Positions 1 through 64,000 of a stretch of DNA of 64,000 nt are shown here, in pieces. Positions within the stretch are counted from its first letter, which is position 1, and every line of letters begins with the position of its first letter. A program made the translations under genes and the position numbers. The DNA is from Mobula hypostoma (lineage: Eukaryota). The notes beneath the pieces are model-generated. The model was not told the origin of the DNA. It made no database searches and saw nothing but the letters and a program-made list of their open reading frames with translations. The DNA is taken from NCBI RefSeq assembly GCF_963921235.1, contig NC_086097.1:23438001-23502000 (forward strand). Reading direction: 5' to 3'.

Positions 1-1209
1 GGGGGAGGGATGGGAAGCACCAGAGATGCATCCTGTAATGATCAATAAACCAATTATTTAGAATCAAATTACCTTACCTGGTGTCTCAGGGCTGAGTGAG
101 CCAGCTCCCTTCCCACCCCCCTCCACCCCACCTCACTCCTGACACCTGTCCCACAGCCCTTCCTGCAGCGCTTCTCCCTTGCCATTCCAAGCATCCTTTG
201 TTCCTGCCGGCTTTACAAACTCGCTCTCTGCTCTACGTTGTCAAATGTAGCACTGTGCAAAAGTCTCGGGCACGGTAGCACACTCTGTTATTAGCCAAGA
301 CTCAGGTTGGGTTGTGTAAATAAATAAATTGGTATCTAATTGCTGACTTGCTCTTAACTGAGCTGTGATAATAGATCAAATAATGGAAGGTAATAGAATA
401 TTAAAAATAATCTAATTAGAAGATAATAGATCTACGAAAATAATAAAGTTGTAAATAAAAATGTGTGGAGTAGCGAGATATTTATCAGGAGTGCTGAGCA
501 CACAGGGCACTTAGTATTGTCAATGACCGCCCCCCCGCCCCCCCCCCAGCTGTCCAACAATCTCTTTGACCGCCTACAATCAGGCAGAAGCTACCGTAGC
601 ATTAGGACAAAGACTGTTAGGATGGGAAGCAGCATCTTCCTCTAGGCAGTGAGACTACTGAACTCCCTGTCACAACCTAGTTCTCACAGCATGTGAAGCA
701 CCAGTAGTGTTATGCAGTTTACTTCTTAATTTGTGTCATAAATGCACCTATTTCTTTGTGGTGATATTAGTTTATGTGTTACGTGTGTGAGTTATATGTA
801 CTGTGTTCTTCAGCTTGATCCAGATGAGCATTGTTTCATTTGGCGATATACATGTATATGGTTGAATGACAATTAAACTTAAACTTGAATGTGAAGTTAT
901 AGTTAATACACTCAAGCAGAAAGGGGGCAGAACCGAATTATTTAACAATTTATCTATGCTATTTACAAATACAACAAAATGAAACCAGGCTTTTAAAGGG
1001 ATTGGAAGAAACACAGACTGCTGTAACTATCCAGCAGACCTGGCAGCATCACAGAGAAAGTAGAAGAGTTTCAAGTGAACATGAACTGTTAACTTACTCT
1101 CTTCGTAGATGCTGTCTGACCTGCTAAGTAGTTAAAGAACTCTTTTATTTCTGGTTTTCAGTACCCCTTGTTTTTGTTTTATTTTTACAGCGACTTCCCC
1201 AGGCTTTTT

Positions 1210-1450
1210 ACACTCAGTGGCCACTTTATTAGGTACACCTATATACCTCGTTTGCACTAATATCTAATCAGCCAAGTGTGTGGCATAAAAGCATGGAAAC
1301 ACAGTCAAGAGGTTCAGTTGTTATTCAGACCAAACATCGGAATGGGGAAGAAATGGTATCTAAGTGACTTTGACTGTGCAGTAATTGTTAGTGCCAGATG
1401 AGGTGGTTTGAGTATCTTCGATGGGATTTCCATGCACAGGAGTCTCAAGA
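1210..1450 (+). mobile_element. Tc1/mariner-type DNA transposon remnant (one end)
   Basis: Begins TA-CACTCAGTGGCCACTTTATTAGGTACAC; the internal sequence is the reverse complement of about 16030-16240. Confidence 0.7.
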
Positions 1451-1539
1451 TCAGGGGCTTCCAAAGCTGGAGTTTGCTGACCCCTTGCCTAATGGTATTG
1501 GGCCATGGCATAAAAAGGTTGGGCACCCCTGTATTAGAG

Positions 1540-2210
1540 TGTACGTAGAACAGTACAGCACAGCCTTTGGCCCACAATGTTATGCCAAACCAAATAAATT
1601 AGTAATCAAATGACCAAGTAAGCTAATCCCTTCTGCCTACACAATGTCCATATCCTTCCATTTTCCTCACATTCGTGTGCCTAACTAAACAGCTCTTAAA
1701 AATTCCTTATGTATGTGCTCCTACCATCACCACAGACTGTGCAGGCCAGGCACTCACCACTCTGTGTTTTTATTTTTTTTTTAAAAAAAGCTTGCCTTTC
1801 ACATCTCTTTTAAAATTTCCCCATCTTATCTTAAGTGCATGCCCTCTGGTATTAGACATTTCATCTCTGGGAAAAAGATGCCCTGTGTCTACTCTATCTA
1901 TACCTCTCATAATCTTATACATCTCTATCAGATCTCCCCTCAGCCTTTGGTGCTCCAGAGAAAACAACCCAAGTTTGTCCAACCTCACATTATAGCACAC
2001 GCCCTCTAATCCAGGTAGCATCCTGGTAAACCTCTTCTGCACCTTCTCCAAGGCGTTGACATCCTTTCTATAACGCAGTCAACCAGAACTGTATGCAACA
2101 CTCCAAATACAGTTTAACTAGAGGTTTATGAAGCTGCAACATAACTCCATGACTTTTGAACTCAATGCCTTGATTAATAAAGACAAGCACGCCATAAGCC
2201 ACCTTAATTA
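1540..2210 (-). mobile_element. CR1-like LINE 3' fragment
   Basis: ORF 1770..2051 EKVQKRFTRMLPGLEG...LGLFSLEHQRLRGDLIEMYKIMRGIDRVD...TRGH is the CR1 ORF2 C-terminus. Confidence 0.85.
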
Positions 2211-2384
2211 TTTGAATAACTATATTCACATTCACCACAGACAGACACTACATTAAAGCTGAATCAGTTTTTGACTTTGTAGATCCTAGTATTGTGTAGC
2301 ATTTTTGTTTTTAAAAGCCAGCTGTTTTTGAACAAAAAAACAACGATCATACCATGTTTAGATTTGTGCAAATCTGGGTCGGAG

Positions 2385-3330
2385 TTACACACACAAAATG
2401 CTAGTGGCACTTGGGATGTCAGGCAGCAACTATGGAGGGAAATGAACAATTGATGTTTCAAGGTCAAAGACCCTTCATCGGGACTGGAAAGGGAGAAGGC
2501 AGAATCTGGAATAAAAAGGTCAGAGCAAGAGCTGGAGGGTGGTAGGTGGATCTAGGTGAGGGGTATCAAGGAAATGATGTGAGAAAGCAGGAGGTTAGGT
2601 GAATGAGGTGTAGGGTTGATTAAGAAGGAGTTTGACGGGAAAGGACAGTGCACCATGAAATGAATGGAAAGAGGTGATGAACAAGAGAGAGGAAGGAGTA
2701 AGTGATGGGAAGGTTGTGAGGATAGGGGAGAGGAAGGGGGAGTAAATTGGCAAAAGGGATGAGGAAAAATAAAGGAGTGAGTGTGACAGAAGGGGCTGGT
2801 GAATCAGAAACAGACTTATTATCATTGAGATTTGTCGTGAAATTTGTTGTTATTTTGTGGTAGCAGTACAACGCAATATGTGAAAAAATACCATAAGTTA
2901 CAAGGGGAATGTATAACAATAGACCAACAGTTCAGAAAGAGATCAAAGTAGTGAAGGAGCATTCAAAATCTGATGGCAAACAAGAAGAAGCTGATCAAAC
3001 TGATGCCATCGGGTTGAAGACGACCAAGGTGGATTGTGAGCTGTTGTTCCTCCAACCTGTGATTGGCCTCATCTTGACAGTAGAAGAGGAAGTGGACAGA
3101 CATGGCAGTGTGGGAGTCAAATTAAAGTGGCTGGTCTCTAGGAGATCCTGATTGTTCCAGTGGATGCTGGGTCTTAACAATGTTGGAGAGCACGTGATAA
3201 AATAAGCCGTCTTGATGGATTCATAAGTGAAGAACTGGAAGAACTATTTAGGGCCTTGAATGGCGTTTCGCTGGGAGCTGTAGGGCGGGTGTAACACTTT
3301 ACGCGCTTGCAGGGGTAAGAGCCCAGAGGG
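2385..3330 (-). mobile_element. Penelope-like element 3' fragment, interrupted by other repeats
   Basis: Shares the terminal repeat, purine-rich tract and decayed coding end with the 54920-56310 copy. Confidence 0.6.
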
Positions 3331-3819
3331 TAATATGGAGGGTTCCAGCATCTGAGGTGCAGATTTCTAGTATTTGCATTCTCTCTGTCAAAGTTATTGG
3401 TTTATTAAACAATCAATTATTTTGAGGTTTTCTTTGTTACCCATCATTTTTTTTCTCAGTGGTGTGAAAAATGCATCACAAATAGCTGTGGTAATTAGCT
3501 GGTGAAGAATAATCCATACTGTTACTGTGAGAATGACATATAGGCCACTGATAATGATTTGATTATTGGCAAGAAGTTTAGGAGGCTCTTTCTTGAGGAA
3601 CGATCATTCAGGCATCCATATTGTATTCACAGGTTAAGCAAGATGTAACTCAGTCTGACGTTGTTCTTGTGCAGCTTTTGATCACATTTGGTGCTTTGTC
3701 CTTCTCCCATCCCTTCAGTAACTTGCACTATGGTTTACGGTCACTATTTCAATCAGCGTGAGGCTGTCTCCATTTAAATAACTTCTACTGTTCATTTTCT
3801 TTTTGAGCTATCAATAAGA

Positions 3820-5095
3820 CTGAAAGAGCTTGGAGAAAGTTTACAAGGATATTGCCAGGACATGGGGACCTGAATCCCAGGGAAACATTGAATAGATTAA
3901 GACTTTATTCCCTGGAGTATAGGAGAATGAAGGGGGAATTGCTAGAGATTTATAAAATTATAAGGGGTTGAGATAGGGCAAATGCAAGCAGGCTTTTCCA
4001 CTGAGGCTGGGTGAGATTACAACTAGAGAGGTTGTGTTAGTAAGGAAACTACTTTACTCCGAGGATGCTGTGCGTGTGGAATGAACTGCCAGAGGAAGTG
4101 GTGGGTTTGATTTCAACATTTAAAAGAAGCTTGGATAAGTACGTGGATGGGTTGGAGGACTATGGTCCAGGTGCAGGACAATGAAACTAGGCAGAATAAT
4201 ATGCATTTTGTCATAGACTAGATGGGCTGAAGAGCCTGTTTCTGAGCTGAGGTGCTCTATGACTCTTTTGCCTTGTCCTTCACTGATAAAAGAAGACATG
4301 GGAACAGCATATCTTGCGGCCCCCTCCAAGGACGTGTGCAAACATCTCCTAGGGGCCACATCGATTCACTTCAGCTGACTGAGTTTCCTTCCACACACCA
4401 AAAATGTGCAGGTTTGTCAGGTTAATCTTCTGTTCTCTGTGTCCCTCCTCCATGTGTAGGCAAAGAGTAGAACCTGGGGAAAGCTAAGGGGCAGACATGC
4501 TGGTGGCTCCAGGCCTGTACTTACTGGAGTTTAGAAGAATGAGGAGGGGTCTCATTGAAAACTGCCGAATATTTCAAGGCCGAGATAGAGTGGATGTGGA
4601 TAAGATGGAATATCCCTTTGGAACTGAGTTGAGGAGAAATTTCTTTAGCCAGTGGGTGATTAATCTCTAGAATTCGTTGAGAAGTTTGTAGGCCATTACT
4701 GAGCATAATTAAAGTGGTTGCTAGGTTCTTAATTAGTAAGTACAACAAAGATTATGTAGCGAAAGCTGGGAAAAGAGTTGGAAAGGAAAATAAGTCAACC
4801 AGGAGATGTCAGTGGTAAGTTTTTTACATAGAGAATGGAGAGTGTGTGGAATGGGCTGCCGGCAACGGTAGTGGATATGGATATGATAGGGTCTTTTAAG
4901 AGACTTTTGGATAGGCACATGGAGTTTAGAAAAATAGAGGGCTATGGGTAAGCCTACTAATTTCTAAGGTAGGGACATGTTCGGCACAATATTGTGGGCC
5001 GAAGGGCCTGTATTGTGCTGTAGGTTTTCTATGTCTCTATGATAGAATAGCAGCGAAGACTGGAATGACCTAATTCTACCCATACGTCCTATGGC
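3820..5095 (+). mobile_element. Cluster of CR1-like LINE 3' fragments
   Basis: Recurrent ...tttacaaggat..., ...gaatgagg(g)gg...ctcattgaaa... and 3' UTR gggccgaagggcctgt motifs; frameshifted. Confidence 0.75.
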
Positions 5096-5339
5096 AGAAT
5101 AAAACATATGGCAGAAATTCTTGGAGAATTTATGTGAATGGTGTCTTGATGTTTCTGGGCTGTAAGACTTTCTACTGATAGGCAGGGAGTTCCAGAAGTC
5201 CCAGCTCCTTGCAACTCCCATCCACAAAACTACAAAGGGATGAAAGTAACTTTCCTGTAGATGATAATGTGCATGTGTTAAGAATTTGCAAGTGGCAAGG
5301 TTCTCTTGACTGTGTTGTGTAATCCTTACAGATTGAGTT

Positions 5340-7110
5340 GTAGAGCAATACTGCATGGACACAACTTATTTAGCCCAATGAGTCCATGCCAACAAGTCCC
5401 AATTATCTGCATTTGAGCCACATCCCTCTGAGCTCTGCCCCTGTATGTACCTGTCCAAGTGCCTCTTCAAAGACGCTGTTGCAGCCTCAACCACTTCTTC
5501 TGGAAGCTTGCTCCACAAACTTACCATCCTCTGTGTGAAGAAGTTGTATCTCAGGTCTCTTTTAAATCTTTCTCCTCTTGCCCTGAATATACGCCCCTTA
5601 GTTTTGAATTCCACTCATTCCTAATGTGCCGTGTGTCATAAGATGTGGGCGATCGTGGTCTTCCCATGATCATGAATGCTCTTGGCAAAATTTTCGAACA
5701 AGTGGTTTGCCATTGACTTCTCTGGGTAGTGTCTTTACAAGACAGGTGACCCCAGCCATTATCAATACTCTTCAGAGTTTGTTTGCCTGGCGTCAGTGGT
5801 CGCATTAGGACTTGTGATGCTCATACGACCATCCACCACCTGCTCCCATAGTTTCACAAGACCCTGATGTGGTGGGGGGGGGGGCGTGGGAAAAGCTGAT
5901 ACACCTTATCCAAGGGTGACCTGCAGGCTATACCAGAGGAAAGGAGTGCCTTGCACCTCCTTTAGTAGAGACATATCTCCATCCCACCACCCAAGAACTC
6001 CACTACCCAAATTTATAGAGGTCATCCCTCACTTTCTTATGCTCCCAGGAATAAAACCTAGTGTGGATAACTTCTCCCTATAACTACAGCTCTCAAGTCC
6101 CACCAAGGTTCTTGTAAAACCTTTCAATATTTTTTTCCAATTTAACCATGTCTTTCCTTTAACAAATTGAGCAAAACTGTGCACAGTGCTCAAAGTGCAT
6201 CCTCACCAATGACTTGTACAAATGTAACATGATGTTCCAACTCCTATCCTCTGATAGGAGTATTGTCTGAAACTCTGACTAATAAAGACCAGCATGTTAA
6301 CTGTTATTTTCACCACGCTGTCTACCTGCCGTGCTGCTATCAACAAGTTATCCTCTTGTACTCCTAGGTCTGTCTGCTCTATTAGACACCCTGCCATTCA
6401 TAGTATAAGGTCCTACACGCTTTGACTTTCCAAAATGCATTACATCACACTCTTTCTACACTACTGCCTGTTGCGCCACTGGTATTCAGGGCAGCAATGA
6501 AGATCCTCAGTCTCTGGTATTCAGAGCAGCAATGAAGATCCTTAGTCTCTGGTATTCAGGGCAGCAATGAAGGTCCTCAGTCTCTGGTGGTGTTCAGGGC
6601 TTCCTTCATCGTGTCCATAGCTTCCTTTTGATTTTCACTACTGTCAGTCATGCAAGTCCCAGGTGGAGACTCAGGAATACCATCTCACTCAGATGTAGAA
6701 GGTTCTTCGTTGCCATTTTTGTAACATTTTTGTTTTACCAGTCAGGGCTGTTGGCCCTGAGCTGAACCCCCAAACCTGGACCACTCCGGGTCTGTCCTGG
6801 ACTCTTTGACCAGTTTGGCATGGGTGACCCTGCCAAGAGCCAAAGCATAAAGCCCTGACTCCAGCCAACACAGCTCTCTGGGTCATTGAGGCACACAAGC
6901 CTCCAGACCACGACATGGTTGTGGTCCTCTTGAAGGGCCTCACACTTACCTGTGTTGAAATCTATTTGTCACTCCTCGGCCCACTTCCCAAACTGATCAA
7001 GATCATCATAATTTTCTTTATTGCCAGCATCACCTGCTAATTTTGTGCCATCTGCAATGTTACTGATCAAGTCTTGTTCATTTGCATTTAAAACATTTAT
7101 ATAGGTAATA
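5340..7110 (-). mobile_element. CR1-like LINE fragment split by two SINE-like insertions (about 5625-5990 and 6452-6939)
   Basis: ORF 5366..5614 (FFTQRMVSLWSKLPEEVVEA) and 6203..6397 are CR1 ORF2-like. TSD TCACACT at 6445-6451 and 6940-6946 flanks the second insertion. Confidence 0.7.
6479..6587. repeat. 35-bp tandem repeat, 3 copies
   Basis: Unit ctggtattcagggcagcaatgaagatcctcagtct starting at 6479, 6514 and 6549. Confidence 0.9.
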
Positions 7111-7738
7111 ACACAGATGAGAATAATGTTGATGGTATATTTAGATAGACATTTTAATTAATATACAAGAAGCAAAAGAAACCACTATATATTTATGAGG
7201 CAAAAAAATTATGAAGCAGATGGTTCCATTATCTGACCTGAGTGGAAACTGTAATTCAGTTTAATATCACACGCACCAAAATGGATTCAGCAAAAGTTCA
7301 AATCAATTATATTCATCAATTCAAGGAGCTCCATCACACTCCTCAGTTCAAGTTGCGGCTCCAGTTACTGGCATATCTATTGTGGATTACAAATACCCAG
7401 TTATCTCATTATCCCTATGAAATGGCATATCTCAAAATACAATCAAAAATTTGTGAATCGAAGATAGATGTCACCAGTTGAATTGATGGGATATTATTGA
7501 ATTTGAGTATTTTATCACGCATTGTATTTATTGCATTAGAGCTGTAATAAAGATTGGTTTTAAAACTTATAGAATTTAGCTTGAAAATGATGCACTTCTT
7601 TGCAACTAAAGGTAGGGTGGTGGTGTCAAGATTCAAGATTGAGTAATGTCATTTCCAGTACAAAAGTGTAAAGGAGAGCAAATAATTGTTAAACATAACA
7701 CGAGAAAGTCTGCAGTTGCTGGAAATCCAAAGGAACGA

Positions 7739-7756
<18 letters not shown>

Positions 7757-7770
<14 letters not shown>

Positions 7771-7916
7771 CCGGAGGAACTCAACAGAACAGGCAGCATC
7801 TCTGGAAAAGAATAAACAGTCGACATCCTTCAGGCTTGAGACCGAAACGTCGACAGTTTATGCATTTCCATCGATGCTGCCTGACCTGCTGAGTTCCTCC
7901 AGCATTTTGTGTGTGT
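7757..7916. repeat. Palindromic Penelope-terminus-derived element; related copies near 16720-16945, 19022-19220, 33428-33660, 46830-47020 and 60530-60670
   Basis: Left arm acacacaaaatgccggaggaactcaacagaacaggcagcatc is the near reverse complement of right arm gatgctgcctgacctgctgagttcctccagcattttgtgtgt. Confidence 0.85.
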
Positions 7917-8455
7917 TGCTTTGAAATAATTGTTCCTCCAGCACAAAAATACCAACAAGATAAAGTACACAATATTAAAAAACCCACATTTATTATTAAT
8001 ATATAAGGTAGTTTATATAGATTGATTGTATGTCCATTATGTAACACCAGGTACAGGAGGGTCTGTATATAAGGTGACCCTGACAGGAAGTGATAAAGTA
8101 GTGGTGGTGAGGGAGGTGTGGAGGGGTGGGTCAGGGGGTGGAACTGTCAATCAGCCTTGCTGCTTGGAAGAAGCAGCTGTTTTTGAGTCGGGTGATCCTT
8201 CATGGATGCTATGTTGCCTCTTCACTGATGGGAGAGGAATGAACAGTCCATGAGCAGGGAGGGAGGGGTCTTTCATTATGTTCCTAGGTTTTCATTGATA
8301 ATTAAGGGCAGAAATCTTATTGCTCAGAGAAGATTCAGATGCAACTGTGCTTTAAAGTTAATCTAGAAACAATGAGACTTTATTGCGATCCTGATGAAGA
8401 TAATGTCATGAATGTTATGTTCAAACTAACATTATTTGCCCAACCCATTCCCCAG

Positions 8456-8575
8456 GTAAAGGACCGGAGACACTTTATGCTGGGCAGAAGCTGAATGATA
8501 ATGACTGGCATGCAGTCAGAGTGGTTCGTCGAGGTAAACATTTAAAGCTGATGGTCGATGAAGTCACAGCAGAAG
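8456..8575 (+). CDS. NRXN3: Alpha-neurexin-3 coding exon, LNS4 domain, first exon after splice site 3 ([41 protein letters not shown])
   Basis: Acceptor cccag at 8451-8455, donor gtacgg at 8576; 120 nt, phase 1/1. The translation matches recalled neurexin-3 [40 protein letters not shown]. Not in the ORF track. Confidence 0.95.
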
Positions 8576-9939
8576 GTACGGTCATCTGAGTTGTTTAATT
8601 CGTCTAACATACGATTGACTCTGCAAGATTAAGTTAATGTACTTTAAAGAGTGGATTTAAATAATTTAAACACCATGTGTAATGAAAATATTTTATAATT
8701 TGTTCCATATTCTTTTCTGATATGGCAAGAGGCATCTGTTCATGCTTTCGCAAGCAAAGGAGTTACTGAGCATGCTTTAAACTACGTGAAATCATTTTAT
8801 TAGAGTTATGGAATGCAGAAAGAAGGACAAATAATTAATGAAGTAGCGGTACAGAAAACATTCTTGTATTTATCATCCACTAAGTGAGCTGAATGCTGGA
8901 GGGAACAATACATCCAACCAACTTTCACATGGCATTCTCTATTTCTGTCTCTCTATCTCCTCCATCTCAAGCCCCCTCATAATTCTGTATACTTCTGTCA
9001 AATCTGTCCTCATTTTCCTACCCTCAAGGAACTAAAGTCCTAACCTATTCGACCTTTCCCTATAAGCTCAGGTCCTCAAATCTCGGCAACGTCCTTGTAA
9101 AATTTCTCTTCACTCTTTCAATCTTATTGATATCTTTCCTGAAGGGAGGTGATCAGAAATTTGGCCTCCATATTTGGTCTCACCAACATCTTATGCAGGG
9201 TGAACAGAACATCCCATGACTTCTCTGAATTAACTCAGTTCATCCACCCACTTTGATGATCGATCGATGTCCTGATTTGACCTCAGGGAGCCTTTAACAT
9301 ACATCATATCAATTTTGTTTACATGCCCAATGGTGATATCAAAACCTAGTCTGAGTTATGTGTGCACAGAAGCTAATATCATTAAACACTACTCTGAGCA
9401 AAAAGGGTGAAGACTGTTATTGCATTCCACATGCCAGTTATACACTACAAGTTCACACGTGAGATTGGTGCAGAACAGTTCCAAGATGACTTTAACATCT
9501 TATAACATAGAACATGGAACAGTAGAACACAGAACGTGCCATTCAACCTACAAAGTTGTGCTGACCATTTTAATCTCTCCAAGGTCAACCTAACTGTTCC
9601 CTCCCATGTCGTCGTCATCATCATCATTCCCACTGCTGCCTGTAAGGGGTTTGTACGTTCTCTCCGTGACTGCATGGGTTTCCTCCCACATTCCAAAGAC
9701 GTACCAGTTTGTGGGTTAATCGGTTATTGTAAACTATCCTTTGATTAGGCTGGATTAAATTGGGGGATTCCTGGGCAGCACAGCTCAAAGGGCCGGAAGG
9801 CCCTATTCCATGCTGTATCTCAATAAATAAATAAATACATTTTGTGCCATGTTGTGTGATGTGGGTAATCATGACCTTTATGACCAGGATTGTAATCGGC
9901 AAATTTTTCTAAAGATGTTGTTTGCCATTGCTTTCTTCC

Positions 9940-10625
9940 CATGTATCCCTCCATTTTTCTATCATATCAACCATGTGCCTCTCTAAGACTTTCTTAAATG
10001 CCCCTAATACATCAGCCTCTACCTGCACCCTGACAGGGCATTCCATACACCTACCACTCTCTATGTGTGTAAAACAAAATCCTGCCTATGATATCCACAC
10101 TGCATTTTCCTCCAATCAGTTTAAAATTATGACTCTTACAAGAAGTAGCCATTTTCACCCTGGGAAAAAGTATTTGGCTGTTCACTCTACCTATGCCTCA
10201 TTATTATATATACATCTATTAAGACACCTCTCATCCTCCTTTCTCCAAGGAGAAAAGCCCTAGTTCACTCAAACTATCCTCATAAGGAGGGAGTTCCCAG
10301 GCATGGATCCCTTGGTTAATAGTAGGGGTCCATGGCATAAAGTTTGAGAACCCCTGTGATAAAACAGCCAGCCAGCATCCGAGTAAATCTCTAATACAGC
10401 CAGCATCCAAGTAAATCTCCTCTGCACCCTTCTCTAAAGCTTCCACATCTTTCCTACTTTGAGGTGACTAGAACTGAACATAATATTCCAAGTCTGGTCT
10501 AACTTAGAGCACTGCAACATTACCTCTCAGCTGTTGGATTCAATCCCTGACTAATGGAGGCCAACACACCATACAACTTCTTAACAACCCTATCAACTTG
10601 CACAGCAACTTTGTGGGGTCTATGA
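9940..10625 (-). mobile_element. CR1-like LINE 3' fragment containing a short hAT-MITE remnant (about 10290-10356)
   Basis: ORF 10231..10446 ends YEDSLSELGLFSLE; ...gtttgagaacccctg terminus of the MITE. Confidence 0.7.
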
Positions 10626-12879
10626 GTGAGAAGGTAGGAAGAGTTCTTACTCACATTTCAAATATAATGTCAACACAGCCACTAAGAATTATGCAGGGTT
10701 TGATATTAGACTTGACCAGGTGTGAGAAACTGAAACCATTAGGTTGGTCACCTGTCAGATATTCTACCTAATCTTCAGCACCCTCGATTTATTCAGTGCT
10801 ACAGCAGAGAGTAGGCCTTTTTGGCCCTTCAGGTCACACCGCCCCAGCAACTCCCATCAAACCCCATTAACCCTAACCTAATCACGGGACAGTGTACAAT
10901 AACCAATTAACCTACTTGGTACATCTTTGGACTGTGGGAGGAAACTGGAGGACCCGGAGAAAACCCACACATCCCACAGGGAGGATGAACGGACTCCTTA
11001 CAGACGATGCTGGAATTGAACCCCAAATTGCGGAATGCCTTGAGCTCGAATAGCGTTGTGCTAACCACTATACTATCATGGCGTCATTTAATAACTTGAT
11101 TGGCAAAGATGGGTTTTCCTGTGTTTCTCTACAATTAATAATTATTATCTACCTATTTACGTTACATGCCCATATTATCTGCCCATACTTCCCCTTCGTC
11201 ATTCCCATTGAAGATGATCAATAACTTGGGAAATTTACTGAATCCAACCTTGCAAAGGATACTTATGTGACAGGTTTACAGATGAACGTCGGGGAGTTCT
11301 GAATCATTGATCAGGAGGAGGACATCAGGCATTGCATTGAAGATACAAGTGAAAAGTTACCTGAGCTGGTGGTGCCATTTTGTCGAGAAACAGACTGGAT
11401 GACTACAATGATGTGTAACATGGAAGTAAATGGAATTAACACAAATGGGTATTTCAGGCCAGTTGATCTCCCTTCCACACCTCAACAAATTTAAGCCAAC
11501 CTTATCACCACAGCTTTGCATTCTGTAGACAGAAGGAATTCACAAGGAGATCTTCAGAACATGCCTTCTCTTGAGGTCAACTTACCCAGGAACATGTTCT
11601 CTTCAATCCATAGTTTTCATTATTCCTCTAATCTTTCTTATTTGCCTTCCTCTTCTCCCCATCCCAACATTTCTACCCACATGTGTTGTGTGTACATTGT
11701 CTGAGATAAGCCGGGCAATGTCAGGCTTCAGCACCTATGTTCTATGTGAGCTGTGTGTAATTCAAATGGCACAGTGGCAATCTTCTGCTCTGGAGTTTTA
11801 TGAAGCCATTGCTAGGGTAGTAACCAGGCGTAAGTTCTCTACAGTTCACTTTAGCCAACAGCTTATGACTCAGTTTACTAGACTTTGCCTGGTACCAACA
11901 TTGTAGGGTCCTGCTTTATCTCACTACAACCTACTCATCCCCTAATCCCTCTGCTGTGTAACGGAGCCAGGAATTCACTAGTCCCTGCAATGAATCACTG
12001 TAATCTGCCTCTACATATTCCATGCTCTCTCAAGCACTTGTCCAACTATCCCTTAAAATGCTTCAACAATATCTAGAGCTACCAAATTCTACATTCCCTA
12101 TCTCTTCAGGGATGCTGAGCATATGGTGCAAAAGATACTGCAGCTGCCCAACAGCTGCAGGGTCCTGAGTTCAGCTCTCCCTCCCTGGTGCTGTCTGTGT
12201 GGAGAACACATGCTTGTTCTTTGACTACATGAGTTACTGCTTTCACACTCTCACTTTAGAATTGAAGCAGAATTAGGTCATTTCTGTCCTGAAGGGAAGT
12301 CTTTGTATTTTGACACCATGTCCTCTGGTCCTCAACTCCCCCACTATTGAAAACATCCTCTTCCACACGTCCACTGTATCTAGGCCTTTCAATATTAGAT
12401 AGATTTCAACAATCTCCCTCATTCTAAACAACAGTAAGGCCAGGCTGAGGGTCATCATAGGCTCCTCATATGTTATGATTGTTCAATTATTATAAAATAA
12501 TGTATTCAAATAAATAAGGTGAAACTTAGTTATGTCCTCAAAGGTGTAGATGTATGATAGGAGAATGAGGAGGGGAATTGATAGACATTTGAGTGGGAGT
12601 AGGTTGTGAGAGAAAATGGGGGACTATAGGATTGGTGAGTTTGCTCCAATAGCCATCATAGACTTGATGGGCCCAATTTACTCCTGTGTCATTAAGAAAT
12701 ATGGGAGCACTCTACCTTTAGCACGCCTGGTATACTTGCGTACGGGGAAGGTGGAATCATGAAACGGTACAGTGCAGGACAGGCCCGTCAGCCCACAATA
12801 TTGTGCAGCAGTAATTCGCTAGCAATGAATACCTGACTAAACCAGTCCCTTCTGTCGACACCATTCTATATCCCCACTA

Positions 12880-13266
12880 ATGAGAGGGATCTTATTGAAG
12901 CTTATCAACAACTAAAAAAGGCGTAGATCGCATATGGAGAGGATATTTCCTATAGTGGAGGAGTCTAGAACCAGAAGGCACCGCCTCAGAATAGGGGAAT
13001 GTCTATGCAGAACAGAGATGAGGAGGAGTTTCTTTAGCTAGAGGGCGGCGAATCTGTGGAATTCATTGCCATAGATGGCTGTGGAGGCCAACTCAATGTA
13101 TATACTTAAAAGTGGTGGTTGATAGCTCCTTGATTAGTCAGGGCATCAAAGGTTATGAGAAGACAGAAAAATGGGATTAAGGCAGATAATAAATCAGCGG
13201 TAATGGAATGGTGGAACAGACCTGATGGACTGAATGGCCTAATTATGCTCCTACGTCTTATGGTCT
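12880..13266 (+). mobile_element. CR1-like LINE 3' end
   Basis: Same 3' region and tail (ggcctaatt..gctccta..tcttatggtct) as the 30600-32534 element. Confidence 0.75.
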
Positions 13267-14628
13267 ACACATTTTATGTGCCTGTTGAATGCCTCGATCA
13301 TATCTGCCTCCACCATCACTCTTGGCAGCACATTCCAGGCATCCTCCACTCTTGGTGTTTAAAAGCACTTACCCACATATCTCCTCTGAACTTGCCCCCT
13401 CTCAACTCAATTGCATGCCCTCTGATATTGGAGTCAGACCTCCAAAACAAATATATACCAGCTCTCTGCTCTACCTATGCATGCCTCTCACACATAAACT
13501 TCAATCAGGTCTCCCCTCGGCCTCTGGCACTCCAGAGAAAACAACCCGAGCTTGCCCAACCTCTTCTTTTAACTTAAGGCAGCATTCTAGTTAACTCTTC
13601 TCTACCCCCCCACCCCCGAAGCATCGACAGAATTAAGCTTTTCTATGGTATTGGTTAAGCCTCCAAGCCATCTTATACAGAAGTAAGACGGCCAGAATGT
13701 GCAGGAGGTACAGATGATACTGTACCTAATCCCTTGGATCTTGAAACAAGTTGCTGAAAGCTAAGGTGTGTTGAGCTGGCGTCTTGGGAACAGACTAGAA
13801 GAAGATTCAAGATTAATTTATTATCAAAGAATATATAATTATACAGCGTTGAGATTTGCTTGCTCACCTGTAGCCACAAAGCAAGAAACCGGAAAGAACC
13901 CAATTAAAGAAAACAAAGAATAAAAACAAAAATAAAAGGCCAACACTTGATGTGCAAGAGAAAAAAAAGCAAACAGTGAAAGTGAACAACAGCATTTTGA
14001 ATCAAAATTGAGTCCACCGATCCAAACGCCAGAGCAGTCCAGAGTAGGTCCAATGCCTCACTCATCATATGAATAGCATTGTACTAGCACTCCTGAATCT
14101 TCAACTCCTGTTGTATCAGTTCTTTCCTATCACCTGTCTCAGTCTCACCCACTCCCTCTGCACTCTCCACAACCTACTGTAAACATTGTAAAGAATAAGG
14201 ACCATAAGACAGGAGCAGAATTAGGCCATTCAACCCATCAAGTCTGTTCTTCCATTTGATCATGGCCAATTTATTTTCTTCCTCAACCCGCTTCTTCTGC
14301 CTTCTCCCTGTAACCTTTAATAACCTTACTAATAAAGAACCTATCAAATGCTACTTTAAATATACCATACTGACTTGATATCAACAACTGTCTATGACAT
14401 TGAATTCCACATTTACATTGCCCTCTGGCTAAAGCAATTCCTCGGCAACTCTGTTCTGAAGGGACATCCTGTATTCTGAGACTGGACCCCACTACTGGAA
14501 ACATCCTCTTCACCTCCACTCTGCTCTAGGCCTTTCAATGTTTGATAGGTTTCAATGAGAACCCCCTCTTCTTCTAAACTGCAGCAAGTACAAGCCTAGA
14601 GCCACCAAGCACTGCTCATACGTTAACA

Positions 14629-15236
14629 GAGTTTCGCTGAACACCTACGCTCTGTCCGCCAGAGAAAGCACGATCTCCCAGCGGCCACACATTTTAATTT
14701 CACGTCCCATTCCCATTCTGATATGTCTATCCAGGGCCTCCTCTACCGTAAAGATGAAGCCACACTCAGGTTGGAGGAACAACACCTTATATTCCGTCTG
14801 GGTAGCCTCCAACCTGATAGCATGAACATTAACTTCTCAAACTTCCGCTAATGCCCCACTTCCGCCCGTACCACATCCGTTATTTATTTATTTATATACA
14901 CACATTCTTTTTCCCTCTCTCCTTTTTCTCCCTCTGTCCCTTTCACTATACCCCTTGCCCATCCTCTGGGCTCCCCCCGACTTTCTTTCTCCCTGAGCCT
15001 CCTGTCCCATGATCCTCTCATATCCCTTCTGCCAATCAACTGTCCAGCTCTTGGCTCCATCCCTCCCCCTCCTGTCTTCTCCTATCATTTTGGATCTCCC
15101 CCCCCCACTTTCAAATTGCTTACTAGCTCTTCTTTCAGTTAGTCCTGACGAAGAGCCTCGGCCAAAAATGGCGACTTTACCTCTTCCCAGAGATGCTGCC
15201 TGGCTTGCTGCGTTCACCAGCAACTTTTATGTGTGT
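14629..15236 (+). mobile_element. Penelope-like element 3' fragment inserted in a minus-strand CR1 (about 14195-15400)
   Basis: Perfect 16-bp direct repeat TGCTCATACGTTAACA at 14613-14628 and 15237-15252. The 5' part reads EHLRSVRQRKHDLPAATHFN...EEQHLIFRLGSLQP, typical of the GIY-YIG end of Penelope-like ORFs. Confidence 0.8.
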
Positions 15237-15687
15237 TGCTCATACGTTAACACTTTAATTCCCCGGATCATTCTCGTGAACCTACTCTGGACCATCTACA
15301 ATTCCAGCACATGCTTTCTCATTCACCCAAAACTGCTCACAATCCTCCAAAAGTGGTCTGAACTATGCCTTACAAAGACTTTGCATTGTATCTTTATTTT
15401 TATATTCTAGTGAAGAAAAGAAAGAGAAGCAAAATTAGACTGAGCAAGTGATTTTACCAATCTTGACATTAAGATTTATTAGTCAGGCATGTTGCACCCA
15501 TCTGATGGTTTACCCCCAATTGTCATCAATATAGCTTAGCTGAAGCACAGTAAAGGATTGAGCAATGGTTTTTATCATTCTTTCTGTGATTCCTTCTGTT
15601 ATTCTTCATGATCTCAGTTTTGGATAATTATTGCCACCTAGGTGTGAAAAAAATCTGTATGGCAGATTATTATATAAATAAAGAGTC

Positions 15688-16241
15688 ATTAGGTACCTTC
15701 TGTACCTATAAAGTGGCCACTGAGTGTATTTTCGGGATCTTCTGTGATTGTAGCCTAAAAACGTAAAGGTTTGACGTGTTGTATGTTCAGAGTGCAGTGT
15801 TCTTCTGCACAGCACTATTGTAATGCATGGTTATTTGAGTTATTGTCTCCTTCCTCTCAGCTTGAACCAATCTGACCATTCTCCCCCGAACTCTCTCATT
15901 AACAAGGTGTTTCCAGCCACAGAACTGCCACTCACTCACTGAACGTTTTTTTTCTGGTTTGTTTGCACCATTCTCTGTAAACTCTAGAGATGGTTGTGCA
16001 TTAAAATCCCAGGAGATCAGATTCTGAGAGACTCAAACCACCCCATGTGGCACCAACAATCATTCCACAAGTCAACGTCCTTTGGGTGATATTTCTTCCC
16101 CATTTTGATGTTTGGTCTGAACAACAACTGAACTCTTTGACCATATCTGCATGCTTTTATGCATGCAGATTGCTGCCACATTATTGGCTGATTAGATATT
16201 TGCGTTAACATGCAGGTGTACCTAATAAAGTGGTGACTAAA
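15688..16241 (-). mobile_element. Tc1/mariner-type non-autonomous element, same family as 1210-1450
   Basis: Terminal motifs tataaagtggccactgagtgta (about 15708-15728) and gtgtacctaataaagtgg (about 16216-16233); colinear in reverse with 1210-1450. Confidence 0.7.
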
Positions 16242-16460
16242 TATCATCATAATGAAACATTTGGTATTCATCATTATATCCTCTATGATTAATTTAGCAT
16301 ACAACTTATTTACCCCATTATACAAGCCTTTATCTTCCAGAAACTGTTTTGTGCATATTTTCTTGAGAAAGAAGAAAAATGTTCATTACAATTTTAACAC
16401 AAGTGCTTCTCGTCAATGATTTTCTTAAATTTTGCTCTCTCTAGCAATTACCAAGGTTAA

Positions 16461-16488
16461 CCAGCAGATGGCGTTTGGCAGCTGTCAA
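16461..16488 (+). promoter_or_regulatory. Candidate CTCF site with adjacent E-box/TALE-homeodomain motif
   Basis: CCAGCAGATGGCGT matches the CTCF core CCASYAGRKGGCR; followed by CAGCTGTCAA; lies in apparently repeat-free intron. Motif match only. Confidence 0.45.
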
Positions 16489-19400
16489 TATCCTGGGCTT
16501 CAATGGAGTACCAAGCCCACTGATTTTGAATTCACTCTATTCATGCTTTGCAGCAAGAAGGGATCATTACACAAAATGTATTGGGTGTTAGTATAAAACG
16601 AATGCTTGAAAGTTAATTCAAACCCACATACTAACAAATTTAAAAAATATGAAGTTCAGAGCAAGACTTTGGAGCAAGGAGGTGGTCTGGAAGAGGAGAG
16701 GAAAAGAGACAGAGCAACAGACACAAAATGATGGAGGAACTCAGTAGATCAAGCAGCATCTATAAAAATGACCATAATGGTGGAGGAACTCAGTAGATCA
16801 AGCAGCATCTATAGAAATGACCATATCTGCATCCCCAAAACATCCACTGTTTATTCATTTCCATCAATGCTGCATGACCTGTTGTGTTCCCCCTGCGTTT
16901 TGTGTGTGTGCTTTGGATTTCCAGCATCTGCAGATGTTCTTGTGTTTATAAAGAGAAACAGAACAGCAGTTATTCCTATCTCATCCACTCTTCAATGAAA
17001 ACAGAAATGTAGCCTGTATGGAGACGCAACAGGTTAGTCTTCCAGGTTTCCTGCAAGGCATAGCATTTTTAACAGTACACTATCCTCATGGCATTGCGGT
17101 TCCTGAATCAGCACAGACTTTTGTGCTTATTGCTCAGTATGAGTCCAGTCAAACATTTGTTTTGAGAGCTTTAAGAGTTGGTCTAATCCAGTGGTAGGAG
17201 ACGATAAGACATGGGAGCAGCATTCGCCCCATTGAGTCTGCTTTGCCGTTTGATTTATTATCCTTCTCAACCCCATTCTCCTGCCCCCATTAACTTTCGA
17301 TATCCTAACTCATCAAGAACTCTGCTTTAAATATACCCAATGACTTGGCCTTCACGTGCCCATGGCAATGAATTCCACAGATTCAGAATCAGGTTTCAGA
17401 TCACAAGCATATGTCATGAAATTTGTTAACTTTATAACAGCCGTACAATGAAATACATGGTAAATAGATATAGAGGGGAAAAAATGAGTTACATTAATAG
17501 CTGTGTCTTTTAAATAGTTAGGTTAAAATAAGTGGTGCAAAAAAATAAACAGAAATGAAAAAAGTAGTGAGGTGATCTTCATGGATTCAATATCTTTTGA
17601 GAAATCAGATGGCAGAGGGGAAGAAGCTATTCCTGAATCGCTGAGTGAGTGTCTTTAGGCTTCCGTACCTGATGGTAACAATGAGAAGAGGGCATGTCAC
17701 TACCCAATCAAGCCACTAATAAGGCTGCTCTTCAGAGAATTTAGAGAAACTGGCCTGTTTATCCATTCTTTGCTCAGAATATCAACTCAGCAGTGTGACT
17801 CCGGTGTTTTTGTTGCTCAGTACACACGAACAATTAATCTGTCAAGTGTCCTGTTCTGTTATGGAGTGTTCACCTTCCATAACTCTCGTGTAACTCATTT
17901 GTACCAGTTTGGATGTTGGGAAAGTAAATTATGTTGTGAAGCCTTGAACTAATTTTTTGGTGAACCACGACACATTTTTTTTCACTCCAAGAAGCACGAT
18001 TATACTTTGTTCAGGTGTGAGGTGAGATTCGCAATATATTCTGGCTTGAACTATAATTGCACAGCAAGACTATGCTCGCCTCTACACAATCAGTGTAAGC
18101 CTTCCCTTCTACACATCCCATTGCCCTCCACATGTCTATCTAAAAGTCTTTCAAATGTTTCTATTGGACCAGTGTCTACCACCTTCCCCAGCAGTGCATT
18201 TCAGGCACCCACCACTTTCTACGTAAAATTTTTTAAAAAAACACACACGTCTGACATCTCTAAATTTCCTCAATTCATTTTAAATGGATGTACCCTAGTA
18301 ATGGCCACTGCCACCCTGTGAGAGAGTCTTCAGCCAGAGCGTGATGAATCTGTGGAATTTGTTGCCACTGGCGGCTGTGGAGGTCAAGTCACTGGGTATA
18401 CCTAAGGTAGAGGTTGATAAATTCTTGATTAGTCAGGGCATGAAGAGATATGGGGAGAAGGTAGGAGACTGGGGCTGAGAGGAATAATAGATCAGCCATG
18501 ATGAAGTGGTGGAGCAGACTTGGTAGGCCAAATGGCCTAATTCTGCTCCTATATCTTATGGTCTTATGAGAGAAAAGTGCTGGCTGTCCACTTTATCTGT
18601 GACACTCATGATTTTATGCACCTCTGTCAAGTCACTTTGCATCCTCTTTTGCTCCAAAGTGATAAGCCCTAGCTAGGTCAACCTATTCTCATATGACAAA
18701 TAAGCTCTGGCAGAGAGCTCAACCAAAAGGGGCTTGGGTATAAGGTGTTGAAGGAAATCATTTTCACTCATGAATTGCTGGAGATCAGAAAGTTGCTGAC
18801 TGAAAGGACAGGAAAGGCAAAAATAAATTCAGAAAGTTCTTGAGTGAGCAATGATTGTTTTCAACCTATTGTATTTAGCAAGTGACTTTTAAAGTAAGAT
18901 TATATGCTGCCATGCATGTTAAGTGATGCACTTTGTGAGGGAGGCTCTTCTCAAGGAGGAAAGGCAAGTCACAGGAAGAGCCAGAGATCCTAGAAGATGG
19001 AAAAGGAGGATTATTCACAACAGACACAAAATGTTGGAGGAACTCAGCAAGACAAGCAGCATCAGTGGAAAGGGAATAAGCAATAAAGGTTTCAGGCCGA
19101 GACCTTCATCAAGACTTGGTCTGAAGTGTCGATCATTTATTCCTCTCCATGCCAATGCTGCCTGACCTGCTGAGTTCCTCCAGTGATGTGTGTGTGTGTC
19201 TTGCTCTGGGTTTCCAGCATCTGCAGAATTTCTTGTGTTTGTAATTAGTCAATATATCTCTTTTGCAGCTATTGTGCCAGAATGGGATTCGAACGACAGA
19301 TACTGTAATCCATGTGTTGTTCACCCACTTTTTGCCATTTGCACAATTTGTTCCTTTTCTCACGCATTTGCTGGTTGATGTTTTCTTGAACAGGCTCCAT

Positions 19401-19884
19401 GGTGTTTCTTTGTTTCGTGGCTGCCTGTGGGAGGACGGACCTCAGAGTTGCATTCTGTACACATACTTTGATAATAAATGTACTTTGAATCTTTGATCCA
19501 TGATCTATAGTTTTCCAGTAGCATAATACATTTCAATGATTCTATTTGTCATCTGTATGTTTGCAATTCACAATCTCAGTTCTGTTGAGCAATTCATTAA
19601 AATGAGCTTGGTGCAATAGACAGTGGTTTATTTTCCCTATCCTAAAGCTGCTATTGACCGGTTTTGGAATTCTGCTCTTGCTGACTTTTTGGGTTGTTTT
19701 CTGCAATGACAGACCAAGTGAGAATTTATTCCTGGCCTGAGTAAATTCGCAACGTTCAGCTGATGATAAGCTGCCATAGATTGATAATAAAGTACACTGT
19801 AAAATGTCAGGTGGTAACTGAGCAAAAATAGCTGTTCACTCTGATTAATATGTTCTGAGAGGATAGGAAATTTATTAGATCTGT

Positions 19885-20370
19885 ATCATAGAGTCATAGA
19901 GCTCCACAACACAGAAACTGTCCCTTTTGCCCACCCACTCAGTGCCAACCTGTTGCTCTCCGTAGTTCCATCAACCCACACATGGACAATCATCATGCCT
20001 CTCTCATCCAAGTACTTGTCCAAACTTCTCTTAAGTGTTGAAATTGAATCCACATTCATCAATTCTGTTCACAGTTTGCTCCACCCTCGCACCACCTTCT
20101 GAGAAAAGAGGTTCCTGCTCGATTTTCCTTTAAGTATTTCACCTTTCATCCTTAACCTATGATCTCTAGCTCTAGACTCACCCAACGTCAGTGGAAAAAG
20201 CCTGTTTGCATTTACTCTATCTATAGCTCTCTTAATTTTATATACCTCTATCAAATCTCCTCTCATTCTCCCACACTTCAGGGAATGAAGTTCTAACTTA
20301 TTCAGGCTTTCCTTAGGATGTAGATCCTCAGATCCCGGCAAAATCCTTGTAATTTTTCTCTGTAGCCTTT
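19885..20370 (-). mobile_element. CR1-like LINE 3' fragment
   Basis: ORF 20069..20395 RMRGDLIEVYKI...DRVNA...FSQKVVRGWSKL. Confidence 0.8.
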
Positions 20371-21196
20371 CAGTCATCAGGTTCAAGCTTGTCATTCAAC
20401 CATATGTGAATAGCCATGAATACAGCCAAACAAAACAGTGTTGCTCCAAGACCAAGGTGCAAAGCACTGTACCAACAATCACACACAGTCCAAGGCATCA
20501 TTCTTATTGATATATTTTTCCTGTAGGTAGGTGTAACTGCACACAATAATACCCTCCAATCTGATGGCATGAATATCGATTTATTTTTCCCAGTAAACAA
20601 ATTCCACCTCCCCCCCACCGCTCCTCCTCTGTTACTCTGACCTTTTACTACTTCTCGCCTGCCTATCACTTCCCCTGGGTCACCACCTCCTTCCCATTCT
20701 CCTGTGGTCCGCTCCTATCAGATTCATTTTTCTCCAGCCGTTGACCTTTCTCACCCAGCTGGCCTGACCTATCACCTGTCAGCTAGCCTCTTTGCCTTCA
20801 CCCCACTTTTTTATTCTGGCAACTTCCCCCTTCCTTCTCAGTGCTGGAGAAGAGTCTCAGCCTGAAATGTCAACCGTCCATTCATTTCCATAGTTGCTGC
20901 CTGATCTGCTGAGTTCCTCCAGCATTCTGGGTACGTGCCTAGAAATAACATACGTGGTACTCTGCAAGAACTCAGCGGATTAGACGGCGTCTATGGCGAA
21001 GAATAAACAGTCGATGTTTCAGGGTGAGACCCTTCAACAGGCCTGTTCACTTCATGCAGTTTTGGTCACCTGCCTACAGGAATACCTTGATAGCCAGTGC
21101 AAGCACAGCATCTATGTGGCTGTTAGGGTATTGCCATGGGATGTGGGAATGAAATGTGAGCTATCCAAAATCACTGACTAGATGTCTTAAATGTAG

Positions 21197-21578
21197 GTCA
21201 AATGCTTGGCGACCACACACGGCTGGAATTCCACAACATTGAGACTGGGATAATGACTGAGCGACGCTTCATCTCTGTGGCTCCATCCAGTTTCATTGGG
21301 CACCTCCAGAGCTTGATGTTCAATGGAATGATGTACATTGACCTGTGCAAAAATGGGGACATTGAATACTGCGAAATCAACGCCAGGTTCGGCATGAGAT
21401 CCATCATCGCAGATCCCGTCACTTTCAAAACCAAGAACAGCTATTTGACCCTGGCCACTCTCCACGCATACACGTCCATGCATCTCTTCTTCCAGTTCAA
21501 GACTACTTCTCCCGATGGATTCATCCTCTTCAACAGCGGAGATGGCAATGACTTCATTGCAGTGGAATTAGTCAAAGG
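21197..21578 (+). CDS. NRXN3: Alpha-neurexin-3 coding exon, LNS4 end and LNS5 start ([17 protein letters not shown]...[10 protein letters not shown])
   Basis: Acceptor tag at 21194-21196, donor gtaagg at 21579; 382 nt, phase 1/2; lies in ORF 21202..21582. [15 protein letters not shown] and [37 protein letters not shown] are NRXN3-type. Confidence 0.97.
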
Positions 21579-22692
21579 GTAAGGTGGATCTGAAAATCAA
21601 AATCCATTGGTTTTTCTCTTCATCAGTTCTGATGAAGTGTCCTGGACTTGAAAAATTAATTGTGTCTTTTTCCACAGATGCCTGACCTGCTGAGTTTTTC
21701 ACCATCCTGTGTTTTTTAATCTTTTGATTGCCAAAAATCTTTCTCAGATGTCGGGTAGAGGAATCTGAGATTCTTCAGAAAATAAACTTTTTTTTCCTTC
21801 TCTTTTTTTTTTGTATTTGCACAATTTATTGTTTTTTTTTGCACGTTGAGTATTGTCCGTCCGGTTGGGTGTGGTCTTTCATTGATTTTATTGTGTTTCT
21901 TGTATTTATTGTGATTGCCCACAAGAAAATAAATCTCAGGTTAGTGTATGGTGACACATATATACTTCAATAATAAATTTATTTTGAACTTGGAAATTAG
22001 CACAGCATTGTGGCAGACCCGTGAATAGGCAAGGCGATAGACCATGTGCAGGCAGATGGGGTGTGTTAGATTTGTATCATGGACAGTGCAGATATGCACA
22101 GAATGACCTGTCCCTGTGCTGTAGAGTACAATGTTCTTCAAATGAAATCCCATTTGAAATTGGTGATCCTTGCAATATGCAGCCTTGTGTAAATGCTGAG
22201 GATTTTATTTGGATTTGACTAGAGTCCAGCTTTGGAGCAAGCAGACAGATTCAGCATTCCAGATCTCTCTATAATTCCGGAAGTTAAGCATTTGAGAGTG
22301 TGTGTGTGTGTGTGTGTGTGGAACTCCAGGGCTGATTGCCAATCAAACAAGTGAATCTCTAATATGACTATGAGCATCATAGGAAGTCATTCCTGCCTGT
22401 GGCCATCAAACTTTACAACTCCTCCCTTGGAGGGTTAGACACCCTGAGTCAATAGGCTGGTCCTGGACTTATTTCCTGGCATAATTTACATATTACTATT
22501 TAATTATTTATGGTTTTATTACTATTTAATTATTTATGGTGCAACTGTAACAAAAACCAATTTCCCCCGGGATCAATGAAGTATGACTATGACTATGATG
22601 AAAAGCCAGCAAATTTCTGCCATTCCCTCCAAAATTGGGGATCACACACAAATCATATCTACTTGAACAAGGTGGCAGCAGTGCCTCCAGAG

Positions 22693-22742
22693 CAGAAGTT
22701 CCCAACCTTTTTTATGCCATGTTGTCAGGTTGGGAGCCCCTG
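22693..22742. mobile_element. 50-bp hAT (Charlie-like) MITE; relatives at about 1452-1531, 10290-10356 and 63237-63317
   Basis: TIRs cagaagttcccaacc / ggttgggagcccctg; 8-bp TSD ctccagag / ctctagag. Confidence 0.75.
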
Positions 22743-23829
22743 CTCTAGAGAGTTAATAAGAAGAGGGATCAGAAAATGATGGAATGCTCAACAAATCAGG
22801 CTGCAGCTACAGAGAGGGAAGGAGAACTGATGCATTATGTTCAGTGACCTTCGTTTGAATTTGATTACCTGCAGTTTCTTGCTGGTTGAAAGTAAACAAA
22901 GGATGGGGGATGATCGTCACTTTCAAGGACTCTTCATCTCACGTTATTGATATTTATTGCTTATTGATTTATTATTGTTATTTTATTTTTCTCTTTATTT
23001 GCACAGTCTATTTTTTTGCACATTAGTTGTTTGGACATTTTGTTTGCAGTTTTTCATTGATTCTGTCATGTTTCTTAGTTATTTACTGTGGATGCCCACA
23101 AGAAAATGAATATCAGTATTAACAAAGTGCATATATGGTGACATATATGTACTTAGACAGTAAACTTACTTTGAACAAAGAGCAGTGGGTGCTGGATATC
23201 TGAAATAAAAGCAGAAAATGGTGGAAGTACTTAGCAGGTCGGGTAGCATTTGTGGACCGTAGAACAGTCAATAGAACATAAGACATTACAGCAGAGTACA
23301 GACCCTTCGGCTCATGATGTTGTGCAGATGTTTTCACCTACGCTAAGATCAATATCAATCTAACACTTCCCTCCTACGTAGCCCTCCATTTTTCTATCAT
23401 CCAGGTGCCTATCTCAGAGTTTCTTAAATGGCCCTAATGTATCCTGCCTCTGTCACCACCCCTGGCAGAGCGTTCCACACAGCCACCACTCTCTGTGTGA
23501 AGAACTTCATGTTTCCTTTAGGTCAAAGACCTAAATTAAGAGTGAGCAGTTAATAAGTGTTCAAGCCTATTTTCAATTTTTTTTGTTTTAATTACAGGAA
23601 GTGTACAGTGTTACTGTTAAAACCGTTCATCACATTTTTTGACCTACCCTCAGCTTTGCTGATAAGTATTTTTCAATAATTCAGACATATAATAAATCAG
23701 ACATTAAAATAATTCAGAAATATTTGGAAAATAATTTTGATGAAATAGTACAGTTTTCTCAAGACATATCCATAGCTTCACAGTTTAATTGTTTGAAACT
23801 GTACATTCACTGTTATCTTCAGAGACTTT

Positions 23830-24560
23830 TTAAGTTCAAATTCAAGTTTATTGTCATTGAACTGTATACAGCCATATGAAACAGCATTCCTCCAGACCGA
23901 AGTGTACAACACAGTACATATAACTCACACACAACACATAAAATAATATTACCACAAATATATTAATAAATTATGAAATGTGTTCCAGGAGATTGACAAT
24001 TAGCGTAAGATGCATTTATGACACAAATTAAAAAGTCAACAGTACAACACAATTGGTGCTTCATATGTGATGAGACCTGGGTGGTGGCAGGTAGTCTCAT
24101 GGCCTGGGGGCAGAAACTGTTTCCCATCCTAGCAGTCCTTGTCCTAATGCCGTGGTACCTCCTGCCTCATGGTAAAGGGGCAAAAAGATTGTTGGACAAT
24201 TGGAGGGACCATTGTGAGTGCTAAGGGCCCTGCGCACACAGCGCTCCTGGTAAATAGCTTGGATATGTGGAAGGGGGAACCCAATGATCCTTTCAGCAGT
24301 CCTTGAAATTCTTTGTAGGGACTTGTGGTTTGTTGCCTTGAAAATTCCGTACTAGGTGATGATGCAGCTGGTCAGGACACTCTCAATGGTGCTCCTGCAA
24401 AAAATTGGTTAGAATAGGGTGGGGGCGGGCTGGTGAGCTTAGCTCACCTCAGTCTCCTCAGGAAATAGAGATGCTTTCTTGACTAAAGGGGTGGTGTTAA
24501 GTGTCTAGGTGAGATCATCCATTATGTGCACATCCAGAAACATGGTGCTCTTCATCTTTT
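23830..24560 (-). mobile_element. Decayed Rex1/Babar-like LINE 3' fragment ending about 60 bp before the 24624 exon
   Basis: Colinear with 25600-26050 (gtgatgcagc..gtcagga..ctctcaat...ctcct). Confidence 0.65.
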
Positions 24561-24623
24561 CATTGGTTAAGGCTGTCTGCAGACTTTGCCTTTGTTTCAA
24601 CTTGGTGAATCATTCTTCTGCAG

Positions 24624-24814
24624 ATATATCCATTACGTGTTTGATCTGGGAAATGGACCCAATGTTATCAAGGGAAACTCTGAGAAGGCCTTGAGTGACA
24701 ATCAGTGGCATAATGTCGTGATCACCAGGGACAACAGCAACACTCACACACTGAAGGTGGATGCTAAATCTGTGACTCAAATCATCAATGGTGCCAAGAA
24801 CCTTGATCTCAAAG
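24624..24814 (+). CDS. NRXN3: Alpha-neurexin-3 coding exon, LNS5 ([36 protein letters not shown]...AKNLDLKG)
   Basis: Acceptor ttcttctgcag ending at 24623, donor gtgagt at 24815; 191 nt, phase 2/1; frame continuous with the flanking exons. Confidence 0.97.
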
Positions 24815-25010
24815 GTGAGTTCTTCATCCATTTTACTTCAACGATACCTTAGAAGACATTGACATAGTTTCTGTTGCACATCATGAAGGTGAGACACACT
24901 CCACTGAGCAACATGTGTCAAATAAAGGCTTAAAAGATCAGAAACAAACTGCTTTGACTTTACCAAGTGGCAGAATCACAGTCCGAATCAAGTTTATTAT
25001 CACTGGCATA

Positions 25011-25083
25011 CAGTACTTCGCTAAAGTCTTAAGCACATACTGTATATAGAGCTAGGGTGCCTAAGACTTTTGTATAGTTCTGT
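25011..25083. mobile_element. Short Tc1-derived palindromic MITE
   Basis: TA-cagtacttcgctaaagtcttaagcac ... gtgcctaagacttttgtatagttctg-TA; same TIR family as 39412-42609. Confidence 0.7.
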
Positions 25084-25474
25084 AGTAATTTTATGTATTG
25101 CACTGTGCTGCTGCCACAAAAAAAAACATTTTATGATTTACGTCAGTGATAACCCTGATATGGGTCTCGATTGTGGACTGAGCGTGGGAAAGGGGCAGGA
25201 AGAGGGGAAGGAGTGGAAAGAACCAGAGAGATGTTCTGTAATGATCAATAAGATAATTGTTTGGGATCAAATTACCTTGCCTGATGTCTCAGGGCTGGGT
25301 GTGTCTGCAGCCGTGCTACTTCCCACCCCTGCCACCTGTCCCACACCCCTCCCGTGGCACTCCACCTCACCATTCCCAACATCCTTTGCTCCCGCCTAAT
25401 ATACAAACACATTGTCTGCTCCACGTTGACAAATACAGTACTGAGCAAAAGTCTGAGGCACCTAGCTATATATT

Positions 25475-26629
25475 GAATTGAATTGACTTTATCTCTTTCA
25501 TCCTTCACATACATGAGTAAAAATCTTTACGTTACATCTCATCTGAATGTGCAATCAGAGTAATTTATAATAAATAGAACAGTCAATGTAACAGAGTACA
25601 CTCAAATCAGTCTGATGACCTGGTGGAAGAAGCTGTCTCGGAGCCTGTTGGTCCTGGCTTTTATGCTGCAGTACCATTTCCCAGATGGTAGCAGCTGGAA
25701 TAGACTGTGGCTGGGGTGACTCAGGTCCCCAATGATCCTACAGGCCCTTTTTACACACTTATCTTTGTAGATGTCCTGAATCATGGGAAGTTCACAACTT
25801 CAGATGCGCTGGGCTGTCCACATTACTCTCTGCAGAATCCTGCGATTAGAGGAGGTACAGTTCCCGTACCAGGCAGTGATGCAGCCAGTCAGGATGCTCT
25901 CAATTGTGCCCCTGTAGAAAGTAGTTAGGATTTGGGGGCCCATACCAAACTTCTTCAACCGTCTGAGGTGAAAGAGGTGCTGTTGTGCCTTTTTCACCAC
26001 ACAGCTGGTGTGTACGTCCTCGGTGATGTGAATGCCGAGGAACTTGAAGCTGTTCACCCTCTCAACCCCAGATCCATTGATGTCAATAGGGGTTAGCCCA
26101 TCTCCATTCCTCCTGTAATCCACAACCAGCTCCTTTGTTTTTGCAACATCGAGGGAGAGGTTGTGTTCTTGACACCACTGTGTCAGAGAGGTGACTTCCT
26201 CCCTTAGGCCACCTTGTTATTGTTTGAGATAAAGCCAATCAATATAGTGTCATCAGCAAATTTAATTAGCAGATTAGAGCTGTGGGTGGTGATACAGTCA
26301 TGGGTATACAAAGAGTAAAGGAAGGGACTCTGTACACAGCCCTGAGGGGCTCCTGTATTGAGAGTCAGAGGGTTGGAGGTGAGGGAGCCCACTCTTACCA
26401 CCTGCTGGCGATCTGACAGGAAGTCCAAGATCCAGCTGCGCAAGGCAGGGTCAAAGCTGAGGTCTGTGAGCTTCTTGTTGATCCTGGATGGAACTACGGT
26501 GTTGAACTGTAGTCCAACAACAGCATTCTCACATAACCATCCTTCTTCTCTAGATTCATAAGAACAGTATGTAGAGCAGTGGCTATTGCATCGTCTGTCA
26601 ATCAATGGTGTCGGTAGGCAAATTGCAGT
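25475..26629 (-). mobile_element. Rex1/Babar-like non-LTR retrotransposon, 5'-truncated reverse transcriptase pseudogene
   Basis: ORFs 26204..26605 (TGAPQGCV..P.LYSLYTHDC...LIKFADDT), 25800..26123 (VERVNSFKFLGIHI...HLRRLKKFG...TIESILT.CITAWYG) and 25602..25784. Lies between the two TIRs of a Tc1 MITE. Confidence 0.88.
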
Positions 26630-28001
26630 TCGTGCCTAAGACTTTTACACTGTATTGTATGTTGTGAAATTTGTTTTACATCCAATACATATGAAAATAT
26701 TAATACAAATTACAATAAATGAATACATTTTGGTTGGGTGGGACTACAACCAGAGGTCATGGGCTAAGAATGAAAGGTAAAGAGTTTAAGAGGAACATGA
26801 GGGGTAACGTCTTCAGTCAATGGGTCATGAGAGTGTGGAATACAGCACAGGAACAGGCCATTCGGCCCACAATGTTGTGCTGAAGCAGCTAAAATGCTTC
26901 CTACACAACGTCAATATCCCTCCATCTTCCTCGCACCCATGTGCCGATCCAAATCTCTCTTAAAATCACCATACCAGGCAGCGCATTCCAGTCATCCACG
27001 ACTCTCTGAGTAAAACACTTACCCCTCACATCTCTTTTGAACCTATCCCCCCTCACCTTCACTGCGTACCTCCAGTACTAGACATTCAAGCAGTGCAAAA
27101 AGAGAACAAAATAGGAAGGTAGTGTTTATGGGTTCATGGATGGTCCAGTCATCTGATGGCAGAGGGAAAGAAGCTGTTGTTAATACATTGAGTGTGTGTC
27201 TTCAAGCTCCTGCACTTCCTCCCTGATGGTAGTAACGAGAAGAGGGCAGGTCTTGGATGGTGAATGTCTTTGAAGATGGATGCTGCTCTCATGAACTATC
27301 ACCTTTTGAAGGTGCTCTCGATTGTGCAGAGCGTAATGCCCATGATGGTGCTGGCAGAGTTTGCAGCCTTTTGCAGCTTTTTCCAATCCTGTGCATTGGT
27401 TCCTCTTTTCCAGACGGTAATTCACCCAGTCAGAGTGCACCTGTAGATGGGCACACGGATGTGCAGAAAATGGAAGGATATGGACATTATGCAGACAGAA
27501 AAGGGTGGAGGAGCAACACCTCATATTCTGTTTCAGTAGTCTCCAACCTGATGGCATGAATATTGATTTTGCCTTCCAGTGAAAAGTTCTGTCCCTCCCC
27601 CTTCCCTCTTCTCCTGTTCCCCATTATAGCCTTTACTTATCCTTAGCAACCTATCACTTCCTCCTAGGTCCCCTCTTCCTCTCCTTTCTCCTATGATCCA
27701 CTTTCCTGTCCTATCAGAATCATTCTTCTTTAGCTCTTTACCTGTCGCACCCACCTGGCTTCCCCTATCAGCTTCCAGCTAGCCTCATTCCCCTCCCCCT
27801 ACCTTTTATTCTATTGTCTTCCCCCTTTCTTTCCAGTCCTGATGAAGGGTCTCAGCTGAAAGATCGACTGTCTATTCGTTTCCATAGATTCTGCCTAACT
27901 TGCTGAGTTCATCCAGCTTTTTATGTGTGTTGCTCTGGATTTCCAGCAACTGCAGATTGTCTTGTGTTTAAGAAAAAATTAGTTTATTTGATTACTAGTT
28001 T

Positions 28002-28322
28002 AGCACGTGGCCAAGTGGTTAAGGCATTGGACTAGCTACCTGAAGGTCGTGAGTTCGAGCCCCAGCCGAGGCAACGTGTTGTGTCCTTGAGCAAGTCACT
28101 TAATCACACATTGCTCTGCGACGACACTAGTGCCAAGCTGCATCAGCCCTAGTGTCCTTCCCTTGGACAAAATTGATGTCGTGGAGAGGGGAGACTTGCA
28201 GCACAGGCAACTGCTGGTCTTCCATACAACCTTGCCAGGCCTGCGCCCTGGAGAGTGAAAACTTTCCAGGCACAGATCCATGGTCTCGCAAGACTAATGG
28301 ATGCCTTTACTTTATTACTTTA
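28002..28322 (+). mobile_element. tRNA-derived SINE
   Basis: A box TGGCCAAGTGG at 28008-28018, B box GAGTTCGAGCC at 28051-28061, body gtgtccttgagcaag, tail tttactttattacttt; possible TSD tagttt. Confidence 0.85.
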
Positions 28323-29024
28323 ATTAGTTTGGCAACAAAATGTAGGATGAAGGGCCTGTTCCTTTACTGTTGCTCTATGCTCTAGATGTTCTGCAGCAGC
28401 TGCACATTTCAAGCAAAGTGGAGTATGTTCCATTATGTTTCTGACATGCGTTCATTTTCCCATAGCTTTGATAACAAGTTCTGCTGAAGTAACTCTTGGA
28501 GGCTGGTTTAGTTTTGACGATAGATAGCTTTCTGTTTGTTCTGTTGTGCCCCATCCATATCTCCAAAATACTGGCTTACCAAATTGCTGAAGAGTTGTCT
28601 TTGTCAAAAGGAAGACGTCATCTTTAGCCCCTATGCTATAGGTGTGTGGAAGTGGTTGGGAGAAGAGAGTGCAGCGATCCGATATGCCTTGCACATGGAT
28701 ATTATCCTGTGATTTCTTGTGCAGGCATTCTGGACTCATTCCATCAAACTGCATGGCACTGATATTAAAATGATGCAAGTATGATATACCAGGATTTTCT
28801 GAAATTGGTTACTTCAGAATGGGAAAGATGCAAAGTTAATTGACATAAAAACCAGGAAGACATGGATGTCCTGCTGATAACATAGAGCAAAACTTAGCAC
28901 ACACATTTTAAATTAGGCTGTGCTTCAAAACACTGTAGAACACAACGGGGATGCTTGCTTTGAAGATTATCGCATTGCAGCAGAGCTTCAGTCTTTTTTT
29001 TGGTTGTTGTCTTTGTCTTACCAG

Positions 29025-29198
29025 GTGTTCTATACATCGCTGGGCTGGCCCAAGGCATGTACAGCAATCTGCCAAAACTTGTTGCCTCCAGAGATGGGTT
29101 TCAGGGTTGCTTGGCATCTGTGGACCTCAATGGAAGGCTCCCGGACCTGATTCACGATGCGCTACATCGCAGTGGTCAAATTGAACGTGGATGTGAAG
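29025..29198 (+). CDS. NRXN3: Alpha-neurexin-3 coding exon, end of LNS5 ([57 protein letters not shown])
   Basis: Long U-rich tract and ccag acceptor ending at 29024, donor gtacac at 29199; 174 nt, phase 1/1. Near-identical to the recalled NRXN3 peptide. Confidence 0.96.
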
Positions 29199-29930
29199 GT
29201 ACACCATTTTGCAACTCTAGTTCAGGCTTCCGTTTCAACTCGAACAGTAGCACAAACCCACACCTATGCATCCATCCATCTGAGAGAATTTCACTCTGGT
29301 TTATTGTCATCACATTGTCTTTCATTGTAATAATTTGTTCACCACTGGATCTGTCCATTTAATCAGTTTAAGCACCAATACCAAACTGTAAATCTCATTA
29401 GATTTTGTATGTAACACACTTGATAGGGCTCTTTTAATTTTGGAGATGCTTGTGTACATTGTAAATGAGTAAATATATTTATCAGAAACTCAAATCTTGC
29501 CTTTTTGATTTTATTTCTTCAACAAACATTTATTTTGCTCCCACAATTCAAGATTTCAAGCATGATGGTGGTCTGTTAATTGGAAGTTGTCGGCAATAAC
29601 TGAGATGCCTGAAGTGTGTGGATCTGCAAATTGCCACTTGAGCTGGATAAATTGGGGAGGGGTAACTAATTGGTTAGAGTTATATTCATAGCGAAGTACA
29701 GCACAGAAGCAGACCCTTTGGCCCATCTAGTCCATGCTGAAACAATTTAAACTGCAACTCTGAGGGACCTGCACCAGGACCATGGCTGTCTATATCCCTA
29801 CTGTCCATGTATCTATCTAAACTTCTCTTAAACATTGAAATCGAGCTCGCTTGGATCACTTGTGCTGGCAGATCTTCCCACACTCTTATGACTCTCTGAG
29901 TGAAGAAGTTCCCTCTCATGTTCCCATAAA

Positions 29931-32916
29931 ATCTTGCCTGACAAATCTGTTGGAATTCTTTGAAGAAGTAACAAACAGATTAGACAAAGGAGAATTGGTT
30001 GATGTTGTGTACTTGGATTTTTAGAAGGCCTTTTCAGAAGGTGCCACACATGAGACTACATAACAAGCTACGAGCCACTGGTATTACAGGAAAGATTCTA
30101 GCAGGGATAAAGCAGTGGCTGACTGGCAGGAGGCAAAGAGTGGGAATAAAGAGAGCCTTTTCTGACTGGCTTACCGGTGACTAGTGGTGTTCCACAGGGG
30201 TCTGTGTTGGGACCAATTCTTTTTACATTTTAAATCAATGATTTAGATGATGGAATTGATGACTCTGTTGCAAAGTTTGCAGATGATATGAAGATAGGTG
30301 TAGGGGCAGGTAGTTTTGAGGAAGTAGAGAGCCTACAAAAGGACTTAGACGGATTAGAAGGATGGGCAAAGAAATGGCAGATGGAATACAATGTTGGGAA
30401 GTGTACAGTCATGCACTTTGGTAGAAGAAATGAGAGGGTTGACTATTTTCTAAATGGAGACAAAATACAAAAAAGCTGAGGTGCAAGGGGGCTTGGGAGT
30501 CCTTCTGCAGGATTCCCTAAAGGTTAATTTGCAGGTTGAGTCTGTGGTGAGGAAGGTGAACTGCAATGTTAGTGTTCTTTTCAAAAGGACTAGACTACGA
30601 AGGACTACATAAAAAAAAAAACAAGGAAAGGGCATATAAGTTAGCAAAACTAAGTGGGAAGTTGGGTGATGGGAAGCTTTTAAAATCCACTAAAAGGCAA
30701 AAAGAAAGCTGTAAGGGCAAGGATGAAATATGAGATAACGGAAGATTTTTCAGTTATATAAAGAGTAAAGGTGAGGTGAGAGTTGATATTCGACCACTGA
30801 AAAATTATGCTGGTGAGGTAGTAATGGAGGACAAAAAAATGGCAGATGAACTTAATGGTTTTTACATTTGACTTCACTGTGGAAGACACCAGCAGTGTGC
30901 CAAAAGTCTGTGAGTGTCAGGAAACAGGAGTGAGTGCCATTGCTATTACAAAGGAAAACGTGCTAGGCAAACTCAAAGGTCTTAAGGTAGATAAGTCACT
31001 TGGGCCAGATTGACTACATCCCAGAGTCCTGAGAGAGTTTGCTGAAGAGATAATGGATGCATTGGTTATGGTCCTTCAAGAATCACTTGATTCTGGCATG
31101 GTCCCAGAGGACTGGAAGATTGCAAATGTCACTTCACTCTTTAAGAAGGGAGGAAGGCAAAAGAAATGAAATTATAGGCCAGTTAGCCTAACCTCAGTGA
31201 TGGGAAAGTATTGGAGTCTGTTATTGAGGATGAAGTTTCGAGGTACCTGGAGATTAATGATAAAATAAGTCAAAGTCAGCATGGTTTCTGTAAGGGGAAA
31301 TCTTGCCTGACAAATCTGTTAGAGTTCTTTGAGGAAGTAACAAGCAGGGTGGACAAAGGAGAGGCAGCCGGTGTCATTTACTTGGATTTTCAGAAGGCAT
31401 TTGATAAGGTGCCGTACAGGAGGCTGCTTAACAGGATAAAATCCTGTGGCATTACAGGAAAGGTACTGGCATGCATAGTGGAATGGCTGACAGGCAGGAG
31501 GCAGTGAGTGGCAATAAAAGGGTGTTTCTCTGGTTGGCTGCTGGTGACTAGTGGTGTTCCTCAGGGTCAGTATTGGGACTGCTACTTTTCACATTGTTTG
31601 TCAATGATTGTGATAATAGAATTGATGACTTTGTGGCAAAGTTTGCAGATGATACGAAAATAGGTGGAGAGGTAGGTAGTGCTGAGGAAGCAATGTGATT
31701 GCAACAGGACTTGGACAAATTGGAAGAATGGGCTAAAAAGTGGCAAAAAAGAAATAAAAGTGACAGATGGAATACAATGTTGGGAAATGTATGACAGTGC
31801 ATTTTGGTAAAAGGAACAGTAGAGCGCACTATTATCTAACTAGGGAGAAGTTTCAATCATCAAAGGTGCAGAGGGACTTAGGAGTCCTCAGGCCAGACTC
31901 CCAGAAGGTTAATTTACAGGTTGAGTCTGTGGTAAAGAAAGCAAATGCAATGTTGCCATTTATTTCAAGGTGAATAGAATATATAAACAAGGCGATAATA
32001 CTGTGGCTTTGTAAGATACTAGTCAGGCCACACTTGGAGTATTGTCAACAGTCTTGGTCCTTGTATCTCAGAAAGGATGTATTGTTATTGGAGATAGTCC
32101 AGAGGAGGTTCACTATGATCATTCTGGGAATGAAGGGGTTAACATAAGAGGTGTGTTTGACAGCTTTCGATCTGTACTCACTTGAATTTAGAAGAATGCA
32201 GGGGATCTCAGTGAAACCTACCGAATGTTGAAAGGACTAGGCTGAGTGAATGTGGAGAGGATGTTTCCTATGACAGGGGCTATCCAGAACTGGAGGACAC
32301 AGCCTCAAGATCAAGGGGCAAATTTTTAGAACAGAGGTAAGAAGAAATTTCTATAGCCAGAGTAATGAATCTGTGGAATGCTCTGTCACAGACTGTGGTA
32401 GAGGCCAAGTCTGTGGGTATATTTAAGGTGAAAGTTGATCGTTTCTTTATCGATCCAGGATCAGCTGTGATGGAATGGTGGAGCAGACTTGATGGGCTGA
32501 ATGGCTTAATTCTGCTCCTATGTCTTGTGCTCTTATAAAAGCAAGGATATAATGTTGAAACTTTATGAAGCACTAGGGAGCCATCACTTGGAGTATTTTG
32601 AGCAGGCTTGGGCCCCTATCTTAGAAAGGATGTGCTGAAACTGGAGAGGGTTCAAAGGAGGTTCACAACAATGATTCCAAGATTGAATGATCTTGATAGA
32701 GTGTATGTGCGAAGGATGTTTCCTATAGTGGTAGAGTCTAAGACCAGAAGACACAGACCCAGAATAGGGGTGTCCTTTTAGAACGGAGATGAGGAAGAAT
32801 TTCTTTAGCCAGAGAGTGGTGAAGTTGTGGTATTTGGTGCCATGATGAAAGGGCAGAGCAGACTCGATGGGCTAAATGGCCTAATTCTGCTCCTATATCT
32901 TATGGTCTTGTAGTCT
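29931..32916 (+). mobile_element. CR1-like LINE RT fragment A (29931-about 30600 plus 32535-32916)
   Basis: SCLTNLLEFFEEVT, VYLDF, GVPQGSVLGP, KFADD and KWQMEYNVGKCTVMHFG motifs; frameshifted. Confidence 0.85.
30600..32534 (+). mobile_element. CR1-like LINE RT fragment B, about 1.9 kb, nested in fragment A
   Basis: ORF 31211..31507 SQHGFCKGKSCLTNLLEFFEEVT...IYLDFQKAFDKVP, followed by VPQGSVLG, KFADDTK and its own 3' tail; several stop codons. Confidence 0.88.
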
Positions 32917-34679
32917 TAAACTTCTCGCCCTTTAACCATGACCTCTAATTATAATCCCACTATACCTTAGTGGAAAAAGCCTGCTTGCATTTACCCCATG
33001 TGTACCGCTCATAATTTTGTATACCTCTATCAAATCTCCTCTCAGTCTTCCACGTTCTAAAGAGTACAGTCCTAACATAATCAATCTTTCCTTGTAAATC
33101 AGGAACAGCAACATCCTTGTAAATTTTCTCTGCACTTTTTCAATCTTGTTTAAATCTTTCTCGTAGGCAGGTGACCAAAATGCACACAATACTCCAAATT
33201 AGGCCTCACCAGCGTGTTATACAACTTCAACATAACATCCCATTTTCTGTACTCAATACATTGATTTATGAAGGCCAATGTGCCAAAAAAGAAGGACCAG
33301 TTAACTCTGTGCTGCACCACTTACGCCTTTTTTAAAAAAAACATTAATGAACCATAAACCTCAGGTTTGATTTTCACGCCTTACAGGTTGAATCATCCTT
33401 GCAATTGAAGTAGTTGGGACCTTTCATAACACACACAAAATGCTAGAGTAACTCAGCACTTCATGCAGTATTTATGGAGAGGATTTAGCAGTCGATGTTT
33501 TGGTCTGAGATCCCTCACCAGGAGTTTGTTTCTCCCTCAAGACTGATGAAGGGTTTATCGCCAAAAACATGAGCTGTTTATTTCTCACCATAGATGCTGG
33601 CTGACCTGCTGAGTTCCTCCAGCATGTGTGTGTGTGTGTGTTAGAATCTGCAGAATCTCTTGTCCTTGGGAACCTTGCTCCAGATTTCCACCCAGTGATT
33701 CCTGCTTGGAAAGTTTGCAAGCTGTAAGTGAAACCAGTTGGTCTGTAATGTCCTCTATCATCAAGTGACCCTTTGTTACCGTTTAATTGGGTTGCCATGA
33801 GCAACACAAAACACCATTGGTTTCCCATTTCAATTATGGCCTTGCTTCAGTGAAAGGGTGGAGATGGCACTGAAGAAGGAGAAAGTTGGCAATAAAATGC
33901 ATGAAACCTGTTAGTATTATGCATTCTCTTGGAATTTCCAGAGCCAAAGCGTTGCAGAATTTTATTAATGCGCACACAACGTGCTGGAAAAATGCAGTAA
34001 GTCAGCAGGTCTTGATGAAGGGTCTTAGACTGAAACATCAACTGCTTATTCCTTTGTTAGATGCTGCAGAGTTCCTCTAGCATTTTGTTTGTGTGTGTGT
34101 GTCAGTGTCAGTGTCAGTCTGGATTTCCAGCACCTGCTGTGTTACCTGCAGAATATCTTGTGTTCGTGCTATTTTATTCCTGACAAAACTGCCTTTGTTT
34201 TTATTACTCAAATCAATCATTAAGTTTTAATTTCTTCATTTCCTTGTTTTCCATCTTTGATTCTGCACAGAAGGTTTGAGTGATACAAAACGAAAATGAC
34301 ATCACTGGGAAGACAATGGAGTGAGAGAATACTTTTTCATTTGCATCAGGGAACAAAGAGCTAAAACATTCTATGTTGACACTGCAGTCTATTTTTGTAC
34401 ATGACCACAAAATGTCACAATGAATTGCCTCTTCATTTAAATTAAGTTTTTATTATCGTATAGTATTATGAAATATTACTAGCATTCTTTCCAAAACATT
34501 AAAGTTACTCAATCAATGCATGGGTTGACTTTGTTATATAGTGATAAATATCCTGCCTTTGAATTATGAAGTTTTATGTAATATTTAATATTTGATGCAT
34601 AGGTTGTAATTTTTGATATTTTCTGCTATTTGCATTTGACTTTGCATCAATTAACTTGCAATATTTGTTTGTTATACGC

Positions 34680-34995
34680 CATATGACATGGGCAATCATG
34701 GTTGTACTTGGCAAATATTTCTGCAGAAGTAGTTTGCTATTGCCACCTTCTAGGCAGTATTTTAACAAGATGGGAGACCCCAGCCATTATCAATTCTCTT
34801 CGGAGATTGTCTGTTTGGTGTCAGTGGTCGCATAACCAAGACTTGAGAAGTGCACCAGCTGTACATACGACCATCCACCACCTGCTCCCACGGCCTCACG
34901 TGGGCTACACCTTGCCCAAGGGTGACCTGCAGGATGGCAGAGGAAAGGAGCGCCTTACCCTCCTTTGGTAGAGAAGCATCTCCACACCGCCACCT
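34680..34995. mobile_element. SINE-like dispersed repeat; copies at about 5625-5990 and 9855-9935 (partial)
   Basis: Shared ggcaaat..ttct..agaagt.gtttgc.attgcc, accccagccattatcaat and gggtgacctgcagg blocks. Confidence 0.7.
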
Positions 34996-35226
34996 TATAA
35001 CACCAGAATAAATTTAATACTGAGCGTCAAATGTAAACTCATCAAAAGAGTCAGGTGGACCAAAACTGGTTCACCTGTGAAAGATGGATGGAGGAGTTAT
35101 GCATGTACCTAATCTGCATTTAGGGTGGTCACCCTGGTCTCAGTGAATATGTGGGTATGTGTTCTTCAAATATTTAGTGTGCAGGGCACTGAGGAGATGT
35201 GAGGAAAGCCTTGATTTCCTATTTGA

Positions 35227-35498
35227 GTAGAGTATGGAGTGAGTTTGGGTATGAGTGGTTGGGTAGAGTATGGAGTGAGTTTGGGTATGAGTGGTTGGGT
35301 AGAGTATGGAGTGAGTTTGGGTATGAGTGGTTGGGTAGAGTGTGGAGTGAGTTTGGGTATGAGTGGTTGGGTAGAGCATGGAGTGAGTTTGGGTATGAGT
35401 GGTTGGGTAGAGCATGGAGTGAGTTTGGGTATGAGTGGTTGGGTAGAGTATGGAGTGAGTTTGGGTATGAGTGGTTGGGTAGAGCATGGAGTGAGTTT
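35227..35498. repeat. 36-bp G-rich minisatellite, about 7.5 copies
   Basis: Unit gtagagtatggagtgagtttgggtatgagtggttgg; variation is confined to one dinucleotide (ta/tg/ca). Confidence 0.95.
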
Positions 35499-38400
35499 GT
35501 GCACAAAATGCTTTATTTTTATGGAATTTATGATTATCCAGAGGTAAAATTAATTGTTCAACCTTTTATTCCTGGGTGACGGTATGCCAAAAAAGTAATC
35601 CGATTGACTTTGGAACCTTCAGTTTTTAATTTGGATGCTCAGTGAACAAGAGGCTGTTCTGGTAGAAAAATAAAAGGCCAGACAGATTGCAATAGAAGGC
35701 AAATATTCATTAAGTTTATCAAAAATGAACATCTCATACGTGGGCTCATCCATACCAGTGCTCGTTATTAGGATGGTTGGTAGTGATTCATTATAATGAT
35801 GTCTGGCAATGGGTTTAAAATCTTATAAACAACCGCTGACAGAACCGATTGTTGACTTGCAGTACCTCATCTTTGTCTTTTGTTTATTACAATTGTGATG
35901 ACTCGGCACACACACGTACTCTCTGCTAACCTGTAAACTTGCTCCCAATTACAGTAGAAGTACGTACTGCAAGCTCCACGCAAGTATTCACGGTATTCTG
36001 ATTACTACAAGAAAGAAGTTGGCAAGAGTATGAAGTCAGGACAAATGAAGATCAGTCTGAACCCTGATCATACATGGGACAAAACCAATGGATTTATTGT
36101 AATCAGGATGTCAACTTGCCTTAATTAGGTTAAACTTGACAGGTAGTTGTCACACTTAGACGAATAGATCATAAAATACAGGAGCCGTATTAGGCCATTT
36201 TGTCCAACAAGTCTGCTCCACAATTACATCATGGCTGATCTATTATCCCCTCAACCCCATTCTCCTGTCTTTTCCCTGTAACCTTAGATGCACTTACTAA
36301 TCAACAACTTATCAACCTCCACTTTCAATATACCCACTTACTTGCCTTCCACAGCTGTCTGTGGCAATGAATTCCACAGATTCATCACCTACGGCCAAAG
36401 AAATTCCTCCTTATCTGTTTTCTAAAGGGATGTTCTTCTATTCTGAGGCTGTGCCCCTTGATCCTAGACTCCCCATACTATAGGAAATATCCTCTCCAGT
36501 GAAATATGATAGTAAAATATACTTCTGATAAGACAAAATAAGATTGTTTATTGTCATTTTTCAGTACACATGAGTAAAGGAGAATGAGACGATTGTTACT
36601 CTGAATCTGATACAGTATAATAAAATGATACGCATAAAGAACACAATAAATGTAATACATAAGATTAGCTTATATACATAGACTGATTAACTGTACATAA
36701 AGTGACGCTAGGCACAGGGGTGTTTGTACATAAGGTGACTGACAGGAAATGATAAAATAGTGGTGGTGGGGGGAGTAGAGGTGTGGGTTAATGTGTGTAG
36801 GGGTTGATCAGCCTTACTGATTGAGGAAAGTAACTGTTTTTGAGTTTGGCTGTCTTGGTTTGAATGCTGTGTAGCCTCTTCACTGAGATGAATGGGAGAA
36901 ACAATCCACGAGCAGGGTGGGTAGAATTCTTTATGATATTGCTGGTCTTCTGCCAGTACCTTTCTGTATTTGTGTCCTCGATGGTGGGTAGACTGGTGCC
37001 TCTGATGTATTGGGTAGATTTAACTACCCTTTGTTGAGCCCTCCTATAGTCTGTAACACATGATATTTAGGCAACAAAAAATATTTCAGAAATAAAATAT
37101 TATTGCATTTTATGCAGTGTGTGGTTTTTAAAACAAAAATCCACCCACTAGACTGCTTACTTTGGCATTCCGACTTAGAAGCATCAGAATACATTGATAT
37201 GGCTCATCTGTGTTGATTCTTCATCACTCTCCTGGTGGTTGGGCACTTGCCACAGATGGTCAGCTACAAATGACCACCCATAGACTGGCTGAGGCTGCCC
37301 TAGTTCAGTCCTGAACTTTCATGGCCTTGAGGGTGCCTGGGTTAAACTGAGAAGGGAGTAAGTTTGAGATGTTCATAACCAATGGATGCTACAGGAATTC
37401 AAGGGCATCTAGGAATGCGAAGTTGATCAGACTGAATTTGGTAAGTCTCTTTGTTTCATTCTACAATTTAGTTTATAATTTGTTACAAAGAAAGCATTTT
37501 TACTTAGTTTGTGGTTTAGTGTCAGTTGTCATTGGGTTTGGGCATTCTGCCTTACAAGGGATGAGAATACTATTGTAGTGACCTAAAAACAACATTTAAT
37601 GAATAATTAAAAGAGGAAAAATAAAATTATTTGTATTGTTCCATAAATATTCGTAGTTAATGCAACATCAAGAGGAATATGACACTGCTGCCAGTCTCTA
37701 ATCCCACCACTTTGTAACCTTCTTTACTCAAGGGTGTGAACAGATTGGTGTCGATTTGCAATGCCACATTATGTGGAATATACTGTGTAAATTGCCCTCT
37801 GAGAGGATGATGGGGCGAATGCTTTTGGTGAGGAGATTCAGAATTCCAAAGTAGATTCAATGAATTGAGGCCCCCCACTGGTTGGGGTCAACCATGGATT
37901 TTGCATCCCAGCTGTCTGTGATGGGAAAGCCAGTATGCAAGCCCCGACAGTCTGACATGGAGAGCAAGCTGTTGCGCATGTAGCAGACTCCTCCTCTCCG
38001 TGAAGCTGATGAATCCAGCAGAACGTCAGAGATCAATACAGTTTAATGAATTATGAACAGCAAACAAGTAGCAAGCTTCCATGCGGTAAGACTATGTTTA
38101 AAATAATTCACCTTGGTGGAAAATTAATTTGAATTGAATTATTGTATCCTGAAAGATTGGAGTTGTCTTCCAGAAGACGATCAAGACTTCATCAGAGTTT
38201 TGATTGGCTGTTTATTCCTTTCCGTAGGATGCTGTCTGACCTACTGAGTTCCTTCAGCATTTAGAATGTGTGTTAGTCCCAACTTCTGAGCGTATGGTAG
38301 ATGGAAAGTCACTGATGAAGCTAGCTGAAATTGTTCGGACCTGAGACACAACCCTAAGGAACCGGCAATGTCCTACAGCTGATGTGATTAACCTCCAACA

Positions 38401-39497
38401 CTCAAACCATCTCTAGTTTTAATTCCAAACATTAGACTCGCAAACCTCTTACAGACAGCAGCAGGAACTGAACCTCAACTGGTGATCACCAGTGCTGTTA
38501 AGTAATGTGCTAACCACGACAATACCATGCCACCCCTCTGTGGAGAGAGAAACAGAATTAAAGGTTCAAGTCAGTGTCTTATTATCAGAACTAGGAATTT
38601 AGAAATCTAACATGCACTACATTATAGCAAAAAAGATGAGGTTGAAAAGAACAAAGGGAATGCTTGTTGTAAAACCCTGAGAGAGAGTGAATGACAGAAG
38701 TGGTGGTGATGTTAGTTCAGAGAGGTTAGTGAAGGCTTGTCCACTGCAGCTCATTGATGTCAGGGAAAATTAAATGGGAAATGTGTGCCGGGGGGGGGGG
38801 GGTGGGAAGAGAAGGAAACTAAAGGTTCAATAATGCATACAAAACACTGTAGCTCCAGCAAATCTGAAGTGAAGGAGAACACTGAACCACTAACTGGTCT
38901 GTGGATGGGGGAAAAGTGAGTTGATGTAAAAGGTAGATGAGCTTTCATCAGAACTGGCCAATCTAATTTGAATTGGAAAGTTTGATGGTTGGATTCATGT
39001 GGCCTGAGGGCTGTAGTAGGCCAAGTTTAAAAAATGCAACGTTTGTTTCCTCAAACTTGCATTGGTGTTCATTAGAAGAGTATAAGAGGCTTAGGATACA
39101 GAGGTCTGTGTGGGAATGGCAAGCATCAAAGAGGTTAATGAGCCTTATGAATTGGGATCCCCATTGTACAGGGGAGTACATTGTGTTCATCAAATGCAGT
39201 CAACTCAAGTGGAAAAAGTGAAAGTGAGTTGTTGTGTCTTCCAGAGTGAACATTTAGGTCCTTGGATAAAAGTCTGTTCTTTTCAATTTCTGCATTGCCT
39301 GAGAAAGTGCAGTGCAGAACTTAATAGGTGTTAGTGAATTTGGAAGAGTGTGCCAGAAAGTCGGAGAAGGAACAGTCATTTCAGATTATTGGAAGGGAAG
39401 GGTGAAACATACAGTACTGTGCAAAAGTACTCAGGCACCCTAGATTTTTTATATGGTTTCAGATGGTATGGCCTCCAGAGAGCCCAGATCTCAACAT

Positions 39498-40161
39498 TGT
39501 TGTGTTTGATATTGAGTGAAAGGGCCGAGCATATCAGGACACCAGCATGCAGGGTATTCTAATCAAGATAGTGCCCCTGTGCAATGCTCCCATGGTCAAC
39601 ATCTTCTGGATAGACCATGAAACCATATATTTCACTTCTTTTATGTATTTTATGTTTGTTTTTCATCTTGATTGTGATTCTGGAACTGTTGGAGTCTGTG
39701 ATTTGAATTTTGGAGATGGTTTGGGTGTCTCAGTGCTCTGCAGTGTCTGAGAGGATTCTGGGAGACAGAACCAGCGTGCGCAAACCTTGTGGCAAGAAGG
39801 CTGGGGACAGATCGCAAGCCAAGGTTTGGCTCCATTTTGCCAATTAAAGTGATGAAGGAGATTGAAACATTGAGGCAAGTACCTAAGGTCAGTGCTGGCT
39901 GGCTGCCTGCCTTTTGATCACTGTGGGATCACTTTGCTGCTGAAGAGGGGAGGAGACAGCATTTGGATCGCTGGTGGGTTCACTCTGCTCCCAGAGTGGG
40001 GAGACTGCCTTTGATCATTGGTCAGATCTCTCTGCTGCTGGAGAGGGGAGAGTCTGTCACTGTGCTCGGAGAACAATTTGGATATGATCTTGGACTATAT
40101 GCACATTTTCAGTATTATAGTTTTTTAAAAATATATTGTGTTTTTTGCCCAATCGTTTTCA

Positions 40162-40207
<46 letters not shown>

Positions 40208-42277
40208 GTGGGGGGGGGGTGGATCTGTTTGTTTTTCGTGTGGGGAGGAGGGATTTGGGGGTTGGTGATTATGCAGCCATTCTTTTCTTGATTTTGTGGC
40301 TATTTGGAGAAGAAGAATTTCAGAGTTGTTGACTTTGATAATAAATAAACCTTTGAACTGTATTTGACTGAACTTTATTGATAATCCTGCTTGTACAGAA
40401 TGTGAACTCCTCCCATGTGGGAGTGGCTAACTGAGTGGCATAGAAACACCACCACATCTCACCTTCTTGGGGGATAAAACTGGGTATGCACATCTTGACT
40501 ATAGAACTTCGTTGAAATTATAGTCACTGAAATTGAGCGATTCAATTCACTTTACCCATAGCATGTAACTTATGCTCCTTGCATAATATAAAATAGAATT
40601 ACCAATATTATAACTGTCCTTCTCTTTGTTTTTAGCGATCTCTCTCTCTCTCTCTCACTTTGCTTTCCTCCTCTTTTTCACTAATTCCTTTTTTTTAAGA
40701 ACTGTCTCATTTTGTGAAATGTTTTCAAAATTATAACACTTTTCAAAATTAGAACACTAAATCTAACGGAGATGAGGGGAGACAACCTGAACACACCGGC
40801 AAAGTGAGAGGATTATTCTGCCTCTTTAGTCACTTGCCTTAAGCTGTTAGGCTATGGAGCACATCTCTGTGGTGGGACAGATAAATGACCTGATCTGGTA
40901 TAGGTTCCTGAAGGTTTTGGAGGAGATGGTGATTCTTGAACAGGTGCGTCAACCTCGGGTATGTGGTCCTTGTCATAAGGAACAGGCCACTCCGTTTCTT
41001 CCTCTACCTTTTGTGGACTTTGAAAGTGCACAAGCACATGACTGTTCCGTCTGATTTCACCTTGTGGTGTTCTGATCACAAACGAATGTGGTGCTTGCTG
41101 CCAAACTATTGTTCCTTTAGTGAATTGGTCTGAAACCCAAACAGCTTCACCACTCGTGAACAGCAGCAAGGAATTTGTTCTGCATTTGAGATCAAACATC
41201 CTCTTCATTTTCTTATGCTGTGTTGTCTTAATATTCTCACTTTGTCTAAGTCTAGTAAGAGAGTTTTATAGAAGGGATGGAAGAATGGGCAGGCTTGTTC
41301 TCAGTCTCTCTGACAATTAGGTGTCTAGTAGCCCTACAACAACCATGTCTCCAATGAGTTCATCTATCAGATTTCCATATGCACATTTGTCTGATGGCAT
41401 ATAATGCTGTCAAGAAGTCATTTCCACTTTCATCTGCCTTTCATTTTTTGGAATTGAGTTTTGTACTCTTGTATATCATATTTCACTTTTCTCTGAAATA
41501 TTCTTTGAATTTGTCCTGCACTGTTTTGTACTGCTTTTTCTGAGCATCTGTCAGTCAAATCCACCCATGTCATTTGATTTGTCACCCAAGCAGTATATCA
41601 GTGTGCTTTTTAGATGCTCCTCTGAAGTCTGAGTCAGATTGCTTGCAACTCGAAACCTCTCAAAGCTTCAGAGCCATCTAAGTCCCCTGGTTTAAAGAAA
41701 TCAAATGCCTTGCTGGGGGGAGGGGCCTTATTAAGTAACTAATGAATGTAGGCCCTGCAGGTATTTGCTCAATTTTCCTGTTTGTTTGTATGTTTAGTAT
41801 TTTGTTTGGACTTCTGAAGTTTTCTCTCCCTCGGAGTCTGACTGACATCTCTGCTGTGTGTGTAATTCTGTGCACTTCCCCAGGCTAGTGATCCACCGAT
41901 TATTACAGTGAATCCACTTTTGGGTGCAGCTTGAAGGTGTTGCCTAGCAACCCTGGTCTTTTCTCATCCTCATGGCGCATACATTTAGCAAACTAAGTCT
42001 CTGGATATTTTCCCTAGATATATGCAAACAAGAACAGCCTTTCTGTAAATTCTTCCTTGTTTGGGGTCTCACTTGGTCTGTAGCATCAATTCATCAATGA
42101 TCAACCACTTCTGATGCCATGTTTTGTTCGGTACTGAGGGCCAGTGCAGAACACACCAAGACACCAGCGTGCAGGGTATTCGACTGAACTTTATTGACAA
42201 GCCTGCTGGTACAGTACGTGAACTCCTGGGGGTGGTTAATGAATGGCACAGGAACAACACCACCAACTACCACCACA
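39498..42277 (-). mobile_element. Internally deleted Gypsy-like LTR retrotransposon
   Basis: LTRs 42120-42277 and 39498-40456 (interrupted), TG..CA ends, TSD aacat/aatat. PBS-like TGGCATCAGAAGTGG next to the 5' LTR; PPT-like AAGAAGGTGAGA at 40457-40468. ORF 40852..41208 resembles an integrase C-terminus (VWV...PHSFVIRTPQGEIRRN...TRSG). Confidence 0.82.
39560..40359 (+). mobile_element. Non-LTR/SINE-like insertion inside the 3' LTR, containing a (GT)n microsatellite
   Basis: LTR homology breaks at about 39559 and resumes at about 40361; gtatt is duplicated at 39554-39558 and 40360-40364; tail tttgataataaataaacctttgaac is shared with other local repeats. Confidence 0.7.
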
Positions 42278-45200
42278 AATATCATCACGGCTGTCTCGGA
42301 TTATCTGGAGAGACAGAGGCAAGCAAGACAGGCAAATTCTGCAGAAGAACCGTGGCAAGTCTCCAAGATGCTTGAAAGAACCTACCAGCCGATTTTCTTA
42401 TAAAACTGCACAACAGTGTACCTAAAAGAATTGATGCAGTTTTAAAGGCACATCAAATAGTGATTGGATTTAGATTGTTCCTGTTTACTGCTCTTTATAG
42501 TAATTTTTTTTATATTTAGGAACTTTGCAAGTCATTATTTTTGAAACCATCTTTGCTTTACAGAATTCTGTTTTTACGTGTGCGTGCCTGAGCCTTTTGA
42601 ACAGTACTGTACTTCCACTTGAGGGAAATTACAGAACATGATCTAGAGATTGGTAAGATAGCTTGTGAGAACAAGAGTAAACCCATGCTTGCTCTGGGTA
42701 GAGAGAGAAGGTATGAGTATAAGAACAGATGCCATTACAAGCTTTGTAAACTACAGTGGAGGGGAAGGTATAGTTTAGAATAAAGGAAGACAGAGTTGTG
42801 TGCTGTTGTCACCAAAATAGGAGAAGAGAATGGAATCCTAACATAAAGCTAGTTAGAAGGATGCATAGACAAGAAAGCTATGGGAGTCACAAGAGATTTA
42901 ATGAAGGTTTTGGGGATATACAACAGGTGTATAAAGAATGGATATCCATATTCCAAGATGTAGCAGTGGGGCTCAGGAGTCAGAAGTCGTCAAAGTAGTG
43001 GAAGATATGCAAGGTGTCCCAGGTGTAAGTTGATCTACTGAATTCCTCCAGCAGATTGTATGAAGCTTCGGGAGTGTGTGGTTTGTAATGAATTTTGGTT
43101 GCTTTCATATGCCATGAGATGGAGATAGAGAAAAAAAGGGTCAGAGATGGGTACTGTGAAATTTCAAGCAAGGTGGAGGTTGACAGCAAAGGTGATGATG
43201 GAACACTCGAATCTTATATGAGTAAAATAAGCAATCCGTATTGCCTATCCATAATTGTGATAGAAGTGGTTCGTATGAGAACAGCAAATTGAACTGCTGC
43301 AGACCTTAAGGTAAAGTTAGAGTGAAATGGTTGGGATTTCCAGACAATCATCATTGTACCAGAGAAAAGGATGAGAATTGTGGCCTAAGAAGAAATGAAA
43401 AAGGGTTTTCATGTATCCCACCAACAGACAAGCACTGTATGTGGAGGAAGGGAGAGGTTAATAGTGAAGTTGTTCCATGTGAGAACAAATTTACTCAGGT
43501 GAAGAATGGCAGTGAACTAGTGGTGGAGAACTAGTTGGGTGTCCATTAAACAAAGAGCACTTGAGTATCCTGGTGTAGAATGGTGCTGTAGAGATGTTGG
43601 ATATCAATGGAGATGGTGAGGTAGTTAGGACCAATCACTGGAAACTGTCAAATAACTGAAGGGTGTCAAAGATGCCCTGACTGGAATTTGGAAGAGTCTG
43701 GACATAGGTAGGAAAGTGCTGTCTTTATTGATAGTCAATCCTCTGCCCTGAACTTCACTCTCCCTCAACCAGAATCACATGATGGATGCAACCTGTATAA
43801 TTCACTATATAAATTCTATAGCAAGTCTTTTTGGCAACATCTTCTAAACCATCAACTCTCTAATCTTGAAGGACAAGAGCAGCAGGCATTACCTCTGAAT
43901 TCTTAACGTGGTGGATCTAACTCCTCAAATTCACTCCCTCCTCACTGCATCTAACAGGAGTACCTTTACCTTAAAGACCACAAAGCAAAAAGCAAAGATC
44001 ATAGAATCATTGCTTCTACTTGTCTTGTAAATTTCAAACCAACTCCTGATGTGCTTGCCAGCGTTCCCAATTCCCAGGTCACTCCCTATTGCCAGCTCTT
44101 GACCCACACTCCTGCTCATCCTGATTATCTAGGCACTTTTAAGAAGTGATGAAAGAATGAACTCGGTATCCCCATCATTTGTTGACTGAAATTGTTCATT
44201 TTCTTAATGAAGGAAAATGGGTCCTTTTGTGTTTACCATCTCTAGGCCTTTCATAATTTTATATCTCAATTAAATGTCTCTATTTCTCCTTGTTCTAAAT
44301 AAAATAACATTAACTTCCAATGAAGTCATTCGCAAAAACCTGGACACAGGTAATGAATTGAATGGCTACACAGTCTTACAGAAATAGGCTCTTTGGCATA
44401 ACTTCTCCTCACTGACCAAGAAGCCCATCCAAGCTATAATAAACACGAGATTCTGCAGATGCTGGAGATCCAGACTAACACACAAAGTGCTGTTGGAACT
44501 CAACTGGTCAGGCAGCATCTATGGAGGTGAATAAGCAGACAATGTTTTGGGTTGAGACACTTCATCGGGACTGGAAAGGAAGTGGGAGGATGCCAGAATA
44601 AGAATGGTGGAGAAGGTGCAGGAGTACAAGTTGGCAGGTAATAGGTGAGGGGAAGGGAGTGTGGGTGGATGGGTGGGGAAAGGGTGTATGAAATCAGAAG
44701 CTGCGAGGTGAGAGGTAGAAAAGGTAAAAAGGTGAAGAAGAATACATCTGATAGGAGAAGGGAGAGGACCATAGAAGAAGGGGAAGGGTGAAGGGCAGCA
44801 GAGAGCTCTGGTGGGCAGGTGAGGAGAAGGGTAGGGGTAAAAGGGAAGCCAGAATGAGGAATGGAAAAGGGGGAGGGGAGAGAAATTACCAGAAGTTAGT
44901 CCCTCTTGTTTGCATTTGGTCTATATGCCTGTAAATCATTCCTATCCATATACCTAGTGGGTGTTGTTATTGTACTTGCCTCAAACATTTCATCTGGCAG
45001 CTCATTTTATCCACACACCACACTCCACTGAAGTTACCTTCAGATCCGTTTCTGAATTGATCCCCTGTCACCTTAATCTGTGCCCTTTCATTGTTTTTGA
45101 AATTAGGGTGCATGGGTCCTTTCGGCCCAATGACCCCACAACATCCAGTCGCACAATGTGATCAATTAATCTACTAACCCGTACATTTTTTGGAATGTGG

Positions 45201-47199
45201 GAGAAACTGGAGCACTGGGAGGAGACCCATGTGGTCACGGGAAGAATGTACAAACTCCTTACAGACAGTGGCGGGAAATGAACCTGTGTCTCTGGCACTG
45301 AAATAGACTGGTAATGTCTCCTCATATGGTGATGAAACATCTGCAAATGGATTGGCAAGATCGGAGAACAATAACGCAACCACTGTAATAGAGATATACG
45401 AACCATAATGTTCCATGTTGGCCCAAATGATTCCCTTCTCCTTGGAAAACAATTGAGTGCATTCAACCTATCTATGTCTTTCATGATGTTACACACCTCC
45501 ATAAGGCTCCTCAGTGTCCTACACTCCAAAGAATAAAGTCCTGCTCTGCCCAACCTCCTCCTATGACCCAGGCCAAGAACCAATGGCATTGTTGTAAATC
45601 TTTGCACATTTTCCAGTTTAACGATGTTAAGCCAGAACAGTATAATCAAAGTTGAACTTAATAGTTTGGGTGCAGTCTCACTGATGCCTTGTAGAATCAC
45701 AACATGACATCCCAACCCTTTCACTCCATGTCCTGTTTATAATTTCTGTTTGTAATTTTCTGACTTTTTCGTTCATTTGGGAACAGCGTGTTACTTGGTA
45801 AGGATTGTCTGTGTTACAACAGTCTGTAAGGAAATAAATTGAGCATAGAAATGGGCAGTTTTCCTCCCCTGCCCTCCCCGCCGTGTCTATGCTAACAATT
45901 TACTATCTATCCTAATCCCATTTCCCAGCAATTTCTCCAGAACCAACTATAACTCCTCTAGATATTTAAGCAGTGACAGTATGCCTCCATCACCCACCCA
46001 CTTAGACGCTATCTAACTTGAGGGAATTTAACAACAAGACCACAAGACATTGGTGCAGAATTAGGCTATTCAGCCCATCAAGCCTCTCCAGTTTTCCATC
46101 CTGGATGATTTACTATCCCTCAAAACCCCAATCTCCTGCCTTCTCTCCGAAACTTTCGACGCCATTTCTAGTCAAGATCCTATCAGCCTCTGCTTTAAAT
46201 ATACCCAATGACTTGGCCAGCACAGCCATCTGTGGCAGTGATTTCCACAAATTCACCACCCTCTGGCTAAAGAAATTCCTCCTCATCTCTGTTCTAAATG
46301 GTCATCCTTCAATTCTGAGTCTGTGCCCTCTGGTCTTAGACTCCGTCACTAATGGAAACATCCTCTCCATGTCCACTGCATTTAGCCTTTCAAACTTTGA
46401 CAGGTTTCAATAATTTAGGCTTGTAGCCCCAACCACAGAACCATCCTCTGCTGCCTTTTGGCAGGTTGGTATGGCCAATAATACAAAGGGATTTTTAATA
46501 TTTTTTGCTGTCAGCTCTGTTATCAGCAACTGCAGATCTTCTAAATGGAGTTTATAATTATACTGCAGCACTGAAGCATTCTGTTTTGCCTGACTGATTT
46601 GTGCCGTCGCTTGTTGCCTTCGTGAGTCTCCTCCCACCTTCCTTTGTTTCACCCTGTAATCATATTCTTCCAATCCTCTGCCCGGGTTTGCACATAGTAT
46701 ATAACATTGCAGCGGACTATTAGGGCCAGCAATCCATTCCACTATTTATACTCCACATGAATCTCCTCGGATCTTTCCTCCTCTAAATCTATCAATATAA
46801 CCTTCTCCCACATGCACTTGACAAATACAAGAGGATTTGCAGATGCTGGAGATGTAGAGTAACACACACAATATGTTGGAGGAAACCAGCAGTTCAGGCA
46901 GCATCTGTGGTTTCAGGCAGACACCTGTCATGTCCTGATGAAGGGTCTTCACCTGAAAATCAGCTCTTTAATCCTTTCTGTAAATGCTGCCCGACCTGCT
47001 GAACTCCTCCAGCATCTTGTGCGGTTACCATGCATATACTTGTCCTGCCTCCCTTGAAGTGTATCGCATTATTCTCTGCAAGCACTCCCTGTAGTAACAA
47101 GTTCCACATTCTTCTCATGCTTTAAGTGAAGACCGAAGCTTTCTCTGAGTTCCTTGCTGGATTCCTCAGTGGTTCACCTGACATTGTTGTCAGTGTCTG

Positions 47200-47990
47200 A
47201 GATCAGGACTAGGAGATGTAAAGGAGCGACATGGATTGGTTGGTTGAGAGCTGTTGCAACAACAACCTTGCACTCGTCAGTAAGACCAGGGAAATGATTC
47301 TGGAGAACACACAGCAGTTCCCTTTGAGAGGCTGGCAGTGGAAAGGGTGAGCAGCTTCAAGTCCATGGATGTCAATATCTCAGAGGATCTGTTCTGGACC
47401 TGATATATTGATGGAATCATGAAGAAGGCATGTTATATTTCAATAGGAGTTTGAGGAGATTTGGTATTTAACCAAAGACGCTAGCAAATTCCTACAGGTG
47501 TACCATGGAAACCATTCTAACTGCTTGCATCACTCTAGTATGGAAGCACCAATGCATAGGAGTGGAAAAACCTGCAGAAGTTAGTAAACTCAGCCAGCAT
47601 CACCAAGGACTCTCGCCCCCACATTATTGAGGACATATTCAAAAAGCAATGCCTCAAGAAGGCATCATCCTTCATTAAGGATCCTCACCATACAGGACAG
47701 GCCCTCTTTGTATTACCTCCATGAGGAAAATAGGCCCTCTTTGTATTATCGCCTTGAGGAAGACAGGCTTTCTTTGTATTACCACCATGAGGAAAATAGT
47801 CCCTCTTTGTATTACCACCCTGAGGAAGACAGGCCTTCTTTGTATTGCCACCATGAGGAAAATAGTCCCTCTTTGTATCACCACCATGAGGAAGACATGC
47901 CCTCTTCATATAACTATCAGAACCTGAAAACCCACACTCAACATTTTAGGAACAGTTCTTTCCCTCTGATATCTGATTCCTGAATGGTCC
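47200..47990 (+). mobile_element. Decayed Rex1/Babar-like LINE 3' fragment
   Basis: gtggaaagggtgagcagcttcaagt (VERVSSFK), aggagtttgaggagatttggt (RSLRRFG) and accatggaaaccattcta blocks match the 25800-26123 peptide. Confidence 0.75.
47695..47905. repeat. 33-bp minisatellite, about 6 copies, with alternating A/B units
   Basis: Units ccctctttgtattaccaccatgaggaaaatag(g/t) alternate with ...tgaggaagacagg. Confidence 0.9.
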
Positions 47991-50900
47991 ATGAACTCTA
48001 GTTCACTATTTTATTGGGGGGAGGGCTGTAAATCTGCGTTGAAAACCATCAACTGGTAGTTACAATCTGGTGGACTGTGAAGTTAAATTTTCCATTGCAT
48101 TTGCTTATGAAGTTGTACTAAAGTAAGCAAAGTTTTGGAGTAGCCAAGTAGAACATGAATTGTACCACGATGCATGAAAGTGAAAACAAAAGAAAAAAAC
48201 CTGCGGATCACTGGAAATCTGAAGTAAAAACAGAAGTTGCTGGAAGCACTCAGCAGGTCAGATAATGTACCGGGGAATAGTGAAGGGAACAACTAGTTTG
48301 GAATGCAGAATGCTATAAGAATGGACTTCTTCTGGGTGATGGAATTATTTTGAAAGAGGCTGACATTATGGATGATGTGCTATTGAATGCAGTGGCTCAT
48401 GAGGTGGAAGTGAGGACCAAGGAAGTCTATCCTTGCTCTGGTGAAGAGCAGAAAACGGTAAGAGGCAGAACTGTGAGAAATAGATGAGCTCAAGGTCTGT
48501 TTCAATTGCATTAGAATAAAAGCCACGGTTAAGGGGAAAAAGATGACATAATGGTTCAATCTTTGTAGAAATCCTCACCTCAGAGCAGATACGAGAGAGA
48601 TAGAGGAACTGGGGAAGTGGAACAGAGTCCTTACACAAAACAGCATGGGAGCTATGGGAGTCAGTGGGCTTGTAACGAATATTGATGGCTAACTACTTAC
48701 TGAGATGATGAAATGACAGTCCAGGAAGACAAGGGCAGTATTGGAAATGTTTGATGTGAAGCTGGGGGCAGGGTGGAAAGTGGCAATGATATAATACATT
48801 TCTCAAGTTCTTTATGAGCGCAGGAATCAGTTCGGCATGCACCAGAACTAGGGTTGAAGGAGGGGTTGAACTGAGGCTGAAACAAGGCCTGTATTTCTGA
48901 GGGAGATTCCCAAAGTCACAATGAGCATTTGACAAAGCCAGAGGAGAAAATCATCTCGAATGAGGAATCTGAATAAGGGACTTCAGATCCTGCAGATGCT
49001 GAAATTTGGAGCAAAATCAAACTGCTGTCAGAATCTGCAATGGATGTAACATGCAAAAGAATTTCTCCATTTTTTAAAAATTTTTATTTAGAAATAGCAC
49101 CTTCCGGCTCAACCTCCTGCATAACCCAATTACACCCATGCGACCAATTAACCTGCTAACCCACACGTCATTGGAATGTGGGACAAACCAGAGCCCATGG
49201 AGGAAGCCCACTTATCCAGGGGGAGAACATATAAACTCTTTACAGAGAGCAATAGGAACTGATCAGGAATGGTGTTATGCTAACTGTGCCACCCCAAATA
49301 TCTAAAGCTGAGTGTTGTAGAACTTTTGTTTGATGTTTCCACAAATCATTCATTGCTTCCGATGAATGCTCTGCAAACAATTAAAACACACCATTAGCAT
49401 GGTTAAAAAGAACCTCTGAGGAAATCAAAAGAGTGTTTTAGTGTCCCCAAAAGCTAAATAATAAGAAATCGGTACAGATAACGGGCAACATACACAAAAT
49501 GCTGGAGAAACTCAGCGGCATGCATGGAAATAAGCAAACAGTCAGAGGGCCAAATGGCCTAATTGTGCTCTTGTGTCTTATGGTATTAAGGAACTGCAGA
49601 CTCCTCCGCAGATGGGAGAGCAAGTGGCAGATAGGCTGGTAACTGGGGAGATTATGATGTGATGCACTCCCTCTGCCTCTGAGGCAGGGTTTCTGGTGCA
49701 TTGGTTCAAGGCTCTCAATGCCATTTTAAATGCTCCACCTCCAATCTGAATGATCATGGCTCTGTGATTCTCAAAGTTCAGTGAGAAAATATAAATTTCT
49801 TCAAGGAAGCTTTGAGAATGCCTTCAGGTTCCTGTCTCTGTCCAGCTGGTAGTCATGGAATACCTGAAGCAGCATTGATATCAACTTGTACCGATAATCA
49901 ATAATGAGTTTGTTCACTAGCCAACCTCCATTCTTCTTCAGGTTGTGGTGATGTCAAACCCCCTTCTTAATCCTTTGTGAATTCTGTATCTAACATATCT
50001 TCACAGTGGCATGGGAACATTGCAGTTAACATAACGAGGTTACAGCACCAATGACCTGGGTTCAATTCCATTACTCTCTATAACAAGTTTGTACCTTCTT
50101 CCCGTGACCATGTGGGTTTTCTCCAAGTGCTCCAGTTTCCTCCTAACTTCCAAAGGTGTATGAGTTTGTAGTGTGGGATGGTCACACGGGGGCAGTTGGG
50201 CACTGGGAGCTCATTGGATTGGAAGGGCCTGTATCATTTTTCTCTGAATAAATAAAATAAAAGAGAAAATGCTCATTTTGTACATTTAAGCTAACGAAAA
50301 CAGCTTTTCATGATGTCATCTGTTAATTTTTAAATTCTTATGTTGTAATGTATTTTTTACTCAATCAGTTTGAATAAATGAAACCATTTGTTCAAATGCA
50401 GATTCAGATTCACTTATCACACGTAGATCAAAACACAATGAAATGAATCCTATGCGTCAGCAGCCATCGCACCCAAGGACGTGCTGGTGGTAGCCTGCAA
50501 GTGTCACCATACATTCTAGTGCCAACAAAGCATGCCTACAATGTTCAGCAGAGCGACACAGGCAACAGCAACAATAACAGCAAAACAAGTCACTTTCCCA
50601 GTCTCCCACCTACTCACTTCCTCACATATTCAGAAAGGTCTCCAACCTCGGGGCAGGCCACCACTGGGCCTTCAGTCCTTGATCCTAGACTTTCAATTTC
50701 TTAGACTTGCAGACGTCAGACCTCCAACCTCCAGCCCTGGCCCAGACTCGCAGGGTGTCTACCTCCAGACTTTGACTTCGGTTTTTGACCTTTCATGCCT
50801 TTTACCTCAGGATGCACCAAGCTCTGGACTTCAGTCTTTGGCTTTGCCCTCTGGACTTTGCTGACCTCTGGCTCTTGATCTCAGGACTCGCCGATCACAG

Positions 50901-53579
50901 GATTTGATCTTCAAATGAAATAGTCAGGTTGCTTAGTAGGTTGCTGATGGATTACATGTGGTTAATGCATGTTAGTGGGGAAGAACTGAGACAATGACAA
51001 AAACCTGAAGGTGAAGGATGGAGATAGCAGACTTCCTTACAGGAAGGCCCTTCCTGACCTTAAGAGATGTTCGAGCTTCAATTAAGATTTTGCCTGGAAA
51101 GAGATCATGCTAGGAAAATATTTATGACTTAATTGCCCCTATAACTCAAATATTCCCAGCTGCATTGCTAACAACATCCTTCACAAAGCAGAATATTGTT
51201 GCTATGTTTCTTTGTTCTAGCAAAGTTGTGTGTATCTTTCTGTGACTTTACTGAAGCAGCAACATTAGGCAAGTTTTGCCATGAACCTGAGTATCAAATA
51301 TAATCTTTATACTATCAGTTTAAAGAGGCTCGAACTATGTCTGTTTCTACATGAGGAATATTGGTGTCAATGACCAACACAGTCCTAGGATGTGCTGGGG
51401 GTAGCCTGCAAGTGCTTCACACTTCAGGTACCAAAACCGACTCAAACATCTCAAGTCTACAGAGTTTTATTATTACTGGTTGTGGCCCAAATTCCATTGA
51501 TCTATTTCAAGCATCTTTAATCCATCTTTTACACTCCAATTTTTTAATGGACAACATTTAGCTTTTGAAGTTGTTGTGGCAGTTTTAGGATTTCAGATTG
51601 AAACACTTTGTTTTTTTTTGAACAAGTGCTGTCTAAGATCAGCTCCAATGGCACTCAGTTCAATTGAAGTTTGCACTCTCTCCACACAATGTGCATGAAG
51701 CAAGCCTATAGAGGTGAGATGGCTGCTGGTTTTGCTGGCTGCTCGCCATGTAGAACCTACTCTTTCCTTGGCATTACAGGGGTTGCAAAATAAGAGCCAT
51801 TAGGACCGTCACAGAGGCTGCTGAGCGAGCCTCTAGATGGCGATGGATCAAGAGGTGTGACTTGTGGACCTGAACAGCTCTGGATGGGTTACCTGGGCCT
51901 GAGTGCCTGACATTGAAAGATCCAAAACACTCGAGGACCCCAGGTTACATCATTGATGATGTGTCTCAGTGCATCTCAGCATTATGTGCCATCAAATTCA
52001 CACATCCAGAAATCTCATGTTTCCTTCTAAAAACGAGTCTACTGGCATGGCCCGAAATCATCTCCCCCACCCCTCTCTCCAAAGGCTAAGTAACATATAG
52101 GTATATCAGTGCTGATTCTATCAGTATTCTTTACTAGAAAGAGCATGTGTGTGGACTTTAGTCCATTAGGATTTGAGATTAGTTTTATTGATCACATGAA
52201 CATCGAAATATACCGTGAAATGTGCATTTCTGAGTCAACAAACAAAGCAGTCCAAGGACATACTGGGGGCAGCCGGCAAATATCACCATGCTTCTAGTGC
52301 CAACATAGCACGTCCACAGCTTACTAGCCCTAACTCACCTGTATGCCTTTGGAATGTGGGAGGAAACCCACATCGTCATGGAGAGAACATACAAACTCCT
52401 TACAGACAGTGGCAGGAATTGAGCTCCCCATCGCTGGCGTTGTGAAGTGTCACATTAGCTGAGGGTGAGGATTGAGATGACCTTCTTTGATCAACTTATC
52501 AGAAGGTCCTCTTTTCGAGATTGACACATGGGGAGTGGACAGAAAACCTGTTGATACCTTCAAACCTGTACACTGATTATCAATGCCTTTTAAATAAGGT
52601 GCTGCTGTTTTATTTCAGTATTAGTTATTTCTCCTGCACAAAAGTATTTTTTGCCGGATGTGAACTTGAAGGAAGTTTTACTGCCTTTCCTTTTAATCAT
52701 ACATAAACTTGTGAAATTAAGAACTAAACTTATATATGTCACGATAATTGAATTTATGTGTTGTATTCAAACTGCGCCTGGGTGTTAACTATAGCAGCCA
52801 ATGTTGTTATTTGTAGCTGTGTTAACTTAGCAAACAGAATCATTAATCTTCATTAACTTTATGAGGAAATATGAATTGAATATACCTTTCACATGTTGCT
52901 TAACTTTAATCAAAATTTTATTTTCAGCAAAAAAATTTTTATTTGTGATAATCTGATTTCCAGAATGACTGCCAATTTAGAATAGGTTGGGATTGATATG
53001 AAAGATGCAAACTTGTGAACATGAAAGTTCTGTTCCATTCCCTTGCCAGCCAAGTTCATTATTTCCTCTAGTGATCTCTATACTTTGTTCATCCGGGGAA
53101 AGTCCTGCATCATTCTCCACCAGAATAACATTCATCTCCCACCTCCATCACTCCCGACGTAGCTGAAAGTTAATTAGCAGATTTTCACGAAGTGTATCCC
53201 TCCTCATAACTGGGAATATGGGAGATGGTCATCAAACATCTCAATGAAACAGGAGATTCTGCAGATGCTGGAAATCCAGAGCCACACACACACACAAAAT
53301 GCTGGAGGAACTCAGCAGGTCAGGAAGCATCTATGGAAATGAATCAACAGTCAATGTTTTGGGTTGAGACCCTTCATCAGGAAGGGGGAAGAAGCCAGAA
53401 TAAGAAGAACCTACTAACCCATACGTCTTTGGAATGTGGTAGGAAACTGGAGCACCTGGAGGAAATCGAAGTGGTCATGGGGAGAATGTACAATATCCTT
53501 ACAGACAACAGTGGGAATTGATTCCAGATCACTGGCATGTACATTGTTACGCTAACAGCCATGTTACTGTGCCATCTGA

Positions 53580-54650
53580 ACTTTTCTCTGATTGCATCTC
53601 AGCCTCTGTTATTCCAGAAAAGAATCTGAAGTTTGACTGAGCTTTTCTTAAAACTAATACTCTCTGCTCCAGGCACCATCCTGGCCACCCTCTTCGACAG
53701 CCACTCCAAAGCTTCCACATTTTTCCTGTAATGTGGTGACTAGAACTGCAGACTAGTTTTCCAAATGTGACCTAACTAACGTCTTATGCATCTGCAACAT
53801 GACTTCTCAACTTTTATTATCAATGCCCTGAATAGTAAGGACATGCATGCAATATCTCTCGACTCCTTTTGTCTCCTGTCCTCTTGTGTTGCCATTTGTA
53901 GGGGACTATGAACCTCATCCTAAGATCCCTCACTCAATTCTCCTGTGGGATCGACCATAACTCTATACTTTCCTCTTGCATTTGACTTCTCAAAATACAA
54001 TACCTCTAACTTATTCAGATTAAACTCCATCTGCCACTTATCCACCCAAATTTCTAACCAATCTAATATGTGCTGTCATTCTTGAAAACCCTCTCAACAG
54101 CTCCATGAATTCTCATGTCATCTGTAAGTTTACGTACATTTTCATCCAGATTATTAATCACTAACAGAAAAGGTCTCAGCACTGATCTTAGCACTGGTCG
54201 CCAATGTCCAGTCAGAGAAACTCTCCTCCTGCCTCTGTGTCAAAGCAGACCTTGTTTCCAACTACCAACTCACTATTGATTCCAAGTAATTTAATCTTCT
54301 GGACCAGCCTACAATGAGAGGCATCAACAAATGTTTTGCTAAAGACCATATACAAATTTCTCTGCCCTATTCTCATCAATCATTTTTATCATTTCTTCAT
54401 ATAAGCTAAATCATATTTCTGAGACAGGCTTTTCCATGCTGATTTTCCTAACAGGTCTATGCTTTCCGAATGTAGGTATCTGCTAATCTTAAGAATCTTC
54501 TCCAATAATGCCTCAACCACTGACAGACCTACAATTTCTAGATTTTTCCTTGTTTCCATTCTTAAGCAAAGGGAAAATATTGGCTTATATCCAATATTTC
54601 TTCTGAGACCTCTCCTATGTCTAAAGAGAATACTAGGGCTTTTCTTCTAG
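53580..54650 (-). mobile_element. Old CR1-like LINE RT fragment, probably resuming at about 56500-56650
   Basis: Decayed minus-strand motifs (catctgccactt, tgtcatctg.aa, ttgctaaag.ccata) correspond to KWQM, FADD and DFSKAFD. Confidence 0.6.
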
Positions 54651-54919
54651 TAGGAGGGAATATAAGAGGCAACTTGATAAAGGGGTATGAGATGAAAAGA
54701 GGCATAGACAGAGTGAGCAGTTAGCACCCTTTTCCCAGGGTGGCACTGACAAATGCAAGAGGACATAATTTTAAGGTGATTGGAGGAGAGTATAGGGGGA
54801 TGTCAGGGGTAGATATTTTACACAGAGAGTGGAACACCTTACCAGAGATGGTGGTAGAGACCTATACATTAGGGATATTTAAGACAGTCTTAGGCACATG
54901 GGTGAAAGGAAAATGAAGG

Positions 54920-56310
54920 AGTATAAACAGAAGAGATTCTGAAAATCCAGAGCAACAAACACTAAATGCTGGAGGGTCAGGAAGCATCTATGAAAATAAA
55001 TATTCAACGTTTTGGGATGAGACTTCATCACAACTGGAAAGGAAGAGGGGAAGATGCTAGAATGAAGATCTAGCGGGAGGGGAAGGAGGACAACTTAGAA
55101 GATGAAAGGTGAAGCCAGGTGGGTGGGAAAAGTAAAGTGCTGGAGAAGAAGGACTCTCATAGGAGAAGAGAGTGGACCATAGGAGAAAGAAGAAGGAGGG
55201 GCAAGTGAGGAGAAGGGGTAAGAGGATGAGTGAAGAATAGAAGAGGAGGGAAGGGAAGGGGGAAAGCTTAAAAGAAAAGAAAAAATACTGGAGGGATAAA
55301 TTGATGTTCATGCCATCAGGTTGAGGCTATTTAGAGTGAATATGAGGAGTTCCTCCACCCTGGGAGTGGCTTAATCATGGCAAAAGTGGAGGCCATGGAC
55401 CGACATACTGGGACAGGAATGGGGATAGGATTTAAAATGGTTGCCCACCAGGATATTCTGCTTTTGGCAGATGGAGCAGATGTGCTCGACAAAGCAGACC
55501 CCTATTGTGTCGGGTCTCACCAATGTCGAGGAGGGACCATCAGGAACACTGGATACAATAGACAACCCCAACAAGATTCATAGGTGAAGTGTTGCCTCAC
55601 CTGGAAGGATTGCTTGGAGCCCTGGATGGAGGTGAATGGGCAGGTGTAGTATTCCTGTTGATTGCAGGGATACGTGCCAGGAGGGAGATTAGTGGGGAGG
55701 GATGAATGGACAAGGGAATCATGGGGGAGCAATCTCTACCGAAAGTGGAGAGGGGTGGGGGTTGGTGGAAGTAAAGCTGTGTTTGGTGGTAGAATCCCAT
55801 TGAAGATGGCGGAGGTTGCAGTAATTGATGTATTGGATGTGGAGGCTCATGGAGTGATAGGTGAGAACAAGGGGAACTCTAACCCTGTTCAGGCAGTAGG
55901 AAGATGGGCTGAACACAGATGTCTGGGAAGTGGAGGAGAATTGAGTGGGAGCAGCATCAACAGTGGAGAAAGGGAAATCCCATTCATTGAAGGAGGAGGA
56001 CATTTCTGATAGGAAAGCCTCACCCTGGAAACAGATGTGGCAGAGACAAAAGAACTGAGAAAAGGAATAGCGTTTTACAGAGGACAGGGCGGGGAAATGT
56101 ATACTCAAGGTAGCTGTGGGAATCTGTAGGTTTATAAAATAAAATGGTGGTAGACAGTTTGTCTCCAGAGATGGAGGTAGAGAAATAGGAAAGGAGAGGA
56201 AGGTATCAAAAATGGATCGAGTGGATTGAAGGGCAGGGTAGAAGTTGGAGGAAGAGCTGATGAAACTGACAAGCTCAACATAGTTGCATGAAGCAGCACC
56301 AATGCAGTCA
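54920..56310 (-). mobile_element. Penelope-like retroelement, RT C-terminus to GIY-YIG end plus terminal repeat
   Basis: ORF fragments PPGTYPCN...CPFTSIQGSKQSFQVRQHFTYES, FVEHICSI, RVPLVLTYH and FSQFFCLCHIC resemble Penelope/Neptune ORF segments; frameshifted. Confidence 0.8.
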
Positions 56311-59034
56311 AAGCCATACGACATGGGAGCAGAGTTAGGTCATTTAGCCCATCAAGTCTGCTCGGCCATTCCATCATGGCTGATTTATCATCCCTCTCAA
56401 CCCCAGTCTCCTATGTGGGATGGAAGGGTTAGATTGATCTTGGAGTAGGTTAAAAGAATAGCACAACATTGTGGCTGAAGGACCTGGACTGTTCAACGAT
56501 ACAAAGGTTCTCGTCAATCCACAGTAATCTCCTCCTTTGCTTCCCTCAAAATCGTCAGATTGATTCCATGAGGACCTGGGGACATTTTCACTTTAATTGT
56601 TTTAAAGAGACCCAACACTCTCCCCTTCTTAATGTTGACATGCCTTAAATCATCGACCTTTCCCTCCTTGATCTCACCAATATCCCTGTCCTTACTTCAA
56701 TTACAACAGATCTACTGTATATAAATTGGCTTTAATATGTCATTTCCAATTATGATGGCATACGTAGTACTCAAACCCATCACAAATAAATGTTAGTTGT
56801 TTTTGATGAAGCCAGCACTAACATTTTGCAGATTCTGTGTGCCTTGGAGCCTGCATTGAAGAGCATAAGTAATCTGAGAGGGAGGTTCTATCCAGAACTT
56901 GAGCCTACTTACCTATCCACTGAGGGCACAGCATAGCCTCATCCCGATTCTGTCAGATCCCTTTGCGCTTTCGTTCTCTTCAAATTCCATCATTAAAAGC
57001 CTTGAATGTACTCTGTAGAGAGAAGCAACCCTTCTGCATTAGAGAGTTCTAAGGATTTGTGGCACAATGTGTCAAGAATCATAAGGAAACTGCAGAAGGA
57101 AAGCTGAAACAAGGCAAAAAACACTGGAAAAACATTGCACGGCAGGCCCCTTCTATCAGTGATTCAGATCTGTGACCCTTCGTCAGACAGTTCTGACAAA
57201 GATTTCACTCCTGTAACATTAACTGTTTCTCTTCCCACAGATGCTGCCTGACCTGCTGAGTTTTTCCAGCACTTTCTGCTTTTGTTACAGTGTGAAGGAA
57301 TTTCTCTTCATCCATCGCAGTTCTGAATGGCCAAGTCACTGTCCTGGATACCTTCTGCACAACTCTCCAGCCATAGGAAATAACCTCTCTGAGTCCATCC
57401 TCTCCACCTTTCAAAGAAATTTTTTTTAGTTTATGCTGAAGACCTTCAAATTGATATCATATTGGTTTAAACTGATCACCAGATGGGGAAAAATCCAAAT
57501 AATGAGGGAGAAAGCCAGTCCTTAGACTGAGAGGTTCTCTTCCCAGTTTGGGGATGAATGACACCAAGTTAATCATGCAACCTGATACTTGTCTTAGACC
57601 AAAGCATAACTTGGGGCTGTTGTATCAGTAGCATATATTTCCCACTGCTTATAGAGTCATAAAGTCATAGAAAAGTACAGCACAAAAACAGGCCCTTCAG
57701 CCCATCTACTCCATGCTGATTTTTAAAATTTGGGCTTTAACTGGAATCCCAGCCTTCATTTTGTCCTCTTAAACCATTGTACAGTTATTTTTTTCAGTTC
57801 CGCAATATGTCTTAGTGAGATAGGAACACAGAATCTTCAGGTAAATTCTTTGAGTACCACAATTTTGGCAGAAGCGCACCTAGTGGCAAATAGATTGGTT
57901 TAATACTGCATTGCCTTCTGTTTCAATAGAAGCATCTGTCCAATTAATTAAAATGGGATACCTCTCCCTCTTTGAAATAATTGTCTTGCAGAAGTGTTAA
58001 ATGTTTATTTGCCAACATTGCAAACTGAAATTCCTTAGTCTGTGGTTTTTCAAGTGTTGCTGACAAGGTGCAATCAATAGCTGTCACCACACAGCTAAAA
58101 TCTTCAGTATTTTCACATTGAAAAAGATCTTGATCCTATGTTTAGATTATTGTAGTCTTGTGGTATGAAGTTGGATGGCGATTTGTGTGAAATCCTGGTA
58201 ATGAGTATAGACACACTGAAAAAGAAGAAAATCTCATCCTTTCCCCCTGTTTCTTGTGTAGAAATATATTTCTTTTTGCCCACAGCATTTGTTAGCACTA
58301 AAATATATCTTCAAGAGATTCTGCAATTGATGGAAATCCAGAGCAACACTCACGAAATGCTGGAGGAACTCAACAGGTCAGACAACATCTATGAAAATGA
58401 ATAAACAGGCAATGCTTTGTCTGAGATCCCTCATCAAGACAAAAAAGAAAAGGGAAGAAGGCAGAATAAGAAGTTAAAATATATTAATGTTTTACTGAGG
58501 GCACAGCCTCGGAAAAGAAGGGCATCCCAGTAGGACAGAGATGACGAGGAATTTGTTGTTCAGCCAGAGGGTGGTGAATCTGTGGAATTCATTGCCACAG
58601 CTGGCTGTGGAGCCCAAGTCATTGGATATATTTAAAATGGAGGTTGATAGGTTCTTGATCAGTCACAGGTTAAGGGGGGAAGGCAAAGGAATGGGGTAGG
58701 GAGGGACAATAAACCACCCATTACTGAATGGCCTAATTCTGCTCTGATGTCTTAAGGCATTGTGGTTTTTGACAGGGGCATCACTATTTTCTGAATGGGC
58801 TTGTCCTCAAGTTCACTTCGAGCGATGGAGTTCTCTTGCATGGAAGGTCTTGTCATAGCACAGGTCCTCTCCACTAAAGTTCTGGTTAGAAAGAAACATA
58901 GAAAATCTACAGCCCAATACAGGCCATTTGGCCCACAAAGCTGTGCTGAATATGTCCTTACCTTAGAAATTGCCTAGGGTTACCCATAGTCCTCTATTTT
59001 TCTGAGCTGCATGTACCTGTCCAGGAGTTTCTTT

Positions 59035-60280
59035 TGTTATGTACCCCGTAACGGGTTAAAGAACCAGCAGAAATGGAACACACCTGGAGTCTATTTGGCT
59101 GTTAACTAACATTACTTTATTAGTAACTACACAATAGAGTAGCATAAAAACCAGATAAATCAAACAAGTTAGCAGTGTTTATGCATATATAGGTGTGTAA
59201 ATACAAAACCCAAACTTCTTCAAGCTTAGGTGGGTAATTGATACAGTCTTACGATGGCAGATAAGAAAAGTTCAGTTCAGATGCACAGGTTAATTAATGC
59301 GAGATATTTGTAATCCAAAGGCGAATGTTGTGAGAAGGCAATTACGTCGATATTCCACAGATTCCACGATAGCAATACAAAATAACAATAGTAGTAGGTT
59401 TTATCTCCGAAGTTGTTCCACTCCCTACACGAAATATCACCGACTGTGATCTTCAATGAATATCCTTTCAACACAAGTGGTACCACACCTGAATTAAGCT
59501 ATGGGACATCTCAAAGTGATGGCCACAGGATACTCCAACAGAATCCACGTATGGATTGTCACCAACAGTAGCTTATCACAAAGGGGACCCTCTTCAAGGG
59601 AACCACCACCCAGGCAAGAGTCAACACACCGGTGATTCCACAAGGTTACCCCAAACACACAACGTGATAGCCACTTATCCAGTTCCACGACATATGAAAT
59701 AACTCCAACAGTGATTTGCCACAGGGGTGCCTTTCTTCAGTGAACTTCCACACCCAGACAAAGGGTAAACACACATGTGGTATTCACAAAGGTTTTCCCC
59801 TCACCAGAGAACCCACTACTGTGGATTAACTAAGTGACAAGCACACTTTTCTAGTCGAATGGAAACAAACTCACCCTCACAGGCTACTTAGAGAGAGAGT
59901 CCAAACAGTGATCTCTTTGTCACTATGTTTCTTCTGTTTCAAACCTATCTCTCCTCTCTTCTCTTCCTGCAAACTTGTTCTCGTTGCAGAAAACTTGTGA
60001 GAGTCATTTATCAACACTCAGGATTGGTCTCAACTCCCCCCTTTTGGGCTACTGAAAGTTTAAACCAGCGACCGACTCACTGGTGTCTTCCATTGACCGA
60101 GTCCATCTCGACTCTAACTGTGTGTGTCTGTGTGTCCTTGTATATTCAAAACTAGCTGCAGAGAAACCATAACATCAATTGCCAATCAAATAACTCTATC
60201 TCTCTCTATCTCTCTACTTTTCTATCTCTCTCTTTTTAAAAGGGCACAGTCCATAATGAATAACTCAGTATATCGTCACA
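59035..60280 (-). mobile_element. Solo LTR, 1246 bp, inserted in a CR1 tail
   Basis: Ends TGTTATG...CGTCACA; 4-bp TSD CTTT at 59031-59034 and 60281-60284; the flanks rejoin into a CR1 3' end. Orientation inferred from minus-strand AATAAA at 59116-59121. Confidence 0.8.
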
Positions 60281-62390
60281 CTTTAAAGACCTTATTGTAT
60301 CCGCCTCCGCCACTGTCGTCGGCAGCCCATTCCACGCACTCACCACTCTCTGCGTAAAAAAACTTACCCCTGACACCTCTTAGTCAGGGGTTGCCTTAGT
60401 CTTGTAAAGTTAGATAAGGGAACTCAAATTAATTAGTCAAGAATTTAGTCTGAAGATCAGGAAGAATGTGAGTGACTGTCCAGTGACGGCACTGACAGCT
60501 AAATTGCACAGCAATTTTCTGTGACTTGCGACACACACAAAATGCAGGAGGACCTGAGCAGGTTAGGCAGCAAGTATAAAAGGGAATAAGCAGTTAACAT
60601 TTTGGGCCCTGACCCTGACCACCTGTGTTCATCCAGCATGTGTGTGTTGCTCTGGATTTCCAGCATCTGCAAAATCTCTTTTTTTGATTTGCTATGATCT
60701 GCAGTACTATTTTCAAAAAAAAAGGTGGCTGAAGGTAATGAGTTCAAGGATGATTTTTCATTGGTTATTGAAGTTAAATACCTGTAAAGAAGAAATCTGC
60801 AAGGAAAAAGGCAACATTGAATCAATTGGATAGGCCATTTAATGGTCCCATTAAAGATGCAAGAATGTCTTCTAAGTACGCAGTCAAAGATTATTTTATT
60901 AATGTTCATTTCATTCACATTCAGATTTATTTATCACATTTACATCAAAGCAACCAATACACCAATTGTTCTGGGGGCAGCCTGCAAATTCTGGTGCCAA
61001 CATACCCACAATATAGCATGCCCACAATGTTCATCAGAACAACACAAGCAACAACCACGACAAAACGTGCAAAATGCTGGAGCAACTCGGACGGTCAGGT
61101 GGCATCTATGAAAATGAATAGTCAACGTTTCAGGCCAAGACCCATTTTCAGGACTGGAAAGGAAGTGGGGAGAAGCCAGGATAAAAAAGTGGGCGTAGGG
61201 GATGGAGGACTAGCTAGAAGGTGATAAGTGAAGCCAGGTGGGAGGACGTGGTAAAGGTCTGGAGAAGAAGGAATCTGAAAGGAGAGGAGAGTGGAGTAAC
61301 AACAGAACAACACCAGACAATAAAAGCAAACCAAGCCCATTTGCCATCCACTCACCCTTTCATATACACAGGCCTCTCTGCTGATAGAGATTTGAGTACA
61401 CCTGGTGTAAAATGGGAGAGGAATGATTTCAGAGAGTTAAGAATATAAATGGTGACAAAAGGCTGTCTGGAAATATATTTATTTACACTGAAATGCATAT
61501 TTGGTATGCTTGCACAGAGCTAATTCTTCCAATCAACAGCTGCTTTGTTATTAACATTTATTATAATGCTGCTTGATCTGGTCATGCTATATATGCTTGT
61601 TTATTTTTGTTCGTGGATTTGCTACCAGCACGTGGATTTTAATTAGCGCCTAGCATTGTGTTTTATTTCAATACTGTCTTCGGTGAAGATTATTATCGAA
61701 GGCTTATTATTGAAGGTGAAACATGCTTCGATGCTGAAGCATTTTTCATACCATGTTTGGTTACAGCATAACTGAAAGGCTTTTATTTCTAATTCTGTTT
61801 ATTTTTCAATTAATTAAAAATGCCGTTTGTGGCAGTTTTAATGTACTATCATTTGGGCAAGTGATTTGCGATCCTGAAACCACCAAAGGAAATGAGCAGT
61901 TTCATTTTACTGTTGCTGAAATTTATAGGACAAAATTGACATCTCATTTTCCATCTGGGTAGCCTCCAACTTGACATCATGAAATATCGATTTATCTACT
62001 TCCGGACATTTCTGCCCCTCCATCTTCACTCCTTTTTCATTCTCCTCTCTGGCTCCCCTCTTACCACTTCTCTTTCCCTCACCTGCCTATCACCTCCCTC
62101 TGGTCTAGTCCTCCTTTCCTTTCTCCCATGGTCCACCTTCCTCTCCTATCAGATTTCTTCTTCTTCAACCCTTCACCTTTTCCACCAATCAACTCCCAGT
62201 TTCTCACTTTATCCCTCCCTTCCCCCATTAACCCACCTTTCCCCCTCACCTAGACATCCAGGTGATAAATGCTTCAATGCATGGTAAGTGTAGCATTCTT
62301 ATTGGGACAAGTTGCATTTAAAATCACTTGACCTAGCTATAAGTGATACAAGGTTGTATGTGCTCATTAATAGCTTTAGCATTTTAATGT

Positions 62391-62499
62391 TGCATGTTTT
62401 GTTTTCTTTAAATGCCGATTATTTGCATTTATTAACATTGCTGCCAACTACTTAACTAACCACTGTTATTATTTGCTTTCTGTTCTTTTGCTAACAAAG
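62391..62499 (+). promoter_or_regulatory. Splicing-regulatory cluster upstream of the microexon
   Basis: TGCATG (Rbfox motif) at 62391-62396, ACTAAC (branch point/QKI-type) at 62455-62460, and TGC motifs inside the pyrimidine tract (62474, 62489) as in SRRM3/4-dependent neural microexons. Confidence 0.6.
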
Positions 62500-62526
62500 T
62501 TGTGTTGTCCAAGGCATATCTGCAAG
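62500..62526 (+). CDS. NRXN3: 27-nt alternative microexon, probable neurexin splice-site-6 insert (VVLSKAYLQ)
   Basis: tttgctttctgttcttttgctaacaaag|TTGTGTTGTCCAAGGCATATCTGCAAG|gtagaa. Phase 1/1 and frame-preserving after the ...RGCE exon; resembles the recalled mammalian SS6 peptide VAL(M/T)KADLQ at the same position. Confidence 0.85.
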
Positions 62527-63469
62527 GTAGAAAATTATGTTTCATTCTAGATCTGACTGAACACTGCTGTGTGCAATTATTTGTGCCACTTGCTCAAACT
62601 GGTTAATGCTTTTGTTTTCATTTTTATTTCTTCCAGTCCAACGTTAGCTCATTCATCAGTCAAAGATAATTAAGCAACATTAAGAGATAGATTTCTACAA
62701 ATTTTGCCCAATGAATAGACCATTCCAATTCCTCTTGTCCACTCAAACTGCCGGAAGTCTGCAAATAACAGGGCTACTAATCCTATACAGGTTCTGCAAA
62801 GGTCTGAATGGCAAGATATTGTTGTAACCATTTTTAAAAAAGTTTTATTAACATACAGCACAAAATAGGCCCTTTTGGGAATTTGAGCTAAGCCACCCAG
62901 AAATCCCCCGATTTAATCCCAGCCATGGGACCACTTACAATGACTAATTAATCTACTAACGGCTTTGGACTGTGGGAGGAAACCAGAGCACCTGGAGAAA
63001 ACTCAGAAGTGAGAACACACAAAGTCCTTACACTCAACATCAGGAATTGAACCCATGCTGCCTGTACTGTAAAGCATTGTGCTACCCTCTACACAACTGT
63101 GCCATTCCCACAAAACCACTATGGAACATTGGAGTTAATGCCCAGCTTGAATGAACATGTATCCTAATCACACAAAAAAACAGGTTGTTTGTTTCCACCT
63201 CTGTTTCGTTTGAATATCGTTGCACAGCGGTCAGAGCGGGTGTTCGCAACCTGGGGCCTACGGACCCATTGCTGAATGGTATTGGTCCATGGCATAAATA
63301 AAGGTTGGGAACCCCTCGGTTAATGTAAAGCTGTTACAGCGTCATCAGTCTGGGTTCAGTTCCAGCCGCTGTCTGTAAGGAGTTTCTAATGTCCTCTCCA
63401 TGACTGCCTGGGTTTCCTGCAGGTGCTCTGGTTTCCTCCCACATTCCAAAGATGTACATTATGTGTTCC

Positions 63470-64000
63470 ATAAGACCATAAGGTATAGGAGCAGAATGAG
63501 GCTATTTTGCCCATCAATTCTGCTCCACCATTTCATCATGGCTGATCCAATTTTCCTCTCACCCCAAATCTCCTGCCTTCTCCCCATATCCCTTCATGCC
63601 CTGACCAATCAAGATTCCATCAGCCTCTGCTTTAAATATACATAAAGACTTGGCCTTCACAGCTGCCTGTGGCAATGAATTCCACAATTTCACCTCTCAC
63701 TGGCTAAAGAAATTCCTCCTTATCTCCATTCTAAAAGGACACCCCTCTATTCCAAGGCTGAGTCCTCTGGTATTATACTTCCCCACCATACAAAACATCC
63801 TCTCTACATCCACTCTATCAAAGCCTTTCACCATTTGATAGATTTCAATGAGGTCACCCCCCATTTTTCTGAATTCTAGTGAATACAGGCCCAGAGCGTG
63901 GAAACCATAGAAAGGGTGCAGAGGAGATTTACAAGGATGTTGCCTGGACTGGAGAGCATGCCTTATGAGAATAGGTTGAGTAAACTTGGCCTTTTCTCCA
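63470..64000. mobile_element. Two abutting CR1-like fragments (minus about 63470-63897, plus about 63898-64000)
   Basis: ORF 63650..63838 is antisense to a CR1 3' end; 63898 onward reads ETIERVQRRFTRMLPGLESMPYENRLSKLGLFS. Confidence 0.8.

What the first reader, a model, noticed from the sequence alone, without database searches (positions are those of the whole stretch)
27834..27870. Family of minimal type-I hammerhead-ribozyme-like motifs dispersed through the neurexin introns
Seen: the Penelope-type terminal repeat contains CAGTC-CTGATGA-AGGGTCTCAGCT-GAAA-GATC-GACTG here. Sense copies occur at about 15141, 20839, 21624, 33543, 34006 and 46931, and antisense copies at about 2447, 19088, 21008, 44537, 53349, 55003, 58410 and 61119. 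My by-eye consensus is CAGUC CUGAUGA AGGGUCUCGGCCY GAAAC GUC GACUG. It has stem I (CAGUC/GACUG), the CUGAnGA and GAAA core, stem II, and a palindromic ACGU stem III with a GUC cleavage triplet. Established: Penelope-like elements carry minimal type-I hammerheads with palindromic stem III that cleave as dimers. Inference: these are relics of a self-cleaving RNA system. Every copy I read has at least one core or stem defect, often CpG-type decay, so the sense copies may have been silenced inside this pre-mRNA.
Basis: partly seen in the sequence, partly recalled or inferred. Interest (0 to 1): 0.75.

Follow-up and report, generated by a model that had tools for sequence, protein, structure and literature searches.

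The report
Decayed Penelope hammerheads in ray neurexin
The motif is a real but mutated copy of the small, dimer-type self-cutting RNA carried at the ends of Penelope-like jumping genes, a known kind of element that is hugely abundant in this ray genome, and nothing shows that the neurexin gene has specially silenced its copies.

Summary
Observation confirmed. All 15 listed sites are copies of one repeat, plus two more full-length ones; shuffles give none. The repeat is the end of a Penelope-like retroelement. Intact elements elsewhere in the genome have one RT + CX4CxxC + GIY-YIG frame and the motif in both pseudo-LTRs, 3.5 kb apart. The genome holds 45,476 exact matches to an intact 34-nt form, control 0. 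Between old and young subfamilies the motif is kept better than its flanks, but no compensatory changes were found and cleavage is untested.

The host gene is neurexin-3 (+ strand). None of 17 window copies is intact. The decay is mostly CpG loss and is not worse in sense copies: 1.0 versus 1.6 core defects. At least two intact sense copies sit in other introns of this gene, so sense-specific silencing is not supported.

This is a new member of the minimal Penelope hammerheads described in 2014. This scan has already noted it many times in this genome and in sharks. Only the scale, and the spread of a G10.1·U11.1 variant, stand out.

The parts
27834..27870 (+). Flagged motif copy; least damaged in the window (5 of 38 differences). 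11-nt core and stem I intact, one base lost from stem II, stem III no longer palindromic.
   Evidence: its predicted fold is not a hammerhead
27502..27970 (+). The 5'-truncated element carrying the flagged motif: end of the GIY-YIG frame (27502-27573), pyrimidine-rich 3' region, motif, ~100-nt tail.
   Evidence: blastn and tblastn against intact element L051
2447..2486 (-). Motif copy, antisense; U4 changed
14633..15240 (+). Younger-type element end (87% to L051; last 72 codons 90% identical) with sense motif copy 15140-15177; G12 and U16.1 changed
19014..19238 (.). Head-to-head pair; antisense motif copy 19081-19117 (C3 changed) plus partial + partner
20836..21046 (.). Tail-to-tail pair: sense motif 20839-20876 (A6 changed) and antisense motif 21008-21045 (A6 changed); predicted to fold back as one long hairpin
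21624..21662 (+). Sense motif copy ~45 nt behind a 5' splice site; core intact, stem II displaced, stem III not palindromic
33419..33660 (.).
34006..34044 (+). Sense motif copy; C3 changed; short inverted partner just upstream
44536..44573 (-). Antisense motif copy; U4, G12 changed
46825..47034 (.). Head-to-head pair with sense motif 46930-46966; core intact, stem I broken
53348..53385 (-). Antisense motif copy; G12 changed
54914..56339 (-). Longest element remnant in the window: broken RT-thumb/linker/GIY-YIG frame (55295-56339) running into antisense motif copy 55001-55036 (C3, G12 changed)
57188..57225 (+).
58406..58442 (-). Antisense motif copy; C3, G12, A15.1 changed
61119..61156 (-). Antisense motif copy; G8 changed
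7699..7939 (.). Head-to-head pair joined inside the motif; both halves lack the first core box
8455..8586 (+). Neurexin-3 exon (host gene; approximate ends)
   Evidence: tblastn with P0009
21181..21579 (+). Neurexin-3 exon (LamG region; match ends approximate); 123 residues 100% identical to ray and skate neurexin-3a proteins
24625..24828 (+). Neurexin-3 exon (approximate ends)
29024..29218 (+). Neurexin-3 exon (approximate ends); the flagged motif lies ~1.15 kb upstream in the preceding intron

Best explanation
The motif is the minimal type-I hammerhead in the pseudo-LTR of an endonuclease-bearing Penelope-like retroelement (Neptune/Nematis-type linker) that has amplified enormously in this ray. 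In a full element the motif occurs twice, 3.5 kb apart (shown). The ACGU stem III has no loop, so one copy cannot close it; two copies would have to pair through the palindrome, probably with help from the element's protein, to cut after GUC (inferred from published relatives). Reverse transcription starts about 65 or 100 nt downstream of the motif, so even very short insertions carry the whole motif uncut (3' ends shown; the mechanism is inferred). Most insertions are short, 5'-truncated, often inverted pairs. Once inserted they are dead passengers: they lack a partner, about half of the sense copies here have an inverted neighbour to pair with, and ordinary CpG decay hits G12, the stem III palindrome and the cleavage site. 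The 17 window copies are such relics and most likely do nothing to neurexin-3.
For: Intact elements: a 1043-codon stop-free frame in L051; two motifs each in L052 and L053, plus an inverted 5' piece in L052. Pfam RVT_1 E 5.8e-5 and GIY-YIG E 0.001, both below gathering score. Window copies align to the element's 3' end, several with ORF remnants. 45,476 intact-form matches, control 0; 68,303 first-look candidates for the ORF remnant, 150 scored. Old versus young subfamily identity: motif 34 of 38 columns, ORF end 52 of 68, upstream region 56 of 120 and 73 of 172, tail 12 of 20 and 61 of 80; the real motif differences fall on tolerated positions. 3' ends of 120 copies peak at +65 (31) and +100 (37), like the two RT start sites in PMC11167929. 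CpG positions kept 61 of 136, others 402 of 476. No sense excess of damage. 10 inverted pairs among 35 hits.
Against: No compensatory changes: covariation score 0.147 against 0.159 in shuffles for 19 copies, and the 100 listed of 2,484 stem II variants are uncompensated point changes. In flanking context the young form is not predicted to fold as a hammerhead (stem I pairing probability about 0). 85% of intact-form copies have G10.1·U11.1 in place of the usual G-C. The old-versus-young comparison is inflated by recruiting copies partly through the motif and by poor alignment of the pyrimidine-rich flank. Cleavage was not tested. Inertness in the gene rests on one 64-kb window and about a third of the intact copies.
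Confidence: 0.88

Rival explanations
1. Active ribozymes harm the pre-mRNA, so selection removes or mutates sense-strand copies inside genes.
For: Sense copies keep fewer motif CpG positions (23 of 64 versus 38 of 72, p 0.058). No sense copy in the window keeps the stem III palindrome (0 of 8 versus 2 of 9). Five intact copies lie in the 2.27-Mb coding span, against 8.3 expected from the surrounding C1:20-30 Mb (p 0.17) or 11.8 from the whole listed ranges (p 0.023) (hand counts; p). Retrozymes are under-represented in Xenopus introns (bioRxiv 10.64898/2026.07.22.740005).
Against: Core damage is no greater in sense copies; non-CpG core is kept 75 of 80 in sense and 81 of 90 in antisense. Orientation of all hits is 15 to 20, p 0.50. 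Intact copies in the gene split 2 sense to 3 antisense, so any shortage is not strand-specific. L054 is an intact solo sense copy.
Confidence: 0.1
2. The motif is hammerhead-derived but no longer cuts in the dominant young subfamily; it is kept as a protein-binding or RT-positioning signal.
For: G10.1·U11.1 in 38,871 of 45,476 intact-form copies. Poor predicted folding in context. 5' ends do not pile up at the cleavage site: 3 of 120 within four bases, one exact. In the anole element, hammerhead mutants did not affect insertion in vitro and no RNA-seq reads ended at the cut site (PMC11167929).
Against: All catalytic positions and the palindrome are kept between subfamilies while the flanks drift. 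Natural hammerheads with even a U10.1-U11.1 mismatch are reported (PMC3088659). The anole motif did cut once its protein was added.
Confidence: 0.25
3. One or more copies have been domesticated to regulate neurexin-3 splicing or elongation, like the conserved intronic hammerheads of amniotes.
For: Two sense copies with an intact 11-nt core and stem I lie near exons (21624, ~45 nt from a splice site; 27834, ~1.15 kb). Domesticated intronic hammerheads are described in PMC6155905.
Against: Both have lost the palindrome and have damaged stem II. Their tails are 20-28% diverged, like the other copies. With about one copy per 4 kb, nearness to an exon is expected.
Confidence: 0.03
4. The repeats are non-LTR retrozymes (tandem hammerhead units) and not truncated retroelement ends.
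For: Short units greatly outnumber ORF-bearing ones: summed contig depth over motif and tail is about a thousandfold that over the 5' ORF in four runs (a rough measure). Retrozymes are reported from one cartilaginous fish.
Against: No tandem array contains the motif (17 rows). 5' ends are scattered and run continuously into the ORF.
Confidence: 0.04

Closest known systems
Minimal hammerheads (min-HHR) of metazoan Penelope-like elements (Cervera and De la Pena 2014, PMC4209133; abstract, results, discussion, start of methods read; one of two supplement files searched)
   Same: Type I layout, CUGANGA and GAAA boxes, extra base between 9 and 10.1, short helix I, palindromic 15.2-16.2, place in both pseudo-LTRs, most copies solo and variable.
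   Different: Scale: 45,476 exact intact-form matches here against about 4,000 (coelacanth) and 9,000 (Xenopus) found with a looser descriptor. Helix II is 4 bp. Most young copies have G10.1·U11.1. No shark or ray term in the supplement file that could be searched.
Poseidon element PAc of the green anole (Frangieh et al. 2024, PMC11167929; main text and start of methods read)
   Same: RT + GIY-YIG frame, hammerhead at the pseudo-LTR/ORF junction, two insertion 3' ends about 35-40 nt apart downstream of the motif.
   Different: Here the first in-frame ATG lies 138 nt after the cut site, whereas in PAc the start codon precedes the cut. This element has the CX4CxxC linker that marks Neptune/Nematis.
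EN+ Penelope-like elements of the Neptune/Nematis type (as described in Craig et al. 2021, PMC8557442; passages read)
   Same: 5' truncation, partial tandems forming pseudo-LTRs, inverted 5' copy, optional 30-40 bp tail, zinc-finger-like linker.
   Different: Clade not fixed by an RT tree here.
Non-LTR retrozymes (bioRxiv 10.64898/2026.07.22.740005; introduction to discussion read, supplements closed)
   Same: Type I hammerhead derived from pseudo-LTRs, dispersed monomers.
   Different: No tandem arrays of the motif in this window; copies continue into ORF sequence.
Ultraconserved intronic hammerheads of amniotes (RECK and others; PMC6155905, passages read)
   Same: Type I motif in an intron.
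   Different: Those are conserved across species at fixed loci; these are decaying members of a high-copy repeat.

Membership tests
Minimal hammerhead of Penelope-like elements | Core C3 U4 G5 A6 N7 G8 A9 / G12 A13 A14 / A15.1 U16.1 H17 in type I order | tested here: met
   Family form: 76 and 45,476 exact genomic matches. Flagged copy: core intact.
Minimal hammerhead of Penelope-like elements | Stem I of 4-5 bp and stem II able to pair | tested here: met
   Both stems form in the isolated 38-mer of three genomic copies; damaged in most window copies.
Minimal hammerhead of Penelope-like elements | Loopless or tiny palindromic stem III that needs a dimer | tested here: met
   ACGU in the family form; kept in only 2 of 17 window copies, not in the flagged one.
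Minimal hammerhead of Penelope-like elements | Lies in both pseudo-LTRs of a full element, on the ORF strand | tested here: met
   L052 and L053 each have two motifs about 3.5 kb apart; L051 has only the 3' one.
Minimal hammerhead of Penelope-like elements | G10.1-C11.1 pair and an extra base after A9 | tested here: inconclusive
   Extra A present. G-C in 6,605 of 45,476 intact-form copies, G·U in the rest.
Minimal hammerhead of Penelope-like elements | Compensatory changes in the stems across families | tested here: inconclusive
   None in 19 copies or in 100 listed stem II variants. These are copies of one family mutating after insertion, so none is expected; no second family was available.
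Minimal hammerhead of Penelope-like elements | Self-cleavage as a dimer or with protein help | not testable with these tools
   Needs an in vitro assay.
EN+ Penelope-like element | One frame with RT followed by GIY-YIG endonuclease | tested here: met
   L051 frame of 1043 codons with a YIDD motif; RVT_1 E 5.8e-5, GIY-YIG E 0.001, both under Pfam gathering.
EN+ Penelope-like element | Pseudo-LTRs, 5' truncation, inverted 5' copy, optional 30-40 bp tail | tested here: met
Neptune/Nematis type | CX2-5CxxC linker between RT and endonuclease | tested here: met
   CX4CxxC read in the L051 translation; definition from PMC8557442.
Neptune clade | Placement in an RT tree with reference elements | not tested
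   No reference set was fetched.
Non-LTR retrozyme | Tandem units each holding a complete hammerhead | tested here: not met
   No motif-bearing array in the window; rest of the genome not examined.
Domesticated intronic hammerhead | Intact fold, conserved at the orthologous site across species | tested here: not met
   0 of 17 intact; orthologous introns were not compared.
Rfam hammerhead families | Match to an Rfam hammerhead model | tested here: not met
   No hammerhead among 4 matches at E up to 10 in the window; intact genomic copies were not scanned.

The most novel reading that the evidence does not exclude
This ray carries over 45,000 sequence-perfect half-ribozymes, about 13 per Mb, so giant pre-mRNAs such as neurexin-3 hold several intact sense copies. 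These could be cut when paired through the ACGU palindrome with one another or with transcripts of the still-intact element, or when bound by its protein. That would let transposon activity switch on cleavage of host introns across the genome. The sweep of the G10.1·U11.1 form to 85% could be an attenuation that let the element spread at lower cost.
Probability: 0.08. Interest if true: 0.65.

Novelty: new member of a known kind. Interest (0 to 1): 0.2.

Why it matters
As it stands it is a correct catch of a known element. Its value is as a test bed. With tens of thousands of near-identical intact copies, one annotated-genome count could show whether minimal Penelope hammerheads ever cut in vivo, which the papers read leave open: a sense-strand shortage in introns would be the signature. 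Intact autonomous elements such as L051 also offer a protein-RNA pair from a second clade for the protein-assisted cleavage reported in the anole element.

Tried and rejected
Rfam scan of the window: no hammerhead match. First fuzzy search timed out with no output. Covariation: none. Fossil evidence of cleavage (5' ends at the cut site; lead from e1-7790562): 3 of 120 copies start within four bases, one exactly, and one of the three is a full-length diverged copy; no pile-up, but the sample is biased because 30 loci were picked for holding the whole motif. An alternative stem II register using an A-U pair is less stable. Expression: no RNA holder listed among 21 runs; the four runs laid were contigs and showed no place where many molecules begin or end, which says nothing either way. 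The L051 protein has no PDB match at E up to 0.1. Tandem arrays: none with the motif. A large intron sample across the three neurexin genes could not be obtained, so the strand test rests on the window and on listed positions of 15,726 of 45,476 intact-form copies. Lunse et al. 2017 was not held; its dimer result is taken from the review PMC6765202 (passages). Not-in-print check: 'hammerhead ribozyme + cartilaginous fish + retrotransposon' gave 0 papers; 'Penelope, ribozyme, shark, Neptune' gave 9 listed, and the three I read among them describe no shark or ray Penelope hammerhead family beyond retrozymes in one cartilaginous fish; some searches were seen as listings. Unseen supplements (file 1 of PMC4209133, the bioRxiv tables) and Repbase/Dfam may already list this family.

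Full report
Observation. The flagged 37 bases are present as written. A profile built from 39 genomic loci finds 35 pieces of the repeat in the window, 15 on + and 20 on -, and none in 20 shuffled windows. Seventeen pieces hold the whole motif after dropping one spurious row (57122-57164). The consensus of window copies alone differs from the by-eye consensus mainly by CpG decay. The by-eye consensus exists exactly 76 times in the 3.48-Gb genome, reversed control 0. Rfam did not detect the window copies.

Host. The exon at about 21181-21579 encodes 123 residues identical to stingray, devil-ray and skate neurexin-3a proteins, so the genome is most likely a ray's (inference). The coding exons span C1:22,501,181-24,776,474 on the + strand. 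The whole window lies inside the gene and holds four exons, so + copies are on the pre-mRNA.

What the repeat is. A broken frame at 55719-56339 (-) has 68,303 first-look candidates in the genome, of which 150 were scored; some lie in long open frames. I fetched three of these. L051 has a 1043-codon stop-free frame with an RT motif, a CX4CxxC linker and a GIY-YIG domain, and the motif lies 292 nt after the stop. L052 and L053 have the motif on both sides of the frame, about 3.5 kb apart, and L052 has an inverted 5' piece. This is the layout of endonuclease-bearing Penelope-like elements given in PMC8557442 (passages). Window copies align to the 3' end of L051, several with ORF remnants, at about 68-87% identity over the longer motif-bearing alignments. 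Among 120 copies in 242 kb of held DNA, 3' ends peak at about +65 (31) and +100 (37) from the predicted cut. The references ended at +105 and one was of the short form, but contigs of four coded organisms also end there. This matches the two RT start sites and optional tail shown for the anole element (PMC11167929).

The motif. Read in hammerhead numbering (from established knowledge) it has a 5-bp stem I, CUGANGA, one extra A, a 4-bp stem II with a four-base loop, GAAA, a loopless ACGU stem III and a GUC cleavage triplet. That is the min-HHR of PMC4209133. An intact 34-nt form has 45,476 exact matches, 22,693 + and 22,783 -, control 0. Of these 6,605 have G10.1-C11.1, so about 85% have G·U. 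The listed G·U copies keep their other CpGs, so this is most likely the master sequence and not decay (inference). The majority of 15 older copies equals the young element at 34 of 38 motif columns, against 52 of 68 at the ORF end and 56 of 120 just upstream. Two of the four differences are at tolerated positions, one is a CpG tie and one an alignment slip. This points to selection on the motif in active lineages, though copies were recruited partly through the motif. Against: no compensatory changes were found, and in context the young form is not predicted to fold as a hammerhead. Published relatives cut weakly and only as dimers (review PMC6765202), or only with the element's protein, and cutting was not needed for insertion in vitro.

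State of the window copies. None of 17 is intact. CpG positions are kept 61 of 136 times, other positions 402 of 476. Three of the four CpGs sit on G12, the palindrome and the cleavage site, so ordinary methylation-driven decay disables the motif without selection (inference). Ten inverted pairs occur among the 35 hits; the five folded form long hairpins, and 5 of 8 sense motif copies have such a neighbour. The flagged copy is the least changed but has lost a stem II base and the palindrome.

Is there sense-specific silencing? Core defects average 1.0 in 8 sense and 1.56 in 9 antisense copies (p 0.26); the core is intact in 3 of 8 and 0 of 9. Total differences are 10.0 and 8.4 of 38 (p 0.23). 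Two patterns covering 15,726 of the 45,476 intact-form copies place five in the gene's coding span, two sense and three antisense. One sense copy was read: a solo 920-bp piece with an intact motif (L054). Five is below the 8.3 expected locally (p 0.17) or 11.8 over the listed ranges (p 0.023, hand counts, inverted pairs not independent), but not strand-specific. Power is low; a modest genome-wide bias is not excluded.

Verdict. It is a new member of a class described in 2014, and the window copies are decayed passengers. Earlier notes of this scan report the same family in sharks and in this genome (53 notes fit the look-up, 8 shown), one 376 kb upstream in the same gene; they are unchecked AI notes and I do not count them as support. 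I found no paper describing this family in rays, but unseen supplements and repeat libraries may hold it. What remains of interest is the copy number, the G·U sweep, and the chance to test in vivo cleavage by a strand count.

Noticed in passing
G000 genome-wide: About 85% of intact-form copies carry G10.1·U11.1 in place of the usual G-C pair; it appears to be the master sequence of the most successful young subfamilies.
   Followed up: partly
L051:559-3690: Stop-free 1043-codon Penelope-like frame with RT, zinc-finger-like linker and GIY-YIG; suggests recent or current activity. No PDB relative found.
   Followed up: partly
L054 (G000:C1:23126786-23127705, +) and G000:C1:24380793 (+): Intact sense-strand motif copies in neurexin-3 introns, 1.25 Mb apart; the first is a solo 920-bp truncated element, the second was not read.
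   Followed up: partly
window 7699-7939, 19014-19238, 20836-21046, 33419-33660, 46825-47034 and five more pairs: Inverted pairs predicted to form 200-240-nt hairpins in the pre-mRNA; possible editing substrates or aids to back-splicing (inference). The 20836-21046 pair ends ~150 nt before an exon.
   Followed up: partly
window 49485-49543 (-): Short copy whose 5' end falls exactly at the predicted cut site; 1 of 120 copies, no enrichment seen.
   Followed up: yes
window 28008-28310 (+): Insert with a tRNA-like head right after the flagged element, SINE-like by eye (label from recall); a related stretch lies in L015.
   Followed up: no
window 25800-26635 (-): Broken LINE-type RT remnant (RVT_1 and ALKBH8_N hits).
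   Followed up: no
window 35223-35499, 47696-47906, 6479-6588, 39907-40051: Minisatellites of period 36, 33/66, 35 and 47, unrelated to the motif.
   Followed up: no
G000:C22:52.47-54.17 Mb (-) and C82:0.16-1.49 Mb (-): Two further neurexin genes, also over a megabase long; usable for a strand test.
   Followed up: no
L002-L009: An older subfamily with A at N7 (8 of 15 older copies), a position free to vary in hammerheads.
   Followed up: partly
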